DNA from: a virus
Taxonomy: Duplodnaviria; Caudoviricetes
Direction: 5' to 3' (one strand)
DNA: 63,051 nucleotides
Virus record (IMG/VR): IMGVR_UViG_3300036845_000466
Coordinates: 1-63,051 of that record
The position numbers and the translations under genes were made by a program. Positions 1-63,051 of the stretch are shown here, piece by piece (positions within the stretch are counted from its first letter, which is position 1; the number at the start of each line of letters is the position of its first letter). The notes beneath the pieces are model-generated. The model worked only from the letters and a program-made list of their open reading frames with translations, was not told where the DNA came from and did not search any database.

Positions 1-143
1 GCGGCAGGCCGGAAAGCAGCCTCTGCCTGGCCGTATCTGCATCCCCTGGCATCAATCCGGTGTCCTCTCCGTCACGCGCTGGGCCCAATGTACCGCCCTC
101 GTACCGCAGACGCCACCTGCCTGCCTGCTTTTACCCGTCCGTG

Positions 144-365
144 TCACGCCAGCCCGGCGATCACGGCGATGATCCAGCCGGCCAGCGCCAGCACGCCGAG
201 CAGCACCGACGCGGCGGCCACGACCGTGACGGGCCCGCCGCGCGCCTGCCAGCCGTTGTGGAAGGCGATCCGGGCGATCTTCAGCTCGTCCGGCCCGAGC
301 CAGCTCACGGTGAGCAGGAAGCTCGTCCAGGCCGCTTCTTCGCTGTTGTTACGGAGCGTACTCAT
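144..365 (-). CDS. small membrane protein
   Basis: 73 aa ORF with a C-terminal hydrophobic stretch; overlaps the stop of the upstream small ORF (ATGA). Confidence 0.65.
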   Translation of the reverse strand: MSTLRNNSEEAAWTSFLLTVSWLGPDELKIARIAFHNGWQARGGPVTVVAAASVLLGVLALAGWIIAVIAGLA

Positions 366-451
366 CCGGCCACCACCAGCGTGAACGCCACCAGCAGCCC
401 GGCCAGCACCACAGCCAGGGCCGATACGGCGAGGAAGTGCAGCACGTTCAT
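362..451 (-). CDS. 29-aa hydrophobic peptide (MNVLHFLAVSALAVVLAGLLVAFTLVVAG)
   Basis: Read by eye; fills the gap between two minus-strand genes with an ATGA overlap. Confidence 0.5.
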   Translation of the reverse strand: MNVLHFLAVSALAVVLAGLLVAFTLVVAG

Positions 452-455
452 CCGG

Positions 456-1130
456 CTACTCCCGTTCCGTCGTGCTCAGGTCGCGGTGGTCGGCCTCGGC
501 CCACAGCGTGTCCCAGTCGACCGGTTCGGGATCGACCACGGACAGGATGCGGAGCTGGTAGGTGAGCACCGCGTCGAGCATCCGCTGGTTCTGCGCCTGC
601 ATGCCCGCGATCGCGTCCAGCCGCGCCTCGAGCCTGGCCAGGCGGTCATCCGGCTGGCTCAGCCTGGTGGGCACGACCTGCCCGGCGGCGTTGTTCGCCA
701 GGGCCTTGAGCCGGCCCGCCGGGCTCGAGGGGTCGGGGTTGGCTACCTGCTCCAGGACGGGCACGATCCGGCCGTCGCCTGCCAGGGCAGCCTGCGCCGT
801 GATGTCGGGCTGTGCAGGAGCGTCATCCGGCTGGGCGGCCGGGTCGGGGATCGCGCCGGCCGCGATCGCCTGCCGCAGGGCCTGGTCTTTCTGGTACTCG
901 GGCACGGCGAGATTGTAGCCCGTGATCGCCGCATCGGCCCGGGTAAGCGACTTTTCGTCACTCTCGGCCACCGAGCGGTCGCGGACCTGGTTGAGCACGC
1001 GCAGAATGCCTGTCGGTGTGCTCACCTTACCGGGCGTCACCTCGGCGAAATACCGTGCGAAATACCCCACCTGGTCATCGCGTTCCTGCTGGTCCTTGAC
1101 CCACTGCGCGAACGTCGCCATCCCGATCAT
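456..1130 (-). CDS. protein with YozE-like N-terminus and coiled-coil C-terminus
   Basis: N-terminal FAQWVKDQQERDDQVGYFARYF resembles the YozE SAM-like family; GGGAG RBS and a TAGAAT hexamer upstream. Confidence 0.6.
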   Translation of the reverse strand: MIGMATFAQWVKDQQERDDQVGYFARYFAEVTPGKVSTPTGILRVLNQVRDRSVAESDEKSLTRADAAITGYNLAVPEYQKDQALRQAIAAGAIPDPAAQPDDAPAQPDITAQAALAGDGRIVPVLEQVANPDPSSPAGRLKALANNAAGQVVPTRLSQPDDRLARLEARLDAIAGMQAQNQRMLDAVLTYQLRILSVVDPEPVDWDTLWAEADHRDLSTTERE

Positions 1131-1230
1131 CTCCCTCTCTGCCTATTCCGATTCTACCTTATACGCACTGTCTGGTATGCCATCCGGTGGTCACAGTGAG
1201 ACTACTGGCGAGGTAGTCACAGTGTGACGA

Positions 1231-1467
1231 CTAAGCGTTGTCAGTCTCTGACATCATCCGGCCTTCGCGTTTTGCCTGCAGCGCCTCGAGCAGCTCGTTC
1301 GCGAACTTCTCCACGTCGTCGTCCGAGATATCGCTCAGGGTACCCAGGTGGCCCCCGGCAGGACCGTACGCACTTGCCCAGGCATTCGGCCGGCCGCTGC
1401 CGAACAGCGTCAGCATGAACTTGCGTCTGTCCGCAGATTCCAGGCAGATCGTACGTCTGGGGGTCAT
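1231..1467 (-). CDS. hypothetical protein
   Basis: 78 aa ORF preceded by AGGGAGAGATC. Confidence 0.7.
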   Translation of the reverse strand: MTPRRTICLESADRRKFMLTLFGSGRPNAWASAYGPAGGHLGTLSDISDDDVEKFANELLEALQAKREGRMMSETDNA

Positions 1468-1484
1468 GATCTCTCCCTTGGTCG

Positions 1485-1760
1485 TTTGTACGCTTTTGTC
1501 TCAAGAAGTTTCTCATACGGAGAAAAGCTCTGTGAAGGCTGTTTCTCACGCGTGTAGAGTTTTTTATATTACCGTACAAAGCGTACAAACGTACAAAGTA
1601 AGTAAGTATTCCCAGCTCATACAGTGTTCCGGCTCTTGGACACTCTCTGTACGCTTGTACGCTTCCATCCAGGCAGATGGCAGGCAGATCCAGGCAGATG
1701 GCAGGCAGATGCTCAGATGGACGGCCAGACGGGCCGAAGCGTACAAAGCTCTGTACGCTT
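1485..1760. repeat. candidate replication origin: iteron-like repeats with an AT-rich patch
   Basis: Six copies of AAGCGTACA in both orientations, four near-tandem CAGGCAGAT (1670-1710), AT-rich 1558-1612; directly downstream of the helicase gene. Confidence 0.65.
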
Positions 1761-1761
1761 T

Positions 1762-3354
1762 TCAGACGGGCCGTACATCCGGTAAGACGCGCCATCTGTC
1801 TGTACAGGCAAGACCTCTGAACACGCGGACACCGCTGTGCTCCATCGGGTACTTCCGCCCGATGATCTCGTTGAAGGTCTTGCGCTTGACCGGCTGGACG
1901 CCCTCGGAGTCGCACCAGTGCACCCGGTAGGCTTCCCAGAGCTTGCCGCGCTCGGCGCACTTGTACACCGGATGGTCGCCGCCGACCTCGGCCAGCAGGC
2001 CGTCTGCGATGTACTCGGACACGAACCGCAGCGCGTCCTCGGTGTCGACCGCCATCCGCTCGCGCAGCTCGATCACAGACAGCGGCAGCTCGGGCAGGCC
2101 GTTGCGCGCCTCCCAGGCCACCGTGTCCAGCAGCAGGCGCAGGATGCCGTTCCGCTCGCTTTTCAGCCGCTCGAGCAGGTCCAGGTCGGGCACGTCGTAC
2201 CCGGCCTGGAACAGCACAGCCTCCTGGCGGGACATCATCGCGTCGTCGGCGGTGTTGAACCGGATGGGGTTGTTGGAGCCGATGAACGGCGTGCACTGGG
2301 GCTTCCAGGTGATCGGCTTCTCGTACTTGCCAGCCGTGCGCTGGGCATCGCGGCCGGTCAGCTGCTTCATGAACGACACGTCGTACAGCGCGCCCGCATT
2401 CGGCTCGTGGGTGTAGACGAACCTCGCGGCCATCAGGTCGTGCTGGCGGAACCCCGCATCGCCTGCGTGCTTGGCCAGGAACGTCTCTACCGGCACCGGA
2501 CGCGCGTAATCGCCCGCAATGTACGCTATAAGGTCAGTAAATGTCGATTTGCCGCTGTCACGGCGCCCGATCAGGTTGAGGAATCCCTTGCGGCGCTGCA
2601 GGCCGAACAGGGCGCCCGCTACCCGCCACAGCAGCCAGAAACGCTGAGGGCCGTCCGGCATGCTCTCGCGCAGGAACCGCTCGAAGACCGGGCACGCCGC
2701 ATCCGGGTCCCAGGCCACCGACTTGCCGGTCCGGCGGGTGATCATCGCCCCGGAGTCATGCGGTCTCAGCTTCACGTAGCCGTCGCGCAGCACCTGGCTG
2801 TAGTCGATCACCCCGTTGTCCACGACGATCGAGCCGGTGCCCGCGTCCACCTCGGACATATCCACGCTGAACGCCTGCGTGAGCTGCTTCTGCACCGCCG
2901 CCTGGCCCTGCTGGTTCCATATCCGGGCCACGAACGCGCGGTGTGTCTTCCAGCTCTCGGCTGCTCTCTTCATCATCCGGTCGCGGTCAGCAGCCAGGCC
3001 GGCGATCACCTCGAGCACGCAGTCCCATACGGTGTCGAACGCCTGTTTGAGCCAAGAGGCCAGCGACTGCGACATCCGGTCGGCAAAGGTCACCTGCTGC
3101 GGCGCGTACCTGCCCTCGCGCTCGTCCCACACGTACCAGTTGTCCGTCTGCTTGCCGTAAATAAACGGCGATCCGGCCGCCTCGGACATCCCGCGCACCG
3201 ACGCGGCCAGCTCAAGGTCGGACCTCGGCAGCCCGGCCATCGTCCAGGTGGCGGAGGTGTCAACGGCTCCGTCAGCGTCGTGAAAAATGAACCAGCAGGG
3301 CGTATACGGCCGGCCGCGCGTTCCTGCTCTGTCTGGGCAGCACGGGGCCGCCAT
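1762..3354 (-). CDS. P4/D5-family SF3 helicase (primase-associated)
   Basis: D5_N-like WYVWD..RY, Walker A GRRDSGKST, KQLTGRD, IGSNNP motif C, C-terminal winged-helix-like region. Confidence 0.9.
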   Translation of the reverse strand: MAAPCCPDRAGTRGRPYTPCWFIFHDADGAVDTSATWTMAGLPRSDLELAASVRGMSEAAGSPFIYGKQTDNWYVWDEREGRYAPQQVTFADRMSQSLASWLKQAFDTVWDCVLEVIAGLAADRDRMMKRAAESWKTHRAFVARIWNQQGQAAVQKQLTQAFSVDMSEVDAGTGSIVVDNGVIDYSQVLRDGYVKLRPHDSGAMITRRTGKSVAWDPDAACPVFERFLRESMPDGPQRFWLLWRVAGALFGLQRRKGFLNLIGRRDSGKSTFTDLIAYIAGDYARPVPVETFLAKHAGDAGFRQHDLMAARFVYTHEPNAGALYDVSFMKQLTGRDAQRTAGKYEKPITWKPQCTPFIGSNNPIRFNTADDAMMSRQEAVLFQAGYDVPDLDLLERLKSERNGILRLLLDTVAWEARNGLPELPLSVIELRERMAVDTEDALRFVSEYIADGLLAEVGGDHPVYKCAERGKLWEAYRVHWCDSEGVQPVKRKTFNEIIGRKYPMEHSGVRVFRGLACTDRWRVLPDVRPV

Positions 3355-3467
3355 AACACGCGAAAGGCGCTGCGGGTAGACATCCGGGCAGCCAAAGTGT
3401 GTATCGTAACCATAACTGCGGTCCTTTCCTGAACGAGGTTTCGCAGCACGGACCTCTCCGGCACGCG

Positions 3468-4553
3468 CTAACCGGCGGTCCTGTCCGCCGGCCCGGGAGT
3501 TATCAGCTCCCGGGCCGGCCCGCTCTGCGGGGTAAGTGAGACTCTACGACCGGTTGCCCCGGTTTGCGCATCCCCTCGCCGTAACCGGTTCCAGGGCCTT
3601 CGCTCGAGCCAGCCGAGGAATTCGGCATTGCGGGCGTTCTCCCTGGCTGTCGATGTCTCGACGAACCGCCTGGCCGATTCGGCGCAGGTCAGCACCTCGT
3701 TCCAGCCGAAATCCGTTTTGTCCGTATTGGCATAAATGCCCCTGATGATCTCCATCACCTGGGCTGATCCGGCTGTGTGCGTGCCGTGCCGCCGGTACAG
3801 CCCGCAGGCCGTCCGGTACAGCTCCCGGTTCCGCATCCCGGGCGGCAATCCGGCTTGCATGTAGGTTTCGAGTACCTCGTCCACCGGGGCACCGGATACG
3901 GTTCCCCCGCCAGCGCGCGGAGCCGGCGGCGCCTCGGCCAGCCACTGGCCGAACCAGGGCGGAGCGTCAGGCACCGCATGCGGGCACCCGCCCGCCTGCT
4001 CGTACGGGACCGGCACCTCGCCCGATCCGCGCTCCCCGGGCCGGCTGGCGGGCTGGATCATCGCCATCGACGGCGGGGCGACCACCAGGCCGCCGTCCCC
4101 CTTGATGTCGACGCCAGGGAGGATGCCAGGCCGTTCGGGCGTGGCCTCCGCGCGCATCCAGACGTGCCAGCCGCCGCTGGGCGTCTGCACGTGCGGCGCC
4201 CAGTACGGCACAGACGATCCCATCCGGCTAAGGAACGCCAGCCACTCCCCCGGCCCGTCCTGCCCGCCTTTCACGTCCAGGTCGACGACAGCCAGCCGGT
4301 TGTCGCTCCCCGTAGCCACCCCGATGTTGGCCACCATGTCCAGCCCCCACCAGTCCATGATCTGGTCCGGGTCTTTGCTGGCCAGGTGGATGCCGCCCCG
4401 GTCGCCGAGCATCTGGTGCGGTCGCTTGCCGCCGCGCGCGAGCGGGATGACGGCATATCCCAGAGCTGCGTACCTCAGCGCGGCGGCGCCGAGCCCGTAC
4501 CGCTTCGGCAGCCGGTGATCCGGTTCGAAGTAGAAGCAGCTGCAGTCAGACAT
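3468..4553 (-). CDS. bifunctional DNA primase/polymerase (Prim-Pol)
   Basis: ANIGVATG, VVDLDVK, TPSGGWH, GVDIKGDGGLVVAPPS motifs; PriCT-like GMRNREL. Confidence 0.92.
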   Translation of the reverse strand: MSDCSCFYFEPDHRLPKRYGLGAAALRYAALGYAVIPLARGGKRPHQMLGDRGGIHLASKDPDQIMDWWGLDMVANIGVATGSDNRLAVVDLDVKGGQDGPGEWLAFLSRMGSSVPYWAPHVQTPSGGWHVWMRAEATPERPGILPGVDIKGDGGLVVAPPSMAMIQPASRPGERGSGEVPVPYEQAGGCPHAVPDAPPWFGQWLAEAPPAPRAGGGTVSGAPVDEVLETYMQAGLPPGMRNRELYRTACGLYRRHGTHTAGSAQVMEIIRGIYANTDKTDFGWNEVLTCAESARRFVETSTARENARNAEFLGWLERRPWNRLRRGDAQTGATGRRVSLTPQSGPARELITPGPADRTAG

Positions 4554-4776
4554 TGCGCAGCCACGGCTTGTAGTCCGGGTCGTTTTTGAGCCGGGGCCAC
4601 TCGACGTGGACCGGCCAGGGCCGCTCCGGCGAGGACATCCACATCACCGTGCACCCGGTCCGGCACGCGTCGCACAGCAGATCCTCAGCGGTCGGCGGCG
4701 CCGAGCAGGCGTGCTGCTTTCCGTCGCCGTACAGTCCGGGCGGCTTGTCGCACCGGCATGTCCCCAGGTCAGGCAC
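4546..4776 (-). CDS. small Cys-rich protein (paralog of 4769-4954)
   Basis: DLGTCRC...HACSAPPTAEDLLCDACRTGC. Confidence 0.7.
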   Translation of the reverse strand: MPDLGTCRCDKPPGLYGDGKQHACSAPPTAEDLLCDACRTGCTVMWMSSPERPWPVHVEWPRLKNDPDYKPWLRNV

Positions 4777-4954
4777 TGAAAGATGCCTTCCTGTTACCGT
4801 GGTGCCAGGGACCGTCGCCCCACCGGACCGAGTACCGGCAGCCTTCCCGGCAGGGGTCGCAGAGCAGGTCTTCGGCGGTCGGCACCGCCTCGCACACGTG
4901 CTGCACCAGCCAGCCGCACTGGCAGTGGCCGAGGTCAGCCGGCACGGCGGTCAT
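4769..4954 (-). CDS. small Cys-rich protein (paralog of 4546-4776)
   Basis: MTAVPADLGHCQC...HVCEAVPTAEDLLCDPCREGC; internal start within ORF 4769-5110. Confidence 0.7.
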   Translation of the reverse strand: MTAVPADLGHCQCGWLVQHVCEAVPTAEDLLCDPCREGCRYSVRWGDGPWHHGNRKASFSA

Positions 4955-5156
4955 CCGGCGGTTTGATCTCGGTGACCGTGATCTCGCGCGTAGTGAACGG
5001 CAGCCGGTCCAGCGCGCGGAGCACGGCGGCCGGGTGGTGCGGCGCCCGCAGGCCGAAGTGCATCTCCGAGCCGTGCTGTGACACAGCTCGCACCTGCCAC
5101 TGGCGGTCATCGGGGGAATTTACCTGGTCAGGGCTGTTGTTCATACTCTTAATCAT
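4935..5156 (-). CDS. hypothetical protein
   Basis: 3' part of ORF 4935-5429; GGGAG upstream; start could be 5156 or 5144. Confidence 0.5.
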   Translation of the reverse strand: MIKSMNNSPDQVNSPDDRQWQVRAVSQHGSEMHFGLRAPHHPAAVLRALDRLPFTTREITVTEIKPPDDRRAG

Positions 5157-5237
5157 CTCCCTGGACGCTTCGGGGGATTGCGCCTGGGACCAGAGTTTAC
5201 CTGCGCTGCAGGTACAGTTGAGTGAACGAGGGAGAGG

Positions 5238-5768
5238 ATGAAGATGGCAGAGGCTGGCGTGCGTATTTTCGACAAGGGCATGGCGCAGCCGGTGACCGTT
5301 CCCGGGGTGCTGATCGGCAAGGGCTCGAGCCGCCGTGACGACTCGCTGGCGTGGGCGGAGATCGAGATCTACAAGCTCGAGGACGGCAGTTACCGTACGC
5401 ACAGGGTCGGGTACTCGCTGACGTATCATCTTGCTGACACACGGTGCACGGTGCGCTCAGGGGCGCAAAAGGGTGATCCGGCTACCGTTGACGACCTGCC
5501 CGACGACGCCGAGCCGTGCACCGTCTGCCGGCCGCCGGAGCCGCGCGACCTCGGCGACGACGAGCCCGTCCGGTACGAGTTCCCGCGCCACAGCTTCGAC
5601 GGGTGCGCGGACCCGGCCCAGGTGATCGAGAAGCTGACGGTATTCCGCGACCGCAAGCACCAGCAGAGCGTGCGGTTCTCCGGCCCGGTCATGGCGGCGC
5701 TGCGCGAGGCCGCCCGCAACGATCCGGCGTTCCAGCTCGAAACGCCGCCGGATGCGGCTAGCATCTGA
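5238..5768 (+). CDS. hypothetical protein with CxxC
   Basis: 176 aa, GGGAGAGG RBS, first gene of the plus-strand block. Confidence 0.75.
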   Translation: MKMAEAGVRIFDKGMAQPVTVPGVLIGKGSSRRDDSLAWAEIEIYKLEDGSYRTHRVGYSLTYHLADTRCTVRSGAQKGDPATVDDLPDDAEPCTVCRPPEPRDLGDDEPVRYEFPRHSFDGCADPAQVIEKLTVFRDRKHQQSVRFSGPVMAALREAARNDPAFQLETPPDAASI

Positions 5769-5805
5769 GCTACGCAAATCCGGCTCAACAGGGAGAAGAT
5801 CGACG

Positions 5806-6087
5806 ATGACAACGCAGGTAATCCCGGCGTGCGACACCCCGGTCGCGGGCGGCTGCAGCAAGCCGGCCAAGGCCGTGATCGTGCACCGGGCGAGCGAGAA
5901 CCTGATCGGCAACGGCATGGCGGTCTGGTCGGCTTACTTCCGCTGCGAGGAAGACCACTACGCCAAGACCGACGCCGGCCACATCCGGCGCGCGGACCCC
6001 GAGGCCGTGATCTACGTGTTCGGCACCGACGACGGCGCCGTGCTGTCATCCGGCCGCTACGCCGCGCACCTGTTCGAGCAGGGGTAA
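5806..6087 (+). CDS. hypothetical protein
   Basis: AGGGAGAAGAT motif upstream; TAATG coupling to the next gene. Confidence 0.7.
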   Translation: MTTQVIPACDTPVAGGCSKPAKAVIVHRASENLIGNGMAVWSAYFRCEEDHYAKTDAGHIRRADPEAVIYVFGTDDGAVLSSGRYAAHLFEQG

Positions 6088-6596
6088 TGGTCCACGTGTT
6101 CGCCGGCGACGTGCTCGCCGTGCGCTCGAGCGGGTTCGCGGCCGAGATGATCCGGCTGGGCGCCGCGCTGGCCGGCAAGCCGGACATCTCCAACCACATC
6201 GCGGTCGTGCACCATACGGACGGCAAGGGCGTCACCTGGTGCCTCGAGGGCAGGCCAGGGGGCGTGGGCTGGCGCAACGCGGCCGACTACCTCAATTCGC
6301 ACTGGACGCTCGACAACGCCGCCCAGCCGAAGACACCGGAGCAGCGCGAGACGGTCTGCAAGGCAGCCGAGGCGATGCTGGCCACCAGGTACGACTGGGC
6401 GGCGATCGTCGGCGACGGGCTCGCTGACCTGCACCTGTGGGACCCGGTGGACGGCCAGGTGCACGGCGAGACCGTCTGTTCGGCGCTGGCCGCCTACGCC
6501 TACGACCAGGCCGGCCTGCTCCGCCCGGCGGGAGGTGAGCGCCTTGTCCAGCCAGCCGACTGGGACCAATTTATGATTACTCGTGCCTGGGAATAG
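6087..6596 (+). CDS. permuted papain-like NlpC/P60 (YiiX/YebB-type) enzyme
   Basis: GDVL at N-terminus, His motif SNHIAVV, YDW, late Cys motif VCSALAAYAY, C-terminal VQPAD. Confidence 0.8.
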   Translation: MVHVFAGDVLAVRSSGFAAEMIRLGAALAGKPDISNHIAVVHHTDGKGVTWCLEGRPGGVGWRNAADYLNSHWTLDNAAQPKTPEQRETVCKAAEAMLATRYDWAAIVGDGLADLHLWDPVDGQVHGETVCSALAAYAYDQAGLLRPAGGERLVQPADWDQFMITRAWE

Positions 6597-6598
6597 CT

Positions 6599-6772
6599 AT
6601 GAAGCTGATCGAGGTGCTGTGCGACGAGCACCAGCAGGAGATGAAGCACCGGATGGCCACGCTGGACTGGGCGTGCACCGCAGAGGGCTGCAAGAAAACG
6701 CTGCCCGACGAAGAGGTGCACCGGCTGCTGTCCGCCTCGGCTAAGCCGGTGCCGCAGATCTGGGTGACATGA
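6599..6772 (+). CDS. small Cys/His protein
   Basis: Read by eye: MKLIEVLCDEHQQEMKHRMATLDWACTAEGCKKTLPDEEV...; ATGA overlap with the next gene. Confidence 0.6.
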   Translation: MKLIEVLCDEHQQEMKHRMATLDWACTAEGCKKTLPDEEVHRLLSASAKPVPQIWVT

Positions 6773-6951
6773 CCCCCGTACCGTACTGCGACGTGCACGG
6801 CCGGATGCAGCACGTCGTTGCGTGCAGGTGGTGGAGATGCTCCGGGTTCGACGGCGAAGGCTGTTCTGTCCAGTTCATCACTGACGAGCTGGTAGCACAC
6901 TGCATGTGCAGCCGCCTGCCTGGTGCGGGAATAACGCTGGTGCTGGAATGA
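6769..6951 (+). CDS. small Cys/His protein (paralog of 6599-6772)
   Basis: CDVH..MQH...WRC...EGC....DELV; ATGA overlap with the polymerase. Confidence 0.6.
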   Translation: MTPVPYCDVHGRMQHVVACRWWRCSGFDGEGCSVQFITDELVAHCMCSRLPGAGITLVLE

Positions 6952-8738
6952 CCGAGCTGGCCGAGCGCGGCAACGCCATCCGGTCAGGCGGTGCTCTCGA
7001 TGGGGTCCGTCTTCACAAGGTCGCCGACGTGGAAACGATGCTCGCGTTCCTGCGCTGGGCAGGCGAGCGCCGTGACGGACCGATCGCGGGCGACACCGAG
7101 TCGGGCGGGCTGAGCCCGTACCACCACCGGATGCGGCTGGTCCAGGTCGGCGACAAGCAGCACGGCTGGGCATTCGGTCCCGGGTGGCACGGCGCGGCGG
7201 TCGAGCTGCTGAAGAAGTACCCGCAGGTCATCTGGCACAACAGCCCGTACGACTGGCGGGTGATCCGCCAGCATACCGGGACCGAGCTGCCGTGGGAGAA
7301 CATCGAGGACACGCTGACCGGCGGGCACATCATGGACTCGCTCAAGCCGGCCGGGCTGAAGCCGCGCAGCGCGATCGAGGTCGACCCGCGCGCGATCGCG
7401 GGCGAGGCGGTGCTGACCGAGGGCATGCGGGCCAACCACTGGACCTGGGACACCGTGCCCGAGGACTGGGAGCCGTTCTGGTGCTACGCCGCGCTCGACA
7501 CGGTGTGCACCGCGCACCTGTGGGACAAGTTCGGCCCGAGCCTGACCACCGTGTACCGCGAGGCTTACGACCTGGAGAAAGCCGTCACCAGGATCAGCGC
7601 GCGGATGATGGACACCGGGATGGCCGTCGACCTGCCCTACGTCCGCGACAAGATCGACCGGATCAGCGGGTTCCGGGTGCAGGCGATGGCCTGGCTGAAG
7701 GAAACCTACGGGATCACCACGGTCGGCAGCGGGCCGCAGGTGATGAAGGCATTCAACGCGGCCGGCATCCCGACGCTGCTGTGGACCGACAGCGGCCAGC
7801 CGTCGATCAGCAAGGACGCGCTGAAGCTCTACGCCAACATGTACCCGGAGCACGCGCACCTGGTGAAGACGGTGGCGCTGTGCCGCAAGGCCGGCGACAT
7901 CGTGAACAAGTACCTTAATAAGTTCCTTGACCTGCAGCTCGACGGCACCATGCACTACACCATCAACACCTGCCGGGCCCGCACCTCGCGCCAGTCGGTC
8001 ACCGACCCGCCGATGCAGACGTTCGACCGCGACGAGCCCGTCATCCGGGGCAGCTTTATTCCCCGGCCGAAGCACAAGCTGGTAAGCATCGACGCCGACC
8101 AGATCGAGATGCGGATGACCGCGCACTTCAGCGAGGACCGCAACCTGATCGCGGATTTCAAGGCGGCCGACGAGACCGGGCAGTCGTTTTTCGTGCTGGC
8201 GGCCAGCGGGATCTTCGGCGAGGAAATATCCAAGAAAGACCCGCGCTACAGCCGGACCAAGAACGCGTCATACGGCCAGATCTACGGGGCCGGCCTGGCG
8301 CAGGCGGCGGCCACGGCCGGGGTGACGGCCGAGCAGATGTCCGGTCCTTACTACGGTTTCCAGCAGCGGTACCCGGACGTGTTCCGGCTGATGGAACGGC
8401 TGATCCGCCAGGGCAAGAAAGACTCCAAGCCGCATGCGGTCGCGGTCGACGGCAGGAAGCTGGGCGTCTACCGGGGCCACGAGTACGCGATCCTCAACAC
8501 GATGGTGCAGGGCTCGGCCGCCGTGGTACTCAAGCGCAACCTGATCGACCTGGACGCGCACGGGTTCGGCCCGTACCTGCGGCTGACGATCCACGACGAG
8601 TTCCTGCTCGAGTTTCCCGAGGAAATCGCCGAGCAGGGACTGAGGGAAGCCGAGCGCATCCTGACCGACCGGGAGACCTTCCGGGTGCCAATCACCTGGT
8701 CAGGCAAGGTACTCGAACACAGGTGGGTGAAAACGTGA
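6948..8738 (+). CDS. family A DNA polymerase with 3'-5' exonuclease
   Basis: Exo I DTES, Exo II HNSPYD, Exo III YAALD; motif A DADQIEMR, motif B RTKNASYGQIYG, motif C IHDE. Confidence 0.95.
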   Translation: MTELAERGNAIRSGGALDGVRLHKVADVETMLAFLRWAGERRDGPIAGDTESGGLSPYHHRMRLVQVGDKQHGWAFGPGWHGAAVELLKKYPQVIWHNSPYDWRVIRQHTGTELPWENIEDTLTGGHIMDSLKPAGLKPRSAIEVDPRAIAGEAVLTEGMRANHWTWDTVPEDWEPFWCYAALDTVCTAHLWDKFGPSLTTVYREAYDLEKAVTRISARMMDTGMAVDLPYVRDKIDRISGFRVQAMAWLKETYGITTVGSGPQVMKAFNAAGIPTLLWTDSGQPSISKDALKLYANMYPEHAHLVKTVALCRKAGDIVNKYLNKFLDLQLDGTMHYTINTCRARTSRQSVTDPPMQTFDRDEPVIRGSFIPRPKHKLVSIDADQIEMRMTAHFSEDRNLIADFKAADETGQSFFVLAASGIFGEEISKKDPRYSRTKNASYGQIYGAGLAQAAATAGVTAEQMSGPYYGFQQRYPDVFRLMERLIRQGKKDSKPHAVAVDGRKLGVYRGHEYAILNTMVQGSAAVVLKRNLIDLDAHGFGPYLRLTIHDEFLLEFPEEIAEQGLREAERILTDRETFRVPITWSGKVLEHRWVKT

Positions 8739-8947
8739 CGTACCAGAGCACATCCGGCAAGCCGCAGCGGGCCCTCGACCAGGTATTCCTGATGATGCGC
8801 GAGTTCTCGCACTGGCGGGACCAGCGCGACGAGATCGTGGCCGCCGCCCTGAAGCAAGAGGTCCCGGTGGAGCGGATCGCCACCGAGATGGGCATCAGCC
8901 CGAGCACGGTCCGCCAGGTCAAGCTGAAAGTCGAGAGGAAGCGATGA
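8735..8947 (+). CDS. small HTH DNA-binding protein
   Basis: VERIATEMGISPSTVRQV helix-turn-helix signature. Confidence 0.75.
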   Translation: MTYQSTSGKPQRALDQVFLMMREFSHWRDQRDEIVAAALKQEVPVERIATEMGISPSTVRQVKLKVERKR

Positions 8948-9243
8948 CAAAGACCGTCTGCGACCGCTGCGGCAGGGAGTGCGTCAACTACCAGATACAG
9001 ATGCGGCTGGAGGAAAAGCACACCACCAACCAGGGGGAAGACCTGGGCTGCAGCGGGTATACCGCCCGGCCTATCGACCTGTGCGACGTGTGCAAGGAAG
9101 CCCTGGCCACCTGGATGGGCCGCGACCTGGGTCTGATGGGCGAGGAAGCTCTGGTGCAGCTGAAGATCCAGCGAGAAGCCGAGCGGCGCGGCTACGAAGA
9201 GATGGCCGCCCGCCCGGTAGACGATGTGGCGGTGCGCGGCTGA
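8944..9243 (+). CDS. zinc-ribbon-like hypothetical protein
   Basis: CDRC...DLCDVC; coupled to its neighbours. Confidence 0.7.
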   Translation: MTKTVCDRCGRECVNYQIQMRLEEKHTTNQGEDLGCSGYTARPIDLCDVCKEALATWMGRDLGLMGEEALVQLKIQREAERRGYEEMAARPVDDVAVRG

Positions 9244-9713
9244 TGCTGCCTCCTGCCGTACTCTGGGCCGACCCGGGCAAGATGACCGGGATCGCCCGGC
9301 TGTCGATTGCCGGGCATCAGCCGGGGTACAAGTTCAGCGCCGAAGAGCTGCCGTTTCAGGACGCGTGCCAGGTAATCGACCTCTGGTGCCAGGGCTGGGG
9401 GCCGAGCCTTGCGATCGGGTACGAGCGGTTCGACATCAACAGCGAGACGCACAAGAAAAGCCGGGCCGGCATACACGACGCTATCCACGTGATCGGCGTC
9501 ATCCGGTACCTGGCGGCCAAGTACGGCTGCCGGCTGCTCGAGCCGGCCCAGCAGCACACCCCCGACGCAGCCGACCGGGGCCGGCTCCAGGCGCTCGGCT
9601 GGTGGGTCCCGGGCAAGGACGACGCGCAGTCAGCTGCCTGTCATCTTCTGCGCTGGCTGGTCAGGGAGAACGAGTTGTCGCCGGCACAGCGTGCTGTGCT
9701 TTATAGTGGGTGA
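9243..9713 (+). CDS. RuvC-like Holliday junction resolvase
   Basis: WADPGKMTGIA, YERF and KDDAQSA pattern of the RNase H fold. Confidence 0.75.
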   Translation: MLPPAVLWADPGKMTGIARLSIAGHQPGYKFSAEELPFQDACQVIDLWCQGWGPSLAIGYERFDINSETHKKSRAGIHDAIHVIGVIRYLAAKYGCRLLEPAQQHTPDAADRGRLQALGWWVPGKDDAQSAACHLLRWLVRENELSPAQRAVLYSG

Positions 9714-9745
9714 CGATACCGCAGGGTACGAAAAGGGAGAAGATA

Positions 9746-10162
9746 ATGGCGAAAGTGACGCATCTCCGCACCGATCAGCAGCGCAAAGACGCCTACCTGT
9801 CCGAGATGTCCGACGAGGAAATAGTCTGCCGGGCCGGCCACCGGCACCGCTTCCCGACCGACGAGCTGAGCCCGAGGGCGAAGAAACTGCCGGGCCAGGT
9901 CAGCGTGACCGCTACCCGGGGCGTCTACCAGATCGAAGAGCACTGCCTGCGCGGCTGCGGCCGGATTCGGACGTTCAGCTCGGTCAACGGGATCTTCGGC
10001 CTGGATACGGTCTACGCGTACAAGCAGGCGGCCGGCACCACGCACGTCACCATCCCCGAAGACTCCGGCGTCACGCTCACCAGCAGGGACTACAAGTCGG
10101 AGCTGTTCGAGCGCAGCGGGATGCCCGCGCTGCTGCGGGCGGCGGCCAGGCAGGTCTCCTGA
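9746..10162 (+). CDS. hypothetical protein (Cys/His)
   Basis: AGGGAGAAGAT upstream; CRAGHRH...CLRGC. Confidence 0.7.
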   Translation: MAKVTHLRTDQQRKDAYLSEMSDEEIVCRAGHRHRFPTDELSPRAKKLPGQVSVTATRGVYQIEEHCLRGCGRIRTFSSVNGIFGLDTVYAYKQAAGTTHVTIPEDSGVTLTSRDYKSELFERSGMPALLRAAARQVS

Positions 10163-10163
10163 C

Positions 10164-10577
10164 ATGGCACAGCGTATTGTCCTCTCCGACGACCTGGAGA
10201 CAGCCGCAGGCGAAGCTAAGCCGGCCGAGGCCGATATCACCACGGCGATCGGCCGCGACGGCGAGTGGCGGGTGCTCGACCTCACGAACGCGAACGACAA
10301 GCAGCTGGCCGAAGACATCCGGCGGTACTGGGAAGCTGCCCGGCCGGCCACCGACCAGCAGGTCAGGGCCCTGGCACGGGAGAAGCAAACGACCTCGCTG
10401 TCCGAGGGCCGCAAGTGGTGGGACGGATTCCGCCGGTGGGCTGACGAGAACGGCCGGGACTACACGACCGAGAGCGGCAAGTTCTACCCGGCTCGCTCGG
10501 ACCTGCGCGAGTACGTAGCCTTTGCCAAGGGGACCGGGCTGAGCGTCCCGTCTCGTTACGACGACGGGGGCAGCTGA
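10164..10577 (+). CDS. Lsr2-like nucleoid-associated protein
   Basis: N-terminal SDDL...GRDGEWRVLDLTNANDKQLAEDIRRYWEAAR dimerisation pattern; C-terminal RRWADENG. Confidence 0.8.
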   Translation: MAQRIVLSDDLETAAGEAKPAEADITTAIGRDGEWRVLDLTNANDKQLAEDIRRYWEAARPATDQQVRALAREKQTTSLSEGRKWWDGFRRWADENGRDYTTESGKFYPARSDLREYVAFAKGTGLSVPSRYDDGGS

Positions 10578-10729
10578 TGCCTAAGCCAGGATCGCCGCTG
10601 GGCAAGCCGAACGGCAGCCCAGGCGGCGGGTCAGGTCCGAACGGCAAGCCGGGCAGCGGAGACCGTGGCGGAGCCGGGCAGACTCCGCGCCCGACCGGCC
10701 GTCCAGGTACCGGCAAACCGGGCAAGTGA
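10577..10729 (+). CDS. 50-aa Gly/Pro/Lys-rich peptide
   Basis: Read by eye: MPKPGSPLGKPNGSPGGGSGPNGKPGSGDRGGAGQTPRPTGRPGTGKPGK; TGATG and GTGA overlaps at its ends. Confidence 0.5.
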   Translation: MPKPGSPLGKPNGSPGGGSGPNGKPGSGDRGGAGQTPRPTGRPGTGKPGK

Positions 10730-10932
10730 GCGCACGCCGTCCGGCCGGCCGCGCGGGAACCGGGCCTGCGGGCCCGGCCGGCGTACGGCCGGGCGGCATG
10801 ACCATCTGGCTGGGTGACCCGGAACTGTGCACCTGTGCCACCTGCATGGAATGTCCCTGTGATACCAGTCATCCATCCGGCCGGTGCGCCTGCTGCCGCG
10901 CCGGGCACCATGACGGGAGCTGCGAGAACTGA
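10726..10932 (+). CDS. metallothionein-like Cys-rich peptide
   Basis: 9 Cys and 3 His in the C-terminal half; start 10726 or 10798; TGATG coupling to the helicase. Confidence 0.55.
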   Translation: MSARRPAGRAGTGPAGPAGVRPGGMTIWLGDPELCTCATCMECPCDTSHPSGRCACCRAGHHDGSCEN

Positions 10933-12800
10933 TGGCCTGGGCTGCGATCGACCCGGACGAGCACGGCAAGGGACCCTGGCTGGCGGTCGGCTGCGCCAGG
11001 TCTGAGTTCCATCTGTGCGAGCAGGTCCCCGGAATGAACTACCGCAAGACGGACGGGCTCTGGCGGGCGCCGCTGAGCTGGCCTGCCTGGGTGGCGCTGA
11101 AGACGCTGTGGGCCGGCCAGCCGCTCAGCGTGCACCCGCGCCTGTCACAGTGGGCTGACCAGCAGTGGCAGCTGGTCCTGGCCGCCTACGAGCGCCGCTC
11201 CACGCTGGACGCGGGCAGCCCGGCGGTGCGCAGCTACCTGGACGTGCTCGACGCCGAGACCGGCCAGGGCATGTTCCCCGCTCAGCGCGGCGGCGCCCAG
11301 TGGCTGTACCAGATGGAGCGCGCGGTGCTGGCCGACCCGCAGGGCAACGGCAAGACCCCGCAGCTGATCCGGGGCATCCAGCTCGCGCGCAGCCTGGCCG
11401 GCGGAGCCGGCTCCTGGCTGGTGATCGCGCCGGCCGCCGCGCTCTACAACTGGGAGCGCGAGCTGCACCGCTGGGCGCCCGAGCTGAGCGTCCGGGTGAT
11501 CGACGGCACCGCCGCCAAACGGCGCAAGCAGATCATGGACGAGGGCGAAGCCGACGTGTACGTGATCGGCTGGAAGACCGTCCGGCTGCATACCCGGCTG
11601 GCCGCCTACCCGGGCAAGGAATTCGTCAAGTGCGACGAGCACGGCGGCGGCACCGGCAAGACGGTCGCCCAGTGCGAGGTGCACGACAAGGAACTGAACG
11701 ATATCGCCTGGTCAGGCATCATCGCCGACGAGGCGCACCGGATGAAGGACGCCGGCTCCAAGCAGACCCGGGCGGTCTGGCACCTGGCCCACGGCGCGAT
11801 GTTCTTCTGGCCGGCTACCGGCACGATCACCGGCGACACGATCGAAGACCTCTGGCCGCTGCTGCACGGCATCAACCCCCGGGCGTTCCCGTCTAAATCG
11901 CGGTTCATGTCCCTGTACGCGGTCAAGATGCTGGCCTGGTCCAAGGGGGCCGAGTTCCTGGGGGTGCGGCCGGAGACCGCGCAGGCGTTCCACGCGACCG
12001 TGCAGCCGCTGATCCGGCGCATTCCCAAGGACATCGCCAGGCCGGGCATGCCCGCCCGCTTGTCTGCTGTTTTCCGCAACCCGGAGCTGAGCCCGGCTCA
12101 GAAGCGGGTCTACGACCAGCTGAAAAAGCAGGCGGTGGCCCAGCTCGAGTCGACGGACATCAGCGCGGACAACAGCGCGGTGATCTTCGGGCGGATGTGC
12201 CAGGCCGCGTCCGCCATGCTGGACACCGCCGACGCCGAGGACAGCGACGGATTCCACAAGCAGGCCGTCAAGATGGTGGCGCCCAGCAACAAGGTCGACG
12301 ACCTGATCGACTTCCTGTCTGACAATCCCGGCCAGCTGGTGGTCTGCATGAACAGCCCGCAGCTGCTCCACCTGTGCGAGAGCCGGCTGGCAGCCGAGAA
12401 GATCACGCACTGCGCGATCTACGGCGGTCAGACGGCCAGCCAGAACGACCAGGCTGTGCAGTGGTTCCAGAAAGGCGAGTGCCGGGTCATCATGATCACC
12501 GCCGGCACCGGCGGCGAGGCGATCACGTTGACGGCGGCCGATACGGTCGCCTTCCTGCAGCCCAATCCGTCGTTCCTGGTGAACGAGCAGGTCATCGGAC
12601 GTGTCGACAGGATCGGTCAGCCGAACCCCGTGCGCGTTGTGTACCACATAACACCTGGTACAGTCGAAGAGAGGCTATTCCAGCTCAGTCAGGACAAGGC
12701 CGTACGCACCGAGCAGGTGACCCGGGACCCCGACCTGCTGAAGTGGATCATTACCGGCGAGGGCGCGTACGCCCCCGCCCAGGGAGAAGATGTCCGGTGA
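10932..12800 (+). CDS. SNF2-family helicase
   Basis: LADPQGNGKT, IADEAHRMK, ATGT, EAITLTAA, QVIGRVDRIGQ. Confidence 0.93.
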   Translation: MAWAAIDPDEHGKGPWLAVGCARSEFHLCEQVPGMNYRKTDGLWRAPLSWPAWVALKTLWAGQPLSVHPRLSQWADQQWQLVLAAYERRSTLDAGSPAVRSYLDVLDAETGQGMFPAQRGGAQWLYQMERAVLADPQGNGKTPQLIRGIQLARSLAGGAGSWLVIAPAAALYNWERELHRWAPELSVRVIDGTAAKRRKQIMDEGEADVYVIGWKTVRLHTRLAAYPGKEFVKCDEHGGGTGKTVAQCEVHDKELNDIAWSGIIADEAHRMKDAGSKQTRAVWHLAHGAMFFWPATGTITGDTIEDLWPLLHGINPRAFPSKSRFMSLYAVKMLAWSKGAEFLGVRPETAQAFHATVQPLIRRIPKDIARPGMPARLSAVFRNPELSPAQKRVYDQLKKQAVAQLESTDISADNSAVIFGRMCQAASAMLDTADAEDSDGFHKQAVKMVAPSNKVDDLIDFLSDNPGQLVVCMNSPQLLHLCESRLAAEKITHCAIYGGQTASQNDQAVQWFQKGECRVIMITAGTGGEAITLTAADTVAFLQPNPSFLVNEQVIGRVDRIGQPNPVRVVYHITPGTVEERLFQLSQDKAVRTEQVTRDPDLLKWIITGEGAYAPAQGEDVR

Positions 12801-13063
12801 CAGAGCAGTGGTGCATCGAGATCGAGTTCGCCAAGCCGTTCGACGTGCTGGACGGCGCCGGCATGCAGATCCGGCTCGGCAAGGGTAACAAGATCGTTCT
12901 TCCGTTCGACACGCGCGAATCGGCCGAGATGGCGCTGACGCAGATGCGGTCGGGCGTCTACCGCCGGGCCGCCAGCGGCATCGACGGCAAGTACCCGCCG
13001 CTGATCGACGGAGAGGTGGTCGGTAACAGTGCCTTCGTCGCCGGAATCATCGAGCAGCAGTGA
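12797..13063 (+). CDS. hypothetical protein
   Basis: AGGGAGAAGAT upstream, GTGA overlap. Confidence 0.7.
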   Translation: MTEQWCIEIEFAKPFDVLDGAGMQIRLGKGNKIVLPFDTRESAEMALTQMRSGVYRRAASGIDGKYPPLIDGEVVGNSAFVAGIIEQQ

Positions 13064-13085
13064 GCGTGACAAACTGATCGTCAAT

Positions 13086-13268
13086 ATGGCGGAGCTGATA
13101 GCCGCCCTGGCCGTGCCCGTCTCGATGCCGCTCGGCCCGGTCGGAAAGCAGCTCCTGAGCCAGGCTATCGAGCCGTGGACCGCTTTGCACGCCCAGCTGG
13201 TCAGCTTCGGCTGGGCAGACAGGGAGAAGTACGCGGCCGAGATAAGGCGGGTGCTCGACGGTGGCTGA
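13086..13268 (+). CDS. hypothetical protein
   Basis: Gap-filling ORF; start uncertain. Confidence 0.5.
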   Translation: MAELIAALAVPVSMPLGPVGKQLLSQAIEPWTALHAQLVSFGWADREKYAAEIRRVLDGG

Positions 13269-14250
13269 CCTGGCTATCAGCAACTCAGAGATCGCGACCG
13301 CCGACCGCTGCATGCGGCAGTGGTACCTGAAGTACTACCTGGGCACGGTGCCGGCCGAGGAAATTCCGGTCGGATCGTCGATGACCGGGACCCGGATACA
13401 CACCGCGCTCGAGGGCTGGTACGGCTACGGGCTCGATCCGGTCGACGTGCTGCAGGCGCTGTATGCCCTAGCCACCGAGGCGTTCCCCGACTGGTCGACC
13501 GAGCTGGCCGCCGAGCGCGAGCTGGCCGTGACGATGGTCAAGGGCTACCAGGAATGGGTAGCCGAGACCGGCGAGGACGCGAACCTGCGGGTGGTCATGA
13601 CCGAGACCGACCTCGAGGTACCGCTGCCAGGCGTGCCCGGGGTGAGCCTGAAGGCCCGGATGGACCAGGTGGTCTACGACGAGGCGAACGGCTGGCTCTC
13701 GTTCCTCGACCACAAGACGGCGGCTAACTTCGACAGCCACGAGAAACTGGCGATGAAGCCGCAGTTTAAGCACTATTCGGTGATGCAGCGGATGATCCAG
13801 CGGGACGGCCGCCATGATCGAGTCCTGATCTCCGGCGGGATCGTCAACACGCTGCGGCGGGTGAAGCGCACCGAGAAGAGCAAGCCGCCCTACTACCAGC
13901 GCGACGCGTTCCGCTTCAACGACGAGCAGCTCGACGCGGCCGAGGAACGGATCTACAAGCTGGTCGACCGCATCCTGGAGGCCAGGCAGGCGCTCGACTG
14001 GGTGTACGGAGACCAGCAGGGCGCCCTCGAGGCGGTCAACCGGGTGCAGCGGTCGGAGTGCTTCCCGAGCCCGGCCTACAGCGGCTGCGCGGAATGGGAG
14101 TGCCCGTTCACCAGCGTCTGCCCGATGATGGACGACGGATCGGACTGGGGCGGTGTGCTGCTGCGGTCCGGCCGGTACCGTCAGGATGACCCGTACCAGT
14201 ACTACCGCTCCGACCCGCTCCGGGCGGTCAGGCAGGTGCTCGGAGCATGA
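13261..14250 (+). CDS. PD-(D/E)XK RecB/Cas4-like exonuclease
   Basis: SNSEI...C, GTRIH, ARMD...LDHKT, QFKHY, C-terminal C...C....C Fe-S-type cysteines. Confidence 0.88.
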   Translation: MADLAISNSEIATADRCMRQWYLKYYLGTVPAEEIPVGSSMTGTRIHTALEGWYGYGLDPVDVLQALYALATEAFPDWSTELAAERELAVTMVKGYQEWVAETGEDANLRVVMTETDLEVPLPGVPGVSLKARMDQVVYDEANGWLSFLDHKTAANFDSHEKLAMKPQFKHYSVMQRMIQRDGRHDRVLISGGIVNTLRRVKRTEKSKPPYYQRDAFRFNDEQLDAAEERIYKLVDRILEARQALDWVYGDQQGALEAVNRVQRSECFPSPAYSGCAEWECPFTSVCPMMDDGSDWGGVLLRSGRYRQDDPYQYYRSDPLRAVRQVLGA

Positions 14251-14507
14251 TCACCTGGGCAGGCATCAAGCGGATGGCCAATCACGTCTGGTGGGGCTCG
14301 GCCAGGGGGCCGGCCATCGTGCTCGACTGGGAGAACCGGACGATAAGCCTGCGGAGGCTGCCGCCGCGTCACGCGGTGCTGGTCGCGCACTGGCTGCACA
14401 ACGGAATGTCAGAGGGGGATGCCAGCATAGGCAAGCATGCCAGGCCAGGCCCGCAGGACCGGAAGCCGAGCCTGGGCGGCGGCGCGCACGAGCGTCCGGG
14501 CAACTAG
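14247..14507 (+). CDS. hypothetical protein
   Basis: ATGA overlap with the nuclease. Confidence 0.55.
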   Translation: MITWAGIKRMANHVWWGSARGPAIVLDWENRTISLRRLPPRHAVLVAHWLHNGMSEGDASIGKHARPGPQDRKPSLGGGAHERPGN

Positions 14508-14556
14508 AGTCGCAGGCCCCGGTAGGCTGGGGTCGGCCAGAGCAGGGAGAAGATCG

Positions 14557-15327
14557 GTGACGCAGGTCTACACGCCGCAGTCGCAGCAGGTCAGCGCACC
14601 TGCGCAGCAGCAGCGCAAGCACCAGGGGCTGTCGTTCCTGATCCATGCTCCCGCCAAGTCGGGCAAGTCCACGACGGCCGACTCCGGCCCTCCGCCGCGC
14701 CTGATCCTGGACGTGGAGAACACCGCGTTCTGGACGCCATCGCGCAAGGTCTACTGGAACCCGATGACGCAGCAGATGCCGCCGGTGGACGGGTCCTGGG
14801 ACAGCTGCATCGTCCTGGTGCGCGACGTGCGGACCATCGAACGGGTGTACCAGATCCTCAACAGCGGGCAGCACCCGTTCAACTCGCTCAGCGTCGACTC
14901 GGTGACTGAAATGCAGCAGCGGATCATCGACGAGCGGGTAGGCATCAAAAAGGTCGAGCGCGACGACTGGGGGCACCTGCTGCGGATGGTCAGCTCGACC
15001 GTCCGACAGTTCCGCGACCTGATCACGCACCCGGTCAAGCCGTTGTGGTCTGTCTCGTTCGTGGCCGGGACCAGCGAGTACAAGGGCAAGTGGCGCCCGA
15101 TGGTCCAGGGCCAGGCGCGCGACTTCCTGCCGTACTACGTTGACCTGCTCGGGTACATCCACGCTAACCAGGACGGCACGCGGGACATGCTGATCGGCCC
15201 GCACCCGCAGTTCGAAACCGGGGAACGGGTCGGCGGCCGGCTGCCGAACGTGCTCCGCCTGGCTTACCCCGGCAAGGTGCAGGGGTGGACGATCGAGGAC
15301 ATGCTCAAGCAGGTTCTCAGCACGTAA
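14557..15327 (+). CDS. AAA_24/Sak4-like ATPase (recombination)
   Basis: APAKSGKST, LDVE, VDSVTEMQ; sits between the nuclease and the SSB-like gene. Confidence 0.85.
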   Translation: MTQVYTPQSQQVSAPAQQQRKHQGLSFLIHAPAKSGKSTTADSGPPPRLILDVENTAFWTPSRKVYWNPMTQQMPPVDGSWDSCIVLVRDVRTIERVYQILNSGQHPFNSLSVDSVTEMQQRIIDERVGIKKVERDDWGHLLRMVSSTVRQFRDLITHPVKPLWSVSFVAGTSEYKGKWRPMVQGQARDFLPYYVDLLGYIHANQDGTRDMLIGPHPQFETGERVGGRLPNVLRLAYPGKVQGWTIEDMLKQVLST

Positions 15328-15338
15328 GGGAGTTGATC

Positions 15339-15605
15339 ATGGCAGCAGCAGAAGACAGCACGACGCCGGAGGCGGTTCCGCTGTTCGGCGGCCGGACAGA
15401 AACCGCGCTCGAGTCGCTGGCCGCTATCCGCGAACAGGCGCACAGCTACCTGGTGGCCCGGTACGGTGACGGCGTTGCCTACCGCGCGCCGGAGACGTTC
15501 GGCCCCTTCGAGCAATGGGTCTGGGCGGTCTCGGGCGCTCACGACGACATGGCGGCCGAGGTCATGGCCAGCATCGTTACGCATCTCCAGGAGGCACAGA
15601 AGTGA
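15339..15605 (+). CDS. hypothetical protein
   Basis: GGGGAG RBS; fills the gap. Confidence 0.65.
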   Translation: MAAAEDSTTPEAVPLFGGRTETALESLAAIREQAHSYLVARYGDGVAYRAPETFGPFEQWVWAVSGAHDDMAAEVMASIVTHLQEAQK

Positions 15606-15607
15606 GT

Positions 15608-16684
15608 ATGGGACAGGGCTACGACTTCAACGCGCTGTACGGGATGGCCGACCACTCGACCATCACGCCGCTCGAGCCGGGCAGCTACGACGCGATCGTG
15701 GAGACGGCCGAGTTCGGCCGGACCAAGGACGGCACCAAGGGCGCGTGGACGATCAAGTTCCGCGTGACCACCGGCGAGCGGGCCAACTACCCGGTCACCA
15801 TGACCATGAGTATCAACCCCACCAAGAGCGACGGCTCGCCCAACCCGCAGGGGCTCGGCATCATGTTCCGCCAGCTGGCCGCGATGGGCGTGCCGGTTCC
15901 GCCGGAGCAGCAGCCGTTCTGGGCGCTCGGCTGGACCGAGGCGAACGTGGCCGACTACATCAAGGGCCGCCCCGTGCTGCTCCGGGTGGTCAACGACCCG
16001 TACGAAGGCCAGGACCGATCCAAGGTCCGCGACATCAAGCCGCCGCGCCCGGGTGCGCCGCTCGAGGTCCAGCAGGTCCAGCAGCAGCAGCCGCAGCAGC
16101 CGCCCGTGATGCCCGGCCAGGGCTACCAGCCGCAGGGCTACGCCCCGCAGGGCGCAGGGGGCGGCTACGGGCCGCCGGCGCAGCAGGGGTACAACGGCGG
16201 CAACGGGGCACCGAACCCGGCCTACGGGGGCGGAGGGGGCGGCTACCAGGGCAACGGCGGCCAGCAGTTCGCCGGCGGTGCCTACGGCCAGCCCGGTGGC
16301 AACGGCGGCCAGCAGCAGCAGGTGCCGGGGCCGTGGCAGAACGCCCAGCAGGGCCCTACGCAGCCTGCGTATGGTGGTCAGCCGCAGAATCAGGCACCGG
16401 GGTACGGATCTGCACCCCCTGCTCCTGCGGGCGGCCAGAATCCGTACGGCCCCCCTGCCCAGCCTCAGTTTGCACCGGGTGGCCAGGGCGCACCGGGTGC
16501 CTTTGGGGCACAGAGCCCTGCTGGGCCTTACGGCCAGCCGAACGCGGACTGGAACCCGGCCGCGCCGCAGAACCAGGCGCCGCCGGCCCAGTTCCAGCCT
16601 CCGGCGCCCCAGAACGGCGGCCAGCCTCCGCAAGGGCCGCAGCAGCCGCAAGGGGCACCGGAACTTCCCCCGTGGGCGCAGTAA
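15608..16684 (+). CDS. DUF669-like ssDNA-binding protein with long Q/G/P tail
   Basis: PLEPGSYDAIVETAEFGRTKDG...IKFRVTTG OB-fold-like N-terminus; ends in PELPPW; Sak4 context. Confidence 0.78.
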   Translation: MGQGYDFNALYGMADHSTITPLEPGSYDAIVETAEFGRTKDGTKGAWTIKFRVTTGERANYPVTMTMSINPTKSDGSPNPQGLGIMFRQLAAMGVPVPPEQQPFWALGWTEANVADYIKGRPVLLRVVNDPYEGQDRSKVRDIKPPRPGAPLEVQQVQQQQPQQPPVMPGQGYQPQGYAPQGAGGGYGPPAQQGYNGGNGAPNPAYGGGGGGYQGNGGQQFAGGAYGQPGGNGGQQQQVPGPWQNAQQGPTQPAYGGQPQNQAPGYGSAPPAPAGGQNPYGPPAQPQFAPGGQGAPGAFGAQSPAGPYGQPNADWNPAAPQNQAPPAQFQPPAPQNGGQPPQGPQQPQGAPELPPWAQ

Positions 16685-16734
16685 GCAGCAATCGGCGCTG
16701 CCGCTGATCCCAGCCTGCGGACCAGGGAAGAGCG

Positions 16735-16769
16735 AGGCCGGCACGGGATGACCTCCCCCGTGCCGGCCT
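16735..16769 (+). terminator. stem-loop terminator
   Basis: AGGCCGGCACGGG...CCCGTGCCGGCCT inverted repeat after the SSB-like gene. Confidence 0.7.
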
Positions 16770-16775
16770 TAGCTG

Positions 16776-16817
16776 TTGACAGGGAATGCACCGGGGTACT
16801 ATGGTGTTGATAGAAGT
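16776..16817 (+). promoter_or_regulatory. SigR/SigH-like promoter overlapping a housekeeping-type promoter
   Basis: GGAAT(16783)-N18-GTTGATAGAAGT; also TTGACA(16776)-N18-TATGGT. Confidence 0.75.
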
Positions 16818-16867
16818 ACAGGGCACCAAGATCCTGAAAGTCAGACCCCAGGGAGAAGATCCAGATT

Positions 16868-18133
16868 ATGAGTGTTCAGCTGACAGCCCGCAACGCCACC
16901 ACCGCCGACCTGGTGGAGGTGCTGAACGACCAGAAGAGCCGCAAGCTCGACCTGGTTGTTCCGGCCAGGAACGTGTGGAGCAAGGACGGGCAGGTCATCG
17001 TCAAGGGCGCCGAGGCGCACATCGACGAAGACGGAGTGACCCCGGTCAACGGCACCTACCGGCCGACCGAGGTGTTCGACGAGGGCCTGGCCACCAAGCT
17101 GGGCATCCCGCAGCAGTACGTGCGGACCATGAGGGCGGCGCGGCCGGACATCCTGGACGCCAACGTCAACGGCTGGCTGCACGGCCGGTCGCTCAGGCTG
17201 GCCCAGCCTGACCCCGAGACTGGCCTGTCGGTCAGGGAACTGTACGCTCCCGACGAGCGCGCGTTCCTGCTCCGGCTCTTCCGGGGCGACGAGGGCGAGA
17301 CCGGCGTAGCCAGGGCACTCCTGAGCGACCGCTACGGACTGTCGATGGACAACCTGGACGTGCTGACCGCCGTTATGAAGGGCTTCGAAGAGAGCGGCCA
17401 CCGGCCCCTCGTGCGGGTCAGCGACCTGTCCGAGCGGCGGATGCGGGTGCGCTTCGAGTTCCCCGACCGCAACACGCTGGCTCCCGGCCTGCTGAACGGC
17501 TACCGCAGCCCGTTCGACGGCGAGCGCGGCATCAGCCGGGCGGGGATGTTCGACCAGCTCCGCCAGCAGTACGGCGCGCACCACATCTTCAGCGAAAAGG
17601 ACGCTCCGGTGGCCTTCCTGGGAATCGACTTCGGCAACAGCGAGACCGGCGGCGGCGCTTTCTGGCTCAACCCGCTGATCGAGATGGTGCGCTGCACCAA
17701 CGGCTGGGTCGAGCGCAAGGAAGGAATCCGCAAGGTGCACCTGGGCGCGAAGCTGGCCGAGGGCCAGGTCAAGCCGTCGCTGACCACGATCCGGCGGGCG
17801 GGCGAACTGGTCGCCAGCCAGACGACCGACGCGGTTAACTCCTGGCTGGCCGATGGCTACCTGGAGGGCCTGGTCGCGAACCGGACCCAGCAGGCCGAGG
17901 TGGTGCTGACCAGCGCGACCGAGACCGTGCCGGCCGTCTGCCAGTCGCTCGGCTTCACCCCCGACGAGCAGAAAGGCATCCTGGACCTGTTCATCCTGTC
18001 CGGCCAGCCGACCGCCGGGGGCCTGGCCAACGCGGTCAGCGCCTACGCCCAGACGGTGAACGACGTGGACCGCGCCTACGAGATCGAGCTGAAGACGGTG
18101 GACGCCCTCGAGGCGGCTGCTACCCGGAAGTAA
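16868..18133 (+). CDS. DUF932-like protein
   Basis: KLGIPQQY, ARALLSDRY..MDN, GNSETGGG, VRCTNG, RKVHLG. Confidence 0.8.
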   Translation: MSVQLTARNATTADLVEVLNDQKSRKLDLVVPARNVWSKDGQVIVKGAEAHIDEDGVTPVNGTYRPTEVFDEGLATKLGIPQQYVRTMRAARPDILDANVNGWLHGRSLRLAQPDPETGLSVRELYAPDERAFLLRLFRGDEGETGVARALLSDRYGLSMDNLDVLTAVMKGFEESGHRPLVRVSDLSERRMRVRFEFPDRNTLAPGLLNGYRSPFDGERGISRAGMFDQLRQQYGAHHIFSEKDAPVAFLGIDFGNSETGGGAFWLNPLIEMVRCTNGWVERKEGIRKVHLGAKLAEGQVKPSLTTIRRAGELVASQTTDAVNSWLADGYLEGLVANRTQQAEVVLTSATETVPAVCQSLGFTPDEQKGILDLFILSGQPTAGGLANAVSAYAQTVNDVDRAYEIELKTVDALEAAATRK

Positions 18134-18144
18134 CAAGAACGTGA

Positions 18145-18189
18145 GTGCCCCGGCTGCCAAGCTCCCCGCTCCCCAGGCAGCCGGGGCAT
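18145..18189 (+). terminator. stem-loop
   Basis: TGCCCCGGCTGCC...GGCAGCCGGGGCA inverted repeat. Confidence 0.65.
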
Positions 18190-18215
18190 TCACCTTTCAA
18201 GCAGAGGAAGAGCAG

Positions 18216-18557
18216 ATGGAAGACCTGAAGACGACCCCCGGCGGCGAGGCGGGGTACGCCGTCCTCGCGCACATCCTGAGCGCGTTCTACGCGGTCGGCG
18301 ACCTGGACAACCGCCAGGTGTACGTATGGCACAAGCGCGGCACGAAGAACAAGGCCGGCGAGCCGTTCCCGGCGCCGGTCCGCGAGGTGGAGAACCACCG
18401 GCGCGGCCAGCCGCGCTACTTTTTCAGCGTCCGGGCGGTGCTCGCCTGGTACGAGCCCGGCGTGCCCGACAAGTACGGCAAGGGCTGGCGGGTGCCTGAC
18501 CCGCTGCAGATCATGCAGTCGCTCGGCGTGCGCGGCGGGAATGAGACGGCACCGTAA
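18216..18557 (+). CDS. hypothetical protein, possibly DNA-binding
   Basis: GAGGAAG RBS; RQVYVWHKR...FPAP...FSVRAVLAWY resembles the MerR/excisionase winged-helix pattern. Confidence 0.6.
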   Translation: MEDLKTTPGGEAGYAVLAHILSAFYAVGDLDNRQVYVWHKRGTKNKAGEPFPAPVREVENHRRGQPRYFFSVRAVLAWYEPGVPDKYGKGWRVPDPLQIMQSLGVRGGNETAP

Positions 18558-18572
18558 GGTGTTGATAGAAGT
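18538..18572 (+). promoter_or_regulatory. SigR/SigH-like promoter
   Basis: GGAAT-N18-GTTGATAGAAGT. Confidence 0.75.
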
Positions 18573-18602
18573 GTAAGGGTCAAGAGCCCAAGGGAGAAGA
18601 TC

Positions 18603-19004
18603 ATGGAAGCAGAGAAGTGCACATCGGAGAACCCGGACTACCCAGGTCTGGTATGCGCCCTGGAGGGCCCGCACACCAGCCATTTCCGGCTCGGTTACCG
18701 CTGGCAGGACGAAGTGGTGCGCGACAGCGACGGGACCGTGCTGTACGACCCCGCCGCGCCGCTGAGCGAGCGGACCGGCCTGGAGCCCAGGTTCGCGAGC
18801 GAGCAGACGATCGCGGGCGGCCAGTGCACGCTGTGCGCGGCGGACAGCCCGGAGCGGCTGCCGTGGAGCGGCCAGCGGATCTGCTGGAACTGCTTCGACG
18901 GCCAGCTCAACCTGCTGGCTAAGGCCATCCGCCTGGCAGGCCCCGGCGAGCACCTGGTGTTCGGCGCGGACGTGCCCGAGGCAGCAGAGGCGGTGCTGGC
19001 ATGA
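18603..19004 (+). CDS. hypothetical Cys-rich protein
   Basis: Follows the promoter and AGGGAGAAGATC; CxxC pairs. Confidence 0.75.
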   Translation: MEAEKCTSENPDYPGLVCALEGPHTSHFRLGYRWQDEVVRDSDGTVLYDPAAPLSERTGLEPRFASEQTIAGGQCTLCAADSPERLPWSGQRICWNCFDGQLNLLAKAIRLAGPGEHLVFGADVPEAAEAVLA

Positions 19005-19375
19005 GAAGCACCGACGCAGCGAAGCTGGTCAACAGCGCAGCTTTCCACCCCGACTACCAGATCATCGCGACCCCGGTCTTCGGTCAGTCGCTGGTGCTCC
19101 AGGTCCAGCACCGTACGTACGACTCCAGCGACATCGACCACTGGGGCCAGTACTACCGGCGGGTAACCATCGGTCCGACCTACGACCTCGAGGTCGCCGA
19201 CCTCGACGAAGACGGCGTGCTCTTCGGGGTCGCGCAGAAGCTGCTCGAGTTCCAGGGCCACGAGATCCGCGAGTTCCTGCGGGTCCAGCGCGGCGGGGAC
19301 TGGGTGGCCCCGTTCCACCCGCACACCCGGAACGGCCGGGACAACTGGGAGAAGAGAGGCGGCAAGACAGCATGA
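19001..19375 (+). CDS. hypothetical protein
   Basis: ATGA coupling; GHEIREFLR...PFHPH motif. Confidence 0.75.
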   Translation: MRSTDAAKLVNSAAFHPDYQIIATPVFGQSLVLQVQHRTYDSSDIDHWGQYYRRVTIGPTYDLEVADLDEDGVLFGVAQKLLEFQGHEIREFLRVQRGGDWVAPFHPHTRNGRDNWEKRGGKTA

Positions 19376-19815
19376 GCGAGGCGACGACATTCACCGGCAC
19401 TGACGACGACGGCGAGGACTTCACCGTGGTCTGCCACAACGGGTGCCCTGGGGGCGCGCAGGGACAGCACAAGATGTCCTGCGTCTGGTCCGGCCCGTGG
19501 TTCGTGGACGGTTACCGGGTCAAGATCCTGGGCCACAGCTCCGGGCACACCTCGGCGCAGGTGTGCACCGAGGACGAGCGCGGTGAGCACGCGCACGTCG
19601 ACTCCGGCCAGCTCACCCGGGTCCGCTACGGCGATATCAGAGTCATGCTGACCAGGAGCGACGGCAACACGATGGCGCTGATGAGCAAGGTTGGCGCCGC
19701 GCTGCGCAAGGCCGGCCACGGAGACCGCATAGAAGACCTGACTGAGGAAGTATTCGCAGCTCAGAGTTATGATCACGCTCTCCAGATCCTTCAGGAATGG
19801 GTGGTGTGCTACTGA
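19372..19815 (+). CDS. hypothetical protein
   Basis: ATGA coupling; C-terminal DGNTMALMSKV...SYDHAL. Confidence 0.75.
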   Translation: MSEATTFTGTDDDGEDFTVVCHNGCPGGAQGQHKMSCVWSGPWFVDGYRVKILGHSSGHTSAQVCTEDERGEHAHVDSGQLTRVRYGDIRVMLTRSDGNTMALMSKVGAALRKAGHGDRIEDLTEEVFAAQSYDHALQILQEWVVCY

Positions 19816-20000
19816 TGCGGACGTACAGCATAAAGATCAGGTACCGAGTCCACTTCAACAGCCGTGAGCAGGCGGAAAAGACCATCAAGGTGACCGCATC
19901 TCACCGGGATGTCGCGCTGTTCCTGGCCGGCCGCCAGACGGCCGGCGAGGGCATACTGGCCGACTCGCTGCAGATACTGAGCGTCGCCAGGTACGCCTGA
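19815..20000 (+). CDS. hypothetical protein
   Basis: TGATG coupling. Confidence 0.6.
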   Translation: MRTYSIKIRYRVHFNSREQAEKTIKVTASHRDVALFLAGRQTAGEGILADSLQILSVARYA

Positions 20001-20001
20001 C

Positions 20002-20036
20002 GGAATAGGACGCACCGTCTAGGTGTTGATAGAAGT
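20002..20036 (+). promoter_or_regulatory. SigR/SigH-like promoter
   Basis: GGAAT-N18-GTTGATAGAAGT. Confidence 0.75.
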
Positions 20037-20084
20037 GAAGGGCCCGGGAGGGTCCGCCTCCCGGGCCGGACGAGGGAGAAGATC

Positions 20085-20318
20085 GTGGCACAGGAGAACG
20101 TTAGTTGGCGCAAGGCGCGCGACCTGCTGACCGGCGAGGCCGGCGACGGCCTGGTCGGAGCCAACGATGCGCAGCTGATCCTCGAAGACCTGGTGCGCTT
20201 CCCCACAACCACGCAGTTCTACCGCAACGACCAAGGCAGCGGGTACCTGTCCTACGCCGGCCCGAGCAGCAACGGGCCCAGGTACCTGGCTGTCAAGAAC
20301 GGGGAAATGACGAGATGA
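20085..20318 (+). CDS. hypothetical protein
   Basis: Follows the promoter and AGGGAGAAGATC. Confidence 0.72.
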   Translation: MAQENVSWRKARDLLTGEAGDGLVGANDAQLILEDLVRFPTTTQFYRNDQGSGYLSYAGPSSNGPRYLAVKNGEMTR

Positions 20319-20671
20319 ACAGGCGCGAGCTGGACCTGCTCCGCAGCTACAAGAACGGGCCCAGGATCTGGGACGCAGAGGCACTGGTGCCGCTGGTCGT
20401 TTCGCTGAAGGAACAGGGGCTGATCGAGCCGCTCACCGCCTACCCGGGCAACGCGTTCCAGCTGACCAAGGCCGGCCGCAAGGCGCTGATGCTGGAGCCG
20501 GAGTTCGGCGACCTGGTGGTCACCGTGCGGCTGACCGACAGCACCGGCGGTATCCGCGCTGCGGATGTCCAGGCCGCCGTGGAGAAAGCGCTGCGCAAGC
20601 CGGAGGCCGGCTTGTTCGGCATGAACCTGCGGGTGACCGCAGAGAGGGAGGCGACCGGTGACACTTCGTGA
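20315..20671 (+). CDS. hypothetical protein, winged-helix-like N-terminus
   Basis: SLKEQGLIE...FQLTKAGRKAL; ATGA coupling. Confidence 0.65.
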   Translation: MNRRELDLLRSYKNGPRIWDAEALVPLVVSLKEQGLIEPLTAYPGNAFQLTKAGRKALMLEPEFGDLVVTVRLTDSTGGIRAADVQAAVEKALRKPEAGLFGMNLRVTAEREATGDTS

Positions 20672-20672
20672 G

Positions 20673-20834
20673 ATGTTCGCCGTTAACCACGTGACGTGCT
20701 CCAGGTGCAACGAGAGGCCGGGGTTCAAGTGCGTGAACATGCAGATCAGGCACTCGGTGATACGCCTGGCCAGGCCGCACTGGGAGCGAGTGGAAGCCGG
20801 GGACCGGCTGAAGAAAGAGATGGAGGGATCATGA
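20673..20834 (+). CDS. small zinc-finger-like protein
   Basis: Read by eye: VTCSRCNERPGFKC...PHWER; ATGA coupling to the next gene. Confidence 0.6.
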   Translation: MFAVNHVTCSRCNERPGFKCVNMQIRHSVIRLARPHWERVEAGDRLKKEMEGS

Positions 20835-21241
20835 GCGAGTTCGATAAGCGGGCGGCGGTCTGGGTGAAAGAGCACGTCAAGGACGCCCAGGACATCAACG
20901 AGGGGACGGTGGAGTTCGAGATCGAGTCGACCTGGAACGACGACGGCAGCCTCGGCGTCGGTGTCACCTGGTCGGAGGATGTCACCTACGCCATGAAGGA
21001 CGGCAAGAAACTGCCAGGTGGCAACCGGCTGCGCACCAAGACTCTGGCCTACAGCGTCAACCAGGTCATGCGCGACCTGGTGGAGCCCGGCCGGACCCCG
21101 GAGTACCCGGAGATCGGCGCCGAGATACCGCCAGGGCAGAACTACGGCCAGGCCGGCTACGTGGTCGGCGAGTGCGGCCACCGGGTGGCCAGCCAGGAAT
21201 GGCGGGCCGGGCTGCGCAACTGCGAAAGGTGCGGGGGATGA
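20831..21241 (+). CDS. hypothetical protein
   Basis: GGAGGG RBS; C-terminal CGH...CERC. Confidence 0.7.
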   Translation: MSEFDKRAAVWVKEHVKDAQDINEGTVEFEIESTWNDDGSLGVGVTWSEDVTYAMKDGKKLPGGNRLRTKTLAYSVNQVMRDLVEPGRTPEYPEIGAEIPPGQNYGQAGYVVGECGHRVASQEWRAGLRNCERCGG

Positions 21242-21477
21242 ACAACTGGGACGACATATTCGGCTACGCCGACGAGGCCATCGACTGGCTGAAGCCGGCC
21301 CTGGAAAAGGCGGAGAAGATCCAGGCGACGGCCAGGCTGCAGGCGGACACTCAGCTGCCAGTACTGACCACCAAGCAGATCGCCGAGCTGCGCCAGCTTG
21401 GCAAAGACCTCCTGAGCAACATCGACGACGCCGACACCTCGGCGCGCAACCTGTGGGAAGAGGTGCGGGACCTGTGA
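21238..21477 (+). CDS. hypothetical protein
   Basis: ATGA coupling. Confidence 0.7.
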   Translation: MNNWDDIFGYADEAIDWLKPALEKAEKIQATARLQADTQLPVLTTKQIAELRQLGKDLLSNIDDADTSARNLWEEVRDL

Positions 21478-21707
21478 CCAAGGCGGAGAAGCGGCGGCGG
21501 GCGCGGCGGGCGCGAGCCGATCTGGGGCTGTTCATCAGCTACCAGGAGAAGCACATGGAAGTGCATCTGCTCGACAAGGGGGTCGACCCGCAAAAGGCTG
21601 CGCTGGGCCGGCTGCGCGCGGCTCGAGACGAGGTGACTTACCTGTACGAGCTGGCCTGGGCTGAGTATCTGGACGCGCAGGAGCTGGACAGGGCAGTCAG
21701 GGAATGA
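21474..21707 (+). CDS. hypothetical protein
   Basis: GTGA coupling. Confidence 0.65.
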   Translation: MTKAEKRRRARRARADLGLFISYQEKHMEVHLLDKGVDPQKAALGRLRAARDEVTYLYELAWAEYLDAQELDRAVRE

Positions 21708-21735
21708 AACCCCGGCCGTAGGTGTTGATAGAAGT
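21701..21735 (+). promoter_or_regulatory. SigR/SigH-like promoter
   Basis: GGAAT-N18-GTTGATAGAAGT. Confidence 0.75.
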
Positions 21736-21770
21736 ACAGGGCACGGAACCGGTCCTGGAGGGAGAAGATC

Positions 21771-22163
21771 GTGAGAATACACACCCGCCTGAGCCGCGAG
21801 AGCCTCGAGGCGCTGCTGGCCAGGGCGAAAGATGCTGGGCTGGTGGCGGACGACGTGCGGTTCGTGGAGCTGACCGAGCACCGGAGCCAGAGCGCGCCGG
21901 CCGCCTACGAGGTGCAGCTCGGGACCCTGAAGAGCGAGCCGTACCGGCCGCTGCCCGATACCTACGTCAACCAGTACGGCAAGCGCCAGCGCACCCGCCG
22001 GTCCAGCGCGAACAACGGGCACTGGGCGGCCACCTGGCACGAGACCGGGTGGTTCCTGGCCGGCCTGTTCGAAGCCGACCCCAAAGCGAAGGTCACCAGC
22101 CGGTTCGCGAACTACCACGGCGAGCAGGACTTCAGCCGTCAGACGCGCGGCGTATTCAACTGA
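21771..22163 (+). CDS. hypothetical protein
   Basis: Follows the promoter and AGGGAGAAGATC; [17 protein letters not shown]. Confidence 0.75.
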
Positions 22164-22174
22164 GGGAGAAGATC

Positions 22175-22336
22175 ATGCTGGATGACCTGATTGCCTACGA
22201 GCAGGACGAGCTGGACGAGGACGCCACGGTGGCGCTGTTCCAGCACCTCGTCGACACCGGCCTGGCCTGGCAGCTCCAGGGCCATTACGGGCGCACCGCC
22301 CAGGCCATGATCGAGAACGGACTGGTGACGCGATGA
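22175..22336 (+). CDS. small conserved phage protein
   Basis: [21 protein letters not shown]; AGGGAGAAGATC upstream. Confidence 0.75.
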
Positions 22337-22527
22337 CCAAGCGCTTCAAGGTGACCTACCGGGACGACGACAACAGCCTGAAGGAATCCAAGGCGATGTC
22401 GATGGCCGAGGCGACCGAGACCGCCCGGCGGCTGCGGTTCGCCCAGGCCCGGGACGTGCACGTGGTCCCCGCCGTCCGGCCGGCTCCACTGCCCGCCCAC
22501 GAGACCGAGAGCGGTAACAGCCGGTGA
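22333..22527 (+). CDS. hypothetical protein
   Basis: ATGA and GTGA coupling. Confidence 0.65.
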
Positions 22528-23075
22528 CCAGGAATATCACGGTGTCCGGCTACGCCAAGGTCGTAACGGTCGAGCCGGACGACGAGAATGACGCGACCAA
22601 AGGCGGCGTGCTGCGTATCCGCAGCGCCGCCCGGGGCGCTATCCAGGCCGCCATCCTGATGAACCGGGAGCAGCTGGTCTACCTGGCCAAGGACATACTC
22701 AGAGAATACGGAAGCAGGACCCCCATGAGTGAGCTTACAGATGCGGTCCGCCGGCAGCTGATCGCCGAGGGACAGCCGCGCAAGGAACTGGCCGCCGTAC
22801 TGGCGGCGGGCGGCAAGACCTGGACAGCGGACGAGATGACTGAAGAATTCGAGGTGCTCGGCTTCTCCGCCCCGTTCGTCGGGGCCAAGTGCCGGGCGAC
22901 CGGCGTGATGGGCAGCCTGCAGTTCGCCGTCTCCCCGCCGGAATGGAAGTGCTCCGACTGCAGCTGGCTCTGGCCGCTGCCGGGCAATCCGACAGCAGGC
23001 GCCGAGTGTGACAACTGCGGCGGCGAGCTGGAGAACACCGGCTCCAATCGTCTGTATTTTGGGTGGGAAGAATGA
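22524..23075 (+). CDS. hypothetical protein with zinc ribbon
   Basis: FEVLGFSAPFV...GSLQF, CSDC...CDNC, RLYF. Confidence 0.7.
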   Translation: MTRNITVSGYAKVVTVEPDDENDATKGGVLRIRSAARGAIQAAILMNREQLVYLAKDILREYGSRTPMSELTDAVRRQLIAEGQPRKELAAVLAAGGKTWTADEMTEEFEVLGFSAPFVGAKCRATGVMGSLQFAVSPPEWKCSDCSWLWPLPGNPTAGAECDNCGGELENTGSNRLYFGWEE

Positions 23076-23518
23076 ACGCCGAGACCCCGTACAGCGTGCC
23101 GGTAGGGGTCAACCTGCTGGTCGAGGTCGACACCACCGGCAACGTCCAGGTTGCGGTCCGGGCGGAGGGTCCGGGCGTAGGGCTGCGGACCGGCAGCGAC
23201 GGGTTCGCCAGGGCAGACATCACGCACGTGGCCGGGATGACCGCCGCGCTGAAGGCCGCCCAGTTGTTCGCCGGGGTGGTGTTCCCGCAGGGGCTCACGC
23301 CGGCCGAGGACCGGGAGTTCACATGGCAGCAGCGGCGCATGGCCTACAACGCCCTGGTCGAGGCGAAAAAGCTGACGGAGGGCCGGCCGGGCGACGTGGC
23401 CAGGTACGTCACGCAGTTCCTGCGCGACTACACAGACCTCGAGCAGCAGGCATTCGACGGCATCCGCAAGTACCAGACGATGGTTCAGCACGCGATGTAC
23501 TACGAGAGGTGGTGGTGA
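23072..23518 (+). CDS. hypothetical protein
   Basis: ATGA coupling. Confidence 0.7.
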   Translation: MNAETPYSVPVGVNLLVEVDTTGNVQVAVRAEGPGVGLRTGSDGFARADITHVAGMTAALKAAQLFAGVVFPQGLTPAEDREFTWQQRRMAYNALVEAKKLTEGRPGDVARYVTQFLRDYTDLEQQAFDGIRKYQTMVQHAMYYERWW

Positions 23519-23724
23519 CGGTGGCCGGGAAGCAGAAAGCGTGGGAGACCTGCTTGGTGGTGACGGCGGCCGGGGCGGTGGTCTGCTCCGGGGTGGCGAT
23601 GGCCACCGGCGACCCGTGGTTCTACGCCGCCATCGCGTTCTTCGCCGGCCTGGGCGTCGTGGACTACCTGCTCGAGAGCAGGGCGCAGCGGCGCCGGCGC
23701 GCGGTCAGGCGCCGGGCGGAGTGA
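23515..23724 (+). CDS. small two-TM membrane protein
   Basis: Two hydrophobic segments and a basic tail; last plus-strand gene before the convergence point. Confidence 0.65.
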   Translation: MTVAGKQKAWETCLVVTAAGAVVCSGVAMATGDPWFYAAIAFFAGLGVVDYLLESRAQRRRRAVRRRAE

Positions 23725-23986
23725 CCGGCTTGCAGCCGGTGAGCGGGTCAAGGGAGGGGTCGGCTTCTTCAGCCGGCCCCTGCTGCGTTGCGGTCATCTG
23801 CCGGCGGCGCTCGGGGTCGAGCGTCCACAGGCCGCGCGGGTCGAGCAGGTCCCTCATGTGGGAGACCGCGACCATCGCGCCGGGACCGGCCGTGGCCCAG
23901 TAGGTGTCGAGCACCGACTGCATCCGCCGGACCGTCTCTGCGTCCTGCTCGGCCTGTTCTACGTTCTTCTGGGCTACGAACTTCAT
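23705..23986 (-). CDS. hypothetical protein
   Basis: MKFVAQKNV...; ATGA overlap with the endolysin stop. Confidence 0.65.
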   Translation of the reverse strand: MKFVAQKNVEQAEQDAETVRRMQSVLDTYWATAGPGAMVAVSHMRDLLDPRGLWTLDPERRRQMTATQQGPAEEADPSLDPLTGCKPVTPPGA

Positions 23987-24912
23987 GGCGTGGTGAATTC
24001 CTCCCAGTCGGACCAGACGTAGTTCGCGACCCCGGCCGCGACCCGCCAGCGGTAGCGCGTGCCCGGGGCGACTGCCAGGGTCGTGGTGACGGCGCCCTGG
24101 TGCGCGTCGTCGTACATGACCCAGCCGAACCCGTTCTTGTACCACTGGATCTGGAAGTGGTAGCTGGTCTGCCCGGCGACCGGGTGCCACGAGCAGGTCA
24201 CCTGGTAGCCGGTCGGCCGGACCGCCTGGTAGGTGCCGCCAGGCGCCGGGGTCGGCTGGTTCGCCGGCGGGGGCGCCGGCTTGGTGCTGTACGCCAGGGC
24301 GGCCAGCTGGTCGATCGTGCCGTGGAAGACCGAGCAGTCGGCGGTCCCGACACCCGGCACGCTGAAATTGCTCGTGAACTGCCACAGGACGTGCTGGCCG
24401 GACGGCTCTACCGAGGTGTAGTCGGCCAGCCACTGGACCGGCAGCGCGCCCTGCTGCTCGCCGAACCAGAGCCCGGTGTACGTCCAGAGGTACTTGCCCG
24501 GGTAGCCGAGCGCGAGCATCCGGTTGTACCAGGCCGAGAGCATCGGCTTGGTGCCCTGCTCGAAGTCGGCGATCAGCACCTCGCCTTCCTCGAGCGGGCC
24601 CACCAGGTCGTGCAGCGCGTTGGCCTGGGACGTGCCGTCTTCCCCCGCCACCAGGAACTGGTAAATCCCCAGGAAGCGCACGCCGCCGTCGTGCAGCGCC
24701 TTGCGCCGCGCGCCGTTGTACCAGGCGCCGTCGTCGTGCGCGTTCCCGAAGGCCGCCCGCACGCAGATCGCCTTGGACCAGGACAGGTACGTCTTGTCGG
24801 CGACGTTCGGCTGAAACTCCGACACGTCAGCCAGGTACGTCAGCTCGCCCGCTTCCGATACAACGCGGGGCAGGTCCGCCGGCGTGGTTCCGCCGGCCCG
24901 GAAAGCTACCAC
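23983..24912 (-). CDS. endolysin, GH25 muramidase with FN3-like C-terminal domain
   Basis: ADVSEFQ, GIYQF, ADFEQ (DxE), WLADY, LWQFTS...ADCS; Pro-rich linker; PGTRYRWRVAA...SDW. Confidence 0.88.
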   Translation of the reverse strand: MVAFRAGGTTPADLPRVVSEAGELTYLADVSEFQPNVADKTYLSWSKAICVRAAFGNAHDDGAWYNGARRKALHDGGVRFLGIYQFLVAGEDGTSQANALHDLVGPLEEGEVLIADFEQGTKPMLSAWYNRMLALGYPGKYLWTYTGLWFGEQQGALPVQWLADYTSVEPSGQHVLWQFTSNFSVPGVGTADCSVFHGTIDQLAALAYSTKPAPPPANQPTPAPGGTYQAVRPTGYQVTCSWHPVAGQTSYHFQIQWYKNGFGWVMYDDAHQGAVTTTLAVAPGTRYRWRVAAGVANYVWSDWEEFTTP

Positions 24913-25352
24913 TGAACCGGGTTCGCGGTGATCGAGCCGGAAGCAAACTGCACGGTGTCGCCGTTGACCACGCCGGTGATGTTCGACGTGACGGTGCCCT
25001 GCATGTACCGCAGCGGGGTGGCTGCGGTGTCCCAGATTTCGATACCGACGACCGTCGACCAGGTGCCGGTGGCCGACCAGCTAACCGAGTTGCTGTTGCT
25101 GACCGCCGCCGGAGACGTAGCGCTGTATGTGGTGAACGTCGGGCTGGCGCCCATCGTCGAACCGAGCGCGGTGTAGCCGCTGGCCGACAACTCGGTGCCG
25201 TTGGCGGCGCTGACGTTGCCGTTGCCCGAGCCCATCGCGGTCATCAGCCGCAGGTGGAACGGGGTAGTGGCGGCAGGCGGGGTGACCCCGGAGTTGGCGT
25301 ACCAGTAGTTGAAAACCGCCGCCTGGCGCCCGGTGTCAGTCATGTACGGCAT
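24906..25352 (-). CDS. minor tail protein
   Basis: TELSASGY...TVVGIEIWDTA...NGDTVQFASGSI pattern typical of tail-tip accessory proteins. Confidence 0.7.
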   Translation of the reverse strand: MPYMTDTGRQAAVFNYWYANSGVTPPAATTPFHLRLMTAMGSGNGNVSAANGTELSASGYTALGSTMGASPTFTTYSATSPAAVSNSNSVSWSATGTWSTVVGIEIWDTAATPLRYMQGTVTSNITGVVNGDTVQFASGSITANPVQW

Positions 25353-25637
25353 CTAGTTCACCCCTCCGGCGACGATCAGACCGCCTGGGCTGAGCGGGCC
25401 GGCCACGGGCAGCACCATGACCGGGCGGCAGACGCCGCAGTTGTCCGGCCGCAGCGGCTGGCCGGGCGGGTTCCAGCACAGCTCGCCGGGGTGGTTCTGG
25501 TCCGGCGTGCACTGGGCGGCCAGCTCGCCGTGGTGGTGGTCCTTGTCGCAGCAAGTGCACCAGGTCTGCGTGTGGATGTCGGTCCCGTCTGGGATGTTCT
25601 TGACCGACCCGCACTGCTTGCACATAACGGCTTGCAT
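25353..25637 (-). CDS. Cys/His-rich small protein
   Basis: CKQC, CTCC, HHH, CGVC; GGAGG RBS. Confidence 0.65.
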   Translation of the reverse strand: MQAVMCKQCGSVKNIPDGTDIHTQTWCTCCDKDHHHGELAAQCTPDQNHPGELCWNPPGQPLRPDNCGVCRPVMVLPVAGPLSPGGLIVAGGVN

Positions 25638-25662
25638 CTGCCTGCCTCCGATTCCTTCATCA

Positions 25663-28044
25663 TTATGGCGCTGTCGCCACGGTTATGGGCACCAGCATCG
25701 TGTTTTCCGTGCTCAGCAGGCCAGTCAGGCTCTGGTCTGCGCTCTGGTAGGGGGTAATCGTGGCCACCTGGGCGAAGTCGTCCCACTCGTACGCTCCGAC
25801 GATGAAGGTGACCGGGAACTGCGGGGTGACCTCGCCGCCGTAGCCGAAGTCGGTCAGGATCAGCTTGACCATCGAGCCTGCCTGGTCGGTACCCGGGTCG
25901 ATAGCCATTCCGCCGGTGTTCAGCAGCTGGCCGTAGCTGGCCTTGAACGGTCCGGCGAAGGTGGCCCGCTGGTAGATCTGGAAGATGTAGTTGCAGACCT
26001 GCTGGACCTGGGTGAGCGTCATGACGCCCACGTCAGACAGGTCGATGTAGGTCTCGATGACCTGGTGGACAGCCTCGCTGGGGGCGTTCTGCACGAAGGC
26101 CGTGGAGTAGGTGGCCGAGGTGTTGGTGGTGGTGTTGTCGGCCGCCGTCATGTACTTGGCGACGATGGTGTTGATGTCGCCGCCGAGGGTCCGCGCCACC
26201 GGGTCGGTGCAGACCAGCAGCCTGTTCGGCACGGTCGGCAGCGGGAAGACCGACAGGTTGTTGCTGTTGTACAGCCCGCCCGGCTGGCTGTTGACATACC
26301 AGGTCAGGCCGCCGCGCGTGCAGATCAGGTTGAGCGTGTCGGTGACCGTGCTCGAGCCGGGGTCGACCGCCTGGCCGGTCCAGAACTGGCTGGCGTACGG
26401 CGAGCTGTTGAGCCCGGGGTTCGACCACGGCAGCCCGCGCCCGATCGCGTTGTTGATGATCTGGTCGGGCTCGCTGGTGGGCCAGGTGCTGGTGTAGTAG
26501 TTGACGAAGTTCTGCCCGAGGTTGCCCGCGCCCACGGCGGTCAGCTGCCAGCCGCTGGCGCTCGGGACCGGCTCGTCCAGCTTGCCGTACCAGACCCGGT
26601 GGCCGCCGCGCGTGATCTTGACCTGCCAGCCGGGGTTGAACAGCTGCGTGCGGTAGGAGGCGGGCACCTGGAGGCTGAGCGTCATCTTGTCGCACCCGCC
26701 AGGGCAGACGAAGCTGTACGTCAGCGCGGTGACGTGGCCGAGGGTGCCGATCCACTGCCAGTTGGAGCTGCCAGGGGGAGCCACGGCCACCTGGCTGGCC
26801 CCGGGCAGCGCCTGCGGTGTCGACCCGCCGCCGATGCCGTTGACCAGGCCGCCGGACACCTGCGGGATGGACAGGTTGCCGACGCCGGTCAGGCCGGCGG
26901 TGAAACCGAGCTTCTCGCCCAGGATCACGAAGCTGCCGACGCCGGTCAGGCCGGCGAACTGAACCTGCTCGTACGTCCTCAGGTTTCCGACGCCGGTCAG
27001 GCCGGCGACGTACCCGTGCGTCCAGAGATCGCCCAGCGAACCGGACCCGCTGAGCCCCGCTGTGCCGGCGAAGGCTCCGGCCGCGCCCAGTGACCCCGAG
27101 CCCGACAGCCCGGTCGCGCCGGCAAAGGCCCCCGTGGCGCCCAGCGCGCCGGTACCTGTCAGGCCGGCGGTAGCGAGCTTGCTGTCGGTGCCCGCCGCGC
27201 CGAGCGCGCCGGTGCCGGTGAGCCCCGCGCCGCGCTTGAGGTCGGTGCCTGTGGCGCCCAGCGTGCCCGAGCCGGTGAGAGCCGCTGCGCCTGCGAAGAC
27301 TCCAGCCGCGCCGAGCGCGCCGGTACCGCTGAGCCCGGCCGCGCCGGCGAACGCGCCGGAGGCGCCGAGCGCGCCGATGCCGGTCAGGCCGGCTGCACCG
27401 GGCACGGTCTTCGGGATGCCGACCCAGATACTGGTGATCGACTCCGTGGCCGTGTGGACCAGCTGCGTCCAGGTGTAGGCGCTGGCGGAGTCGGTGACCG
27501 CGACCGTGAACCCGCCGGAGCCGGTCCAGTTGGCGTTGACGATGGCGACCAGGACAGAGCTGGCCGGCGGGGTGAACGACGCCGAGGTTGCGCTGGTAGC
27601 CGTCGTGTTGGAGGACACGGCCGGGGTGGACGCGTCTTCGGCGAGAGTGCCGCTCGCGATGATCTCCGCCTCGGAGATCCACACGCTGCCGGAGGCGACA
27701 GACGGCGCGCTGTATCCGTAGGTGGTCGCCGATGTCGTCGTCGTAGACGTGGAGCGGTAGACCCCAGCGCGGGGCGCCGTGCCGCTCGTGCCGATGAGCA
27801 CCGAGCTGATCGAGGTGGTGTTCGCGTCGACCGTGAACGCCGTGGCGCTGTTGACGACAGCCGCGCCGTAGACCCAGTTACCCGATGCACCCGGGGTGAT
27901 CGACAGCTGCGGCGTGGTGACCGTCGCAGAAGTAGCGGTGGCGCCGTTCTGCGTAAGTGACGCGTTGTTCAGGACGCGGACAGCAAGAACCGTGCCAGCT
28001 TGGATGCCAGTCCCGCTGGCGGTGGCCGTTACGGTCAGCGCCAC
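25663..28044 (-). CDS. minor tail protein with internal Gly/Ala repeats and tail-tip-like C-terminus
   Basis: 793 aa in the tail module; about a dozen AGLTGxGxLG repeats. Confidence 0.8.
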   Translation of the reverse strand: MALTVTATASGTGIQAGTVLAVRVLNNASLTQNGATATSATVTTPQLSITPGASGNWVYGAAVVNSATAFTVDANTTSISSVLIGTSGTAPRAGVYRSTSTTTTSATTYGYSAPSVASGSVWISEAEIIASGTLAEDASTPAVSSNTTATSATSASFTPPASSVLVAIVNANWTGSGGFTVAVTDSASAYTWTQLVHTATESITSIWVGIPKTVPGAAGLTGIGALGASGAFAGAAGLSGTGALGAAGVFAGAAALTGSGTLGATGTDLKRGAGLTGTGALGAAGTDSKLATAGLTGTGALGATGAFAGATGLSGSGSLGAAGAFAGTAGLSGSGSLGDLWTHGYVAGLTGVGNLRTYEQVQFAGLTGVGSFVILGEKLGFTAGLTGVGNLSIPQVSGGLVNGIGGGSTPQALPGASQVAVAPPGSSNWQWIGTLGHVTALTYSFVCPGGCDKMTLSLQVPASYRTQLFNPGWQVKITRGGHRVWYGKLDEPVPSASGWQLTAVGAGNLGQNFVNYYTSTWPTSEPDQIINNAIGRGLPWSNPGLNSSPYASQFWTGQAVDPGSSTVTDTLNLICTRGGLTWYVNSQPGGLYNSNNLSVFPLPTVPNRLLVCTDPVARTLGGDINTIVAKYMTAADNTTTNTSATYSTAFVQNAPSEAVHQVIETYIDLSDVGVMTLTQVQQVCNYIFQIYQRATFAGPFKASYGQLLNTGGMAIDPGTDQAGSMVKLILTDFGYGGEVTPQFPVTFIVGAYEWDDFAQVATITPYQSADQSLTGLLSTENTMLVPITVATAP
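26860..27400 (-). repeat. coding tandem repeats (AGL[TS]G[TSV]G[ASN]L), roughly 15-17 aa period
   Basis: Visible in the translation and as recurring GCCGACGCCGGTCAGGCCGGCG on the plus strand. Confidence 0.8.
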
Positions 28045-28077
28045 TTACTCACCCCCGCGCCCGGTCGCGCGCGGTCA

Positions 28078-28851
28078 TCAGCTGACGACCCCGGCGTCCC
28101 GGCAGGCGTCCTCGAGCGCGTTGAACGCGCTGGCCAGGTTGCTGAACGTCGTGGCGTTGAACGGGGTGCCGACTGCGTGCCCGGGGTTGCCCTGGCCGCC
28201 GGCGAAGCTGCCAGAGAAGTTGCCCGCGCTGATGCCGGCGTCGAACTGGCCGCTGCCCGACCCGTGCGTGTTGCCGTTGATGCCCAGGGCGGAGCTGGAG
28301 ACAGCCCCGTTGACCAGCACCTGGGAACCGGCGTTGACGTTTCCGCTGGCCACGACGTTGCCCGAGGTGCTGACGCCGCTGTCGAACTGACCGGACCCGG
28401 ACCCGTGGGTATCTCCGGCGATGCCGAGCGCCGAGCTGGTGCTGGCTCCGTTGACCAGCATCTGCGTGGTGGCGTGCACGTTCGGCGACACCAGCTGGCT
28501 GTCGGCCTGGACGGTGCCCGAGCTGTGGAACCCGCCGCTGTTGTGCAGCGTGCCGCCTCCGGCGCCGTTGGCGTTGCCGCCGACCGTCAGGTCGCTGTTG
28601 ACGTTGTGCGTGCCGGTGACGTTGACGTTCCCGCTGATCGTGCCGCCGGTGTTCGGGAAGACGACGGGTACCAGGGCATTCAGCCGCGACTCGACCAGCC
28701 GGGTCTTGGGATCGCTCGAGGCGTTCAGGTTCGCCGACATCCCCACCAGCAGCCAGAGGGCGGCCATCAGCTGGACGTTCTGCCTGGCAGCCCGGCCAGC
28801 CAGGCGGACAGCGAGGATAGCGAGCAGCAGCAGGAACAGTTTTTTCATCAC
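28078..28851 (-). CDS. tail fibre-like beta-repeat protein
   Basis: Duplicated LVNGA..SSALGI.G.THGSGSGQFD unit; hydrophobic N-terminus. Confidence 0.7.
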   Translation of the reverse strand: MMKKLFLLLLAILAVRLAGRAARQNVQLMAALWLLVGMSANLNASSDPKTRLVESRLNALVPVVFPNTGGTISGNVNVTGTHNVNSDLTVGGNANGAGGGTLHNSGGFHSSGTVQADSQLVSPNVHATTQMLVNGASTSSALGIAGDTHGSGSGQFDSGVSTSGNVVASGNVNAGSQVLVNGAVSSSALGINGNTHGSGSGQFDAGISAGNFSGSFAGGQGNPGHAVGTPFNATTFSNLASAFNALEDACRDAGVVS

Positions 28852-31800
28852 TGTGTCCGATCGAAATAGTACGTAGAGTAGTACTTCAGCGAGACGTTCG
28901 GAGCCTGGGCGTCCGCGCAGTAGACGAACAGCTGGTTCTCGCCGTCCGCCGGCTCGACGTAGAGCGGTCCGCCGCTGATCGCCTGGGTGTTGTCCATGAC
29001 CGAGATCGCGTTGGGGCGGCCGGACTGGCTGCCCATGATCCGGCCGAGGCTGACGTTGGGGTCGGGCGCGTCGATGTAGTAGGTGAGGTAGCCCGAGGAC
29101 GAGGACGGCACGTTGATCACCACCGTCTGGCCCATCGTGTCCAGGAACAGGCAGTCGTAGAAGCGGTCGGAGGTGTTGCTGTCGGTCACCGAAACGGTGT
29201 AGTAGCCGCCCAGGTTGTCGGGCGCGACCGCCTTGACCGGCAGCGTGAGAACGCCGGCCTGCACGATGCCGTTATTGACCTGGTTGGGAGCTACCGTGAT
29301 CGTCGTGGTGCTGACGGAGTAGCCGGGGCCGCCCGCGTACTCGAACTGGGTGACGGTGACGAAGATGTTCCTCGTTGTGCCCGAGCCGGAGCCGCCGTTC
29401 CACAGCGAGTTGATCAGGTAGATCGTGTATGTGCCGCCGAAGTCGGCGTTCACGCCGGTGACCGGCTGCGGCATCGTGTACTGGTGGGTACCGTCCGGGG
29501 CGTCCGACCCGCCGCCGACGCTCGCCAGGGGCTGGAACGTCTTGAGCGCGCCGAGCGGCGGCCGGTGGACGATCAGCGACTTGAACGCGGCCGAGGCGAA
29601 CGGGGTAATCCCGAGCTGCCCGTTGGCGCCGTTGCCGCCGGCCAGCGTAGAGCCGGAGCTGTTGGCGCCGCCGCCGCCGCCGCCCGGGGCCGCTCCCGCC
29701 GAGCCAGCCGCGCCCGGGGACCCGCCGCCGTTGCCGCCGGCGCCGCCGCCGGTCACCGCCGCGCCGCCGCTGCTGGTCGGTGCGCCGGTGCTGGCCGGGT
29801 AGGTGAGCCGCACCTGGCCGGCCGCGCCCGCGCCGGAGCTGAACGCGTTGTTCCACGTGCCGCCGCCGCCGCCACCGGGAGCGACACCCGGAGAGCCGTT
29901 GGCGAAGTTCGCGCCGGAGCTGTTACCGCCGTTGCCGCCGCCGGCCGGGGCGATAGCGCCGCCGGGTGACCCGCCGGGGTTGCCGGCGGCGTTCGTGCCC
30001 GCGCTCGACCCGCCGCCGCCCACGTACGGGTAGGCCGGGCCGCCGTGCCCGCCAGAGAATCCGGTGGTGCCCGTGCCGCCGTTGCCGCCGTTGCTCGGTG
30101 AGAAGCCAGACGATGTGGCCGCGCCGCCGGTGCCCGGCTTAGCGATCACCTGCACGCTGCTGTCGCCGGTGAACACTGACTGGGTTCCGTTGTTCCCGCT
30201 GACCCCGCCCGACACGCTCGCGCCGCCGGCGCCGACCGTCACGGTGTAGTTGTTGCCGGGGGTGACGGGCACCAGGCCGTTGCGGTACTCGCCGCCGCCG
30301 CCGCCCTGCCCGTTGTTCCCCGCGCCGTTGCTGCCGCCGCCGGCGGCACCGCCGCCCCAGCATTCGGCCAGCACCTGCGTGACACCAGGCGGGCAGGTCC
30401 ACGTCGTGCTGCTGGAGAACGACACCGAGCCCGAGCCGATCGGGGTGTTGCCCGCCGCCAGGGGCCCGCCGCTCGAGCCGCCGCCGCCGCCGAATGTCCC
30501 GGCCGGGTTGGACCGGCCTGCGCCGCCCGGGTGCTCGACCGAGTTGCCCGAGCCGGACCCGCCGAGCCCGGCGACCGTGCCGTTGGTAGGCACGGACAGC
30601 CCGCCGTTCGCCACCAGCTGCAGGGTGCCGCCGGGCACCGGGCCGAAGACGGTGGCCTGCCCGTTGGCCGGCGACGCGCCCGCTGTCGCGCCTGCTCCGT
30701 TGACGTAGGGGATGACCTGGCCGGCCTGGGCGGCGAAGTTCAGCTCGGCGGAGTCCTCGGCGCCGCCGCCGCCGGCCCCGACTCCGGCCGTTGTCCGGCC
30801 CGCGCCGGCGCCGCCGCCGCCGATGGCGTTGACGGACAGGTAGGCGGTGCCGTTGGGGACGGTGTAGCTGCCCGCTCCGGCCGTCGTGACCGTGGTGGTC
30901 GTGCCGGCGCTGGGCGGCTGCTGGAACGACATGCTGACCGCTGCGCGGGCGGTGCCTGCTACCTGGTAGATCGTGTAGACCGCGCCCCGCACGACCGGGC
31001 TGACCTGCTGGCTGCCAGGGTAGGCGGTGAGCGCGTCCAGGTAGGCGGTGACGTTGGCCAGGCGGCGCACCCGGTCCTGGCGGTTGACGATCGTGACGGA
31101 GTAGCTGGCGACCGAGGCGTAGTTGAAAGACGCGTTGCCGGTCGGCAGCGGGATGGAGACCCGGGAGAACACCGGCGACTGGGCGGAGTCGGACACCGGC
31201 AGGAACAGGTTGTTGCGGGAGAACGACAGCGTGACGCCGTTGGTGTCCGTCAGCGAGATGTAGACGCCGGTTCCGTGGATCTTGCCGTGGTACTCGAGGT
31301 TGGCGTAGTACCGCGACCCGAGTCCGAGCCACATCTGCAGCGAGGTCATGCCCGTCAGGTTGACCGGAGCCGTGAATGACGCGGCGTAGTTGAGCGAGGT
31401 GTTCTGGCCGCCCGGGTCGCCGAAGAAATCCGGGTCCCACAGACAGGTGTTCGGGCCGACCACGCACTGGCTGGACTGCTGGAAAAGCGGTGAGTTGATC
31501 TGGCTGAAGTTGTCGAGCACGACCGGCGCCGGGGGCGGGGAGACCGGCGGGTTGGCGGGCACCGGCGCGCTGAACGCCACCTGCGTCTGGCTGTCGGACC
31601 GGCCGTAGGGCAGCGCCGGGATCGTCAGCACCAGCTGCATGCCGATCAGCTGCTTCTCGAGCCTCGTGTTGAACGAGACTGTGGTGGCGTTGGCCCTGAA
31701 GCAGTCGAGCACCAGCGGCAGGGCGATGCCCCCGGGGTTGCCAGCCGTGGGGTCGCGGGTCCACACGATGGTGAAATAGTCCTGGTCGATCGCCATCTGC

Positions 31801-32069
31801 AGGACTTCCCGGGCTGCGGCGAGGATCTGCCGGTTAGGCGCGGTGATCCAGACAGGCAGCTTGATCGTGCGGTTGGACGCCCGGCGGCCGAACGGGCGCT
31901 CGCCGTCCAGGATCAGCGACGCTACGAAGTCGGTAGTCGGCTGCGGGGCCCCCGGGTCGGCCCCTGGCTGCAATTGGAACTTTGCGGCCGGGCAGAGCGG
32001 GTTGCTCGAGAAGACGCCGCCGCCGAGCAGTTCGACCGTGTTGGCGATAACCAGGGAGTCGAACCCCAT
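28848..32069 (-). CDS. distal tail protein fused to glycine-rich domains
   Basis: Follows the tape measure; SNRTIKLPVWI; two WTCPPGVT..AECWGGGAAGG-type Gly-rich domains. Confidence 0.8.
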   Translation of the reverse strand: MGFDSLVIANTVELLGGGVFSSNPLCPAAKFQLQPGADPGAPQPTTDFVASLILDGERPFGRRASNRTIKLPVWITAPNRQILAAAREVLQMAIDQDYFTIVWTRDPTAGNPGGIALPLVLDCFRANATTVSFNTRLEKQLIGMQLVLTIPALPYGRSDSQTQVAFSAPVPANPPVSPPPAPVVLDNFSQINSPLFQQSSQCVVGPNTCLWDPDFFGDPGGQNTSLNYAASFTAPVNLTGMTSLQMWLGLGSRYYANLEYHGKIHGTGVYISLTDTNGVTLSFSRNNLFLPVSDSAQSPVFSRVSIPLPTGNASFNYASVASYSVTIVNRQDRVRRLANVTAYLDALTAYPGSQQVSPVVRGAVYTIYQVAGTARAAVSMSFQQPPSAGTTTTVTTAGAGSYTVPNGTAYLSVNAIGGGGAGAGRTTAGVGAGGGGAEDSAELNFAAQAGQVIPYVNGAGATAGASPANGQATVFGPVPGGTLQLVANGGLSVPTNGTVAGLGGSGSGNSVEHPGGAGRSNPAGTFGGGGGSSGGPLAAGNTPIGSGSVSFSSSTTWTCPPGVTQVLAECWGGGAAGGGSNGAGNNGQGGGGGEYRNGLVPVTPGNNYTVTVGAGGASVSGGVSGNNGTQSVFTGDSSVQVIAKPGTGGAATSSGFSPSNGGNGGTGTTGFSGGHGGPAYPYVGGGGSSAGTNAAGNPGGSPGGAIAPAGGGNGGNSSGANFANGSPGVAPGGGGGGTWNNAFSSGAGAAGQVRLTYPASTGAPTSSGGAAVTGGGAGGNGGGSPGAAGSAGAAPGGGGGGANSSGSTLAGGNGANGQLGITPFASAAFKSLIVHRPPLGALKTFQPLASVGGGSDAPDGTHQYTMPQPVTGVNADFGGTYTIYLINSLWNGGSGSGTTRNIFVTVTQFEYAGGPGYSVSTTTITVAPNQVNNGIVQAGVLTLPVKAVAPDNLGGYYTVSVTDSNTSDRFYDCLFLDTMGQTVVINVPSSSSGYLTYYIDAPDPNVSLGRIMGSQSGRPNAISVMDNTQAISGGPLYVEPADGENQLFVYCADAQAPNVSLKYYSTYYFDRTQ

Positions 32070-35000
32070 CAGCTGCCTCCGCGCGGGTACCTGTTACGGA
32101 ACGACGCCGCCGCAGCAGATCCGTTGATCGCGCTGCCGACGTGCCGCCCGACGCCGGCCGGCACCGAACCGGTCACGGCTGTCAGCTGCTGGAGGTCAGC
32201 GTGCAGCTGGTCGAGCTTATCGCTGAAGTCGCCGCCGCTGCCTGAGATGACCGGTTCTGGTCTGCCTGTGCCGTTGTACGCCAGGGTGTAGCCAGGCTGC
32301 AGGTAGCCGCCCTTGTCGTACCAGCCGTAGCCCAGCTCGTGAGCCCAGGCAGCCTCCGGGTCGCCGTACCGCTGCTTGATGTAGTTGAGCATGCCGGTGA
32401 TCTGGCCGGCCGCCGTGGTCGAGTTGCCGCCGTACTGGGCGTACTCAGACGGTCCGTTGATGAACTGGGCCAGGCCGTAGGCGCCGCTGGTCGGGTTGGT
32501 GGCGTTGATGTTGAAGCCGGCCTCGCGGTTCTCCACCTCGTCCAGGGCGATCCATTCAGCGCCGGTCCAGCCGACCGAGGCGGCCATGCTCTGCATCAGC
32601 GCCTGCACGGTCGCGCCGGAGCCGGACGGCTTGAGCGTGGCGCTGCCCGTGCCCTGGCCGGTGGCCTTGTTCGGCTGGCCGATGATCCACTTGGCGAAGT
32701 CGCCGACCAGGGTAGCGGGCATGCCGAGCAGCGCCCGGCCGACTATGCCGCCCATTCCCCCGGAGCTGGAACCGCCGAGCAGGTCAAGGACGGCGTTAGA
32801 CAGGGCGGTCGGGTTGCCGGTGGCGATCGCCAGCACCGCCTTGCCCAGGTCAGCGACGCCGCCGAGCACGTTCCCGCCGGTCGGATTCTGCGCGCCGAGA
32901 ACGGCGCCACGGCCGGGGGCAGGGGAGCCGACAGCGCCTCCGGTCGCGAAGCCGGGGACGCCCATCATCTTGAACAGCCAGCCGTATTCCCTGGTCTTGT
33001 CCTTGTCGATGACAGCCTCGCCCGGCTCGAGCAGGGCAGGCACGCTGTCGCCGCCGCCGTAGCCGGGCAACTTGCCACCGCTGGCCAGGGTGATCAGCGG
33101 GATCTTGAGGCTTCCCAGGCCGACTGCGTTGATCACGCTGTCGAACAGGCCGATCAGCTTGTCCAGCACGTTGTTTACGACGAACTTGACCGGGCCCTCG
33201 ACCGCGCCCTCGACCTTGCCCCAGACGCCCGAGATGGCACTTACCGCCGTGTTGAACCAGCCGGGCATGGTCTTGGTGAACAGGTTCTGGATCGGGTCGG
33301 CGACGTTTTTGACAACCCAGTTGTATGCGCCCTGCAGACCGCTCTGGAACGGGGCGATAAATTTCGTCCGCATGAACGATATGGCGCTGTCGAATCCGCT
33401 GGGAATTGTCTTGGTGAAAAAGTCGACAACGGGGGTGACAAAGTGTGCGTCGATCCAGTTGAGCACCCCGGTCAAAGTGCTCTGAACAGGGATTACGAGC
33501 TTTGTCTTCAGGAAATTCACCGTGTCGTCCCAGGCATTGGGCAGCGACTTGGTGAACCAGTTGATCATGGGGTCGATGAAGTCGTTGAGCATCCACTTGT
33601 AAACGTCGTCGCCGACCGACTTAACCGTGCCCCACACCGCGCTCCAGTGCGTGACCAGCTCGGATATTCCGACCACCAGCAGCGCGATCGCGGCGATGAT
33701 CAGCCCGATCGGGTTGGCTAGCAGCTCGGCGTCGAGGATCGTCTGGATCGCCGCCCACAGCTTCATGGCGCCGACGATGGCGAGGACGCCGGCCACGATG
33801 GCGCCGAGCACCGAGGGCGGAATCGCGTTGATGATGTCTGCCAGGGCGGTCGCTACCGACTGGATCACCTGCGCGATGGACGCGGTGAAAATGTTAGCGA
33901 ATTCGAGCAGCAGCGGCAGGATCACCGGCAGGACCGTGGTCAGCACCTGGAGGACCCCGACGACCAGCTTGGTTATCGACGGCAGCAGCGTCTCGATGGC
34001 GTTCGACAAGGTGGTGGCGAGCAGCCCTGACAGCTGCCCGATGAACTGGATGACCGGCGGCAGCAGTGGAGCCAGGCCGGTCAGGATCAGGTTGATCAGC
34101 TTGGCCAGGGGTCCGGCCAGGTTCTCGAGCGCGTCCCCGAGGATGGCGAAGGTGCCGGTATTCTCCAGCACGGTGAACACCTGGCTGATGGCGCCTGCGA
34201 ATGCGCTGAGCCCGGGGGCAATTCCGATAAGCAGCTGCGCGAGGGCACCGAAAGCGGACACCAGGTCACCGAGAATTGCCCCGGCCAGGTTAGCGATAAT
34301 AGACCCGATAATGGTCAGCGGGGGCGTAAGCGCCTTTACTACCCCGGCAAACTGAGCGATTATAGGCGCCAGGTCTTTAGCAAAAATGTCGGCCAGTTTG
34401 GCGACGACGGGCAGCAGCCCGCCGACCAGGCCGAGCAGCGCGCCGAGTACGGACATCGACGCGCGGACGGCCGGTGCCAGGTCAGCGAACAGGGCGCCCA
34501 GGTCGCCGCCGAACGAGGCAAGGATCTTGACGAACTCGCCGATGACTGGCACGGTAGCCTTGGCGACAATCGCCAGGCCAGGAAGCAGACTCGATACTAG
34601 TTTCTCAATGGCGACGATGAACGGTCCGAAAGCGGGCGCCGCCGCCTGCATCAGGGAGATCAGCCCTCTGATGATAGGGACCAGCCCGTTGAACACGCTC
34701 TGCAGCTGAGGTGCTACAACTTTGAAGATGCCCGCAAGCTGGGGCTCGAGCGACTTCAGCAGCTTCGGCACCTGGCTGAGCACGGCCGACAGCGCTGGGA
34801 TAATCGGGCCGGACGCCGCCGCCAGCACAGCCTTGGCGTCGGTGCCGATCGCCGAGAACTGCGCCTTGATCTTGGGCGAGCTTTTCGCGACAGCGGCCAC
34901 CAGGCCGCCGATCAGCGCCACGCCGATGCCGACGCCGGCGATGCCGCCGAGCGCGGGCAGGGCGGCCAGGCCGGCGCTGACCGCCCCGGTGATCAGCGCC

Positions 35001-35668
35001 GGCTTCAGCCCGATGCCGAGGATGCCAGGGCCGATGCCGCCTGCGACGTTCTTGGCGAGGGCGGTCGCCCCGTTGCTGTTGTTGTTGTTGCTGCTGCCCC
35101 CGCCGCTCTTGCTGCTGCCGCCGCCTGAGCTGCTGCTCGAGCTGCTGCTGTTCCCGCCTGCGCTGGTGGTTGTCGTGGTCGTGGTCGTGGTGCTGCGGGC
35201 CGGCGTGCTGAGGACGTTCACCCGGTTGACGCTGTTCGCGGTGCCGCCGTTGGTGCCCAGCACCTGGCCGACCGTGCTGACCCGGTTGGTGCCGCCCGAG
35301 CCGCCTCCGGTGTTCGTGGCGGGCGCCTGGACGATTTTGCCGAGCAGGCCGCCCTGGGCGCTCTGGGAGGCGCTGGGAGCCCCGGTGACAGGGTGCGGCG
35401 AGAACAGGGCGTTCAGGGCCCCCAGGACGCTGCCCTGGGGGCTCGAGCGCAGCCGCTGGGCCGCCTGGCGGCTGATCTGGTTGTCCAGGTCGGAGAACGC
35501 CTTGGTGGCCTTGGAGAGGCTGGCGCTGTCGAAGACAGCTGAGACCTTGATCTCGTGCTTGTTGTCCGTGAACCGCTTGACGCGCGCCTCGGCCGCGTCC
35601 ATGTCCCGGTCAAACTGGGCGGTGTCGACGGTCAGCCTGGCGTCGATGCTTCCTGCGTCGAAACCCAC
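32069..35668 (-). CDS. tape measure protein with C-terminal lytic transglycosylase domain
   Basis: 1199 aa amphipathic repeats; DSVPALLEPGEAV; REAGFNINATNPTSGAYGLAQF...YIKQRYG. Confidence 0.92.
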   Translation of the reverse strand: MGFDAGSIDARLTVDTAQFDRDMDAAEARVKRFTDNKHEIKVSAVFDSASLSKATKAFSDLDNQISRQAAQRLRSSPQGSVLGALNALFSPHPVTGAPSASQSAQGGLLGKIVQAPATNTGGGSGGTNRVSTVGQVLGTNGGTANSVNRVNVLSTPARSTTTTTTTTTSAGGNSSSSSSSSGGGSSKSGGGSSNNNNSNGATALAKNVAGGIGPGILGIGLKPALITGAVSAGLAALPALGGIAGVGIGVALIGGLVAAVAKSSPKIKAQFSAIGTDAKAVLAAASGPIIPALSAVLSQVPKLLKSLEPQLAGIFKVVAPQLQSVFNGLVPIIRGLISLMQAAAPAFGPFIVAIEKLVSSLLPGLAIVAKATVPVIGEFVKILASFGGDLGALFADLAPAVRASMSVLGALLGLVGGLLPVVAKLADIFAKDLAPIIAQFAGVVKALTPPLTIIGSIIANLAGAILGDLVSAFGALAQLLIGIAPGLSAFAGAISQVFTVLENTGTFAILGDALENLAGPLAKLINLILTGLAPLLPPVIQFIGQLSGLLATTLSNAIETLLPSITKLVVGVLQVLTTVLPVILPLLLEFANIFTASIAQVIQSVATALADIINAIPPSVLGAIVAGVLAIVGAMKLWAAIQTILDAELLANPIGLIIAAIALLVVGISELVTHWSAVWGTVKSVGDDVYKWMLNDFIDPMINWFTKSLPNAWDDTVNFLKTKLVIPVQSTLTGVLNWIDAHFVTPVVDFFTKTIPSGFDSAISFMRTKFIAPFQSGLQGAYNWVVKNVADPIQNLFTKTMPGWFNTAVSAISGVWGKVEGAVEGPVKFVVNNVLDKLIGLFDSVINAVGLGSLKIPLITLASGGKLPGYGGGDSVPALLEPGEAVIDKDKTREYGWLFKMMGVPGFATGGAVGSPAPGRGAVLGAQNPTGGNVLGGVADLGKAVLAIATGNPTALSNAVLDLLGGSSSGGMGGIVGRALLGMPATLVGDFAKWIIGQPNKATGQGTGSATLKPSGSGATVQALMQSMAASVGWTGAEWIALDEVENREAGFNINATNPTSGAYGLAQFINGPSEYAQYGGNSTTAAGQITGMLNYIKQRYGDPEAAWAHELGYGWYDKGGYLQPGYTLAYNGTGRPEPVISGSGGDFSDKLDQLHADLQQLTAVTGSVPAGVGRHVGSAINGSAAAASFRNRYPRGGS

Positions 35669-35683
35669 TGCCTCACCGCCTTC

Positions 35684-36016
35684 CTACCACTGCCGGCGGG
35701 ACCTGGGGTCTGTCTCCAGCTCGGCCCTCATTGCTGCCAGGTCGATCACGTTCTGCCCTGTGTCGACGCCCGTTCTGACCTGCGGGGCCATCTCTCCGCT
35801 GCCGCCTGTGAAATCCTGGCCGGCGTCACGGTTCCGCGAGAACATCACGTCTTCGTCCTGGTCGAGCCCTTCCAGGTACGCCTCTTTCTTGTCCCAGGTC
35901 AGCGCGTCCCACTCGTCTTCGCTGAACTGGAGATACCGCCGTACCGCGTAGAGGATTACCCGGCGCGTGCGGGCAGCTTCGTCACATTGCTCCCACCGCC
36001 GGGCGCGGCTTCCGGG
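35684..36016 (-). CDS. tail assembly chaperone frameshift extension (gpT-like)
   Basis: Open -1 frame (VILYAVRRYLQFSEDEWDALTWDKKEAYL...RRQW) between chaperone and tape measure; absent from the ORF track. Confidence 0.7.
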   Translation of the reverse strand, partial: PGSRARRWEQCDEAARTRRVILYAVRRYLQFSEDEWDALTWDKKEAYLEGLDQDEDVMFSRNRDAGQDFTGGSGEMAPQVRTGVDTGQNVIDLAAMRAELETDPRSRRQW

Positions 36017-36396
36017 GACATCACCTCCTGCTGCAGCCAGCCGTAGAACATCACGCGGATGCGGATCGGGAGAGCGAGGATGTCCTTTTGGGACGGGTCA
36101 CCGGAGCACAGCTGAGCGAACAGGCCGGCCATTGCCTCGTGGAACTTGATGATGAATTCCGGGTCCAGGTCGTCGACCGCGTTGAACAAGTCGGCGATGT
36201 CGGCCCCGGCAGTGGTGAGGCTGGCCGGCAGGTCGGCCTTAAGCTCCGTTGTCAGTTTCTTGATCCCTGACATGTAGTCGGCGATCTGCCGGTCAGTCGG
36301 TTCCTTGATAACCCCGTGGATTGCGTTCGGAGCATCCTTGGTGCGGAAATCGTAGTCGAGAGGCTCGACTACGGTTCCCGCGTTGAATCCGCCCAT
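35956..36396 (-). CDS. tail assembly chaperone (gpG-like)
   Basis: Position between tail tube and tape measure. Confidence 0.8.
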   Translation of the reverse strand: MGGFNAGTVVEPLDYDFRTKDAPNAIHGVIKEPTDRQIADYMSGIKKLTTELKADLPASLTTAGADIADLFNAVDDLDPEFIIKFHEAMAGLFAQLCSGDPSQKDILALPIRIRVMFYGWLQQEVMSPEAAPGGGSNVTKLPARAG

Positions 36397-36420
36397 TGCG
36401 TGTTCCCCTTTCTTTACGCG

Positions 36421-37038
36421 TTAGGAGGTGGCGACTGCCGTCAGGTCCGTCCAGGTGATGGCGTTGAACGGGCAGATGGCAGACAGGGTGAGCGGGTACA
36501 GGCGCTGCTGCGCCGCGCGGCGGAAAGCGGTCTGCACCTGGCCGGCCGACACCACCACGGGGATGTAGAGCACGCGCGCGAACCCGAGCTGGTTCTGGCC
36601 CACGACCGCGACCGAGAGCGTCTGGAAGTTGGTGGAGAGGGTCAGCACCGACTTGCCTGGCTGCCCGGCACCCGCCGCCGTGACCGCCGTGACGCCGCCG
36701 TTGCCCCATGCCTGGTTGATGTGCGAGAGAGTTTCCTCGGACAGGTTGGTGGTCAGCTGCAGCTCGGCGGTGTTGACCGCGACGCCCACGGGGGTGGGCT
36801 GCTCTTCGATGTTGATGTTCTGCGTGGTCGGGTTGAACGTCAGGGTGACGCCGGCCTCGGTAGCACCGATGTACGACCACCCGGCGGTCAGCCAGGCCGA
36901 GCCGACGCCCAGGTTGGCGTCAGACGGAACGGACGCGCCGACGCCCGCTGAGGGGTTGGGCGCGGTGAACATGAGCCCGACGCCGTACACCACGTTGGTG
37001 GTGGTATAGGCCGGCGGAGTGTACGGCAGCGATGGCAC
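36421..37038 (-). CDS. major tail (tube) protein
   Basis: WSYIGATEAGVTLT...INIEEQ...TNLSEET. Confidence 0.85.
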   Translation of the reverse strand: MPSLPYTPPAYTTTNVVYGVGLMFTAPNPSAGVGASVPSDANLGVGSAWLTAGWSYIGATEAGVTLTFNPTTQNINIEEQPTPVGVAVNTAELQLTTNLSEETLSHINQAWGNGGVTAVTAAGAGQPGKSVLTLSTNFQTLSVAVVGQNQLGFARVLYIPVVVSAGQVQTAFRRAAQQRLYPLTLSAICPFNAITWTDLTAVATS

Positions 37039-37044
37039 AGCCCG

Positions 37045-37467
37045 TTATCCTTCCACGGTCAGGGTGACCTGCGCGTTCTCGGCCGCCTGCTGAAGGGAGG
37101 CCAGACGCTCGAGGGGCACCGGCGTGAACTCGTTGTCCACGAACAAGCCTCCGAAGTGCAGCTCGGAGTGCGGCAGCTCGACCTTGACCTTGACCGTGGC
37201 CGGCCCGTGCAGGCCCGCCTCCAGCTTGTCGGCTTCCTGCCGGAGAGCGCGGATGCGCGCAGCCGCGTTGGTGTCGTCGCCAGGGGGAGCCGGGCGGGTT
37301 TCCTCGGCCGTGGCCGGCGGGCGGATCATGCTGGTCGGCTGCGGCACGTTCTGGATCGCACCTCCTGCCTGCGGGACAGGGGCGGCAGTCTGCTGGTCGG
37401 CTGCAGCGGGTACCGCTGTCTTGGCCTGCGTGCCTGCCTGGCTGTTCTCGTCTGCCATGCTGGTCAT
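37045..37467 (-). CDS. hypothetical protein
   Basis: ORF in the structural operon. Confidence 0.65.
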   Translation of the reverse strand: MTSMADENSQAGTQAKTAVPAAADQQTAAPVPQAGGAIQNVPQPTSMIRPPATAEETRPAPPGDDTNAAARIRALRQEADKLEAGLHGPATVKVKVELPHSELHFGGLFVDNEFTPVPLERLASLQQAAENAQVTLTVEG

Positions 37468-37471
37468 CCTC

Positions 37472-37945
37472 TCACGGCTGGATTGACGCCAGGGTGTAAG
37501 CCCTGACCAGGAGGGTGGTGGTCGTGGTGAACGCCACCGCGAAACAGCCCTGGGCGGCTGCAGGCCAGGCGGCGATCGTGGGTCCGCCCGCGATGCCGGT
37601 AGGCACCAGGTTCAGGTTCTGGATGTTGTACGTGACCGGGCTCTTGGGCCCGAGCCAGCCCGACTCGGTGGCCGCGATCGTCTTGGTGGTCGACGCGGGC
37701 AGCACCTGGCCTGCCACCGGGTCGCCGACGAGTACCTGCGTGATGCCGGCCAGGGTGGCGCCGCAGTAGTACCAGAGGAAGACGTTGCCGGTGTTGGGCA
37801 CCAGCACGACGTTGTTGCCGCCCCAGGCCACGATGCCGGCGCCGGTGTCGTAGCCGAAGCTGGCCGGCGCACCGCCGGTGAAAAAGTTGCCGTCCGAAGC
37901 GTTGAAGCTGTACGGCTGCAGGGGCGTGGTGACTAGTCCGGCCAT
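37472..37945 (-). CDS. hypothetical virion protein
   Basis: ORF in the structural operon with GGAG RBS. Confidence 0.7.
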   Translation of the reverse strand: MAGLVTTPLQPYSFNASDGNFFTGGAPASFGYDTGAGIVAWGGNNVVLVPNTGNVFLWYYCGATLAGITQVLVGDPVAGQVLPASTTKTIAATESGWLGPKSPVTYNIQNLNLVPTGIAGGPTIAAWPAAAQGCFAVAFTTTTTLLVRAYTLASIQP

Positions 37946-37948
37946 CGG

Positions 37949-38386
37949 TTACTCCAGTGCCGTAGTGATCAGGTAGGTGCAGGTGAACTCGAACCGCCGG
38001 TCCTCGGGACTGAGCGGCAGCGGTACCGGGTGGCCGCCGGAGCGGGTCACCATCTTGACCAGCACGCCGTCTACCACGACGTTGTACGGGCCGTTGAGGA
38101 TCAGCGTGTCCAGCTGCTGGGCGGCCAGCTCGGCGGCCAGGGGGCTGTCCTCCGGGCCGCGCACGCGTGCCTGGAATCCCCAGGTGTCGAGCGCGGCTTC
38201 CTCGGTGACCCAGCCGGGGCCGGTCGTCGGCGTGAGGAACACCGCGCGGTCGGGCGCGCTGAGGATCTCCGGGCCGGGAAAGAACGGGTAGCCAAGCTCC
38301 TGCGCCGTGTTCCAGCCGAGCGAGGTCAGCAGGTCGATGAGCACGGTGGTCTTGGCGACGGCCGGGGCTGGCTGCGGGTAGGTCAC
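37949..38386 (-). CDS. tail terminator / tail completion protein
   Basis: PDRAVFLTPTTGPG...FQARVRGP...RRFEFTCTY; GTGA coupling. Confidence 0.75.
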   Translation of the reverse strand: MTYPQPAPAVAKTTVLIDLLTSLGWNTAQELGYPFFPGPEILSAPDRAVFLTPTTGPGWVTEEAALDTWGFQARVRGPEDSPLAAELAAQQLDTLILNGPYNVVVDGVLVKMVTRSGGHPVPLPLSPEDRRFEFTCTYLITTALE

Positions 38387-38889
38387 CGTTCCCCCTTGCC
38401 GGGCACGCGGATGACCTTGCCCGCCCGGGTGAAGAACCAGGGCAGCCCGGCCGCGATCAGGCGGCCGGTGCGCAGCCGGCTCTTGGCCCGCAGCTCTTCG
38501 TCGGTCAGCCGGTCGACCTTGGGCGCGCGGTCGTAGACCGTGCGCGGGCCGACCGTGACGCTCGGGTGGCCGGAGCGCATCAGGTCCAGGAACTCGCGCG
38601 GCGCGTGCACCTCCACCTGGTCGCTCAGGTGCTCGGCCGCGCGCTCGAGCGCCTTGACGCCGCCGTCCCGCAGCACCTCGGCTGCGTACACGGACAGGTA
38701 GTCGCGGAAGTGGGCGTACAGCGGGTCCTCGAGGTACTTGGCCTGGCCGCCGCGCGGGTGCCTGAACTCCAGGTGCTCGTGCTGGTAGTGGGCGTACCGC
38801 TGGTTGACCTCGACGTGCATCGTGACTTTTTCGCCCCGGCCCGTCTGGTCGCGCAGCACGGCGATACGCTCGGCGAAGGTGCTGGTCAT
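38383..38889 (-). CDS. neck protein (HK97 gp10-like)
   Basis: YAHYQHE...HPRGGQAKYLEDPL. Confidence 0.75.
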   Translation of the reverse strand: MTSTFAERIAVLRDQTGRGEKVTMHVEVNQRYAHYQHEHLEFRHPRGGQAKYLEDPLYAHFRDYLSVYAAEVLRDGGVKALERAAEHLSDQVEVHAPREFLDLMRSGHPSVTVGPRTVYDRAPKVDRLTDEELRAKSRLRTGRLIAAGLPWFFTRAGKVIRVPGKGER

Positions 38890-39410
38890 CCCTGCTGCAC
38901 ACCCCCTCCGAGCAGCCCGCCTGGCATCCAGTACCCGGGCGGGGTGTCGGCCTGCAGCGTGCCCGAGCCGTCGACAATGGTGTTGCTGTCGTCGCCGGTG
39001 AACACGTTGGGAATCCGGTTGATCACGACGCCGGTTTCCTGGTTGATGCCGCCGGCCGCCGCCGGGTCCAGCCGGAGCGAGCCCTTGCGCACCTCGGCCA
39101 GGAGGGCGATCGCGTCTTTGTAGACCAGGAACGCCGGGTGGTCGGCGGGCATCGCCTTGCCCTTGAGGTACGTCCGCCAGGCGTAGAACGCAGCCAGGTC
39201 CAGCGTGAGGTCGTGGAAGCTGTCCGGCGGGACCGCCTGCGGCACGCTGCTGTCCATGATCGAACCGAAGGAAATCGAGACGCGCGTGCTCGCCGACATC
39301 AGCGCAAGCGTGAGCTGCTGCGGACTGAGCGTGGCAGGCGTCCCGATGCCTGAGTCGGTCCCCTGGAGGACCGCGATCAGGTCGGCGATCGTGGCATACA
39401 GCACGGCCAT
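38886..39410 (-). CDS. head-tail adaptor (Mu gp36/DUF1320-like)
   Basis: YATIADL...LTLDLAAF...YKDAIALLAEVRKG. Confidence 0.78.
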   Translation of the reverse strand: MAVLYATIADLIAVLQGTDSGIGTPATLSPQQLTLALMSASTRVSISFGSIMDSSVPQAVPPDSFHDLTLDLAAFYAWRTYLKGKAMPADHPAFLVYKDAIALLAEVRKGSLRLDPAAAGGINQETGVVINRIPNVFTGDDSNTIVDGSGTLQADTPPGYWMPGGLLGGGVQQG

Positions 39411-39414
39411 CGGA

Positions 39415-39606
39415 CTATGGCACCACCGAAGCGAGTACCCAGGCCGCGAATCCGGCGGCCATCCAGGTCCAGGCGGGGATGTCGCCGAGCGAGTCGCCGC
39501 CGAAGGCGAACGCTGCCAGAACGAACAGGATGCCGGAGATCAGCATCATCCACCAGACGTGAGTGCCGCGCGGGTACGGGCCCGGTGCGGGTGCTACAGG
39601 TGCCAT
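39415..39606 (-). CDS. small two-TM protein
   Basis: 63 aa, strongly hydrophobic. Confidence 0.65.
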   Translation of the reverse strand: MAPVAPAPGPYPRGTHVWWMMLISGILFVLAAFAFGGDSLGDIPAWTWMAAGFAAWVLASVVP

Positions 39607-39607
39607 G

Positions 39608-39862
39608 TCAGACCTGCCCCTGGTTGAAGGGAAGATTGCCTCCGCCGGTCACGTCCTCGATGTTGGACGCGCCGAACGCGTAGCCGGCGTACGCCTGGGC
39701 CGTGGTCAGCGCCGAGATGAAGCCGGAAAGCGCTGTGGCCAGGGCAGACGACGCCGGAACGTCGATGATCGTGCCCCGGGCGATGTAGTTGTTGGGCACT
39801 CCGTCGTAGGTGAACGTCCCCTTGGGGATGTCCTTGATGACGAGCTGCGGGTTAGCGGCCAC
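39608..39862 (-). CDS. small virion-associated protein
   Basis: PKGTFT...RGTII; related to 40505-40798. Confidence 0.65.
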   Translation of the reverse strand: MAANPQLVIKDIPKGTFTYDGVPNNYIARGTIIDVPASSALATALSGFISALTTAQAYAGYAFGASNIEDVTGGGNLPFNQGQV

Positions 39863-39880
39863 TGGTCGTTCCCTTCCGGT

Positions 39881-40492
39881 CTAGTTGGAGACCCCGGTCG
39901 CCAGGCCGCTCTGCCCGAGGGCCGCGTGCTGGGCGTAGGGGAGCGCGGTGTACGGGTTCCAGCCGGCTGCCTCGGCCTGAGCGTTGGATGCGTAGTAACC
40001 GGGCGTGTACCCCTCGTCCTCGGGGTTGGTCCAGTTCCACACCGGGGCGACCGTGTAGATCAGGGTGATCGAGCAGCCAGGGGGCAACGGAACGTTGACC
40101 GGCAGGGTCACCGGGGCACCGGAGATGCCGGCGACCAGCGCGGTCCAGGCCCAGGTGGGCGTGGCCACGGTGTAGGAGATCGCGATCGTGCCGGCGGCCG
40201 GGACCACGTAGGTGCCCGCCGCCGAGCCGACGCTCGAGCCGTTGACCGTGACGGCGGAGATGGTCGCGCCGTTGGCGCCGATGACCACCTGCACCGGGAA
40301 GTTGTTGCTGTTGGTGGCCGTGACCGTGGTGGCCGGAACCGCCGGGGTGGCGATGGCCGGCGCGTTCGGCGAGGTCACGATGACCGACTGCACGGTCCCG
40401 GTGCCGGACGGCAGGTTGACATCGACGTTCTGGCCGGTCGGGTTGGCGACCGCGACGCCAGTCGCCGGGATCGAAGGTGCGGTGACAGCCAT
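39881..40492 (-). CDS. virion-associated beta-rich protein
   Basis: Internal duplication (P.IPAT.V...N; I.YTVA.P.W.W); ends GVSN. Confidence 0.7.
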   Translation of the reverse strand: MAVTAPSIPATGVAVANPTGQNVDVNLPSGTGTVQSVIVTSPNAPAIATPAVPATTVTATNSNNFPVQVVIGANGATISAVTVNGSSVGSAAGTYVVPAAGTIAISYTVATPTWAWTALVAGISGAPVTLPVNVPLPPGCSITLIYTVAPVWNWTNPEDEGYTPGYYASNAQAEAAGWNPYTALPYAQHAALGQSGLATGVSN

Positions 40493-40504
40493 CGCTGGCC
40501 TCCC

Positions 40505-40798
40505 TTAGTTGCTGAGGGCTGCGTGCCCTACGTCGTCCTGCCCCTGCACGTAGGCGCGCAGGTTGCCCGAGCCGATAGCGGTGAAGAGCGCGCCAGCCGG
40601 GTCGGCCACGATCACGGTTCCGACCGGGAAGACGGTGCCGGCAGCGCCCGAGGAAACGCCGGGACCGCCGGAGCCGTAGACGCCGGCGCCCTGGGCGCTG
40701 CTGCCGGTGCCGAACCGGAATCCGGTGGCCGCGTCGGCGGTGAACGTGCCCGGGGGCAGCGTCACCGTTGCGGTGAGCACGTAGCGGTTGAGCGCCAT
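40505..40798 (-). CDS. small virion-associated protein
   Basis: MALNRYVL...PPGTFT...AIGSGNLRA...GHAALSN. Confidence 0.7.
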   Translation of the reverse strand: MALNRYVLTATVTLPPGTFTADAATGFRFGTGSSAQGAGVYGSGGPGVSSGAAGTVFPVGTVIVADPAGALFTAIGSGNLRAYVQGQDDVGHAALSN

Positions 40799-41223
40799 CA
40801 GAACCCCCAGCCCGGGTTGGCGGGCACCACGTCGCCGGTGCCGGACGGCGTGGCCACGGCCAGGCTGACCGCGACCCCGCTGTTGTGGTTGAAATCGAGG
40901 TCGGCGATCGGGACCGACGTGCCGGTCGGCGTCCCGTTCACCGCGACGATCTCGCTGGAAGCGCCGTCGTTGATGAACAGCACCTGGCGGACCGAGAACT
41001 GCGTGCCGCCGCTGGCGAACGGCAGCGCCGTGGTGACCCCGGCCGTGACCGCGCCGTTGGTGCTCAGCGGCGAGCTGCCCGCGCCGAAGGTGAACGGCCA
41101 CTCGCAGCCGGCGCAGCGGTAGCTCACCTCCGGCCCGATCGACATGAACGTGCGCAGCGCCTTGCATCGCGGGCACGTAGCCGTGACCGCTGCCGGCACC
41201 CCGGTTCCCGCGATGTTCGGCAT
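40798..41223 (-). CDS. zinc-ribbon-containing protein
   Basis: CPRC...CAGC followed by a beta-rich region. Confidence 0.65.
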   Translation of the reverse strand: MPNIAGTGVPAAVTATCPRCKALRTFMSIGPEVSYRCAGCEWPFTFGAGSSPLSTNGAVTAGVTTALPFASGGTQFSVRQVLFINDGASSEIVAVNGTPTGTSVPIADLDFNHNSGVAVSLAVATPSGTGDVVPANPGWGF

Positions 41224-41226
41224 CTG

Positions 41227-41856
41227 CTATCCCTTCCGGGTGCTGCTGCCCAGGCCGGACTGCGCCTTGACAGCGGAGAGAAGATCCTGGTCCGCGCCCG
41301 CGTAGGCGCCGCCCAGGTCCGTGCTCGTAGTCTCGCCGGGCATGATGTCGAGCGCGCCCAGGTCGGCCGGCGCTCCGCCCGAGGCTTCTCCGGCCGGAAC
41401 CGAGTCCTGGTTGACCTCGGTCTGCTTGACCACCTTGGTAGACCCGGCCGGGTCCGGCCGGGTCCCGTCAGGCATCTGCGTCATCGGCCGGAAGATCGGA
41501 CCGGACAGCAGCGACGGCGGAGGCACGGGCGGGCCATCAGAGCTGACCTCGGACTTCAGGCGGATCACCGCGATCCGCCGTCCGTCCGTCTGCTGGTGCC
41601 GCAGGTACTTGGCCGCCTCAACATCGGTCAGGTACACCGTGTCGCCGGCCATCACCAGGTCGCACTGCCGGTCTTCCTTGGTGTTGTCGCGCCGGGGCAG
41701 CGACAAGTTGACCAGCGCCACGTAGGCGCGGCCGATGCGGACCGCCGGGGCGTGCACGTCGGCCTCGGCCGCCGCCCGCGCCAGGAACTCGTCGAGCTTC
41801 TTCCGCTCGGCGTCGGTCAGCGGCTTGGAAGCCAGTGCAGTGGCAGTTTCAGCCAC
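41227..41856 (-). CDS. hypothetical protein downstream of the capsid gene
   Basis: 209 aa ORF with GGAG RBS. Confidence 0.7.
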   Translation of the reverse strand: MAETATALASKPLTDAERKKLDEFLARAAAEADVHAPAVRIGRAYVALVNLSLPRRDNTKEDRQCDLVMAGDTVYLTDVEAAKYLRHQQTDGRRIAVIRLKSEVSSDGPPVPPPSLLSGPIFRPMTQMPDGTRPDPAGSTKVVKQTEVNQDSVPAGEASGGAPADLGALDIMPGETTSTDLGGAYAGADQDLLSAVKAQSGLGSSTRKG

Positions 41857-41859
41857 GGT

Positions 41860-42771
41860 TCACACTCCAGACAGCAGGCAGATCGCCAGGGGCTGGTCGA
41901 GCCCGATGGCGGATGCCCGCTGGGTGTCCGAGCGCCAGGTCTTGCGCGGCTCGTCGCGGTAGAGGGGGCCGGCGAGGAAAGGCAGCTCGTCGGCGTAGAA
42001 GCCAGCCCGGCCGCGCTGCATCACGATCGCGTTGCCCGGCGGGATCTGGCGGGAGACCATCACGTCGAGGTTCTGGATCTTCTGCGGCAGCGTGCCGGAG
42101 TAGAGCAGGTTCTCGCTGGCGATGTCGCCGATGTACGGCGCGGCGAACGTGCTGCTCTGGAGCAGCGTGTTCTTGGTGCCGTGGTTGATGATCAGCGTGT
42201 CGGCTTCGAAGCCGAGCCACTGGGTGACGCCCGAGGGGCTGACCACGTTGGCGTTCTCGACCAGGTACATAGCCTGGGCGAGGTCCGCGCGGGTGGTGGC
42301 CGACGCGCTCGACCAGGGGTTGGCCACGGCCAGGGTCTGGATCGAGGCGTTGGCGACGACAGCCGAGTAGAACGCGGTGTTCCAGCTGTAGACCATCGTG
42401 TTCTTGACCTGGAGAAGCTGCCGCGTCACCGGGTCGATCGCCTGCCGGCGGCGCATCTCGTCCGACACCATGATCGCCATCGCCCGCTCGTGGCTGAAGA
42501 CCACGCGGGGGTTGCCGATCGAGGTGGGCACGACGGGAACCTCGCCGAACTCCGACCTGATCTCGGGGAAGTCGTCCGCGTAAAGCGGCGTGCTCTCCGA
42601 GTAGCGGACAGCGCCGCTGGTCGCGGCACCGCCCATCCGCAGAACGGTGTCCATGATGAACTCGTTCTGCGTGATGTCCATGATGAGCGCGGGAATGACC
42701 AGGGGGTCCTTCAGCAGCTCGTTGACGGTAACTCTGGGGCCGTCAGAAAACCCCCGTGCGCCGACTGGCAT
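41860..42771 (-). CDS. major capsid protein (HK97 fold)
   Basis: TVNELLKDP, SEFGEVP, VSDEMRRR...DPVTRQL, ADTLIIN, DQPLA; position after protease and decoration genes. Confidence 0.88.
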   Translation of the reverse strand: MPVGARGFSDGPRVTVNELLKDPLVIPALIMDITQNEFIMDTVLRMGGAATSGAVRYSESTPLYADDFPEIRSEFGEVPVVPTSIGNPRVVFSHERAMAIMVSDEMRRRQAIDPVTRQLLQVKNTMVYSWNTAFYSAVVANASIQTLAVANPWSSASATTRADLAQAMYLVENANVVSPSGVTQWLGFEADTLIINHGTKNTLLQSSTFAAPYIGDIASENLLYSGTLPQKIQNLDVMVSRQIPPGNAIVMQRGRAGFYADELPFLAGPLYRDEPRKTWRSDTQRASAIGLDQPLAICLLSGV

Positions 42772-42792
42772 TGGTCAGTCCCTCTCGTTCTC

Positions 42793-43293
42793 TTAGAAGA
42801 CCCGGGCGCGGCCGAAGAAGAAGATCGCCGAGCCCTGTCCGCCGATGGCCTGGGTGAGCATGGCGGACGCAACGCCGCCGGGGTGCGTGCACACGCCGAC
42901 CACCTGGTCAGCAGCGGGGCCGGCGCCGGCAGCCGTGACGGTGCCGTTGTTGGCCGAGCCGATGATCAGCTTCTGGCCGGGGGCCACCTGGCCTGCGTAC
43001 CAGACCCAGATGTCGTATCCGCCGGCGTAGACCGCCGTGTAGTCGGTCAGCACCGAGATGTCGATCAGCGGCTCGCCGTAGCTGTTGGGCGAGCCGGTCT
43101 GGGCCGACAGCACGTTGGCGTCGTTGCCTGCGACGCCCAGGCAGGTCACCGAGGCCGAGAGCGCCGGCTTGACCGTGAGGTCCGTGGTGCCGGCGGTGGC
43201 CGTGTTGGGCTGCACGAACTGGCCGCCGTAGATCAGAGTGGCGACCTGAAGGTTGGCAGGCCCCATCTTGTAGTGCGGCAGGGAAGCCGACAT
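42793..43293 (-). CDS. capsid decoration/cement protein
   Basis: IYGGQFV...CLGVAGNDA...VVGVC; directly upstream of the capsid gene. Confidence 0.7.
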   Translation of the reverse strand: MSASLPHYKMGPANLQVATLIYGGQFVQPNTATAGTTDLTVKPALSASVTCLGVAGNDANVLSAQTGSPNSYGEPLIDISVLTDYTAVYAGGYDIWVWYAGQVAPGQKLIIGSANNGTVTAAGAGPAADQVVGVCTHPGGVASAMLTQAIGGQGSAIFFFGRARVF

Positions 43294-43305
43294 GGATCAG
43301 GTCTC

Positions 43306-43527
43306 CTAACTCGAATTACTGACGCCAGCGTGCTCGCCGAGCGTGTCGTGCGTTGGGCTGGAGGTTTGCGAGCCGTTGGTGTTCACCGAGCTGTTGACCG
43401 CCCGGAGTTTCGACGCCCCGATAGCCGTGACCTGGGCCGCCGTCAGGGCGAGCGTCGCGCCTTTGGCGACGTGCTCTCCCATGTAGGTGAAAGCCGTGAG
43501 TACGACATACAGGACGTTGGTGGCCAC
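43306..43527 (-). CDS. small virion-associated protein
   Basis: AFTY.GEHVAKG...AIGASKLRA...GEHAGVSN. Confidence 0.65.
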   Translation of the reverse strand: MATNVLYVVLTAFTYMGEHVAKGATLALTAAQVTAIGASKLRAVNSSVNTNGSQTSSPTHDTLGEHAGVSNSS

Positions 43528-43531
43528 CGGG

Positions 43532-44737
43532 TCAGATACCGACCTGGTTGCGGTACCGGCTCACGATGTCGTCGCGCGTCTGCTCGGCACGCTGGGAGGT
43601 GTCGGGCTCGTCCATCGTGCTGCCCAGCTCGCCGGACATGTCGAGCATCGACGCCGCCTTGCCGAACTCCGTCAGCACCCGGCGCATGACCAGCCCGGCG
43701 TCCACACCGTCGCCGTTGGCCAGCTCAACCGTGTGGCCGGTGCCCTCGAGCAGCGGCCGGGCCAGGTCGGTGATGTAGAGCGGGACGCCCTTGCCGAGCA
43801 GCTTCCGCTTCTCGTTCTCGAACGCCTCCTGGTCGGCCCGGCGCTGGAGCACGCCCATCTGCCGCTGGGTCTCGGCGAGCTGGTAGTTGGTCAGCTCGAT
43901 CTCGCTCATGCCGTAGCCGCCTTCGTTGGACAGGGACGCTCCGGCGCCTGCCAGGGCTGGCTCTTCGTCCAGCTCGTAGGCGGCGGTCAGCTCGGCGAAC
44001 TCTTCGTCCGTCATGCCGTTGATGGCGTCGACCAGCTCGTCGTCCTCGGTGGGCACGACCGGGTTGTAGCCGCCGGCGTCGCCGGCCGCAGCGGTGATGT
44101 CGGCCAGGCCGTCGATCGCCGCGCTCAGCCGGTCAGCGGGCAGGTCGAGCAGCAGCGCGAGCTTGGCCTGCTGCTCAGTGGTCAGTTCCGGCATGGTGAT
44201 GCCGCCTTCCTCTCCGGCGAACGTCGCCGCCGACAAGTCGATGATCATGTCAGGGGCGTTTGACATCTCCACGGCTTCCCACGCCCCGAGGTCGGGGATA
44301 CGGGGGTCCAGCGTGCCCAGGACGTGCTGGATCGCGGCCGGGAAGTACTTGCCGTCCGACCGTGCGTAGTCCTCCACGATGCGCGCGGAGACGCCGAGTT
44401 TCGGGTTGGTCAGCAGCAGCTTGTTGCCCTCGGGCGTCGGCTTCATCGTGACCCACAGGCCGTCGTTCTCCACGTTGACGCCGAGGATCTCGCCCCGGAA
44501 CCGCTCGGGGTCGTTCGTGTGCGTGTTGGCCGCGTCCGCCAGCTGGAACGGGACCTGGTTGTACGCCTGGCTGCTGAACGAGCTGGCCAGGGTCTCCAGG
44601 TACTTGCGGTCGAACGTCAGTACCCGGCCCTTGTACTCGATCTGCCCGACCGGCAGCACGCGTTTGCGCCAGATGCCGGGGTCGGCTGTCTGATGGGCGG
44701 GCGCCTTGCTGAACGGCAGGCGGATCTCGGCGGGCAC
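43532..44737 (-). CDS. Mu gpI-like prohead protease with C-terminal scaffold
   Basis: NTHTNDPE (His), GVSARI (Ser), HVLGTLDPRI; acidic coiled-coil C-terminal half. Confidence 0.82.
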   Translation of the reverse strand: MPAEIRLPFSKAPAHQTADPGIWRKRVLPVGQIEYKGRVLTFDRKYLETLASSFSSQAYNQVPFQLADAANTHTNDPERFRGEILGVNVENDGLWVTMKPTPEGNKLLLTNPKLGVSARIVEDYARSDGKYFPAAIQHVLGTLDPRIPDLGAWEAVEMSNAPDMIIDLSAATFAGEEGGITMPELTTEQQAKLALLLDLPADRLSAAIDGLADITAAAGDAGGYNPVVPTEDDELVDAINGMTDEEFAELTAAYELDEEPALAGAGASLSNEGGYGMSEIELTNYQLAETQRQMGVLQRRADQEAFENEKRKLLGKGVPLYITDLARPLLEGTGHTVELANGDGVDAGLVMRRVLTEFGKAASMLDMSGELGSTMDEPDTSQRAEQTRDDIVSRYRNQVGI

Positions 44738-44740
44738 CGG

Positions 44741-45481
44741 CTAGCTCGCCTTCGCGCCGAAGTTCTGGGCGCGCTTGGCCATCGCCAGGGCCACCTTCGG
44801 CGACATCCCCTTGGCGATCAGCTTTTTGTAGATCCCCTGGCCCTTGGGGGACAGGCCGCCGGGGCCGTCCTTGTCGGTGTCGCCGCTGGGGGTGCTGTCG
44901 TCGTCGCCGTCGTCGTCCGGGTCGTAGGCCAGGCGGATCGCGGGGACGCCGAACTGCTGCATGAGCGGGGTCTGCTGCGCCGGGGCCTGCAGCGGAGCGC
45001 CGGCGACCGACTTGTTGTACCGGCCGACCATCTCGATCAGGGCCCCGCGCTGGTGGCGGTGCGGGGTGTCCGAGTCCTTGTCGTCAACGGTAGGTACCCA
45101 GCCGCGCGCAGTCTGGCGGATCTTGCCGACCTCGTTGCCGCCGGACCGGTGGCGGACGATCGCGGTGCCGTCCGGCTGCCGCGACACGATCATGTCGCTG
45201 CCCTGCACCACAGGGAAACGGCGGGCCAGGCCGATCGCCCGCCCGCCGCTGTTGGCCAGGCCCATGTTCCCTGACGATGCGCCGCGCACCGTCAGCGGGA
45301 CTGTGCCGCTGCCGTTGGGCGCTCCCTGCGGGGCCCGCAGCGATTCGGAGCTGGAATCCGAGGTGCCCGACGCGCCGCCGTCGATCGCGAACCGGGCAGA
45401 GTCAGCCGCGTACCCGCAGCTCGGGCACTTCATCTTGCTGCTTCCGCCGTCTTCAGCGAAGCCGAGGTAATTGGGCGACAC
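44741..45481 (-). CDS. head-cluster hypothetical protein
   Basis: N-terminal CPSC; linker motifs ANSGGRAIGLA and PAIRLA. Confidence 0.72.
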   Translation of the reverse strand: MSPNYLGFAEDGGSSKMKCPSCGYAADSARFAIDGGASGTSDSSSESLRAPQGAPNGSGTVPLTVRGASSGNMGLANSGGRAIGLARRFPVVQGSDMIVSRQPDGTAIVRHRSGGNEVGKIRQTARGWVPTVDDKDSDTPHRHQRGALIEMVGRYNKSVAGAPLQAPAQQTPLMQQFGVPAIRLAYDPDDDGDDDSTPSGDTDKDGPGGLSPKGQGIYKKLIAKGMSPKVALAMAKRAQNFGAKAS

Positions 45482-45565
45482 GAGGCACAGACCTTCCTGG
45501 AAAGGAACTCCTGTGCGACATGGTACGGCGCTATTCTGCCTGCCTGCCAGCTAGCCAGCGCTATG

Positions 45566-45694
45566 TCAGGTGTTTTTCTCTGCCTTGTCGATCAAATCAG
45601 GCGCGGCTTTATCCGCGTCTTCCTGAGAAACGCCTGCCTGAATCATTGCCTGCTTTAGAACGTCTATTGCTGCCTGTTTTGCATCGGTCGGCAT
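45566..45694 (-). CDS. 42-aa hypothetical protein
   Basis: MPTDAKQAAIDVLKQAM...; visibly more AT-rich than flanks. Confidence 0.5.
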   Translation of the reverse strand: MPTDAKQAAIDVLKQAMIQAGVSQEDADKAAPDLIDKAEKNT

Positions 45695-45695
45695 G

Positions 45696-46805
45696 CTAAA
45701 GCCCCCGGACATAGTTGTGGATCGTGTTGGCCACGGGAACGAGAGCCGATGCGAGCAGTGCCTGGACCGGGCTGAGTCCCTGAGTGATGCCGCCGATAGC
45801 CACGGCAAGGCCGGCTGCATTGAACAGGTTGTACATGACCAGTCGCGTACGGTCACGGTGGTCGTCGAGGCTCACGGATTTCGCGTGGGTCTTGCGGAGG
45901 GCGGCGATCAGCTTCTGCTGTCCCTGGTGCACCTGGGCCATGTTGCGCTGCAGCTCGGCGTGCTGCTGCTCGGTGATCTGACCGACTTGCCTGGCCACCT
46001 CGGCGGCCACTCGCGCGTCGATGTACGACTTGAGCGCGGCCATGCTGGCGCCCGGCTGCGCCAGGGCAGCCAGGGCCGGGTCCGTCTTCTGCAGCGCCTC
46101 GCCCGTTGTCTTCGCCCCGGCGTCGGCCGCTGCCTGCTGCTGCTTCCCGGCCTCGGCCTCCGCCGCCTGGGCAGGCGACGCGTAATGTGCCAGGCCGGAG
46201 TCCCGCAGCGCTTCGTCCCGGGACCCGAGCCGGGTAGGCGACGACGGGGCCGACGCCCGGTCCGCCGCCGCACTTGCCTTGGCCATCTTCGCCTTGTGCG
46301 CGTCGAGCAGGGCCTGGTGCTCCGGGGTCAGCTTCCGGCTGCCGGCGACCGGAGGCGCCGGCGCGAGCTTGGCTGACGCCGCCCTGGCCGCGTCTTTTCT
46401 GGCGGCCTTGGCCGCCTCTGCCTGCTTCTGTGCCAGCCAGCCAGGCTGCACGTCGTTGAAGAAGTTGCCGACCACGGGTATCCAGCCGTGCCGGAAGGTG
46501 TACGCCGTACCGGGGATGTGGTGGTGGCCGATCGCGGCCAGCTCGATCTGCTCGCTGACCGTCATCGGCTGCGACAGCTGCGCGGACATCAGGCGGGGAC
46601 CGGGCGGCGGGTCCGTGTTCACCGCGCTGGCCAGGCGGGACAGCATCGACGCCGCGTCGCGGATCTCCGGCAGGTCGGCCGGGTCGGCCCGCGCCGCCAG
46701 CTCGTTGACCTGCTCGAGCGCGGGCACCGCCCGCGCCTTGGGGTCCTGCCAGGCCCAGCGCGCGATCGACCGCGCCTTGGCTCCGGCCGCCGTCATCTGG
46801 GTCAT
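45696..46805 (-). CDS. head-cluster modular protein, coiled coil plus C-terminal hydrophobic helices
   Basis: EQIELA followed by FRHGWIP; two hydrophobic segments at the C-terminus. Confidence 0.72.
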   Translation of the reverse strand: MTQMTAAGAKARSIARWAWQDPKARAVPALEQVNELAARADPADLPEIRDAASMLSRLASAVNTDPPPGPRLMSAQLSQPMTVSEQIELAAIGHHHIPGTAYTFRHGWIPVVGNFFNDVQPGWLAQKQAEAAKAARKDAARAASAKLAPAPPVAGSRKLTPEHQALLDAHKAKMAKASAAADRASAPSSPTRLGSRDEALRDSGLAHYASPAQAAEAEAGKQQQAAADAGAKTTGEALQKTDPALAALAQPGASMAALKSYIDARVAAEVARQVGQITEQQHAELQRNMAQVHQGQQKLIAALRKTHAKSVSLDDHRDRTRLVMYNLFNAAGLAVAIGGITQGLSPVQALLASALVPVANTIHNYVRGL

Positions 46806-49800
46806 GCCGCTGCCCTCTCTCCCGCGACCTCGGCCGCGCGCTGCGATGCCTTCAGCCTGGCATGCTGGAAAACCGATTGCGGGTCCCCGCCCCAGTCGTT
46901 CAGTATCGAGTTTCGGACAGACGGCAGGATCTTCGCAAGCTCTGCCTGGTCAGTGGTCATGTCAGCGGCCACGTGCCGCGCCATGACCATGATCTTCTCC
47001 GAGGTGCCCTGCGCGTTCACCTCGTCGCTGATCCGCTGGATCTCTGCGAGCGTGGCCGGGTCGTCCTCGCCCTTGCCGGTCCGCATCTGCGCGACCAGCG
47101 ATGTCCACTCAAACGCCTGCCTGGTCTCGGCCGCGTAGTGGTCCCACGCGTTCCCCGAGCGAATCCTGGCCGGGGTGTTCACCACGGCGGCGTACTCGCT
47201 CATGGTCAGGTGATCGCTGACAGGTATGTCCATCATCTTGAACTGCTTTTCCTGGAGTCTGTCGACGGCTGCCTTGACGCCCTTTACCACAGCCCGCTCG
47301 TTCATCGTCGCCCACAGGGAGTTGTCCCGCAGCAGAGTGCGCGCCTGGAGGATAACGTCGTCCAGCACATAGGGATCATCTGTGTCGTCGAGCCGGCCGA
47401 CCCCGGAGATCAGTGCGTCCAACGCATTGGCCCTGGCCTCGGACGGCCGGACCTCGAGCAGCTTGTCCCGCAGCGACGCCAGGGCAGCCTGGGCATCCTC
47501 TTTGGCCGCCGTGAATTCGGGGCTGTCCCTGTCTGCCTGGGCCATCATCAGCGTCTTGCGGTCGCCGACGCCCTGCTGACGGAAGAAGTCAGCGGCGTGC
47601 TGGATGGTGCCCAGCTCGGTGAAGCCTTCCTCGATCTCGGCGGCGGCGTAGCTTCCCTGGTACGCCTGCTCGTCGCCGTTACTCTCCCGGTGCTGGCCCT
47701 CTGGCACCACCGCGTGGATCATCTCGTGCAGCGGGACGGTGTAGTTGTCCGGCGCCTCTATCGGCCGGTCAGGGTGCACCTGGTCTTCGCGCAGCCCCGA
47801 GACCACGGTCCTGAGCATCTCCATGTGCCCGTTCCAGTCCATCACCGCCAGCAGCGTTCCCCGCAGGCTGGGCCTGGTTCCCGGCGCGAAAATTGTCGGT
47901 GCCTTGCCGTCCCAGTCCAGGTGCCCGCCAGGGCCGAACAGGGCGGGCAGACTCTGTGCCGACTTGCTGGTCATGTCCTTGACCAGCTGTTCTCCTGGGG
48001 TGAGCGGGTGGGCGTCCTCGAATACCTGCGGCTTGGTCCGGGCGGCGCGCTCGGCCCGGTCGGCCGCGTTGAACAGGCTGTGCAGCGACGCGGTGTCAGT
48101 TTCGGTGTCGCTGACGCTGGCGTACCCGATCGCCAGGCCGATCTTGAACCTGGCCGCGTCCAGGTCGCCGCGCGCTGCCGCGTCCTTTGCCTCGACTAGG
48201 GAGTACCGCACGTCAGGGTCAGACGTGGTGTCGATGCGCGCCTGGAGCGCGTCGCGCAGCTTGCCGTTCGGGCCCATGAGCCCGGCGCCGTCGCGGACCC
48301 ATTCGCCGTGGCGGCCTCTTAGCTCATGGCGCCAGGCGTCGTGCCATCCGAGGGCGATGACCTGCGCAGCAATCCCGCCCGCAGAGCTTCCCCGATCTCC
48401 GCCGCCGCCGCCAGGCGCTCGTCCTCCGGCAGGTCCCAGTAGCCCGGGGGCACCGCCACGTGCACCTTGGTTGGCGTGGTCGATGATTCGTCCGCCACCG
48501 CTGCCTCCCGTGTTGATGGTGCTGAAGGTGTTGAGATCGAAGATCCCCACCTGGTCGCGCGCCCGGCCCAGCTGCTCAGCTGTCGCACGGTCTGGTACGT
48601 TCTGCGACGGGTCCAGCCACAGTTTACCGTCTTCGACCCACCCGCCGAGGTACATGTCCCGGCCCTGGAACGACTCGCGCTCGGCCATCAGCATGTCGTC
48701 GATCGCCTTGTGCAACTTCTCCGGGTCGTCCAGGATCGCGGCCGGGTAGCGGTGCGTGTGGCCGTCGAGCGCGACCATGTAGCCGCCGGACGGCGCCGAT
48801 CCGGAGTAGGGCGAGACGCTGAACCCCTCGCGCTCTTTCTCCATCACCTTGACGGCTTCGCCGACCCCGCCGAACTTCGTCCACCGGCCGTGCGAATCGC
48901 GCGGCTCCATCTGCCAGTCCAGCTCGATGACCTGCTGGCTGATCAGGTGCGGGGTGGCATCGAGCATGGTGGTGCCCGGGTACGTCGGGATTTCCTCGGC
49001 CGCCGCCAGCTTGCCCCAGGCCGCCCAGGAATTGCGCATCTGGGTGGCCTGACCTTTGTTGACGTTTCCTGACAGGTCGGCGGCCTCGTTCTCGTCCTGC
49101 TGCTGCAGCCAGGTGATCGCCTGCAGCTGGTGCGGGGCGACCGTCACGCCGTCTCTCTGGCTGATCATCTTGGCGGCCAGGCGGTACTGGTCGGCTACGT
49201 AGGCGTAATGACGCTCTTTGCCGATCGGGGCGAGGTCCGCTTCCTTTTTCGGCAGCCGCTGGCCGATGGCCACCGTCATGGCGTGCCGGTCAATCACCAC
49301 GTCGCCCTGATCGTCGCCGGGCATGTCGCCGCCGTTGCGGATCAGCCTGGCGAACGCCCTGGTCTTCGGGCTTGAGTTGGCTACGTCGGCCGGAGCACCG
49401 TCGATCGCTTTCTGGGCGTTGGCCTGCATCGCCGTGGTGATCATGCCCTCGCCGGGGCCGAGGGCCCGGCCCATCTCGAGTGACCGGGCCGCGTTCATCA
49501 TGTTGGACGGCCAGCCGGTCTGCGGCGAGTATGCGGCCAGCACGCCGGCGCCCTTGTCCGCATTCCCTCCTGCGAGGGCTTTGGCGATCACGTGGGCGTC
49601 GGAGTACCAGCGCATCCCCTGCTGCTTGATCGGATCCGGCGCCCGGTCGTAGCTGGCGACGATGTGCTCCGGGCTGACCGGGTGCGCCTTGAAGAACGGG
49701 TGGTCGGCCGGGTCCGGCGGCCGGCCCCGGTCGCTGATCAGCCGCGCGTGGTCCGGCTGGCCGTAGTCCTTGCCTGCCTCGCCGAGCAGTTCCCCGGCCT

Positions 49801-50062
49801 TCGTCCACTCGCCGTGCTCGTTGCGCAGCTCGCCCGGGTTGTACCGCCAGCCGAACTCGACCGGCTCGTCAGGTTCTTCGATGACGGATATGTACCCGTT
49901 GTTCTTGCCTGACAGCGCCCGGTACGCCGCCTGCGCGCTGCCCTCGCGCCGGAGTACGTGATCCGCCATTCCCTGGATGCCACGGGTGGTGCCGCGCAGC
50001 CTGCTGCCTTCCATGTGAATCCGGCCGAGCACCCGGCCGCCGGAGTAGACCGCGAGAGACAT
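46802..50062 (-). CDS. polyvalent protein: HhH-GPD-like module, uncharacterised module and zincin metallopeptidase
   Basis: PKTRAF...VVIDRH...LQAITW; GYMVA...YLGGW...DQVGIFDL; HEMIH...EEGFTE; three R-x-x-H-G-x-W tags. Confidence 0.8.
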   Translation of the reverse strand: MSLAVYSGGRVLGRIHMEGSRLRGTTRGIQGMADHVLRREGSAQAAYRALSGKNNGYISVIEEPDEPVEFGWRYNPGELRNEHGEWTKAGELLGEAGKDYGQPDHARLISDRGRPPDPADHPFFKAHPVSPEHIVASYDRAPDPIKQQGMRWYSDAHVIAKALAGGNADKGAGVLAAYSPQTGWPSNMMNAARSLEMGRALGPGEGMITTAMQANAQKAIDGAPADVANSSPKTRAFARLIRNGGDMPGDDQGDVVIDRHAMTVAIGQRLPKKEADLAPIGKERHYAYVADQYRLAAKMISQRDGVTVAPHQLQAITWLQQQDENEAADLSGNVNKGQATQMRNSWAAWGKLAAAEEIPTYPGTTMLDATPHLISQQVIELDWQMEPRDSHGRWTKFGGVGEAVKVMEKEREGFSVSPYSGSAPSGGYMVALDGHTHRYPAAILDDPEKLHKAIDDMLMAERESFQGRDMYLGGWVEDGKLWLDPSQNVPDRATAEQLGRARDQVGIFDLNTFSTINTGGSGGGRIIDHANQGARGGAPGLLGPAGGRAPGGGGGDRGSSAGGIAAQVIALGWHDAWRHELRGRHGEWVRDGAGLMGPNGKLRDALQARIDTTSDPDVRYSLVEAKDAAARGDLDAARFKIGLAIGYASVSDTETDTASLHSLFNAADRAERAARTKPQVFEDAHPLTPGEQLVKDMTSKSAQSLPALFGPGGHLDWDGKAPTIFAPGTRPSLRGTLLAVMDWNGHMEMLRTVVSGLREDQVHPDRPIEAPDNYTVPLHEMIHAVVPEGQHRESNGDEQAYQGSYAAAEIEEGFTELGTIQHAADFFRQQGVGDRKTLMMAQADRDSPEFTAAKEDAQAALASLRDKLLEVRPSEARANALDALISGVGRLDDTDDPYVLDDVILQARTLLRDNSLWATMNERAVVKGVKAAVDRLQEKQFKMMDIPVSDHLTMSEYAAVVNTPARIRSGNAWDHYAAETRQAFEWTSLVAQMRTGKGEDDPATLAEIQRISDEVNAQGTSEKIMVMARHVAADMTTDQAELAKILPSVRNSILNDWGGDPQSVFQHARLKASQRAAEVAGERAAA

Positions 50063-50991
50063 CAGCTCTCCGTCCCGATGGCGTACTGGTGCATCTGATC
50101 AAAATTCATCATCATGTTCTGATACTCGTAGTCCATACCGTACTTCTCGAAATACGGCTTCAAGTTATTGAGCCCGGCCTGCCATTCTGTCCACTGCTCA
50201 GCCGGGAACTGCACCAGCGACTCGGGCTCGTTCCACAGATCCTCGCCGAACGGACCGGAGCCTGACTTGTAGTTGTCGACTTGCCAGGACAGGTTGCCGT
50301 GGTCGATAGGTACGGGCACGTCACCGTCTTTGGCTGTGTGGTGCACCATCCAGTTACCGAAATGCCGGTCGCCGTTGCCGGTCAGGTTGTCCAGGAGGCC
50401 GATCCGCTCGCCCTGGGGGCTGATGTACTCGTTGTACGGGTCATTGTCACCGAGAGGGTCCTCGTCCTCGTCGGTTCCGCCCATCCACTCGATAGCCGGC
50501 TTGGCACCCCTGGCGTACTCTTCCCACAGCTCAGGATCGGTGTCCGGCCCTGACCGCTGGGCTACCACGCCAGGCGCCCCGGCGCCGACGACATCAGAGA
50601 TACGCGATGCGACGATCTCGTTGGCCTCGGTCTGCATGCCCTGGCCGCGCTTACGGACCCACTTGTGGCCGTTGTTAAAGGTGACCACCTGCGTGTCCGC
50701 GCTGTTCCCGAAGTAGTTGGCGTTTCCGCCTGCCTGCACCAGGCCGCGCTTGGCGTGCGGCTGGCTCTCGGACTTGATGCCGCTCTCCTGGTCCGCCGCC
50801 AGCTTCGCCAGCAGCTCCTGCTCGCGGTGCTCCGGGTCGGGCCCGTGCTGGATGTGCGGCATTCCCGGGAACGTCTCCTGGAGAAAACCGTGGCCGAGCC
50901 CCTTGACCCACTTGCCGTCCCGGCCGCGCCGTTCAGTAAGCCAGGCGGTATCCCAGCCTGCGAACTCGGTGACCTGCTGAGAGATCAGCAC
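50062..50991 (-). CDS. HipA/PI3K-PI4K-like kinase
   Basis: VRK lysine, NEIVASRI, LDNLTGNGDRHFGNW catalytic loop, PIDHG. Confidence 0.82.
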   Translation of the reverse strand: MLISQQVTEFAGWDTAWLTERRGRDGKWVKGLGHGFLQETFPGMPHIQHGPDPEHREQELLAKLAADQESGIKSESQPHAKRGLVQAGGNANYFGNSADTQVVTFNNGHKWVRKRGQGMQTEANEIVASRISDVVGAGAPGVVAQRSGPDTDPELWEEYARGAKPAIEWMGGTDEDEDPLGDNDPYNEYISPQGERIGLLDNLTGNGDRHFGNWMVHHTAKDGDVPVPIDHGNLSWQVDNYKSGSGPFGEDLWNEPESLVQFPAEQWTEWQAGLNNLKPYFEKYGMDYEYQNMMMNFDQMHQYAIGTES

Positions 50992-50997
50992 CGCGCC

Positions 50998-53529
50998 TCA
51001 CAGCGCCTTGGCCTGCGCCATCGCCGCGCGGTACTGGTTCTGCAGCTGGACGATCTGCGTGTTCAGCGCCGCGATCTGGCTCTTCAGGCCGGCGGCGCTC
51101 GTGGACGATGCAGCCGTGGTCGACTTCGAAGTAGAAGCAGTAGAACTTTTGGCAGCGGTAGAGCTGGTAGAAGCGGTAGAGCTGGGCGTCGTAGCCGCGC
51201 TGCTCTTGGTGGTCGAGGCGCCGCTGGACGTGGTGCTGCCAGCCTGGCCGCTGCTGGTCTTGCCCGACGCACTGGCCAGGGCCTTTCGCAGGGCGTCCCG
51301 CTGAGCGATCAGTGCGTCGGCCTTGGCCCGGTACCCGGCCGCCTGCTTGATCAGCGCGGCTTTCTTCTGCGCGTTGCTGCTGGTCTTGGCCGGGGCCTTG
51401 GCCGTCGCTGCCTTGGTGGTGCGCGGGCCGCCCTTGCTCGAGGTGGCCGGGGTCGTCTTCGATCCGCCGCCTGAGCCGAACGTGCCGAGCGGGGTCCGGC
51501 TGTCCTGCGCCGCGCCCGCTGCCGTGCCGGTCAGCTCGATGATCCTGCGTGCCAGCTCCTGCCGTCCGCCGGTCTCCCAGCTGGCCGCGATATTACGGCT
51601 GGCTCCTGCCCGCGCCCGCGCAGTTGACCGGGCGTGGTTGGCACCTGCCTGCGCCCGCGCCAGCGCGCTGCCGCCGGCGGCGTACTTCTGTGCAGCTGCC
51701 GTTCTGGACCTGTATTCAGGCGTTGCGGCGGGCAGGGCTGCCAGGCCGTGCCCCTTCGGCAGGGCGGAGAGCTTGTCTGCGGCTGCTGCCAGGCGGCCAG
51801 AGTACGCCGGGTCGGCCCGCTCGGCTACGGCGGCGCTGCGCAGCGTGCCGGCGTGCACGCGGGCAAGCGACGGCTGCTTGCGGTCGATCATGGTGGCCGC
51901 GCGCCGCAGCGCCCGGCCGGTGTCAGACTCCGGCGCCCCGGGGCGGTCGGTGCCCGAGCCCACGCTAGTGGCCTCGCGGCTGGCCGGGCCTTCGGCCGAC
52001 CCGCGCAGGGTGGCGTAGTTGTGCTGCTGGTGGGCGTCGGCTTCGGTCGCCAGCCGGCGCAGCTCGGCGGCGTGCTCGGCGCTGCCGGGGGCGGCCTTCA
52101 TCGAGCTGCGGGTCTCTGCTGCCTGGCTGGCCCGGTGGCTCTTCACCAGGGCGCGGTCGATCGCGGACAGCCCGGCGCCACGTGACCACTTGCCGTCCCG
52201 GCCGCGCGGCTGCATCGGGTTGTACGCCAGCTCGATGATCTTGGCCGCCAGCTGCCTGTTCGCGGTCATCGCGTCTCCCTGGTTCGAGTGCGCGTGAGCG
52301 CGTGCCTGCTTGGCCCGCCAGTCAGCATCCGACGCAGCCGAGGCTGCGCGGACCTCGGGCTTGGTGTTCTTGCCGACTTCCCAGCGCTTAGTGGCGCCGC
52401 GCGCGATGGCGATGGCCTCGCTCAGCGTCTTGGCCCGGCCGGTCCGCAGCAGCGCGTGCGCGATGTTCTGGACGTAGGGCGGCAGCTCCATGTCTTTGAC
52501 GTGCCAGAGCCCCGGGCCGCCCGGCTTGCCGAACGGGTGCGGCACGCTCGCCAGGCGGGCGGTGTCAGCGGACAGGCCGATGGCCGTGGTCAGGTCGCCG
52601 TTGGCGGTCTGGATGGTGCCGCCGTACTGTCCCCGTGACTTCAGCTCCTGAAGAGACTGGTTGACCTTGCCCTTTTCTTTGAGCTTCGCGGTTACCGCCT
52701 TGGCGGCGTCCTGTGCGCTCATTCCCCGGCTCATAAGCTGCTGCACGGTGGCTACGGCGTTGGCCGGTGTCACGTTGTTCAGGATCTGCTCGTGCTCTGC
52801 ACCGCTCGTGATGTTGGCTATGTCCCGCATAATCGGGGCGTTGACATCCGGGTCGCTCATGACCCCGGCTGTCAGTGCGCTGCGTGCAACGGAGTCTGCA
52901 GCGGCTTTGATCCATCCGTGGATATACCCCTTGGGGCCGACCAGTTCGATAGCCGTGGTCAGGTCGCCGTTGGACGCCGCCACCTGCTTGGACTTGTGCG
53001 GGTCTGTCAGCGCGACCGGCTTGGCCACCGCCGGGTCCGGGCCGCCGGAGTTGGTCCGGGCCGGAGCGTTCAGCGCCTTTTCGAACGGCTGGCGGGCGGT
53101 CGGCCGCTCGTCCAGGCTGTCGTCGCCCGGCTCGGGGCTGCTGTCGCCCTGACGCGGCAGCTGGTTGTTGTACGCCTGGGTGTCCTGCACGTCCTTGACC
53201 AGCAGCAGGTGCCGGTGGATCGCGTCCATCGAGCGCTTGGCGGCGTCGTGATGGTCGTCGGTGAGCAGGCCGTGCCGGCGCAGCGACTGCGGCGTCATGT
53301 TGCCGATCGCCGCGTTCAGGTGGCGCACCGCGCCCTCGGGCTGGTTGCGGTCGAGCGCGGCGGCGGCGTCGCGGATATGGTGGTGCGCGCCCATCTCCGG
53401 GTGCCTGGACTTCATGTCGTCGGCCAGCTTGCGCATCGACTGGGCCGTGGCCTTGCGCAGCGCGGCTACCGGCTTGTACGGGGGGACCAGCGGCGGGCGG
53501 TAGCCAGGGCGGGCAAGGTTGATCGTCAT
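50998..53529 (-). CDS. modular head-cluster protein
   Basis: 843 aa with several I-[EG]-L linkers, a PRGRDGKW tag, an S/T-rich tract and a terminal coiled coil. Confidence 0.78.
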   Translation of the reverse strand: MTINLARPGYRPPLVPPYKPVAALRKATAQSMRKLADDMKSRHPEMGAHHHIRDAAAALDRNQPEGAVRHLNAAIGNMTPQSLRRHGLLTDDHHDAAKRSMDAIHRHLLLVKDVQDTQAYNNQLPRQGDSSPEPGDDSLDERPTARQPFEKALNAPARTNSGGPDPAVAKPVALTDPHKSKQVAASNGDLTTAIELVGPKGYIHGWIKAAADSVARSALTAGVMSDPDVNAPIMRDIANITSGAEHEQILNNVTPANAVATVQQLMSRGMSAQDAAKAVTAKLKEKGKVNQSLQELKSRGQYGGTIQTANGDLTTAIGLSADTARLASVPHPFGKPGGPGLWHVKDMELPPYVQNIAHALLRTGRAKTLSEAIAIARGATKRWEVGKNTKPEVRAASAASDADWRAKQARAHAHSNQGDAMTANRQLAAKIIELAYNPMQPRGRDGKWSRGAGLSAIDRALVKSHRASQAAETRSSMKAAPGSAEHAAELRRLATEADAHQQHNYATLRGSAEGPASREATSVGSGTDRPGAPESDTGRALRRAATMIDRKQPSLARVHAGTLRSAAVAERADPAYSGRLAAAADKLSALPKGHGLAALPAATPEYRSRTAAAQKYAAGGSALARAQAGANHARSTARARAGASRNIAASWETGGRQELARRIIELTGTAAGAAQDSRTPLGTFGSGGGSKTTPATSSKGGPRTTKAATAKAPAKTSSNAQKKAALIKQAAGYRAKADALIAQRDALRKALASASGKTSSGQAGSTTSSGASTTKSSAATTPSSTASTSSTAAKSSTASTSKSTTAASSTSAAGLKSQIAALNTQIVQLQNQYRAAMAQAKAL

Positions 53530-54215
53530 GCAGCTCTCCGGTATGTAGCGGCCTCCGGCAGGCCGAAGCTAGGAACCAGCCGGGCCCCGGGGAACGGAGA
53601 GCCCGGCTGGCACCGGCAGTGCGTGTGCACTGCGCCTGGGTAGCCGATCAGTGGCATGTGATCAGCGTAGAAGTTCCGGCCGTCTGCGGCCAGGCACTCC
53701 CTGCTTGTGTGCGCGTCGCGTTTTGCGTGCCAGCCCAGCAGCCGGCCGTACGTCATCGCCGCGCTGTCTGTCTGCGCGCCTGCCTGGCTGCGGTTCCAGA
53801 TGGCGACCAGGTGCTGCGCGTAGTACCGGCGCTCACGCTGTACCGACGCCGCCAGCTGACTGCTAATTGAGCGCCCCTGGCTGCGTGCGGCGGTCAGGTC
53901 GGCCCCGATCCGCCGGGCAGCGTTGATCGCGAACTGGGCGCGGCGGGTCAGGTTCAGCCGCTCGGTGGCCAGGGTGGCCGGGCCGTAGGCGCCGGTCTGA
54001 CCTGGCGGGAAGCTGATCACGATGTCGAGCGCGGCGAGCATGGCCTGCCTGGGCACGCCCACTGCCCGGACGGACTGGTAGACCCCGGCCACGGCCACGG
54101 CGGCCGACGTGGCGGTCAGCAGCGCCAGGCTGACCGCCGTGATCAGCGCAGCGTCACTCGGCGGCGGAGGCGGGGTCTGTGGCGGGGGCGGGGACTGCGG
54201 CTGGGTTGTCGGCAT
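53526..54215 (-). CDS. MuF/SPP1 gp7-like head morphogenesis protein
   Basis: W...D..TSREC...DG...PGAVHTHCRC. Confidence 0.82.
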   Translation of the reverse strand: MPTTQPQSPPPPQTPPPPPSDAALITAVSLALLTATSAAVAVAGVYQSVRAVGVPRQAMLAALDIVISFPPGQTGAYGPATLATERLNLTRRAQFAINAARRIGADLTAARSQGRSISSQLAASVQRERRYYAQHLVAIWNRSQAGAQTDSAAMTYGRLLGWHAKRDAHTSRECLAADGRNFYADHMPLIGYPGAVHTHCRCQPGSPFPGARLVPSFGLPEAATYRRAA

Positions 54216-54522
54216 ACGTAGTCACCCCCGCACGCTGAGTGCGGAAGATCATGACGCACCGCCAGACCAGGATGAAGAACACCAGGGCCAGGAACACCAC
54301 GTCGACCCAGGCCAGGGCGATCGAGTGCACCCCGAAGTCGTAGCGCAGAACAGATGCGAACGTGGCGCCGGCGATGCACAGGTCCAGCGAGATCATGTTC
54401 TGGCCCCACCAGTCGCGCCACCAGGGCCAGATGAAACCGATCAGCACCGGGAAGAGGACGGCAGCCCAGAATGTCGCGTTGACCGTCCACTCGATAGCGT
54501 CAATCAGCGGCTGGTTTGCCAC
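54154..54522 (-). CDS. putative holin (three TM)
   Basis: PWWRDWWGQNMI motif flanked by hydrophobic helices. Confidence 0.6.
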   Translation of the reverse strand: MANQPLIDAIEWTVNATFWAAVLFPVLIGFIWPWWRDWWGQNMISLDLCIAGATFASVLRYDFGVHSIALAWVDVVFLALVFFILVWRCVMIFRTQRAGVTTYADNPAAVPAPATDPASAAE

Positions 54523-54730
54523 TCTGCGTTCTCCGTCCTGCGATCAGCTGGTTGATCAGGGGCTGGATGTGATTGACCTTGTGCATGTCGCGCAACGGTA
54601 CCTCGACCTCCCGCTGCGTGACCTCCAGGCGCTGCTCGGCAGCCAGGCGCGCACTGCGGGCTTCTTCGAGCCGCTCTTCCTGCGTCACCGTCACTGACTG
54701 CTCCTGATTCCGCTGCCTGAAAAACCTCAT
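54500..54730 (-). CDS. small coiled-coil protein of the membrane trio
   Basis: EEARSARLAAEQRL...NHIQPLI. Confidence 0.65.
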   Translation of the reverse strand: MRFFRQRNQEQSVTVTQEERLEEARSARLAAEQRLEVTQREVEVPLRDMHKVNHIQPLINQLIAGRRTQSGKPAAD

Positions 54731-55021
54731 TCACTCCAGCTCCTTGCTGGCCTGGCGCAACCCCAGCATTACGTCACGGACAATCCGTCCCGTCGCATCG
54801 CTCGCGTCGCCTCTGGCCCGCTCAAGCTCGTACGCTTTTTTCCATTCGTCGCTGCGTGCCTCCGCGCTCTCCAGCTGCTTTGCATAGAGCGCGTCCCGGT
54901 CGTCCATCTGCTTTTTAGTTGATATCTGCCCCGTTACGAACAGAACAACAATTACTACGCAAACGCCGACTACACCGGCGCCGGCCCCGCCGAAGATCTG
55001 GAGCAGGTCACCGACCGCCAC
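54731..55021 (-). CDS. single-TM coiled-coil membrane protein
   Basis: N-terminal TM, then DEWKKAYELERAR. Confidence 0.7.
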   Translation of the reverse strand: MAVGDLLQIFGGAGAGVVGVCVVIVVLFVTGQISTKKQMDDRDALYAKQLESAEARSDEWKKAYELERARGDASDATGRIVRDVMLGLRQASKELE

Positions 55022-55040
55022 GTCTCACCTCTCACCGTTT

Positions 55041-56675
55041 TCATGCCATCCGCCCCGGCGGCGGGGACATCGCGGGCTTGGGCGGCGGGCCGGCCGCCGT
55101 GTTCGGCATCTTCAGCCCAGGCACCGCGCCGCCCCCGCCCCCGCCTGCGCGGGCGCCCGGCGGCGGCGGCGGCCGGAGCCCGCCGTTGCTGTTTCCGTGC
55201 TGTGCAATCAGCCCGCCGGCTGCCTGCGTGAGCCCCTGCAGACCGCCGAGCGCGCCGGCTGCCTCGGGCGGCATGCCAGGGGGCGGGTTGCCTGCTAGCT
55301 GCTCTGCCCGCTGGCTGGCCGTCGACACCAGGGCGTCATGCACCTGGTCCACGTCGAGCTGGAGGATGGTGGCCATCCGCTCGGTGATCAGGTCGAGCAC
55401 CGGCACCGGGATGTGCAGCGCGGGCGCGGCGGCCAGCTGGCCGAACAGGGTCAGCAGCGCCTGGATCTGCTCGTCCTGCAGCGGGCCGAACTTGAACGTC
55501 GGGAACGCGGCCTTCGAGCCGTAGTTGACGATGATCAGCGGCCTGATGATGCCGTAACTGAACGACTCGGCTATTTCCTTGGACACAGCCTGGCGGGACT
55601 TCAGGTAGAACGACGACTGGTCCTGGCTCAGCGCGTAGCTGCCCTTGCCGCCGGTGGCCGAGCCGGTCAGCGCCATGAATCCGGCCAGGACGGAGTGCGT
55701 CTGCCAGCCCTCGAGGAAGCCGAGCGCCTCCTGGAAGAACTTGCCGCCGTCGCCGCCCGACTCGATCGTCTCGAACGCCTTGCCGTTGTCGGCCGGGCGC
55801 ACCAGGCCGACCACGCCGGAGGACTTCAGCTCGGAGATGTCAGACGCGCGGCTGTTGGCCTCGGGCTGGTCGTTGCCGTAGACCACCGTGCGGGGCAGCG
55901 CCTGGTTCTCCAGGAAGTGGTACCAGAGGTAGAGCAGCTTCATCTTGGTCTGGTAGCACCAGTAGGAGATCTCCATCTCCGACGTGCCGGTCAGCGGTTC
56001 CTGCTCTTTGCCGTGCGTGTAGATGTAGCTGCGCACCTTGGGGATGTCGACGTACCCCGGGACTTTCTGGTGCTGCGTGACCTGCAAGTTCCCGCCGAAC
56101 AGCCAGACCTGCTGCCTGAAACCGTTCTGCTCGCCTGTCCGGTCGTTGTACCGCGCCTGGCAGGTGGCGGGCGGCCGGTAGGCGATCTTGTCGTAGATGA
56201 TCTTCTCGTCTTCGTCGCGGACCTTGAAGGTCTTCTCGAAGAACGACCGCCGGTAGATCTGCGCGGTAGTAATCTGCCCGATCAGCTCGTGGACCGGGGT
56301 ACGCATTCCGCCTTCGGTGTCGGGCGTCATGATCACCGAGTTGATGAATTCGGCCTCGCCCTTGTCGCCCTTGGCCGGCTCGATCGAGAAGTCGGCCTCG
56401 CGGATCGGGAGGGTAAGCACCAGGCGCACCGCGTTCGCCACGCCGTCACGGGCGAACATCGTCTTCATGTCACGGCTGGTCCACTCACCGTAATCGAACA
56501 CATCACCTTCGCCGTAATAGGCGAACAGGCGCTGTCCCCAGTCAAACTGGGTGCCGATCTCGGGACCCATCAGGGCCCTGCGGCCACCGTAGGGTTTGGA
56601 GCCAGGCGGGGCGATATCGGGGAACTCAACGACGTTGCCGCCGCCGGGCACCTTGAATCCCTTGCCAGTCGCCAC
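55041..56675 (-). CDS. portal protein (Mu gp29/DUF935-like)
   Basis: RDGVANAV...LTLPI, SFFEK, GSYALS, IIRPLIIVNYG; downstream of terminase. Confidence 0.88.
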   Translation of the reverse strand: MATGKGFKVPGGGNVVEFPDIAPPGSKPYGGRRALMGPEIGTQFDWGQRLFAYYGEGDVFDYGEWTSRDMKTMFARDGVANAVRLVLTLPIREADFSIEPAKGDKGEAEFINSVIMTPDTEGGMRTPVHELIGQITTAQIYRRSFFEKTFKVRDEDEKIIYDKIAYRPPATCQARYNDRTGEQNGFRQQVWLFGGNLQVTQHQKVPGYVDIPKVRSYIYTHGKEQEPLTGTSEMEISYWCYQTKMKLLYLWYHFLENQALPRTVVYGNDQPEANSRASDISELKSSGVVGLVRPADNGKAFETIESGGDGGKFFQEALGFLEGWQTHSVLAGFMALTGSATGGKGSYALSQDQSSFYLKSRQAVSKEIAESFSYGIIRPLIIVNYGSKAAFPTFKFGPLQDEQIQALLTLFGQLAAAPALHIPVPVLDLITERMATILQLDVDQVHDALVSTASQRAEQLAGNPPPGMPPEAAGALGGLQGLTQAAGGLIAQHGNSNGGLRPPPPPGARAGGGGGGAVPGLKMPNTAAGPPPKPAMSPPPGRMA

Positions 56676-56735
56676 CGTCTACCTCCCTGCCCATAGGGTA
56701 CAGACAGGCAGGTAGATGTGACAGCAAGGCGGGTC

Positions 56736-56897
56736 TTAGTCCTGGTTCTTCTCTTCCTCCCGCAGCTCTGCGAGCACCTGGTCAGCGAATCGCCGGACCT
56801 CGCCGGTCGGGTCGCCCTGCATGTGCAGGCGCTGCATCCGCGACGGCCAGGTCTGGTACTTCCGCCAGTAGCCGATATAGGCCAGTAGCATCTTCAC
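56736..56897 (-). CDS. hypothetical protein
   Basis: GTGA coupling to the upstream small gene. Confidence 0.55.
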   Translation of the reverse strand: MKMLLAYIGYWRKYQTWPSRMQRLHMQGDPTGEVRRFADQVLAELREEEKNQD

Positions 56898-57073
56898 GCG
56901 GTCCGCCTCTCGTGCGCTGGCACCAGTCCGGTCCACCGTCCATTGCGCTTGACAGGGCGCTTGACCCCGAGAGACACCGGACCACGGTGGCAAACCGCGC
57001 AGATCGGTGCTCCCGTCCCCGATCCCCACATGGTGTGGGAACCGGGGCACTTCCGTACGTCGTCCCTGCTCAT
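56894..57073 (-). CDS. small Cys/His protein
   Basis: MSRDDVRKCPGS...CAVC...VPAH; ATGA coupling. Confidence 0.6.
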   Translation of the reverse strand: MSRDDVRKCPGSHTMWGSGTGAPICAVCHRGPVSLGVKRPVKRNGRWTGLVPAHERRTA

Positions 57074-57573
57074 GCCGGGCTCCCTGCTGTAGCAACGACT
57101 TCCACGTTGCTCTCGGCGGTCCAGTGGACGGTGCCGTCCGCGTCCTTGAGCCCGACCCGGCGCCCGTAGCGCCCTTCGCCTGCCCAGATGACCGTGCCCT
57201 GCGTGCCGACCGGGACCTTGCGCCCCTTGACTACCCGGACTTCCCTGCCCTTGGCGACCTTCGCTGCCTCGGCCGCCATGTAGGCGTCGTACCGTTCGGC
57301 TGCCAGGCGGGCCTTCCAGGCGTCGTACGCGGCCTGCACCTCGGGCGTGGCGTCCGCCGTCGCGCTGTTGTTGTAGGTCCAGCCCCGGGTGCTGGCGTAG
57401 CCGACCTCGCGGGGCTCGCCGGCCTCGGCGTCCCAGACCATCGCGTAGAAATCGCTGTCGTCGTGCCAGTTGTGCTCGCCGGTGAACAGGACCAGGCCCT
57501 CGTAGGTGACCGTGTATTCGTCCGCCTGCGGGCGCCACTCGTCCGGTCCGCCGTTCCAGGTCTTGACTGCCAT
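57070..57573 (-). CDS. hypothetical protein with KOW/SH3-like C-terminus
   Basis: Own promoter and AGGGAGAAGAT; KGREVRVVKGRKVPVGTQGTV. Confidence 0.75.
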   Translation of the reverse strand: MAVKTWNGGPDEWRPQADEYTVTYEGLVLFTGEHNWHDDSDFYAMVWDAEAGEPREVGYASTRGWTYNNSATADATPEVQAAYDAWKARLAAERYDAYMAAEAAKVAKGREVRVVKGRKVPVGTQGTVIWAGEGRYGRRVGLKDADGTVHWTAESNVEVVATAGSPA

Positions 57574-57601
57574 CTGATCTTCTCCCTGAGTAGTTCCTTG
57601 T

Positions 57602-57636
57602 ACTTCTATCAACACTCCAGGTCAGTGGTTCATTCC
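57602..57636 (-). promoter_or_regulatory. SigR/SigH-like promoter
   Basis: Reverse complement reads GGAAT-N18-GTTGATAGAAGT. Confidence 0.75.
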
Positions 57637-59286
57637 CTACCGCCAGTCGACGTGGTTGGCGCGCGGTCCCGGGGCGGTCGCCTCGGTCTGCGGGGCAAAG
57701 TCGTCCAGGTCCCAGCCGCCGCCGGCGTGGTCGAGCAGCCCGCCGTGCGCGCCCTTCAGCCGCTTGCGTGAAATACCGCTGGCCGGCCGGTCGACTCCTG
57801 CCTGGCTGTCGATCTCGTCCTTGGCCGCCCACTTGAACGCCTTGGCCTTAGTCGGCACGTCCTCGAACGTGGCGTTCAGGAACGGCGTGCACGCCCATAC
57901 GAGGGAGTCGAGCCGGTCAGGCGACCGCTCGTCCTTGGCCCCGGTGAACGTAGCCATCTGGTCTTCCAGCTCGGCCAGCTTCACGATGTCGCGGTGCCAC
58001 TTGGTCGCCCCGGTCTCCGGGTCGACGATCTCGTAGGTCTGGCCGTCGTAGCAGTGCCTGACCACGCCGCGCTCGTACAGCGCGCTGACCGGTTCGGCCC
58101 GGGTGCGCTTGGACTTCGACGCGTCGACCACGGTGACGGCCGGCCGGTTGCCGTCCGGTATCTGCCCGGAGTCGTCGAGCTGCTTCATCACCTGGGCGAA
58201 CACCGTGGTCAGCCAGCGCCCGCCGTGGTTCTTCTCCACCACGATCGTGGCGTGCCACTTCACCGCCTCGAGGATGACCCGGCGCGCGAACGCGGCGGGC
58301 GGCTCCTGGCCGCCCCAGTTCTTGGCCACGTAGAGCGAGCCGGTGAACATGCCGGCGATGGTGTACGCCTGCTCGTCGCTCGACTCGGTGCCGTCCGATG
58401 GGTCGACGCCGATGATCGCGCGGTGCAGGTAGTCCGGGCCGCCTTCCTGGCCGACCATCGGCACCTGGATGCCGTCGAGCTGGTCGCGCGTCCACAGCGC
58501 GTTGGCCACGTCCTCGAGCAGCTCGCCCTCCAGCTCCTGCCGCTCGAGCCGGGTGCCCTTGGCCGAGCCGACCACGGTCCGGTAGAACGCGCTGGACAGG
58601 TTGGCCACGTTGTCGACGGTCCGCAGCTTGCGGGTGATCACGCCGCCCTCGCCCGGGTCGTTGCGGATCAGCGAGCGCACCAGCGCGCGGGCCGGCCGCG
58701 ACGCCTTGGGCGTGCCGGTGGCGATGATGACCGACTCGCCCATGCGGACCGCGTACTTCAGCGACTCGTTCCAGGTGGTGTCCCACTTGTCCCACAGGCC
58801 CACCTCGTCGCACCAGGCGGCGCGCAGGTTGCGCCCCTGGATGCGCAGGCCGCCCTCGGCCGCGCTGTCGGCGTAGATCACGATACCGTTGTGCAGGATG
58901 ACCTGGCCGTAGGTCCGCCAGGCCGACCTGACCGTCTTGCTCGTGTGGCTCTTGATCTCTTTCATCGACGTGCCGAGCGCCCGCAGGATGCCGCTTTCGC
59001 CCTCCACGCACTTGGTCCAGGCGTCGGCGTAAGTCGGGGCGACGATCGCGTACTCGCCCTCGCCGCCGGTGTCGGCCATCACCAGGTCGGCCAGGCCCTG
59101 CGCGCCGGCCCGGGTCTTGCCCGACCCGCGCCCGCCCTGGAGGTAGAAGACGCGCCAGGTGCCGTCGCGCTTCGGCAGCAGCTGCTCAGGCCGGGCAGTC
59201 ATCCGCCAGGCCAGGCGCGGGTCGTCGGGGGTCTTCCCGATTCTCGTCTCGAAAAGATCCAGCGCGGCGAGGTCGCGGTTGGTCAC
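57637..59286 (-). CDS. terminase large subunit
   Basis: GGRGSGKT, AWCDE, TGTP, IGVDPS, VVEKNHGG, SPDRLDS. Confidence 0.95.
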   Translation of the reverse strand: MTNRDLAALDLFETRIGKTPDDPRLAWRMTARPEQLLPKRDGTWRVFYLQGGRGSGKTRAGAQGLADLVMADTGGEGEYAIVAPTYADAWTKCVEGESGILRALGTSMKEIKSHTSKTVRSAWRTYGQVILHNGIVIYADSAAEGGLRIQGRNLRAAWCDEVGLWDKWDTTWNESLKYAVRMGESVIIATGTPKASRPARALVRSLIRNDPGEGGVITRKLRTVDNVANLSSAFYRTVVGSAKGTRLERQELEGELLEDVANALWTRDQLDGIQVPMVGQEGGPDYLHRAIIGVDPSDGTESSDEQAYTIAGMFTGSLYVAKNWGGQEPPAAFARRVILEAVKWHATIVVEKNHGGRWLTTVFAQVMKQLDDSGQIPDGNRPAVTVVDASKSKRTRAEPVSALYERGVVRHCYDGQTYEIVDPETGATKWHRDIVKLAELEDQMATFTGAKDERSPDRLDSLVWACTPFLNATFEDVPTKAKAFKWAAKDEIDSQAGVDRPASGISRKRLKGAHGGLLDHAGGGWDLDDFAPQTEATAPGPRANHVDWR

Positions 59287-60026
59287 CCGGCTAGCTCGCC
59301 CTGCACAACCTTGAGGTGCCGGCGGAACGCCTGGCGGGCCCCGTTGATGCCGTCGAGCCCGACGCCCGATTCCTCGAGCGCGGCATCCAGCGCCCGCTCG
59401 AGCATGTTGGCGGTCTGCTGGTGCACCCCGGCCAGGCGTTCCTCGATCTTCAGTTTGGAGATCTGGATCAGGATGTGCGCGAACCGCTCGAGAGCGCGCT
59501 CGTAGAGCAGCACCTCCATGCGCAGCTGCTCGCCGGTCTTGACCGTGGTGTAGCGGACCTTGGACATCTCGATCAGCTTGGTCGTGACCTCGCGCATGAT
59601 CTCTTTGAACTCGCCCATCTCGGCCGCCAGGTCGAGCAGCTCGTTCAGCGGGTCACCGATCGGCGAGGGGTGCAGCAGCCGCTGGCCGTTCTCGGCCATG
59701 ATCTCCGCCAGCCGGTCGGTGATCTTGCCTTCCACGGTGCGCCCGGCGGCCTGGTTGCGCGCCACGCTGCCCGCGTTGGCGCCGTGGTTCTTGCACTGCG
59801 GCGGGACGGTGTTGTAGACCGCGTACTGGCGGCAGGCGTCCGGCTCACCGAAGTCGTGCCGGCAGCGCCGGCGGCCGGTGACTTCCTCGGCTTCCTCCAG
59901 GTACTCGTCGGGCACGTGCAGCAGGCAGTACTCGAGCCCCTCGATCTCGCAGTTGCCGCACCTGTGCCCGGTCTTCGCGGTAAACAGGCACTTCGCGGTC
60001 CCCTCGCCCGGCTGACCCGGCATCAC
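59283..60026 (-). CDS. putative terminase small subunit
   Basis: Immediately upstream of the large subunit; CKNHGA motif; helical C-terminus. Confidence 0.65.
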   Translation of the reverse strand: MMPGQPGEGTAKCLFTAKTGHRCGNCEIEGLEYCLLHVPDEYLEEAEEVTGRRRCRHDFGEPDACRQYAVYNTVPPQCKNHGANAGSVARNQAAGRTVEGKITDRLAEIMAENGQRLLHPSPIGDPLNELLDLAAEMGEFKEIMREVTTKLIEMSKVRYTTVKTGEQLRMEVLLYERALERFAHILIQISKLKIEERLAGVHQQTANMLERALDAALEESGVGLDGINGARQAFRRHLKVVQGELAG

Positions 60027-60307
60027 GGCTCCCTGCTGTCGATGTGGTCGGCTAGCAAGCCGGTCGTGACCAGCGAGAATACCCCGGTCCAGAGCGGTAC
60101 GAACAAGATCATCGCGATCGCCGCCACCACGTAGGCCCAGCCGTGCAGCGCGAGGTCGCAGCCGTCCGTCGTCGTCAGGCCGACCGTGCAGTAGACGCCG
60201 TGCCAGGCGGGGACGTGCTCGGCCGCCGCCATCAGGTAGCCGGTAACCACGTCGGCGAACACGACGGCGCCGAGCAGCCAGCCGGCCCGGTGATGGTGGC
60301 GGTTCAC
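60023..60307 (-). CDS. two-TM potassium-channel-like protein (Ion_trans_2-like)
   Basis: TM1, AE, pore-helix-like GVYCTVGLTTTDGCD, TM2 VVAAIAMILFVPLWTGVFSLVT; GTGA and ATGA overlaps. Confidence 0.65.
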   Translation of the reverse strand: MNRHHHRAGWLLGAVVFADVVTGYLMAAAEHVPAWHGVYCTVGLTTTDGCDLALHGWAYVVAAIAMILFVPLWTGVFSLVTTGLLADHIDSREP

Positions 60308-60672
60308 ATCCGCTGCCCGCCCTGCGAGCGAAGCTCGGCCAGGATCTCGCGCAGCAAGTCGTCGGTGGTCTCCTGCGCCCGGCCCTCGTCTTCGTGCAGC
60401 GTGCACCACGGGGTGCCCTTGACCTTGTGCTTGCCGAGCCGCCAGCAGCCCTCGTGGTGGCAGTTGTGCACGTGGTAGAGCGCGGTGACCGCCGACAGCA
60501 GGGTGAACGCGGTCAGCGCCGGGATGAACCCGCTCAGCAGCTGGTAGGTCCACGGCGTCCCGGCCGGCACCGGCCAGGCGCCCATCGAGAAGCGCAGCCC
60601 GTACGGGTGGTACAGGCCGAGCCACGTCAGGGTGACCGCCCAGAGTGCCGCCAGGGCCGCGAACAGCTTCAC
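60304..60672 (-). CDS. membrane protein with Cys/His motif
   Basis: Two hydrophobic segments, then CHHEGCWRLG...CTLH. Confidence 0.68.
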   Translation of the reverse strand: MKLFAALAALWAVTLTWLGLYHPYGLRFSMGAWPVPAGTPWTYQLLSGFIPALTAFTLLSAVTALYHVHNCHHEGCWRLGKHKVKGTPWCTLHEDEGRAQETTDDLLREILAELRSQGGQRM

Positions 60673-60697
60673 GTGCCCATTATGGGGCGGGCCCGGC

Positions 60698-61165
60698 CTA
60701 AACGGACAGCGGCGCGGCGAGCATCGCGAGGAAGTGGTCGGTCCGGGCGATCATCTCGGCCACGGTCAGGTCGGCGTCCTCGGCTGCGGACAGCTGCGCC
60801 CGGGGCATCGGCGCGGTCGGCAGCGGGCCGGAAACGCGGCTGCTGGGCACGTAGCCAGGGGCCGGGCGGAACACCGGCCGGGGCCGGGCAACCAGCGCCG
60901 GCTGCTGGACGGTCTTGTCCAGGTAGGCCGCCAGGCCCGTCTCCGGCCAGCCGAACTGGGCCCCGTCGTAGGACGGCAGCGTCCTGCCCTGGATCTCCTG
61001 CTCCCAGACCTCGCGCTCGGCCTGCGTCGGCTTGCCCCAGACCTCGCCCTCGGCGTCGTCGGTCAGCCGCTTGTCGAGCGCCTTGTAGACGATGAAGATG
61101 ATGATCAGTGCGCCCTGGAAGACGATAAACGCGAAGAGGGCTTTGCCGGTTACGTCGAATGTCAT
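60698..61165 (-). CDS. single-TM protein
   Basis: N-terminal TM; AGGGAGAAAGATC upstream. Confidence 0.68.
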   Translation of the reverse strand: MTFDVTGKALFAFIVFQGALIIIFIVYKALDKRLTDDAEGEVWGKPTQAEREVWEQEIQGRTLPSYDGAQFGWPETGLAAYLDKTVQQPALVARPRPVFRPAPGYVPSSRVSGPLPTAPMPRAQLSAAEDADLTVAEMIARTDHFLAMLAAPLSV

Positions 61166-61191
61166 GATCTTTCTCCCTGTTGTGGTTTGGG

Positions 61192-61218
61192 GGCCCCGGC
61201 AGGGGACCTGCCGGGGCC
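61192..61218 (-). terminator. perfect stem-loop
   Basis: GGCCCCGGCAGG-GGA-CCTGCCGGGGCC in an intergenic gap. Confidence 0.65.
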
Positions 61219-61230
61219 GGCTTGCTCAGC

Positions 61231-61602
61231 TCAGGCGGTCGGGGCGGGCGGGGTCGCGACGGGCGCGGTCTGCGTCTGGGACGCGGCGGTCACGTCGGAC
61301 ACGGACTGGACGAGGCCCTGCTGCGTCGAGGCGATCGACGCGACGGCGGAGTCGAGCGCCGAGGTGTCGACGTTCTGCGGGAGCGCGGCGACAGCGGTCC
61401 TGATCGCGGCCACGTCGGTCTCGAGCTGTGCGGACTGCGCCTGTACGGCGCTGACCAGGTTCTGCACGGCGGTGGTGTCCGCGTTGATCGCGGCCTGCTG
61501 CTGGCTGATGTCAGACATGATGATCTCCAGTTTCCTGTTGAGACGCTGCTCCATCGCGAGCAGCTGTTCCCTGGTACTGCGGTCGTGCTCGAAAAGCTCC
61601 AT
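61231..61602 (-). CDS. coiled-coil hypothetical protein
   Basis: MELFEHD...; TAATG coupling to the HNH-like gene. Confidence 0.65.
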   Translation of the reverse strand: MELFEHDRSTREQLLAMEQRLNRKLEIIMSDISQQQAAINADTTAVQNLVSAVQAQSAQLETDVAAIRTAVAALPQNVDTSALDSAVASIASTQQGLVQSVSDVTAASQTQTAPVATPPAPTA

Positions 61603-61946
61603 TACGTCACCTTGGCAAATCGCCCGCGCGCATCGTGGAGCGGATTCCTGACGACTCCACGCTGACGTGCACCGATCTGATCGTATGACCTGTGGCACAG
61701 CCGGCACAGGGCAATGTAATCCGCCCAGGGGTCCTCGCCGTCTGTGCCGTGGACCGTAGCCCAGTCGCGGGCTTGCGTACGTCTTCCCAGCTCGAGGCAC
61801 TTGACGCACTCGTGGTCACTGGCCTTGCCGCGCCGCCGAACCACGCGCTGATGGCGGGTACGGACCCCAGCCGACTCGCCCTTGAACTGCGCACGATCGG
61901 CTAGCGTCTTGTGTCGCTTGCAAGTACACTGACTTGAACACTTCAT
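61602..61946 (-). CDS. HNH-like endonuclease
   Basis: HQRV...GKAS..CVKC...W...YIALCRLCHRSYD. Confidence 0.65.
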   Translation of the reverse strand: MKCSSQCTCKRHKTLADRAQFKGESAGVRTRHQRVVRRRGKASDHECVKCLELGRRTQARDWATVHGTDGEDPWADYIALCRLCHRSYDQIGARQRGVVRNPLHDARGRFAKVT

Positions 61947-61959
61947 CTAAATAACGCCT

Positions 61960-62730
61960 CTAACAGCCGTCATAAGGCGTCCAGTCCGAGTATCCGTCAT
62001 CGGCCACGGTCTGGGCGAACACCGCGTTCTGCTCGGCGACCGAGGCGTTGCCGAAGCTGGCGGCCGACCCGCCGTGGGCGACCCAGGTCGACTCGCTGAA
62101 CTGGTAGAGCCCCCAGTGCCCGCTGGCGTTCCAGATGTTCGGATTGCCGCCCGACTCCGCGCGGATGATGCAGCTCTGCATGCCGCCCGCGCCGGAGTAA
62201 CTTCCAACGGCCGGGGCACTCTGGTTGGAATGACCGGTCGTCACTCCAACGGAGCTTTGAACCGCTGCCTCCACTGGCTGCTGCTGCGCAGGCGCGGCCG
62301 GAGCCGGAGCCGGCGGGGCCGGGTAGGTGTAGCCGGGGTCAGAGCAGCTGACCTTGAGGCGCTGGCCGGGCTCGATCATGTCGGGCCCGCCGGTGAGGGT
62401 CTTGCTGTTCGCCTTGTACAGGCCGGACCAGTCGGCGGCGGTGCCGCAGGCGGTCTTGGACAGGGCCGACAGCGTGTCTCCTGAGTGCACCGTCACTGAG
62501 CCAGGGACGGTAGCCAGGTGGGCGGAGACGAACGCTACGGCGCCGCCAGGGGCGGTCTGCGCTGCGGGGGCGGCCGGGCGGTCCGGCGGCGAGAAGTGGA
62601 ACGGGAGCAGCGAGACGACGGCGGCTGTCAGGGCGAAGACACTGACGGGGCGTCCCGATGCGAAGTTGTTACTGGTGAGGCGGAAAATTAGTCCTGAAAT
62701 CCGTTGTTTCAGGAGACGCTGAGCGCCCAT
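61960..62730 (-). CDS. resuscitation-promoting factor-like lytic transglycosylase with LysM
   Basis: LysM VHSGDTLSAL...IEPGQRL; C-terminal CIIRAESGGN...GLYQFSESTW...ASVAEQ...W...C; hydrophobic N-terminal segment; start uncertain. Confidence 0.88.
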   Translation of the reverse strand: MGAQRLLKQRISGLIFRLTSNNFASGRPVSVFALTAAVVSLLPFHFSPPDRPAAPAAQTAPGGAVAFVSAHLATVPGSVTVHSGDTLSALSKTACGTAADWSGLYKANSKTLTGGPDMIEPGQRLKVSCSDPGYTYPAPPAPAPAAPAQQQPVEAAVQSSVGVTTGHSNQSAPAVGSYSGAGGMQSCIIRAESGGNPNIWNASGHWGLYQFSESTWVAHGGSAASFGNASVAEQNAVFAQTVADDGYSDWTPYDGC

Positions 62731-62856
62731 TTAGCCCTATCCTTTGCTCGGACGGTTTCTGCCGCAGGACGGGGCACTTTGCCAGGAGATATCCCGCTGA
62801 CGGCGCATCGAACCATGACGATAGCAGGCGGTATTCGTTTTCGGCCTGTATCGGCA

Positions 62857-62907
62857 CAAAAAGAGACTCCCCGCAGCTAGCAACTGGCTACAGGGAGTCT
62901 CTTTTCG
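62857..62907. terminator. intrinsic terminator, probably bidirectional
   Basis: AAAAGAGACTCCC...GGGAGTCTCTTTT stem with T runs on both strands. Confidence 0.8.
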
Positions 62908-62909
62908 TT

Positions 62910-63050
62910 CTACTTGGTGGTCACCACGTTGATCCAGCCGACCCGGGCGCCGGGGATCGGCGTCCCGTTGGCGTAGGCCGGGGTGAACGAGATGTCGTAG
63001 GTGTGCCCGGCTGCCAGGCCCCACCAGAAGCCGATGCCCTGGTGCGGAAC
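62910..63050 (-). CDS. partial CDS, FN3-like C-terminal end
   Basis: Read by eye: ...GLAAGHTYDISFTPAYANGTPIPGARVGWINVVTTK-stop. Confidence 0.5.
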   Translation of the reverse strand, partial: VPHQGIGFWWGLAAGHTYDISFTPAYANGTPIPGARVGWINVVTTK

Positions 63051-63051
63051 C

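Follow-up and report, generated by a model that had tools for sequence, protein, structure and literature searches.

A linker motif common to a prohead protease and the polyvalent proteins encoded beside it suggests cleavage of head cargo in an actinobacterial phage

The 63,051-bp window analysed here is the entire genome of an uncultured actinobacterial phage. Between its MuF-like gene and the gene for a prohead protease fused to a scaffold-like part lie five ORFs that, judged from their sequences, are best explained as the cassette-built polyvalent cargo of a Mu-like head module. The modules of these proteins are bordered by a short linker motif that is also found at the junctions of the protease protein, and this shared motif suggests that cleavage by the protease divides the cargo into individual enzymes within the capsid. 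From sequence and predicted structure we infer, with confidence a little better than even, that the prohead protease cuts the cargo at the linkers and that the products are packaged and injected.

Results

All features described here are encoded on the minus strand, in the order TerL (57637-59286), a Mu-type portal (55041-56675; Pfam Portal_Mu, E 9.3e-31), a MuF-like head protein of 229 aa (53526-54215), the five cargo ORFs, a protein of 401 aa (43532-44737), two small ORFs and the major capsid protein (MCP; 303 aa, 41860-42771; PHROG 1650, E 2.6e-72). The MuF-like protein matches Phage_Mu_F (PF04233) at E 3.9e-5 over profile positions 12-110 of 112, with a score of 24.8 bits that is below the 29.6-bit cut-off, and shares 39% identity with gp8 of Streptomyces phage Microdon (E 1e-37). 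From this similarity and its MuF-like placement after the Mu-type portal, it is likely a distant member of PF04233. Its gene shares 4 nt with the beginning of the first cargo ORF; the two adjoin and are unfused. The MCP lacks an N-terminal delta domain, and a weak match to Mu Gp36 is found farther along the genome. The regular expression used for the linker also matches the C-terminus of the MCP (SAIGLD, residue 288); the stretch is kept in distant MCPs, but in non-motif form, and looks structural. In phage Mu the head module comprises the portal gpH, gpF and the protease-scaffold gpI/gpZ, and the order TerL, Mu-type portal, MuF, protease-scaffold and MCP is the same here. The two differ in that about 9.3 kb of cargo genes separate MuF and protease in our phage, and that its protease has no match to the Mu-like protease family (Pfam, E<=10).

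The 401-aa protein has no Pfam or PHROG family match even at E<=10, its profile recovers no solved protease by sequence, and a Pfam family is assigned to none of the 120 homologues listed among the 947 found. Its fold is nevertheless recognizable. Foldseek matches it to the T4 prohead protease gp21 (5jbl; E 2.7e-4, probability 1.0, TM by target 0.57-0.59), and in VIA comparisons 5jbl_A is the sole match with Z>=8 (Z 10.8, rmsd 3.4, 130/165 residues), followed by the herpesvirus proteases of VZV (Z 7.7) and HCMV (Z 6.3) at 14-17% identity. The protease domain occupies approximately residues 20-145 (44303-44680; AF2 pLDDT >90), an acidic helical linker spans residues 187-253, and the C-terminal part (279-399) is predicted as long helices. 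Across 67 homologues H73, S117 (the Ser of GVSAR) and H138 are invariant (67/67) and are candidate catalytic residues; the catalytic residues of T4 gp21 are H85/S140 (PMC12991175). On the basis of these matches, the homologue alignment, the AF2 model and its encoding within the head module near the MCP, we take the 401-aa protein to be a protease of T4 gp21/assemblin fold (MEROPS clan SH: S21, S77, S78, S80), modelled as fused to a scaffold-like helical C-terminal part and lying outside every named sequence family.

The motif occurs at several places in this protein, as the earlier note had claimed, including the junction of protease and scaffold. Site A, EMSNAPDMIIDLSA (residues 157-170; 44228-44269), follows the protease domain directly and sits in a segment of pLDDT<50 (152-182). 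The pattern [IVL][ED]L[ASTG] is kept at this site in 62 of the 67 homologues, with D167 in all 67 and L168 in 66. Site B, LSNEGGYGMSEIELT (residues 269-283; 43889-43933), is placed where the long helix 279-315 begins and partly in another disordered junction (255-277, pLDDT<50), and its motif is found in 48/67. Sites A and B are conserved while the flanking sequence varies. In 26/67 homologues there is also an N-terminal copy, AIEL[GSA], just ahead of the protease domain. The core with its SN prefix thus stands after the gp21-fold domain and before the scaffold helices, and in many relatives before the protease domain as well. A fourth place in our protein is VELA in GHTVELANG (residues 337-340; 43718-43729), a copy shared as HVVELANG by 54/67 homologues, which is found inside a confident beta-hairpin of the C-terminal domain (strands 336-338 and 344-346, pLDDT >90). 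The conservation of VELAN in a folded hairpin implies that the core alone is neither always a linker nor obviously accessible.

All 12 peptide strings quoted in the earlier note were found in the proteins to which they had been assigned. On our reading, every cassette opens with a short unstructured signal, the linker, whose core is [IVL]-[ED]-L-[small]. One class has [SA]N-x4-10 ahead of the core; in the other the core comes after [LI][ST]xQ and is succeeded by W/F-x..-E-x-R-[DG]-x-x-G-[RE]-W. Four of the 12 listed sites deviate, with G, A or R for the E/D of the family (AIGLS, AIGLA, VIALG, AIRLA), and one has T-E-F, which weighs against the cleavage reading. The second element, which we call M2 (E-x-R-[DGN]-x-x-G-[REK]-W) and which the earlier note had overlooked, follows 5-20 residues past many linkers.

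The first cargo ORF, p843 (843 aa; 50998-53529), is composed of the modules 1-190, 197-307, 320-421, 436-660 and 668-843. The third of these is present in 29/29 related loci, and the last is Ser/Thr/Ala-rich with a C-terminal coiled coil. Its linkers are ASNGDLTTAIELV (class I, SN...IEL; residues 185-197, 52939-52977), TANGDLTTAIGLS (class I; 308-320, 52570-52608), the composite TANRQLAAKIIELA (422-435) with the M2 element RGRDGKW (442-448; together 52186-52266) and RRIIELT (661-667; 51529-51549). The tblastn HSPs of p843 in relatives end at q196-199, q316-317 and q435-442. The second ORF, p309 (309 aa; 50062-50991), is kinase-like, with a match to PI3_PI4_kinase (E 1.3e-5) whose 25.7 bits are slightly below the 27.1-bit cut-off; in its homologues this domain is fused to DUF7178. 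The protein starts MLISQQVTEFAGW, that is, straight with a composite linker of QQVTEFA (5-11) and RGRDGKW (22-28; 50908-50979).

For the third ORF, p1086 (1086 aa; 46802-50062), the AF2 model (mean pLDDT 81) contains three confident domains, at about residues 100-365 (DUF7178; Pfam E 1.1e-36), 395-530 and 598-1086. In VIA comparisons residues 130-324 resemble the 8-oxoG glycosylase Tm1821 (Z 10.2) and residues 685-1063 resemble M1 zinc aminopeptidases, with a middling Z of 8.7-9.2. The last domain holds HEMIH (residues 779-783; 47714-47728), a candidate zincin active-site motif, and HExxH is conserved in the A2 consensus. The assignment of a zincin to the cargo is supported only by this conserved HExxH and the middling fold match, a Pfam match to the domain being absent. 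The linkers of p1086 coincide with the breaks between its domains. A degenerate composite linker of PVEFG (67-71) and RNEHGEW (80-86; 49805-49864) falls in the pLDDT<50 segments 1-79 and 88-97, QQVIELD (376-382) with RDSHGRW (388-394; 48881-48937) lies within or at the segment 370-386, and AQVIALG (566-572) with RGRHGEW (582-588; 48299-48367) lies within the segment 531-581. The PVEFG linker is missing from the list in the earlier note. In p1086 and the 401-aa protein alike, the linkers are thus placed between folded domains and not inside them, which bears out what had been predicted of them.

The fourth ORF, p369 (369 aa; 45696-46805), carries EQIELA (85-90; 46536-46553), then ...FRHGWIPV, and has a hydrophobic C-terminal stretch at approximately residues 322-340. 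The fifth, p246 (246 aa; 44741-45481), carries LANSGGRAIGLA (75-86; 45224-45259) and PAIRLA (180-185; 44927-44944), and has a homologue in 27/29 related loci. Homologues of the cargo proteins combine DUF7178 with PI3_PI4 kinase, ADPrib_exo_Tox, NUDIX, Zeta toxin, ParB, Arr and Abhydrolase_8, include members of the ART, GNAT, Acb1 and LPD1 families, and reach 1,881 aa. These kinase, ART, NUDIX, Zeta and ParB homologues, together with the three domains of p1086, place the cargo in the polyvalent-protein class. Modules that are fused in some genomes are separate ORFs in others, and the split falls at the linker.

The role of module separator, which had been proposed for the linker, holds at module borders and does not account for every copy, for the linker also heads stand-alone genes: p309 in this phage, and among the relatives 14 ORFs that begin 2-17 residues ahead of the core (starts set by the longest-ORF rule). 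This implies a role beyond the separation of fused modules, and by analogy the N-terminal linker looks like the targeting-plus-cleavage peptide of T4. An alternative to which we give roughly one chance in five is that the motif is a strand-forming peptide that docks cargo to the scaffold/protease core or the capsid interior, the cargo remaining uncut or being cut elsewhere. A stand-alone ORF leaves the motif nothing to separate, the scaffold's HVVELANG copy in its hairpin fits strand mimicry or augmentation, and the capsid targeting sequence (CTS) of T4 is described as primarily a targeting peptide (PMC9958956). However, the two best-conserved copies in the protease are disordered and stand exactly where the protease-scaffold fusion must be cut, and one would expect proteins of 800-1,900 aa with differing enzymatic modules to require separation. 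Nor do docking and cleavage exclude each other, because substrates dock in the groove of a protease.

To assess the distribution of the motif in this genome, we compared the 7 head ORFs (3,483 aa) with the 61 other called ORFs (14,461 aa). With patterns defined post hoc, IEL was counted 6 times in head ORFs and 2 times in other ORFs, [AIVQE]I[EDGAR]L[ASTGVD] 11 and 5 times, and [SA]N.{4,10}I[EDGAR]L 6 times and once; for each of the three patterns, the observed count was reached in 0/1000 within-protein shuffles. In an unbiased test of all tripeptides IEL comes only 3rd of 105 (Fisher p 7e-4 without correction), outranked by AKA and KAA, both low-complexity words. Taken alone, the enrichment in this genome is borderline. 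We then considered 51 related loci, which remained of 81 fetched after removal of 14 in which the protease gene was uncalled and of 16 near-identical ones (deduplicated at 90% protease identity). These loci are phylogenetically related, so their counts are not independent events and overstate independence. IEL occurs 84 times in the 83,594 aa of ORFs upstream of the protease, as against 14 in the 97,938 aa that all remaining ORFs comprise. The bipartite pattern [SA]N.{4,10}[IVL][EDG]L[ASTGV] occurs 53 times in upstream cargo (shuffle control: mean 2.5, maximum 7), 49 times in the 51 proteases and only 2 times in the 97,938 aa elsewhere. Of the 24 loci that offer 1000 aa or more on each side, 21 have the higher motif density upstream of the protease, and in the unbiased tripeptide ranking IEL is 8th of 1810 (p 4e-16) and GRW 4th. 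The enrichment over other genes seen in this genome is thus replicated in its relatives. Protease and cargo draw on similar residues at the four positions of the core; at position 3, for example, proteases have L 199, M 31 and F 5 of 242, and cargo has L 69, M 8 and F 3 of 80. Per-locus co-variation of D/E use was not significant (rho 0.50, p 0.096, n 12).

A compositional or chance artefact of a high-G+C genome, which could be read into the position of IEL below Ala/Lys-rich words in the single-genome ranking, has a negligible probability. The shuffled proteins do not reach the observed counts, and the motif is essentially missing from the DUF7178 proteins that other lineages of like G+C (0.65-0.72) encode: M2 is found in 1/31 of these (1 M2 site, 9 M1-pattern sites), as against 36/39 of the DUF7178 proteins whose loci contain this head module (113 M2 sites, 103 M1-pattern sites). 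We reject this explanation, which the replication in relatives refutes.

M2 is more specific than the IEL-type linker, and it is found in 0/51 proteases of the related loci. No Pfam envelope contains an M2 site (0/24, with 11.1 expected), 43% of the starts and 40% of the ends among BLAST break-points are no more than 30 aa away from M2 as compared with 14% of random positions, and for 27/140 M2 sites the nearest ORF start is at most 45 aa distant. M2 borders modules in about 1,000 clusters of polyvalent proteins, other lineages included; in one of these lineages, a MuF domain is found within the M2-bearing protein P0191. Among 123 further matched proteins, 61 contain four or more M2 sites, with an IEL-type core ahead of no more than 25% of these sites. 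The bordering of modules without this core elsewhere implies that the border function is possible without a protease-like site.

This raises a rather unlikely reading, in which the whole linker is a boundary tag unrelated to the protease, either an N-terminal cap or folding element or a homology patch for cassette shuffling comparable to the demarcation motifs of polymorphic toxins, with its likeness to the protease sites convergent. The M2 borders lacking the core, the Pfam envelopes free of M2 and the heavy reshuffling of modules are compatible with it, as are short DNA repeats at the linkers (24-40 nt, 73-91% identity), among them the ASNGDLTTAIELV and TANGDLTTAIGLS copies, which form a DNA repeat (D10) with 91% identity over 32 nt. 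Against it, the DNA repeats are no more alike than a conserved peptide would make them, the IEL core is disordered in the AF2 models and so does not resemble a fold cap, and the bipartite SN...[IVL][ED]L is common to the protease and found in almost nothing else.

A different peptidase could also cut the linkers, with the prohead protease uninvolved: the C-terminal HExxH domain of p1086 or a host enzyme. Autoprocessing of polyvalent proteins by such a zincin (MPTase) was proposed by Iyer et al. (PMC5512222), and the conserved HExxH of p1086 and its match to M1 aminopeptidases are in line with it. We nonetheless consider this improbable. Of the 29 non-identical loci with MuF as well as this protease, only 11 contain the zincin-like module, and linkers are retained where it is lacking. 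In a comparison of 28 of the 29 loci (L091 was omitted, its content being the same as that of L090), the 17 loci without the module have 41 M2, 21 SN-IEL and 74 M1-pattern sites in 28,111 aa, the corresponding counts for the 11 loci that contain it being 67, 21 and 81 in 31,973 aa. This alternative also leaves the motif at the protease's own junctions unexplained.

Discussion

If the linker signal is the substrate site of the 401-aa serine protease, cargo would come in together with the protease-scaffold core during procapsid assembly. The activated protease would free itself and cleave each linker of the cargo, in the way that gp21 of T4 processes internal proteins bearing a CTS. The released modules, among them the kinase-like protein, the glycosylase-like DUF7178 domain and the HExxH domain, would remain in the head and at infection exit along with the DNA. 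Enzymes of the gp21 type cut after an acidic residue, the site consensus of T4 gp21 being L/I-x-E; the prohead proteases of phiKZ-like phages recognize small-x-E, unlike the linker here, and the assemblin consensus is (V/L/I)-x-A-S, cut between A and S. By analogy, and with a slight leaning, the scissile bond probably lies after the acidic residue of the core, between [ED] and L of [IVL]-[ED]-L; the alternative is an assemblin-like cut after Leu, between I-x-L and the small residue.

A close parallel is with T4, where internal enzymes and effectors that are non-essential are also held in the head core and matured by a protease of gp21 fold. According to PMC9958956, gp21 strips N-terminal peptides off IPI-III and Alt, and its own activation involves the removal of 9 N-terminal residues. 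The short N-terminal peptide may have its likeness in the linker of p309, for which removal is predicted, and the N-terminal self-cleavage in the AIEL[GSA] copy of many homologues. Our phage differs in having a Mu-like head module (Mu portal, MuF) in a siphovirus-type actinophage, in the letters of the motif and the M2 element after the site, and in the repetition of the signal inside polyproteins of up to 1,086 aa. This repetition implies that, unlike in T4, each chain would release several modules. In SPN3US, gp245 is described as cutting ejection proteins and itself at one motif, and the propeptides of phiKZ-like phages can hold several protease sites (PMC10052503). SPN3US gp245 and phiKZ gp175 process numerous head and ejection proteins, and also their own C-terminal propeptide, at a single motif (PMC10052503), which is similar to the pattern proposed here. 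However, long N-terminal propeptides are discarded there, whereas the pieces between sites here are folded, enzyme-like domains, and the phiKZ-like genomes are about four times larger.

Herpesvirus assemblin is likewise a protease-scaffold fusion of the same fold class, which cleaves itself after the protease domain and in the scaffold (R and M sites), and sites A and B may be their counterparts, being so placed; we know of no herpesvirus cargo polyproteins with assemblin sites. Short conserved peptides also demarcate the variable cassettes of polymorphic toxins (PxxxxDPxGL in Rhs, where it is also a site of proteolytic release, and VENN in CdiA), although those are secreted bacterial toxins with one variable tip, while the cassettes here are serial, carried in a virion and presumably released by an enzyme acting in trans.

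The polyvalent proteins of phages and conjugative elements described by Iyer, Burroughs, Anand, de Souza and Aravind (2017), long multi-effector chains that phages bring into cells, share with our cargo the many effector-type domains per chain (ART, NUDIX, Zeta toxin, ParB, kinase, GNAT, Acb1 and LPD1 among the homologues), the adjacency or fusion to MuF and the location among late/head genes. MuF is a separate small protein in our phage, and where that study proposes the zincin as processor, we find a linker grammar shared with the prohead protease; the portions of its text that we draw on do not mention inter-domain linkers, short peptide motifs or GRW.

Conclusions

What is new in comparison with CTS- and phiKZ-type processing is a variant with linkers in series inside multi-enzyme cargo. 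The linker is common to the protease junctions, kept in at least 51 related loci and essentially absent from the DUF7178 cargo of other head lineages. In practice M2 is a marker for dividing giant proteins into their modules and for picking out uncharacterized ones as candidate anti-defence effectors; the Pfam domains that it brackets include anti-CBASS Acb1 and ADP-ribosyltransferases. More tentatively, the two-part linker may be a portable grammar of loading and release, in which the core targets and cuts and M2 marks the start of a cassette. If so, any domain behind a linker would be enclosed in the prohead, freed by the protease and injected, the linker would provide a natural tag with which selected proteins could be loaded into phage capsids, and M2 would be a common signal of polyvalent proteins (Acb1, ARTs, GNATs, Zeta toxins) across many phage lineages. 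Prohead protease activity is reported to be sensed by CBASS (PMC12991175), which links such processing to host immunity. The locus offers a concrete, testable alternative to zincin self-processing for the maturation of polyvalent proteins into working units, and the grammar, if true, would answer how these proteins get processed.

Genome and head module

The contig is complete (63,051 bp, ~68% G+C) and encodes PolA, a primase-polymerase, D5_N and SNF2 helicases, an Lsr2-like protein, a GH25 lysin and an Rpf-type transglycosylase. The Lsr2-like gene (10164-10577; E = 2.3e-6, below the cut-off) and the Rpf-type domain (61960-62730; E = 8.7e-9) are both typical of actinobacterial hosts, and the phage belongs to the actinobacteriophages. 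Where species genomes carry a relative of its protease, the locus lies in an Actinomycetota MAG in 10 of 10 cases (Kineosporiaceae, Streptosporangiaceae and a Mycobacterium sp.). A search of the genome for tRNAs found none, and no integrase is present among the 40 larger ORFs scanned.

The 68 ORFs were called by third-position G+C, a test failed by the long plus-strand ORFs opposite the head genes (40885-43689, 39563-41122 and others, of up to 934 aa), which are antisense artefacts of high G+C. The minus strand carries the head genes, arranged as in Mu: TerL, a Mu-type portal (E = 9.3e-31), a weakly matching MuF (24.8 bits against a cut-off of 29.6), five cargo ORFs of 843, 309, 1086, 369 and 246 aa (named p843 to p246 by their lengths), a 401-aa protein (43532-44737), two small ORFs and the MCP. 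The 214-nt gap between p369 and p246 (45482-45695) is the sole sizeable non-coding stretch of the cargo block, and a short frame ending within it at 45566 could encode a peptide of ~40 aa. In Streptomyces phage Microdon (MH825706.1, our locus L001) the head-gene annotation looks shifted: gene 8, annotated 'capsid maturation protease', is a MuF homologue (39% identity, E = 1e-37), gene 13, 'hypothetical protein', corresponds to the 401-aa protein, and gene 14, 'scaffolding protein', to the 166-aa ORF at 42793-43293 (32% identity, E = 3e-8).

A gp21-fold protease with the linker core at its own junctions

The 401-aa protein has no counterpart in Pfam or PHROGs, with matches up to E ≤ 10 considered, and none by sequence among PDB proteins, and its cultured relatives in 11 Streptomyces phages and one Microcystis phage (37-50% identity) are annotated 'hypothetical protein'. 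The AF2 model, based on 67 homologues, contains a confident N-terminal domain (residues 20-145) whose best Foldseek match is the T4 prohead protease gp21 (E = 2.7e-4, probability 1.0). In VIA, gp21 is the sole match with Z ≥ 8 (Z 10.8, rmsd 3.4 over 130 residues), followed by the varicella-zoster (Z 7.7) and cytomegalovirus (Z 6.3) proteases. H73, S117 (in GVSAR) and H138 are invariant among the homologues; in T4, gp21 is inactivated by H85A/S140A (PMC12991175, excerpt).

The core of the linker, [IVL][ED]L followed by a small residue, recurs at the junctions of this protein. In the AF2 model, site A (EMSNAPDMIIDLSA) falls in a disordered stretch (152-182) after the protease domain, and an acidic helical region leads from there to a second disordered stretch (255-277), which runs into site B (LSNEGGYGMSEIELT), where a 37-residue helix begins. 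Of the 67 homologues, 62 have the core [IVL][ED]L[ASTG] at site A, with D167 in all 67, and 48 have it at site B. Just N-terminal to the protease domain, 26 of the 67 carry a copy, degenerate here and distinct in the chromosomal MAG versions, which by analogy fits the self-activation logic of gp21, an enzyme activated in T4 by removal of its own nine N-terminal residues (PMC9958956, excerpt). A copy closely resembling site B (AIELAN), HVVELANG (core at residues 337-340; 43718-43729), lies in a confidently modelled beta-hairpin of the C-terminal domain and is found in 54 of the 67 homologues; the protease might cut here too, close to the capsid-binding end, or the linkers might mimic this strand.

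Four Actinomycetota MAG contigs of 0.19-2.3 Mb (L159, L162, L163 and L165) carry a chromosomal protease domain only (residues ~21-178, 39-66% identity) that keeps an N-terminal AIEL[SAG] and site A. The L159 copy is fused to a p246-like tail, those of L163 and L165 look frameshifted, and these copies are probably prophage remnants.

The linker is enriched in cargo proteins of this genome and its relatives

An earlier note had described the linker from 12 quoted strings, all 12 of which we find where it placed them. In this genome IEL occurs 6 times in the seven head ORFs (3,483 aa) versus 2 times in the other 14,461 aa, and [SA]N.{4,10}I[EDGAR]L 6 times versus once, counts attained in 0 of 1000 shuffles, although these patterns were written post hoc, after the data were seen. 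For this reason we ran an unbiased tripeptide test, in which IEL ranks third of 105 (p = 7e-4, uncorrected), after AKA and KAA. The single-genome enrichment is suggestive, not decisive, and replication in relatives is the decisive test.

Homologues of the protease number 947 in the protein collection, and 189 viral contigs encode one. We kept 81 loci; 14 of them lacked a called protease gene and 16 were near-duplicates (≥ 90% identity), and setting these aside left 51, which are kin and hence do not represent 51 independent events. The ORFs upstream of the protease, with portal and TerL excluded (83,594 aa), contain 84 IEL versus 14 in all other ORFs (97,938 aa), and 176 [IVL][ED]L[ASTG] versus 89. 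Of the bipartite SN form, the upstream ORFs have 53 copies (shuffle mean 2.5, maximum 7) and the 51 proteases 49, with two copies in all the rest. The upstream excess is present in 21 of the 24 loci with enough sequence on both sides, and the signal is conserved though the flanking sequence has diverged to ~45-70% identity. The note's observation is confirmed, replicates in 51 related loci and proves broader than first described. Core residue use is alike in protease and cargo.

A third motif, [FY]xHGW[IL], follows class I (SN-prefixed) linkers in p843 (GYIHGWIK, residues 203-208), p369 (FRHGWIPV, residues 110-116) and relatives (L003-L083). Across the 51 loci HGW[IL] is counted 21 times in cargo ORFs versus once elsewhere; it is present too in gp9, the cargo protein of Microdon. 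The MCP C-terminus RASAIGLDQP (residues 285-295 of the MCP at 41860-42771; SAIGLD) fits a loose regular expression, but distant MCPs have SAVFIDQP or SAAGLDQP as part of the fold, and it is probably not a linker.

A second element extends beyond this lineage

Many linkers are followed, 5-20 residues downstream, by a second element (M2), W/F...E-x-R-[DGN]-x-x-G-[REK]-W-[TV]-x-G. The M2 sites of this genome lie at 48299-48319, 48881-48901, 49805-49825, 50908-50928 and 52186-52206, 5 in head ORFs versus 0 elsewhere; the 51 loci have 121 upstream of the protease versus 2 in other ORFs, and none in the proteases. We built a profile from 56 composite linkers, those with core and M2 (5 from the window and 51 of 58 from relatives, 7 of odd spacing being left out). 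Of 1.84 billion cluster representatives, 1,005 match it at E ≤ 1e-3, and 209 do so at E ≤ 1e-10; most of these proteins are 500-3,800 aa long with 2-9 matched stretches.

We examined the 123 new proteins among the best 150 matches (P0181-P0303). In 29 of them an IEL-type core precedes most M2 sites, and 61 have four or more M2 sites preceded by different residues, such as K[FY][DS]P[SD][EQ]P-RD..GRW; the form in other lineages is [FY][DN]Px[EQ]P-RD..GRW-T.GG. A Pfam scan of 22 of the 123 gave hits in 21, to MuF, ART-PolyVal, ADPrib_exo_Tox, Acb1, GNAT, Zeta toxin, LigT, histidine phosphatase, LPD1 and DUF7178. With one or two non-overlapping families counted per protein, 0 of 24 Pfam domain envelopes (19 proteins) contain an M2 site, versus 11.1 expected at random placement. 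M2 is thus a tag that marks module boundaries in polyvalent proteins generally, and what is specific to this lineage is the IEL/SN part of the linker. Pfam returned nothing relevant for five linker pieces of 40-50 aa and has no model for either part, and neither element was found described in the literature covered (main texts, few of them from subscription journals), PMC5512222 included. Searches for relatives gave nothing useful for P0196 in cultured phages and none for P0200 in viral contigs.

DUF7178 also occurs in other phage groups of the same G+C. We read the frame around each DUF7178 match and counted motifs per protein: 39 distinct proteins from loci with this protease or MuF type hold 113 M2 and 103 core motifs (at least one M2 in 36 of the 39), versus 1 M2 and 9 core motifs in 31 proteins from other loci (28,459 aa), some of which are short, with protease absence not always established. 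A reduced-alphabet repeat finder found no other linkers in the DUF7178 giants of group C, but as it also misses those of p1086 and p843, its sensitivity is too low for this result to carry weight.

Linkers fall at the boundaries of exchangeable modules

The 60 homologues of p1086 of similar length fuse DUF7178 with PI3/PI4-kinase, ADP-ribosyltransferase, NUDIX, Zeta toxin/AAA_33, ParB, Arr and Abhydrolase_8 domains, and the family belongs to the multi-effector polyvalent-protein class of Iyer et al. 2017 (PMC5512222, excerpt). Structure prediction places the linkers at domain borders: the AF2 model of p1086 (mean pLDDT 81) has three confident domains, and linkers 67-71, 376-382 and 566-572 all lie in segments with pLDDT < 50 (1-79, 88-97, 370-386, 531-581 and 590-596). 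The regular-expression match at residue 641 is within a helix and hence no linker.

In VIA, residues 130-324 (DUF7178) align with Tm1821 8-oxoguanine glycosylase (3n0u; Z 10.2, 173 of 209 residues) and residues 685-1063 with M1 zinc aminopeptidases (Z 8.7-9.2, 185-194 residues), both middling matches; HEMIH (779-783) is conserved. Some cultured phages have stand-alone DUF7178 genes labelled 'glycosylase', and a cultured-phage search with p1086 recovered the isolated DUF7178 domain only. Foldseek with the whole p1086 model gave no match at E ≤ 0.001, and neither the C-domain of p1086 nor the core module of p843 yielded a usable lead in the ESM Atlas, the sole hint being a cluster (score 0.89) with Peptidase_M78 in 18% of its members.

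Homology also breaks near the linkers. When the 60 p1086 homologues are compared all against all by BLAST, M2 lies within 30 residues of 43% of the internal HSP starts and 40% of the ends, versus 14% for random positions, although the HSPs are redundant and M2 forms a conserved island of its own. With p843 as tblastn query, HSPs in relatives stop at q196-199, q316-317 and q435-442, adjoining its linkers. Modules that are joined in one genome stand as individual ORFs in another, split at the linker (p309 here, for example), 14 ORFs in relatives start 2-17 residues before the core, and 27 of 140 M2 sites lie at most 45 residues from an ORF start. That a DNA-level recombination signal is the main cause of the linkers is unlikely, because the DNA repeats at them span merely 24-40 nt with 73-91% identity.

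Module content varies among the 29 non-identical loci with both MuF and this protease: the p843 core module is in all 29, the p843 N-module and p246 in 27 each, DUF7178 in 22, module 2 of p1086 in 12, the zincin-like module in 11, p369 in 5 and the kinase in 4. The zincin-like domain could itself be the processing enzyme, an explanation weakened by the 18 of 29 loci without it, 17 of which were analysed and keep linkers at similar density. The C-terminal end of p369 (45696-46805) is hydrophobic, with a Kyte-Doolittle value of 1.64 around residues 322-340, so the protein might insert in a membrane, and p246 (44741-45481) opens with a zinc-ribbon-like piece (CPSCGY...).

Proposed processing and its novelty

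The earlier note had interpreted the cargo as packaged, cut by the protease and injected. The shared motif, the gp21 fold and the disordered borders bear this interpretation out in part, and for cleavage, packaging and ejection it rests on inference. Under the proposed mechanism, cargo would go into the assembling procapsid together with the protease-scaffold core, the activated protease would cut its own junctions and the cargo at every linker, and small pieces would exit while the folded modules would remain, to be ejected with the DNA. Cleavage of cargo polyproteins by the prohead protease at the shared linker is the best available reading, unproven and in our judgement somewhat probable. 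The linker might instead have a pure docking role, which we consider improbable; a targeting function is favoured by the scaffold's folded VELAN hairpin and by linkers being kept where ORFs begin, and targeting and cleavage coexist in T4 (PMC9958956, excerpt). A control-free complex prediction that paired the protease domain (residues 1-150) with 41 aa of p843 around a class I linker (172-212) gave a score of 0.12 and a mark of 0.32 and speaks neither for nor against an interaction.

If the protease cuts the linkers, two positions of the bond come into question. Every gp21-type enzyme known to us cuts after Glu, which together with the invariant acidic position at site A favours, by analogy, a cut at [IVL]-[ED]/L. 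An assemblin-like P3-P2-P1/P1' arrangement of hydrophobic-variable-Leu-small would fit as well, and it would allow for the G, A or R that 4 of this genome's 12 sites have. Per-locus co-variation of D versus E between protease and cargo sites is not significant (rho 0.50, p = 0.096, n = 12).

In T4 (PMC9958956, excerpt) and the phiKZ group (PMC10052503, excerpt), a prohead protease is known to process packaged proteins at a motif that they share. The protease family described here is new in having no curated model, and also new are the identity of the linker signal with the protease's own junctions and the general M2 boundary tag. What would be new for the biology of these phages, and on balance we lean towards it, is the use of prohead-protease processing to dissect polyvalent polyproteins in a Mu-like head module.

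Follow-up and report, generated by a model that had tools for sequence, protein, structure and literature searches.

A recurrent R-x3-G-x-W tag in front of phage cargo modules as a candidate processing signal of polyvalent proteins

Introduction

Why should several unrelated proteins encoded side by side in a phage head module carry the same short peptide, and what could such a peptide be for? The question is raised by a high-GC siphophage record (IMGVR_UViG_3300036845_000466), whose entire analysed stretch of 63,051 nucleotides is referred to below as the window. All copies of the peptide lie in four genes between those for the MuF-like protein and the major capsid protein. A first-pass annotation, made from the letters alone, had noticed the recurrence and proposed that the tag addresses unrelated enzymes to the capsid or the portal channel, in the manner of the T4 capsid targeting sequence. 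The proteins concerned resemble the polyvalent proteins of phages, for which processing of the chain by a zincin has been proposed (Iyer et al. 2017, PMC5512222).

Results

The cargo genes of the window

Profile matches in the window give the gene order terminase, portal, MuF, four cargo genes, candidate protease-scaffold and capsid, and the same order is kept in 8 relatives. The Mu-type portal protein (55041..56675, minus strand; PF06074, E=9e-31) and the major capsid protein (41860..42771, minus strand; phrog_1650, E=2.6e-72) are readily assigned. The MuF-like minor head protein (53526..54215, minus strand) is called from synteny and from a PF04233 match of E=3.9e-5 whose 24.8 bits stay below the cut-off of 29.6. 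A 401-aa protein (43532..44737, minus strand), whose C-terminal half has two linker-like sites that are conserved, is the candidate prohead protease-scaffold protein.

The cargo chain itself is split over four translationally coupled genes. The 843-aa protein P0003 (50998..53529, minus strand) is a predicted cargo or hub protein on the grounds of its synteny behind MuF: in the 8 syntenic relatives its homologues come after MuF wherever MuF falls inside the stretch examined, and neither Pfam nor PHROG gave it a confident family. The 309-aa protein P0002 (50062..50991, minus strand) is PI3/PI4-kinase-like, with a PF00454 match of 25.7 bits just below the cut-off of 27.1, and its kinase-like domain is fused inside larger polyvalent proteins in two relatives (L010 and L016). 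The 1086-aa polyvalent protein P0001 (46802..50062, minus strand) contains DUF7178 (residues 132-319), a small module and a C-terminal HExxH region, and the 369-aa protein P0004 (45696..46805, minus strand), delimited by sequence and synteny, bears a tag of the second class described below. From their sequences, the four genes appear to be a split polyvalent cargo set with DUF7178, a candidate HExxH zincin and a kinase-like domain. In a polyvalent set at least two unrelated effector domains come together, within a chain or across an array of genes, here DUF7178 and HExxH in P0001 and the kinase-like domain in P0002, and the genes stand within the head module beside portal, MuF and terminase, as these genes do. 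Relatives fuse and shuffle such modules, including ART/Arr, zeta toxin, kinase-like and DUF7178 domains. None of the 91 phage records matching P0001 covers 80% of it, all matches running through DUF7178 only, and the 189 phage records matched by a six-tag representative are all matched through MuF only; searches with these two proteins identified no cultured phage that bears the tag.

Tag sites and their recurrence

The seven peptides quoted in the first-pass annotation, five of class 1 and two of class 2, are all present in the translations and all lie on the minus strand. Three class-1 copies fall in P0001. Tag 1 (residues 69-88; 49799..49858, minus strand; 37.0 bits) joins a PVEF linker-like stretch to the tag, whose R-x3-G-x-W begins with the arginine at residue 80 (window 49805-49825), and precedes DUF7178. 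Tag 2 (residues 374-397; 48872..48943, minus strand; 40.5 bits; arginine 388, window 48881-48901) again consists of linker and tag and precedes a small alpha/beta module at about residues 428-520. Tag 3 (residues 564-597; 48272..48373, minus strand; 40.0 bits; arginine 582, window 48299-48319) follows a linker with Ala for Glu and abuts the C-terminal helical and HExxH region (residues 597-1086). The remaining two, also linker plus tag, occupy the extreme N-terminus of the kinase-like P0002 (residues 1-30; 50902..50991, minus strand; 26.7 bits; arginine 22, window 50908-50928) and the interior of P0003 (residues 428-451; 52177..52248, minus strand; 28.2 bits; arginine 442, window 52186-52206). 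That class-1 tags come immediately after a linker is accurate for four of the five, which follow hydrophobic-hydrophobic-Glu-Leu/Phe; the fifth, with its Ala for Glu, departs from the rule.

A second tag class had been suspected as well, and it proves to be conserved in relatives, one subtype in homologues of the 843-aa protein and the other in homologues of the 369-aa protein. The class-2a tag lies behind a linker in P0003 (residues 193-210; 52900..52953, minus strand; peptide at residue 204, window 52909-52920) and its subtype is seen again in the 843-aa homologues of L006, L008, L010 and L016. The class-2b tag lies behind a linker in P0004 (residues 84-112; 46470..46556, minus strand; peptide at residue 106, window 46479-46490) and is kept in L006, L008 and L014.

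The recurrence itself stands up to chance: R-x3-G-x-W occurs at 5 sites in 2,607 residues against 0.24 expected, and none of 20,000 residue shuffles reached five (mean 0.24, maximum 4). The loose pattern alone is weak, with 28 occurrences in the six-frame translation of the window, 23 of them outside the frames of the tag genes. A stricter pattern, composed after the sites had been seen, has 5 six-frame occurrences, each of them a tag site, and turned up in 1 of 20,000 shuffles. An independent profile, made of 49 tags from other phage records with the window rows left out, finds exactly the five sites among 563 six-frame ORFs (91,304 residues) with i-Evalues of 4e-12 to 8e-8, the next best match in the window having E=1.0. 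DNA-level repeats were considered as the cause of the recurrence and rejected, since identity between the copies amounts to just 71-94%, over 16-40 nt.

Form, spread and conservation of the motif

The tag is a motif of about 20 residues with the general form K-[YF]-[DNS]-P-x-[QE]-P-R-D-x-x-G-R-W-T-G-G, followed by a Gly-rich spacer; in the actinobacterial-type lineage of the window it grows to about 30 residues through the added hh[ED]L 'linker'. At least 2,196 protein clusters contain a match, and a single protein can have as many as 10 matched stretches. The best 150 matching proteins, 18 of which were aligned, hold 675 tags (mean 4.5 per protein) at a median spacing of 246 aa, and a median of 307 aa remains behind the last tag. 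R and G are invariant and W is found in 95% of the tags, with F in 4%, while the hh[ED]L piece stands beside 107 of 660 tags only in these best 150 proteins. Among the matches listed from a scan of bacterial genome contigs with a degenerate DNA pattern of the tag, which is biased to high-GC codons, the core is conserved over many phyla. The tag is equally conserved at protein N-termini and internally: copies within 30 residues of a protein start score a median of 25.1 bits (n=65) and internal copies 24.5 bits (n=520; p=0.16), the internal ones making up 520 of the 585 found in proteins that begin with Met. It is, in sum, a genuine motif of wide distribution, with one copy for each module.

Pfam has no family on the tag positions in the 4 window proteins, 17 proteins of relatives and 6 + 18 representatives searched, NCBIfam gave no tag match in 8 proteins at E<=1, and a profile search of the PDB returned no real tag match, the best hit being a designed protein at E=1.5. 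In the proteins searched, no existing curated family or solved structure was found to cover the tag. Self-cleavage at an Asn-Pro or Asp-Pro pair was also entertained; the pair is absent in three of the five window tags and the residue before Pro is mixed (D 31%, N 24%, S 23%), so there is no uniform chemistry at this position and the idea was dropped.

The tag travels with the module behind it

The first-pass annotation had placed the tag at the N-terminal edge of each module, and comparison between phages upholds this. Tag identity is 0.53 where the downstream domain is shared (n=45 pairs) and 0.39 where the upstream domain is shared (n=22), against a baseline of 0.37 (p=0.0013). There is one tag per effector module, always in front, and by these comparisons the tag belongs to the downstream module. 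Homology blocks between P0001 and its relatives stop at tags: of 57 internal block ends, 34 come no farther than 15 aa from one, where 8.6 would be expected. In an AlphaFold model of P0001 the three tags fall in the three long stretches of pLDDT <50 between confident domains; the tags themselves have pLDDT 22-47 and are not packed on the domains, so that the tag is predicted to occupy flexible stretches. DSSP bridges connect residues 80-86 in tag 1 and 388-394 in tag 2, giving an R-W bridge in 2 of 3 model tags.

Neighbourhoods in phages and bacteria

A capsid address should keep company with head genes, and the proposed co-location of the tag with head genes holds in phage records and breaks down in bacterial genomes. 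A tag lies within 10 kb of a portal or MuF gene in 30 of 34 phage records that have such an anchor, and among records of at least 40 kb this is the case in 12 of 15 against 5.1 expected (P=4e-4). The neighbouring families scored were PF04233, PF04860 and PF06074. In six records the tag and MuF stand within one ORF. The portals of tag-bearing phages belong to PF04860 in 21 of 47 and to the Mu type in 11 of 47, and MuF is detectable in 18 of 47 only; with two portal families and so limited a presence of MuF, no common receptor is evident. Some tag proteins, too, include a portal or MuF domain in the same chain, where a capsid address would be redundant.

Tag homologues unlinked to head modules, named beforehand as the observation that would speak against a packaging role, do occur. 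Among the 85 tag matches listed from 32 bacterial genomes, 4 have a match to MuF or the PF04860 portal no more than 10 kb away, and for the other 81 any such match is farther off or on another contig. Indeed, alphaproteobacterial chromosomes carry toxin-like genes with the tag whose neighbours are housekeeping genes. In this large family the tag sits between a conserved N-domain and nuclease toxin domains, that is, a conserved motif directly before a variable C-terminal toxin domain, as in a junction motif; it is present in 48 of 59 ORFs of the N-domain family. Four of nine family proteins scanned end in Tox-REase-5 or CDI EC869-like domains (a tenth protein of the scan is from Gemmata and is not counted), and homologues have a C-terminus of PF21111 or one without a Pfam domain. 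The N-domain profile has no match among 150 phage-type tag proteins, and domain scans of the alphaproteobacterial tag proteins found no protease domain. With the tag present in bacterial toxin genes far from phage heads, it is probably not simply a capsid address.

Discussion

A leader read and processed in trans

Our main reading, to which we give a probability of roughly 40%, is that the tag is a module-leader recognition and processing signal read in trans. The leader would be a short, flexible linear motif directly before every deliverable enzyme module of phage polyvalent proteins, recognised in trans by a processing or handling factor. The bond to be cut would be found inside the leader or shortly before it; in the lineage of the window it might follow the Glu/Asp of hh[ED]L, on the model of the prohead proteases whose sites end in Glu. 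Recognition would depend on the R-D-x-x-G-R-W turn, which the released module would retain. We infer in this scheme that cleavage occurs at or beside the leader, that the protease is either a zincin acting in cis or the candidate prohead protease, and that the turn is the recognition element. The spacing of the tags along the chain like beads on a string, their place in the low-confidence stretches of the P0001 model, the homology blocks that stop at them and the shuffling of modules among relatives all speak for the scheme.

For the zincin, 76 of 150 proteins with tags have an HExxH, where shuffled sequences give 6 of 150, and P0001 has one HExxH with a downstream Glu-rich helix that is also found in relatives, although no Pfam family matches at E<=0.1; the absence of HExxH from the other 74 of 150 counts against zincin processing. 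For the candidate prohead protease, an alignment of the 401-aa protein with 7 relatives has the two conserved linker-like sites of the C-terminal (scaffold) half in all 8 phages; no protease family or PDB match was found for this protein, so its protease role is a putative one. The position of the tag at the border of N-domain and toxin is presumably the place of junction and cleavage motifs in polymorphic toxins, in keeping with processing. Several observations limit the scheme. Tags sit near protein starts as well, so that a cut there could take off no more than a leader of 5-30 residues, and some 12 conserved positions exceed the need of most protease sites, which counts against processing. 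Cutting after Glu cannot be general either, since no more than 107 of 660 tags have hh[ED]L beside them, and the alphaproteobacterial tag proteins, in which no protease domain was found, likewise speak against the scheme.

Other readings of the tag

That the tag is a capsid or ejection address, docking modules to portal, MuF, scaffold or capsid interior or leading them into the portal or tail channel, strikes us as rather unlikely, even with much in its favour. The proximity to portal and MuF in phage records (30/34; 12/15 against 5.1 expected), the six ORFs shared with MuF, the equal conservation of N-terminal and internal tags, the joint movement of tag and downstream module, and the flexible tag with its Gly-rich spacer would all suit an address, and the T4 internal proteins are described as having only the capsid targeting sequence in common (PMC3012670). 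However, such proximity (10 kb, to MuF or a PF04860 portal) is seen for only 4 of the 85 matches listed from 32 bacterial genomes, the alphaproteobacterial genes stand amid housekeeping genes, tags occur in proteins that already contain a portal or MuF domain, the potential receptors vary (PF04860 in 21/47, Mu-type portals in 11/47, MuF in 18/47 only), and multiple copies per polypeptide would be redundant for packaging. A signal acting in delivery or in the recipient, either as a handle for threading and unfolding N-terminus first or as a site read by a conserved recipient factor or protease, would accommodate both settings: phage cargo and chromosomal toxin-like proteins share the motif and no other domain (N-domain profile 0/150), a single tag stands ahead of each effector module, and the core is conserved over many phyla among the matches listed. 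Even so, we regard this as unlikely.

Two further explanations would deny the peptide a signalling role. Were the tag a patch of DNA homology for swapping modules, with a functionless peptide, homology blocks should stop at tags, as those between P0001 and its relatives do, and module order should vary, as it does among the 8 syntenic relatives; yet the window copies are only 71-94% identical over 16-40 nt with no long exact repeats, conservation acts at the level of amino acids (R and G invariant, W near-invariant) across distant phyla, and N-terminal copies are equally conserved. Such a recombination junction is therefore improbable. That the tag is built into the structure of each domain, or is an isolated Rhs/YD-type repeat, is very improbable indeed. 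The R-W bridge in two of three model tags is consistent with a tight hairpin, and an alignment brings out a loose likeness to the Y-D-x-x-G turn of RHS repeats, but the tags have pLDDT 22-47 and do not pack against the domains, the same tag precedes unrelated folds, and no scan gave a Pfam RHS match. Kinship with Rhs/YD repeats was rejected in a direct comparison by hhalign of the tag profile with 11 RHS repeats, which returned a probability of 0.14%.

Implications

The tag is a concrete handle on how polyvalent proteins are cut, kept in the head and delivered. Where the main text of the 2017 survey proposes zincin processing and names no site (PMC5512222), the tag supplies a defined peptide for each module. 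The invariant R and G and the W found in 95% of tags are targets for mutagenesis, and at least 2,196 protein clusters are available for comparison. Tags also allow huge unannotated proteins to be split simply into modules, which opens a route to new effector domains, and they connect phage cargo proteins with an uncharacterised chromosomal toxin-like family. A bolder version, which we think doubtful at best, makes R-D-x-x-G-R-W a portable universal leader: whatever domain came after it would be treated as cargo, that is, cut free, held and passed into another cell, by phage heads and by an unrecognised delivery route of the alphaproteobacterial toxins alike. If true, this would be the first packaging or delivery signal that bacterial toxins and phage cargo have in common, and would offer a general means of putting chosen proteins into capsids. 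Likewise, a tag acting in loading or delivery could be used to place chosen proteins in the capsids of laboratory phages.

Comparison with known systems

A literature search found no description of the motif. Jamet et al. 2017 (PMC5576092) speak of neither a motif nor cleavage, and of no linker, pre-toxin or junction; a packaged polyvalent protein appears in the phi24B preprint, where the motif does not figure; and the main text of Iyer et al. 2017 (PMC5512222) names no inter-domain motif. The polyvalent proteins of that survey are nonetheless the closest relatives of the window set, to judge from its main text: many unrelated effector domains are gathered in large proteins, the genes stand beside those for portal, MuF and terminase, and zincin (HExxH) domains are frequent (PMC5512222), as the HExxH motif is in tag proteins. 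The InPase, LPD1, ART, MuF and DUF7178 domains found in tag proteins and relatives fit the same set (PMC5512222). What differs is the splitting of the window chain into four translationally coupled genes.

In T4 the capsid targeting signal occurs once, as a leader at the N-terminus ahead of the protease site, and is removed on maturation. It resembles the tag in being a short peptide on unrelated, here predicted, head-cargo proteins, and ORFs of the window lineage start directly with the linker, which looks like a short leader ending in Glu. The analogy drawn in the first-pass annotation goes only part of the way all the same, because the tag follows the presumed cut site and 520 of 585 copies are internal; nor is the tag restricted to head cargo genes, 81 of the 85 bacterial matches listed being away from MuF and PF04860 portals. 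In short, a short targeting peptide common to otherwise unrelated head cargo, as described for T4 internal proteins (PMC3012670), is set apart from a tag that is repeated inside proteins and occurs in chromosomal toxin genes too.

Among prohead proteases, whose sites offer a second comparison, gp245 of SPN3US cuts after A-x-E and removes N-terminal propeptides (PMC10052503). Four of the five class-1 window linkers end in hydrophobic-x-Glu followed by Leu or Phe, and similar conserved sites are present in the scaffold half of the 401-aa protein. The T4 enzyme gp21 likewise cuts after Glu. The difference is that the candidate protease of the window matches no known family and that most tags elsewhere are without the linker. 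Encapsulin cargo-loading peptides are also short and portable and bring unrelated enzymes into an HK97-fold shell; they are usually C-terminal and bind the shell protein, whereas the tag is not confined to shells.

Polymorphic toxins have junction or 'pre-toxin' motifs of their own, among them VENN in CdiA and the end of the Rhs core. These differ from the tag in sequence, and the RHS profile has no match to it; the phage tag is, moreover, repeated many times per chain and has no linked secretion system. The likeness is one of layout, a short conserved motif before a variable toxin domain at the point of module exchange, and the alphaproteobacterial tag family has exactly that layout.

Cargo genes and tag sites in the window

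The window spans 63,051 bases, an entire IMG/VR virus record with an estimated completeness of 69% and a G+C content of ~68%. Replication genes occupy its plus strand (family A DNA polymerase, SNF2 helicase, PD-(D/E)XK nuclease and AAA_24) and a siphophage structural module occupies its minus strand. The latter encodes the large terminase (57637-59286), a Mu-type portal (55041-56675), a MuF-like protein (53526-54215), a 246-aa protein (44741-45481), a 401-aa protein (43532-44737), the major capsid protein (41860-42771), a tape measure protein and a GH25 lysin. Between the genes for the MuF-like and 246-aa proteins, on the same strand, lie four tightly coupled cargo genes encoding P0003 (843 aa), P0002 (309 aa, PI3/PI4-kinase-like, slightly below the Pfam cut-off), P0001 (1086 aa, with DUF7178 at residues 132-319 and an HExxH motif at about residue 790) and P0004 (369 aa).

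The first-pass annotation had noticed an R-x3-G-x-W peptide recurring after linkers in these proteins, and all the peptides it quoted are present where it placed them. This core occurs at 5 sites in 2,607 residues against 0.24 expected from shuffling, and none of 20,000 shuffles reached five. The loose pattern is weak alone, with 28 six-frame occurrences in the window, 23 of them away from these genes' own reading frames. When a profile was derived solely from the tags of other phages, it returned exactly the five sites from 563 six-frame ORFs (i-Evalues 4e-12 to 8e-8), and the next match had E=1.0. A hydrophobic-hydrophobic-Glu-Leu/Phe stretch precedes four of the five tags, and Ala replaces Glu at the fifth. 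The two class-2 peptides, a second type that follows other linkers, are kept in relatives as two subtypes.

The 843-aa gene stops at TGA and the kinase-like gene begins at GTG two codons on in the same frame (50992-51000, minus), with GAGG 4 nt upstream of the GTG; read-through of the TGA would join the two proteins exactly at the linker and tag, and ordinary re-initiation is equally possible. Residues 1-65 of P0001 (49868-50062), before its first tag, form a separate small ORF in two related loci, L010 (11803-12285) and L016 (6009-6203). The 246-aa protein contains a degenerate linker-tag-like stretch (hydrophobic-Arg-Leu-Ala-Tyr-Asp-Pro, then an acidic run), and in loci L007, L008 and L009 its homologues are the C-terminal portion of larger ORFs.

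Relatives and spread of the tag

Scanning an alignment of the five tags against viral contigs yielded 11 loci, of which 8 are syntenic relatives sharing the order portal, MuF, p843-like, variable cargo region, p369, p246, 401-aa protein and capsid protein. Their cargo region is shuffled, with DUF7178, ADP-ribosyltransferase/Arr-like, zeta-toxin and kinase-like domains in varying orders and fusions, and a linker plus tag stands ahead of each cargo domain. In the three distant loci the linker is missing and Gly-rich stretches come after the tag. Among these, L012 (L012:5656-9093) encodes a tagged fusion of portal and inorganic pyrophosphatase (InPase), then a multiply tagged topoisomerase IB protein and a tagged MuF protein.

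A profile of 54 tags, searched against 1.84 billion cluster representatives, matched 2,196 proteins at E<=0.001 (a lower bound, as most single-tag proteins fall under the threshold), 455 at E<=1e-10 and 26 at E<=1e-30, with up to 10 matched stretches per protein. The best 150 of the 2,196 hold 675 tags at a median spacing of 246 residues, and a median of 307 residues lies beyond the last tag; from these two lengths, the repeating unit is a tag followed by a domain. Over 660 anchored copies, the logo reads K, K/A, Y/F, D/N/S, P, x, Q/E, P, R (100%), D (86%), x, x, G (100%), R/K/E, W (95%), T, x, G, G, where R and G reach 100% by construction, the anchoring pattern demanding both; the 54-row alignment independently shows these two residues to be invariant. 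The hh[ED]L linker stands beside only 107 of the 660 copies: it is a feature of the lineage, and the general element is the tag.

In 6 top and 18 systematically sampled tag proteins, the Pfam content is typical of polyvalent proteins. MuF occurs in 2 of the 6 and 1 of the 18, DUF7178 in 6 of the 18, and other domains found in tag proteins include GNAT, HNH, PARP/ART-like, Tpt1-like, histidine phosphatase, InPase, topoisomerase IB, LPD1, Arr and one labeled lethal-factor-like zincin. An HExxH motif is present in 76/150 tag proteins versus 6/150 after shuffling. One 1,840-aa protein (P0041) has six HExxH motifs ~245 residues apart alongside six tags, and almost all of its tag-delimited modules look like zincins.

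No Pfam or NCBIfam model covers the tag in the proteins scanned, no PDB chain matched it, and a literature search found no paper containing the motif sequence. The passages retrieved from Iyer et al. 2017 (PMC5512222) and Jamet et al. 2017 (PMC5576092) leave it unmentioned, and it may yet appear in supplementary alignments. Kinship with Rhs/YD repeats was rejected at a profile-profile probability of 0.14%.

Position of the tag within proteins

An AlphaFold model of P0001 (alignment of 11 sequences, mean pLDDT 61.3) has confident domains at residues 103-329, about 440-520 and 597-1086, and each low-confidence stretch (1-102, 330-438 and 522-596) contains one linker plus tag. DSSP finds an R-W bridge in two of the three tags of this model, at low confidence, which hints at a tight hairpin. 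Homology blocks shared by P0001 and its relatives stop at the tags: 34/57 internal ends lie within 15 residues of one versus 8.6 expected, a count inflated by matches to the tags themselves. Across different phages, tag identity tracks the downstream module (0.53, n=45) rather than the upstream one (0.39, n=22; baseline 0.37, n=745; p=0.0013). Many ORFs of the window lineage start directly at the linker, and the first tag falls within 40 residues of the start in 75/150 proteins. Among Met-initiated proteins, tags that begin in the first 30 residues have scores like those of internal ones (medians 25.1 bits, n=65, and 24.5 bits, n=520; p=0.16).

Linkage to head genes in viruses and bacteria

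A degenerate DNA pattern for the tag core, run on viral contigs, gave 101 stretches, and the profile confirmed a tag in 98 of the 99 viral loci read. All 47 viral records of at least 15 kb examined, as listed, carry tags. As anchors, 18 have a MuF match, 21 a PF04860 portal and 11 a Mu-type portal; 34 have at least one of these and 13 have none by these three families. Of the 34, 30 have a tag no more than 10 kb from an anchor, as do 12 of the 15 anchored records of at least 40 kb, against 5.1 expected from random placement (P=4e-4). Where the PF04860 portal match scores high in eight records (G043, G045, G047, G057, G062, G079, G081 and G087), the tag ORFs share the portal's strand and are 3-9 kb upstream of it and not, unlike in the window, between portal and capsid. 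In a 74,412-base viral record, an open frame of 2,912 aa (G046:C1:43911-51683) bears 9 of the 11 tag matches and is ~29 kb from the portal.

On genome contigs, the same pattern, biased to high-GC codons, gave at least 120 blocks, mostly from alphaproteobacterial metagenome bins; the tag was confirmed in 100 of the 120 listed, in single copy in 93. A conserved N-domain of ~110 residues is found in 59 ORFs among these blocks, 48 of them with the tag. This alphaproteobacterial family (L017-L136, e.g. L092:5149-6597 and L033:2046-3533) consists of 200-500 aa proteins, several per genome, laid out as N-domain, tag, low-complexity stretch and variable C-terminus, often a REase-type toxin. Nuclease toxin C-termini (Tox-REase-5 or CDI EC869-like) appear in 4/9 members scanned, and all but one of 120 homologues listed, which has a domain-label name, are unnamed or 'hypothetical'. 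Their gene neighbors include GMP synthase, acyl-CoA dehydrogenase, CCA/poly(A) polymerase and dihydroorotate dehydrogenase; 8/10 neighbor ORFs belong to ordinary housekeeping families and 0/10 to a phage family.

Across 38 whole genomes, the tag profile gave 85 matches in 32, only 4 of which (3 genomes) are within 10 kb of a MuF or PF04860 match, a figure that may miss some linkage since these were the only anchors used; one of the four belongs to an ORF that joins portal, MuF and tag in one chain. The proposed co-location of the tag with head genes holds in viral records but not, by these two anchor families, in bacterial genomes.

Candidate prohead protease

Conservation is strong across the N-terminal half of the 401-aa protein, where His, Ser and His positions are invariant; its C-terminal half is acidic and coiled. 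The protein is likely a protease-scaffold fusion of the Mu gpI type, with a putative protease role, and has no match in Pfam, PHROG or PDB sequences. Two conserved linker-like sites lie in its scaffold half in 8/8 aligned phages.

What the tag may do

These observations are consistent with a module-leader peptide, meaning a short linear motif that sits in a flexible stretch, is owned by the module it precedes and would be read in trans. The first-pass annotation took the tag for an address to the capsid or for ejection, which would account for the N-terminal copies and the phage linkage to head genes; it leaves unexplained the chromosomal family, the tag chains fused to portal or MuF and the absence of a common receptor, and we consider it improbable. 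A signal for delivery, or one acting on the recipient side, would unite the phage and chromosomal contexts and appears slightly less probable still. Less probable again is a pure recombination junction, because the tag is conserved at the protein level.

We rank first, at a probability of roughly 40%, a recognition and processing signal with putative cleavage. Against it stand the N-terminal copies, which are equally conserved, and the half of tag proteins that lack HExxH. In its favor are the single tag copy at each junction, the frequency of zincins, the position of the motif at the junction of toxin-like proteins and the paired sites in the scaffold half of the 401-aa protein. Processing is also suggested by comparison with a known system: the prohead protease of phage SPN3US cuts after Glu (PMC10052503), and the linker of the window lineage resembles the sites cut by that enzyme.

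Follow-up and report, generated by a model that had tools for sequence, protein, structure and literature searches.

The window, that is, the whole stretch of 63,051 nucleotides of viral DNA analysed here, carries at 60023-60307 on its minus strand a real gene for a 94-aa protein. This gene comes second in a two-gene module, a new finding, in which the first gene encodes a protein with two transmembrane helices and a CCCH zinc motif that belongs to no known family (Table 1). Sequence profiles, a predicted structure and fold matches support placing the 94-aa protein in the K+-channel pore superfamily, as a member that consists of the pore alone. Reasoning by analogy with short-filter channels, we consider it probable, with some reservation, that the protein would form a non-selective cation pore, which descended from canonical K+ channels and is made late in infection.

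Translation of the gene gives 94 residues, which begin with VNRHHHRAGW, contain TTTDGCDL and end with ADHIDSREP. The GC contents of its three codon positions (GC1/2/3 = 0.67/0.47/0.95) are the coding signature of the genome, the overall GC content of which is 68%. The gene is enclosed by a listed ORF of 200 aa (60023..60625, minus strand). Since the extra 5' stretch of this ORF, with GC1/2/3 values of 0.98/0.65/0.49, overlaps the real upstream gene, it is out of frame. The initial annotation had placed a 94-aa ORF at this position and had regarded the longer ORF around it as spurious; both statements were found to be correct. A chance ORF or a wrong frame was ruled out by the GC3 values and the homologues, and a start farther upstream by the GC3 values, which put that region out of frame. 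The N-terminus is kept from residue 2 onward in the homologues, where N2, H4, R7 and A8 show no or almost no variation (19 sequences). The upstream gene ends 4 nt into the 94-aa gene, so that its stop overlaps the GTG start (ATGTGA). The DNA had also been attributed to a phage, which agrees with the terminase, portal, capsid and replication genes carried by the window, a virus record. A host among the Actinomycetota is suggested solely by the GC content, the matches of the large terminase subunit (TerL) and the Atlas taxa.

Table 1. Features of the two-gene module and of its surroundings, with positions in the window.
Feature	Position	Strand	Basis or remark
Transglycosylase-like protein, PF06737, hydrophobic N-terminal segment (from translation)	61960-62730		Upstream of module
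Partner gene, 122-aa protein, 2 TM helices, C-x4-C-x13-C-x2-H zinc knuckle, C-terminal helix	60304..60672	-	ORF, GC3 0.98
Gene of the 94-aa putative pore-only channel-family protein	60023..60307	-	GTG start 60307-60305, TGA stop 60025-60023
Predicted TM1, outer helix (residues 3-30), after basic/His N-terminus N-x-H-H-[KR]-R-A	60218..60301	-	Model DSSP
Predicted pore helix (residues 34-45; W35 H36 G37 V38 Y39 C40...)	60173..60208	-	Model DSSP
Putative filter segment T46 T47 D48 G49 C50 D51	60155..60172	-	Sequence and alignment to canonical TTVGYGD relatives
Predicted TM2, inner helix (residues 58-92), V-P-L-W, F-S and T81 conserved; cytoplasmic A-D-H-x-D end	60032..60136	-	Model DSSP
247-aa Cys-rich protein, small-terminase position	59283..60026	-	ORF; start overlaps channel stop
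Large terminase subunit (TerL)	57637..59286	-	phrog_38 at 1.3e-21; tblastn to phage terminases
Weak holin-family match	54157-54543
GH25 lysin	23986-25080		35 kb from channel gene

The kinship with channels is visible only through homologues and profiles, because the single 94-aa sequence matched neither PF07885 (Ion_trans_2), even at E <= 10, nor any solved channel in the PDB (phmmer). Searches of Pfam, PHROGs and NCBIfam with the same sequence returned nothing relevant. Nineteen close homologues (E 3.6e-57 to 2.6e-17) and 87 distant representatives at E <= 1e-3, from among 1.84 billion sequences, were found, and the 104 aligned family sequences are 26-68% identical to the query. One relative, P0020, has the filter TTVGYGD, is 51% identical over 98% of the length (E 2.6e-17), and passes PF07885 with 40.3 bits against the cutoff of 22.5. 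A search against PF07885, which had been proposed as a check, was thus negative for the 94-aa protein alone and positive, at E <= 0.01, for 33 of the 104 relatives. The profile built from the 104 sequences matched 139 distinct solved channel sequences in the PDB at E <= 0.01, the top matches being TOK1 (2.3e-12), NaK C-DI 7pa0 (8.9e-9) and KcsA (1e-7). With the profile of the close homologues, the best solved matches were the NaK C-DI mutants, which carry TTVGCDI (E 0.016-0.02). In representative bacterial and archaeal genomes, the 94-aa protein was not found, and the partner profile matched one 6.6-kb MAG contig.

In the AlphaFold2 model (pLDDT 96.4, pTM 0.83), two transmembrane helices flank a re-entrant pore helix and a filter loop (residues 46-57), which holds TTDGCD. 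The order of TM1, pore helix, loop and TM2 is therefore as the initial annotation had read it. All of the top 50 matches in Foldseek were NaK, KcsA or engineered variants (TM score 0.67-0.77, probability 1.00), and one of them was a NaK mutant mimicking the pore of the Drosophila CNG channel. At about 5e-3, the E-values of these matches were weak, which is to be expected with a helical protein this short. Among the 104 rows of the alignment, the pore helix keeps G37 in 98 rows, Y39 in 88 and C40 in 73, and TM2 keeps P71 in 103, T81 in 94 and H88 in 71. At the N-terminal side of TM1, H4 is kept in 56 rows, H5 in 61 and A8 in 81. The prediction of a homotetramer from four copies, which used the 104-row alignment and had no controls, gave a score of 0.31 against the mark of 0.42, which speaks in neither direction about assembly. 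Fused or longer forms of the channel protein were not found, which counts as weak evidence. The 104-sequence profile, the model and the Foldseek matches agree with one another in favour of the potassium-channel-like character that had been claimed for the protein.

The putative filter was compared column by column with those of the canonical relatives. T46 T47 D48 G49 C50 (gap) D51 stands against T T V G Y G D; GYG has become GC, V has become D, and the segment is one residue shorter. A shortened, acidic replacement of TVGYGD had been proposed from the sequence alone, and it stands in the light of this alignment, in which the canonical relatives come from the same genomic slot and Asp takes the place of Val. 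The canonical signature T-x-G-[YF]-G-D is absent from the 94-aa protein, while a short filter with a T-x-G core and the G-C-D of NaK-like/iGluR-like pores is present at the sequence level. To our knowledge, the G-[YF]-G signature is present in every functionally proven K+ channel, and we know of no characterised precedent for Asp at the Val position of the filter. D51 is found in 86 of the 104 rows, and in 51 of the 56 rows that have C50. Natural TTVGCDI/V/L filters also occur within the same channel family (including that of locus L050). Mutual information with D48 pointed to position 44, with no clear partner residue. The best tree of the 104 sequences has 15 filter changes, and its well-supported branches (13 of 101 inner branches) force only one change per class; the tree is too poorly resolved for the changes to be counted.

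The partner protein has 71 homologues, none of which has a Pfam domain, and its residues C71, C76, C90 and H93 are invariant. Its model was predicted with a pLDDT of 92, and a fold search with it gave a best Z of 3.7, all of the matches being generic helical ones. The Atlas returned only clusters of 'hypothetical protein', and keyword searches of the open-access literature found no paper on the family. The two genes go together from both sides. All 10 channel loci with sequence on the upstream side have a partner-type gene immediately before the channel gene, and a channel-family ORF lies directly downstream of the partner in 32 of the 37 viral loci found with the partner profile. In these 32 loci, the same slot of the module holds a canonical filter 17 times and a short filter 15 times. 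It is worth noting that this conserved gene immediately upstream was missing from the initial annotation.

The loss of GYG, together with a single sequence that falls under every family threshold, could also mean that the 94-aa protein is a non-conducting derivative. Such a derivative would regulate the CCCH-zinc partner or hold it in the membrane as a scaffold; alternatively, it would co-assemble with a K+ channel of the host and poison it. The pairing with another membrane protein, which could hold the real activity, is consistent with this interpretation. Furthermore, C50 is accompanied by C40 in all 56 rows in which it occurs, and the two residues together could mark a structural or metal-binding site instead of a pore; the phylogenetically controlled test of this association had one usable pair and no power. 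However, the T-x-G core is the most conserved part of the protein, T47 and G49 being the only invariant columns over the 104 sequences, and this would be unexpected for a relic pore. The canonical K+ filters in the same slot suggest that the ancestral activity of the module is that of a channel, and an engineered filter of nearly the same sequence conducts. We regard a non-conducting derivative as unlikely, and a non-selective cation pore as the preferred reading.

Overlaps of stop and start codons chain the partner gene, the channel gene, the 247-aa gene and the TerL gene in this order. Since the start of the 247-aa gene overlaps the channel stop, this gene belongs to the same translationally coupled string. 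The TerL start in turn overlaps the stop of the 247-aa gene, and the channel gene thus stands at the front of the operon for packaging and structural proteins. The 247-aa protein matched no family in Pfam, PHROGs or NCBIfam, and it has syntenic homologues with 52-63% identity in six loci (L001, L002, L004, L005, L007 and L009). Scans of 57000-63051 for promoters, terminators and Rfam families gave nothing above background. The sequencing runs listed comprise three of DNA from soil metagenomes, one of which may be the source, and none of RNA.

The gene string is late by position, which would also fit a pinholin-like lysis trigger. In this case, a late pore would collapse the proton-motive force and thereby activate wall hydrolases, secreted or tethered to the membrane, the genes of which lie 1-2 kb upstream. 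The PF06737 protein of the window, presumably of the Rpf type, is encoded upstream of the module. Upstream genes in other loci encode LysM-transglycosylase proteins (L001, L002, L005 and L009) or a protein with a transglycosylase domain (L007), and L001, L002 and L009 also have NlpC/P60 peptidases. In L008, the module is directly followed by a hydrophobic ORF of 73 aa and a GH25 lysin. This is, however, the sole locus with an adjoining lysin. The GH25 lysin of the window lies 35 kb away, and the weak holin-family match is located elsewhere. In most other loci the module is flanked by capsid and glycosyltransferase genes, or adjoins VIT1-like genes, and has no lysis genes next to it, so that the association is inconsistent among related phages. 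In Pfam and PHROGs, neither the channel nor the partner matched any holin family. With the endolysin at such a distance and no match to holins or pinholins, a lysis trigger appears quite unlikely.

Another possible interpretation is that the two genes act together in exclusion or defence, as a system of the RexAB or CarolAnn gp43-gp44 type. The channel would stay shut until a competing phage is sensed by the partner, whereupon the cell would be killed or arrested. The predicted membrane pore and a partner with a cytoplasmic domain fit such a system, and in the available text of PMC6426606 the CarolAnn model proposes a partner-activated ion channel. The module also behaves like a mobile one, being found in differing genome positions, and the anti-defence genes directly downstream of it in L003 (Tad3) and L007 (Tad2-like) point to an accessory-gene region. 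In the window, on the other hand, it is placed with overlapping codons in the structural and packaging operon and not by an immunity region. The 40 ORFs of the window that were scanned included neither an integrase nor a repressor (the record is 69% complete), and there seems to be no sequence relation to Rex or gp43. An exclusion module is, in our estimation, very unlikely. The effects on superinfection and lysis timing that had been suggested in the initial annotation found no direct support.

As a non-selective cation pore, the 94-aa protein would be one subunit of a pore-only channel, probably a tetramer, descended from canonical K+ channels. Its filter has lost one residue (G-Y-G to G-C) and exchanged Val for Asp, resulting in T-T-D-G-C-D. 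By analogy with NaK and with NaK C-DI and its AMPA-receptor filter, only the inner carbonyl sites (T-x-G) would be kept, below a wide and acidic outer vestibule. A short filter of this kind makes non-selective conduction most likely; K+ and Na+, and possibly Ca2+, would pass with little K+ selectivity. The T-x-G-C-D of the 94-aa protein aligns to the TTVGCDI of NaK C-DI in a test made at the level of the sequence. According to the available text of bioRxiv 10.1101/2022.08.08.502946, NaK C-DI mutants conduct monovalent cations in recordings and simulations, and both NaK and NaK C-DI are described as non-selective. The analogy with NaK C-DI covers TVGCD, not TDGCD. The zinc protein would probably be an auxiliary or regulatory subunit. 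The translationally coupled string with the terminase genes suggests, from the gene overlaps, expression late in infection, and opening of the pore would let the host membrane potential and the K+ gradient run down.

There is a slim chance that the short filter and its acidic residues keep K+ selectivity and work like the canonical versions in sister phages, with which they are interchangeable in the same module, but the deletion takes one filter residue, and known K+-selective channels need four contiguous sites, whereas NaK and NaK C-DI, which are described as non-selective, have fewer.

The reading of a non-selective pore can be extended in a more speculative and doubtful direction. One orthologous phage family might keep a natural filter series from TTVGYGD, which would be K+-selective, through TTVGCD[ILV] to TTDGCD. 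In the short forms, the aromatic cuff would be replaced by the Cys pair C40/C50, which could bind a metal or be joined by a disulfide. With the CCCH-zinc partner as an obligatory companion, the result would be a hitherto unknown two-subunit, redox- or metal-gated non-selective cation channel, by which the host membrane potential is switched off at a set late time. The same shortening of GYG to GC-D separates the pores of glutamate receptors from those of K+ channels.

K+ channel genes of phages have been described in the Mycobacterium phages Myrna and Phabba, the Streptomyces phage BillNye and vibriophages (Greiner et al. 2018, PMC6163359). Like the 94-aa protein, their products are small pore-only channels with two transmembrane helices, encoded by tailed phages including actinophages, with lengths of 117-228 aa in the available text of that survey. 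There, all of them carry G(Y/F)GD, proteins lacking the signature being excluded, whereas the 94-aa protein has GC-D. The same text describes no partner gene, while the 94-aa channel has one. Keyword searches of the open-access literature found no phage or prokaryotic T-x-G-C-D channel; the supplementary lists of PMC6163359 may include relatives. Since tblastn searches with the 94-aa protein, P0020 and the partner gave no match in 50,697 GenBank phage records, the family appears to be a separate lineage, so far found only in metagenomic viral contigs.

A chlorovirus channel of 94 aa is cited in the available text of PMC6163359. Channels of the Kcv type, from chloroviruses and other algal viruses, are of the same size class as our protein, consist of the pore module only and are virus-encoded, but show no detectable sequence relation to it. 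The Kcv channels have a canonical filter, are proven K+ channels and belong to viruses of eukaryotic hosts. In a library of viral structures, the best matches of the 94-aa protein were weak (E 0.08-2), and they were mostly channels of giant viruses, with two tailed-phage proteins that have a K+-channel domain.

NaK of Bacillus cereus and its C-DI mutant (PDB 7OOR, 7PA0) share with the 94-aa protein a scaffold of ~95 aa with two transmembrane helices and a shortened filter, and in C-DI the T-x-G is followed by G-C-D. The C-DI mutant is a man-made mimic of the AMPA-receptor filter MQQGCDI. NaK and this mutant provide the top fold match and the best solved sequence match of the close-homologue profile. 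The differences are also clear. The 94-aa protein has Asp where C-DI has Val, its pore-helix residue C40 is absent from NaK, and its identity to NaK is 14-16% in the fold alignments. The model superposes on KcsA and NaK with TM scores of 0.70-0.77, the rmsd for KcsA being 2.6-3.1 A over about 100 columns. Compared with KcsA, the filter of the 94-aa protein is one residue shorter and the C-terminal bundle domain is lacking. The aromatic cuff position, W68 in KcsA as aligned via the canonical relatives, is occupied by Cys. Where TM1 and TM2 end on the cytoplasmic side, there is a cluster of His and acidic residues, at what we take to be the site of the pH sensor in KcsA. In ionotropic glutamate receptors, three transmembrane helices are arranged around an inverted pore loop, and there is a ligand-binding domain; the 94-aa protein has only two transmembrane helices and no extra domain.

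Pore-only viral channels are the simplest systems so far for K+ channel selection and gating. The proteins of the present family, of 94-130 residues, would represent a natural step from the four-site K+ filter to the short filter of the glutamate-receptor/NaK type, taken in one orthologous slot in which both states are extant. The loss of selectivity and its compensation by the Cys pair and Asp should therefore be testable by swaps of a few residues. The two genes constitute a conserved and hitherto unstudied membrane module, which actinophage-like viruses of soil carry in a presumably late operon. The ion channels of phages would thus not be limited to the canonical K+ type that has been catalogued to date, and the zinc-knuckle partner, for which neither a known family nor a matching fold turned up, may represent a novel type of auxiliary subunit for channels.

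The window is a linear virus record of 63,051 bases, with 68% GC and an estimated completeness of about 69%, and it contains phage genes for replication, capsid, portal, terminase and lysin. In the ORF list, the 94 codons of the channel gene form the 3' end of a longer entry of 200 aa (60023..60625, minus strand). The GC contents by codon position were 0.67/0.47/0.95 for these 94 codons, 0.66/0.49/0.98 for the overlapping 122-codon partner gene in the other frame, and 0.98/0.65/0.49 for the extra 106 codons of the 200-aa ORF, which was therefore ruled out as spurious. The GTG start of the channel gene overlaps the stop of the partner gene (ATGTGA), and stop-on-start overlaps likewise join the channel gene to the gene for a 247-aa protein and the latter to the large terminase gene. 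The N-terminus M/V-N-x-H-H-[KR]-R-A is common to the channel homologues in the alignment. These facts show that the channel gene and its coordinates are real, as held by the initial annotation, which had also recognized that the gene is concealed within a longer false reading.

Positions of the features in the window and in related viral contigs (L numbers)
Feature	Sequence	Position	Strand	Remark
Channel gene, 94 codons	window	60023-60307	-	start GTG at 60307
Partner gene, 122-aa 2TM protein	window	60304-60672	-	directly upstream of channel
247-aa protein	window	59283-60026	-	Cys/His-rich N-terminal half; small-terminase position; both ends overlap neighbours
Large terminase	window	57637-59286	-	
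Transglycosylase-like protein	window	61960-62730	-	PF06737; hydrophobic N-terminal segment
114-aa protein	window	61602-61946	-	Cys/His-rich; HNH endonuclease-like by eye
Phage_holin_2, weak match	window	54157-54543	-	5.5e-5, below cutoff; between portal and MuF-like genes
GH25 lysin, sub-threshold match	window	23986-25080	-	8.4e-5; 23.4 bits, cutoff 27; ~35 kb from channel
VIT1 family	L010	6377-6829		
VIT1 family	L011	4935-5390		
VIT1 family	L021	3363-3995		
VIT1 family	L023	3543-3995		
VIT1 family	L025	3540-3995		
Tad3	L003	6596-6952		PF25185, 3e-31
Tad2-like	L007	7035-7292		PF11195, 8e-25
NAD-dependent epimerase/GDP-mannose dehydratase	L016	816-2900		split by intein with LAGLIDADG domain
RF-1 domain protein	L026	4701-5099	-	peptidyl-tRNA hydrolase/ArfB-like; PF00472, 3.3e-16

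The HMMER comparison with PF07885 proposed in that annotation gave no match for the query alone, nor did any other Pfam, PHROG or NCBIfam model, and phmmer matched it to no solved channel in the PDB. No match was found in 50,697 GenBank phage genomes. Metagenomes yielded 19 relatives (E 3.6e-57 to 2.6e-17), and 87 cluster representatives out of 1.84 billion were found as distant relatives at E <= 1e-3. The close relative P0020 (51% identity, 98% coverage) has the filter T-T-V-G-Y-G-D and scores 40.3 bits on PF07885 (cutoff 22.5), a family matched by 33 of 104 members at E <= 0.01. At E <= 0.01, the 104-sequence profile matched 139 different sequences of channels with solved structures, with TOK1 (2.3e-12), NaK C-DI (8.9e-9) and KcsA (1e-7) at the top. 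The AlphaFold2 model from the same alignment (mean pLDDT 96.4) consists of a helix at 3-30, a short helix at 34-45, a loop at 46-57 and a helix at 58-92. The best 50 Foldseek matches in the PDB were all NaK, KcsA or engineered variants, one of them a NaK mutant mimicking the Drosophila CNG pore, with TM-scores of 0.67-0.77 over nearly the full length; the E-values were only about 5e-3, as is usual for short helical proteins. The query lacks two marks of a canonical K+ channel, the signature and a Pfam score above threshold, and shares with the superfamily its fold and profile homology. As judged from the relatives' PF07885 matches, the profile, the model and Foldseek, the window's protein belongs to the K+-channel pore superfamily and is pore-only; its potassium-channel-like identity is upheld.

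Alignment with canonical relatives showed that T46-T47-D48-G49-C50-D51 corresponds to T-T-V-G-Y-G-D minus one residue, with V replaced by D and Y by C, so that the shorter, acidic filter had been read correctly. The canonical G-Y-G type occurs in 11 of the 104 rows, G-C in 55, G-G in 22 and other short filters (G-N-S, G-A-D, G-S-S, etc.) in 16; no other single motif is as frequent as TTDGCDL (12 rows). While the members are 26-68% identical to the query, only T47 and G49 are invariant, with D51 kept in 86 rows and P71 of TM2 in 103. The filter core is the most constrained part of the family, which argues that the loop retains a function dependent on its exact shape. C40 in the pore helix goes with the short filters: it is present in all 56 rows with C50 and in 17 rows without it, and position 40 is aromatic (F, W or Y) in each of the 11 canonical rows. 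The C40-C50 association could not be told apart from shared ancestry, with only 1 independent pair on the supported branches of a poorly resolved tree. Through the canonical relatives, C40 aligns with the second residue of the aromatic cuff as numbered in KcsA.

The profile of close homologues gave 7PA0 (E 0.016) and 7OOR (E 0.02) as its best sequence matches in the PDB, and 7OOR was also the top Foldseek match. In the HMMER alignment, t-t-t-d-G-c-d-l of the channel profile lies over T-L-T-T-V-G-C-D-I of NaK C-DI. According to the source, these structures are 'C-DI' mutants of NaK, a bacterial non-selective channel that had received a portion of the filter of the AMPA receptor (MQQGCDI); recordings and simulations indicated conduction of monovalent cations, with the main ion sites formed by TTV and a wide vestibule by CDI (bioRxiv 10.1101/2022.08.08.502946). 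Exactly TTVGCDI, TTVGCDV and TTVGCDL occur in natural members of the family, including that of contig L050. Since C-DI conducts and such filters are natural in the family, the window's protein would be a pore for cations that has few ion sites and discriminates little between K+ and Na+. The analogy is weaker for the T-D-G-C-D of the query than for the T-V-G-C-D of NaK C-DI, and no characterised channel that carries Asp at the Val position is known to us. The main rival explanation, that short-filter forms are non-conducting and serve a structural role or as poison subunits, has the constrained filter core and C-DI conduction against it; it seems to us rather unlikely.

The partner protein has two TM helices, a predicted C-terminal helix, a conserved extracytoplasmic G-T-P-W-T-Y-Q-L-x-S-G and a putative cytoplasmic zinc knuckle, C-x4-C-x13-C-x2-H, whose C71, C76, C90 and H93 are invariant in 71 homologues. 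None of the 71 has a Pfam domain, the fold search gave no match (best Z 3.7), and the Atlas search returned 'hypothetical' clusters only. The pairing was examined in searches that started from either gene. Among 11 viral contigs found by the channel, a partner-type gene lies directly upstream in all 10 that have upstream sequence, with the same 4-nt overlap in 5. Of 37 viral contigs found by the partner profile, 32 have a channel-family ORF as the next gene downstream, in the same orientation; the other 5 are the 5 weakest partner matches. The paired loci have 17 canonical G-Y-G and 15 short filters. These facts show a conserved two-gene module with a variable filter type, in which an uncharacterised family is almost always followed directly 3' by a mini-channel gene. 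The search for a fused form found none, which is weak evidence.

In the window and six close relatives (L001, L002, L004, L005, L007 and L009), the module stands first among the packaging genes, with the order partner, channel, 247-aa Cys-rich protein, TerL and portal. The 247-aa protein has no family match in Pfam, PHROGs or NCBIfam and is conserved in the six contigs, at 52-63% identity. In L014, the module is followed at a distance of about 0.8 kb by a terminase-family gene. The module stands between the major capsid gene and glycosyltransferase/sugar-epimerase genes in L010, L024, L037 and L038, and a glycosyltransferase is also nearby in L006, L016, L034, L035, L039 and L042; L016 has an intein-split epimerase gene. 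Small VIT1-like membrane proteins (PF01988, iron/manganese transporter-like) adjoin it in five viral contigs, as a second ion-transport gene at this location, and an RF-1 domain protein adjoins it in L026. Transglycosylase-domain proteins, which we take to be Rpf-type as with PF06737 in the window, lie 1-2 kb upstream in L001, L002, L005, L007 and L009, with LysM in all of these except L007, and NlpC/P60 peptidases are also found in L001, L002 and L009. In the window, the transglycosylase-like and 114-aa genes are upstream of the membrane-protein genes and terminase. A GH25 lysin directly follows the module only in L008, and anti-Thoeris genes are just downstream in L003 and L007. The lysis genes of the window phage appear to be dispersed. 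The shared setting of the module is a late or structural region, not a lysis cassette or immunity region. From position and codon overlaps only, we infer late expression; promoter and terminator scans around the module gave no signal.

For the function of the window's protein as a cation pore, we infer a mechanism whose channel part we consider fairly probable. Four subunits would form the pore, and partly dehydrated cations would be bound at the inner filter by the T46/T47 hydroxyl and carbonyl groups and G49; a short, wide and acidic outer mouth would be shaped by D48, C50 and D51. The His-rich N-terminus (H4-H6) and A-D-H-x-D after TM2 would meet at the cytoplasmic end of the bundle as a possible pH or metal sensor, comparable with the KcsA pH sensor. 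The zinc-knuckle partner would be its neighbour in the membrane and may have a role in its gating or assembly. The pore would be produced together with the packaging proteins; through it K+ would leave the cell and Na+ or H+-coupled charge would enter, giving depolarisation late in infection. The benefit to the phage may be lysis triggering, exclusion of other phages, or turgor/ion control for assembly; all are possible, each being quite improbable when taken singly.

G(Y/F)GD is common to all phage K+ channel genes catalogued so far, among them those of Myrna, Phabba, BillNye and vibriophages, in a survey that left aside signature-less channel-like viral proteins and described the role of phage channels as not known (PMC6163359). 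The window's lineage shows no detectable relation to them at the BLAST level, and roughly half of its members carry a derived filter. It was found only in metagenomic viral contigs and one MAG contig. No cultured close relative was found in the 50,697 GenBank phage genomes, and among the matches listed the large terminase shares no more than 32% identity with any of their terminases. Keyword searches of the open-access literature found no description of the derived filter or the partner gene. The channel does not represent a novel class of protein. It belongs to a compact natural series that joins K+-selective and glutamate-receptor-like filters; this series, which small synthetic genes would allow one to test directly, sits in a conserved, unstudied phage module.
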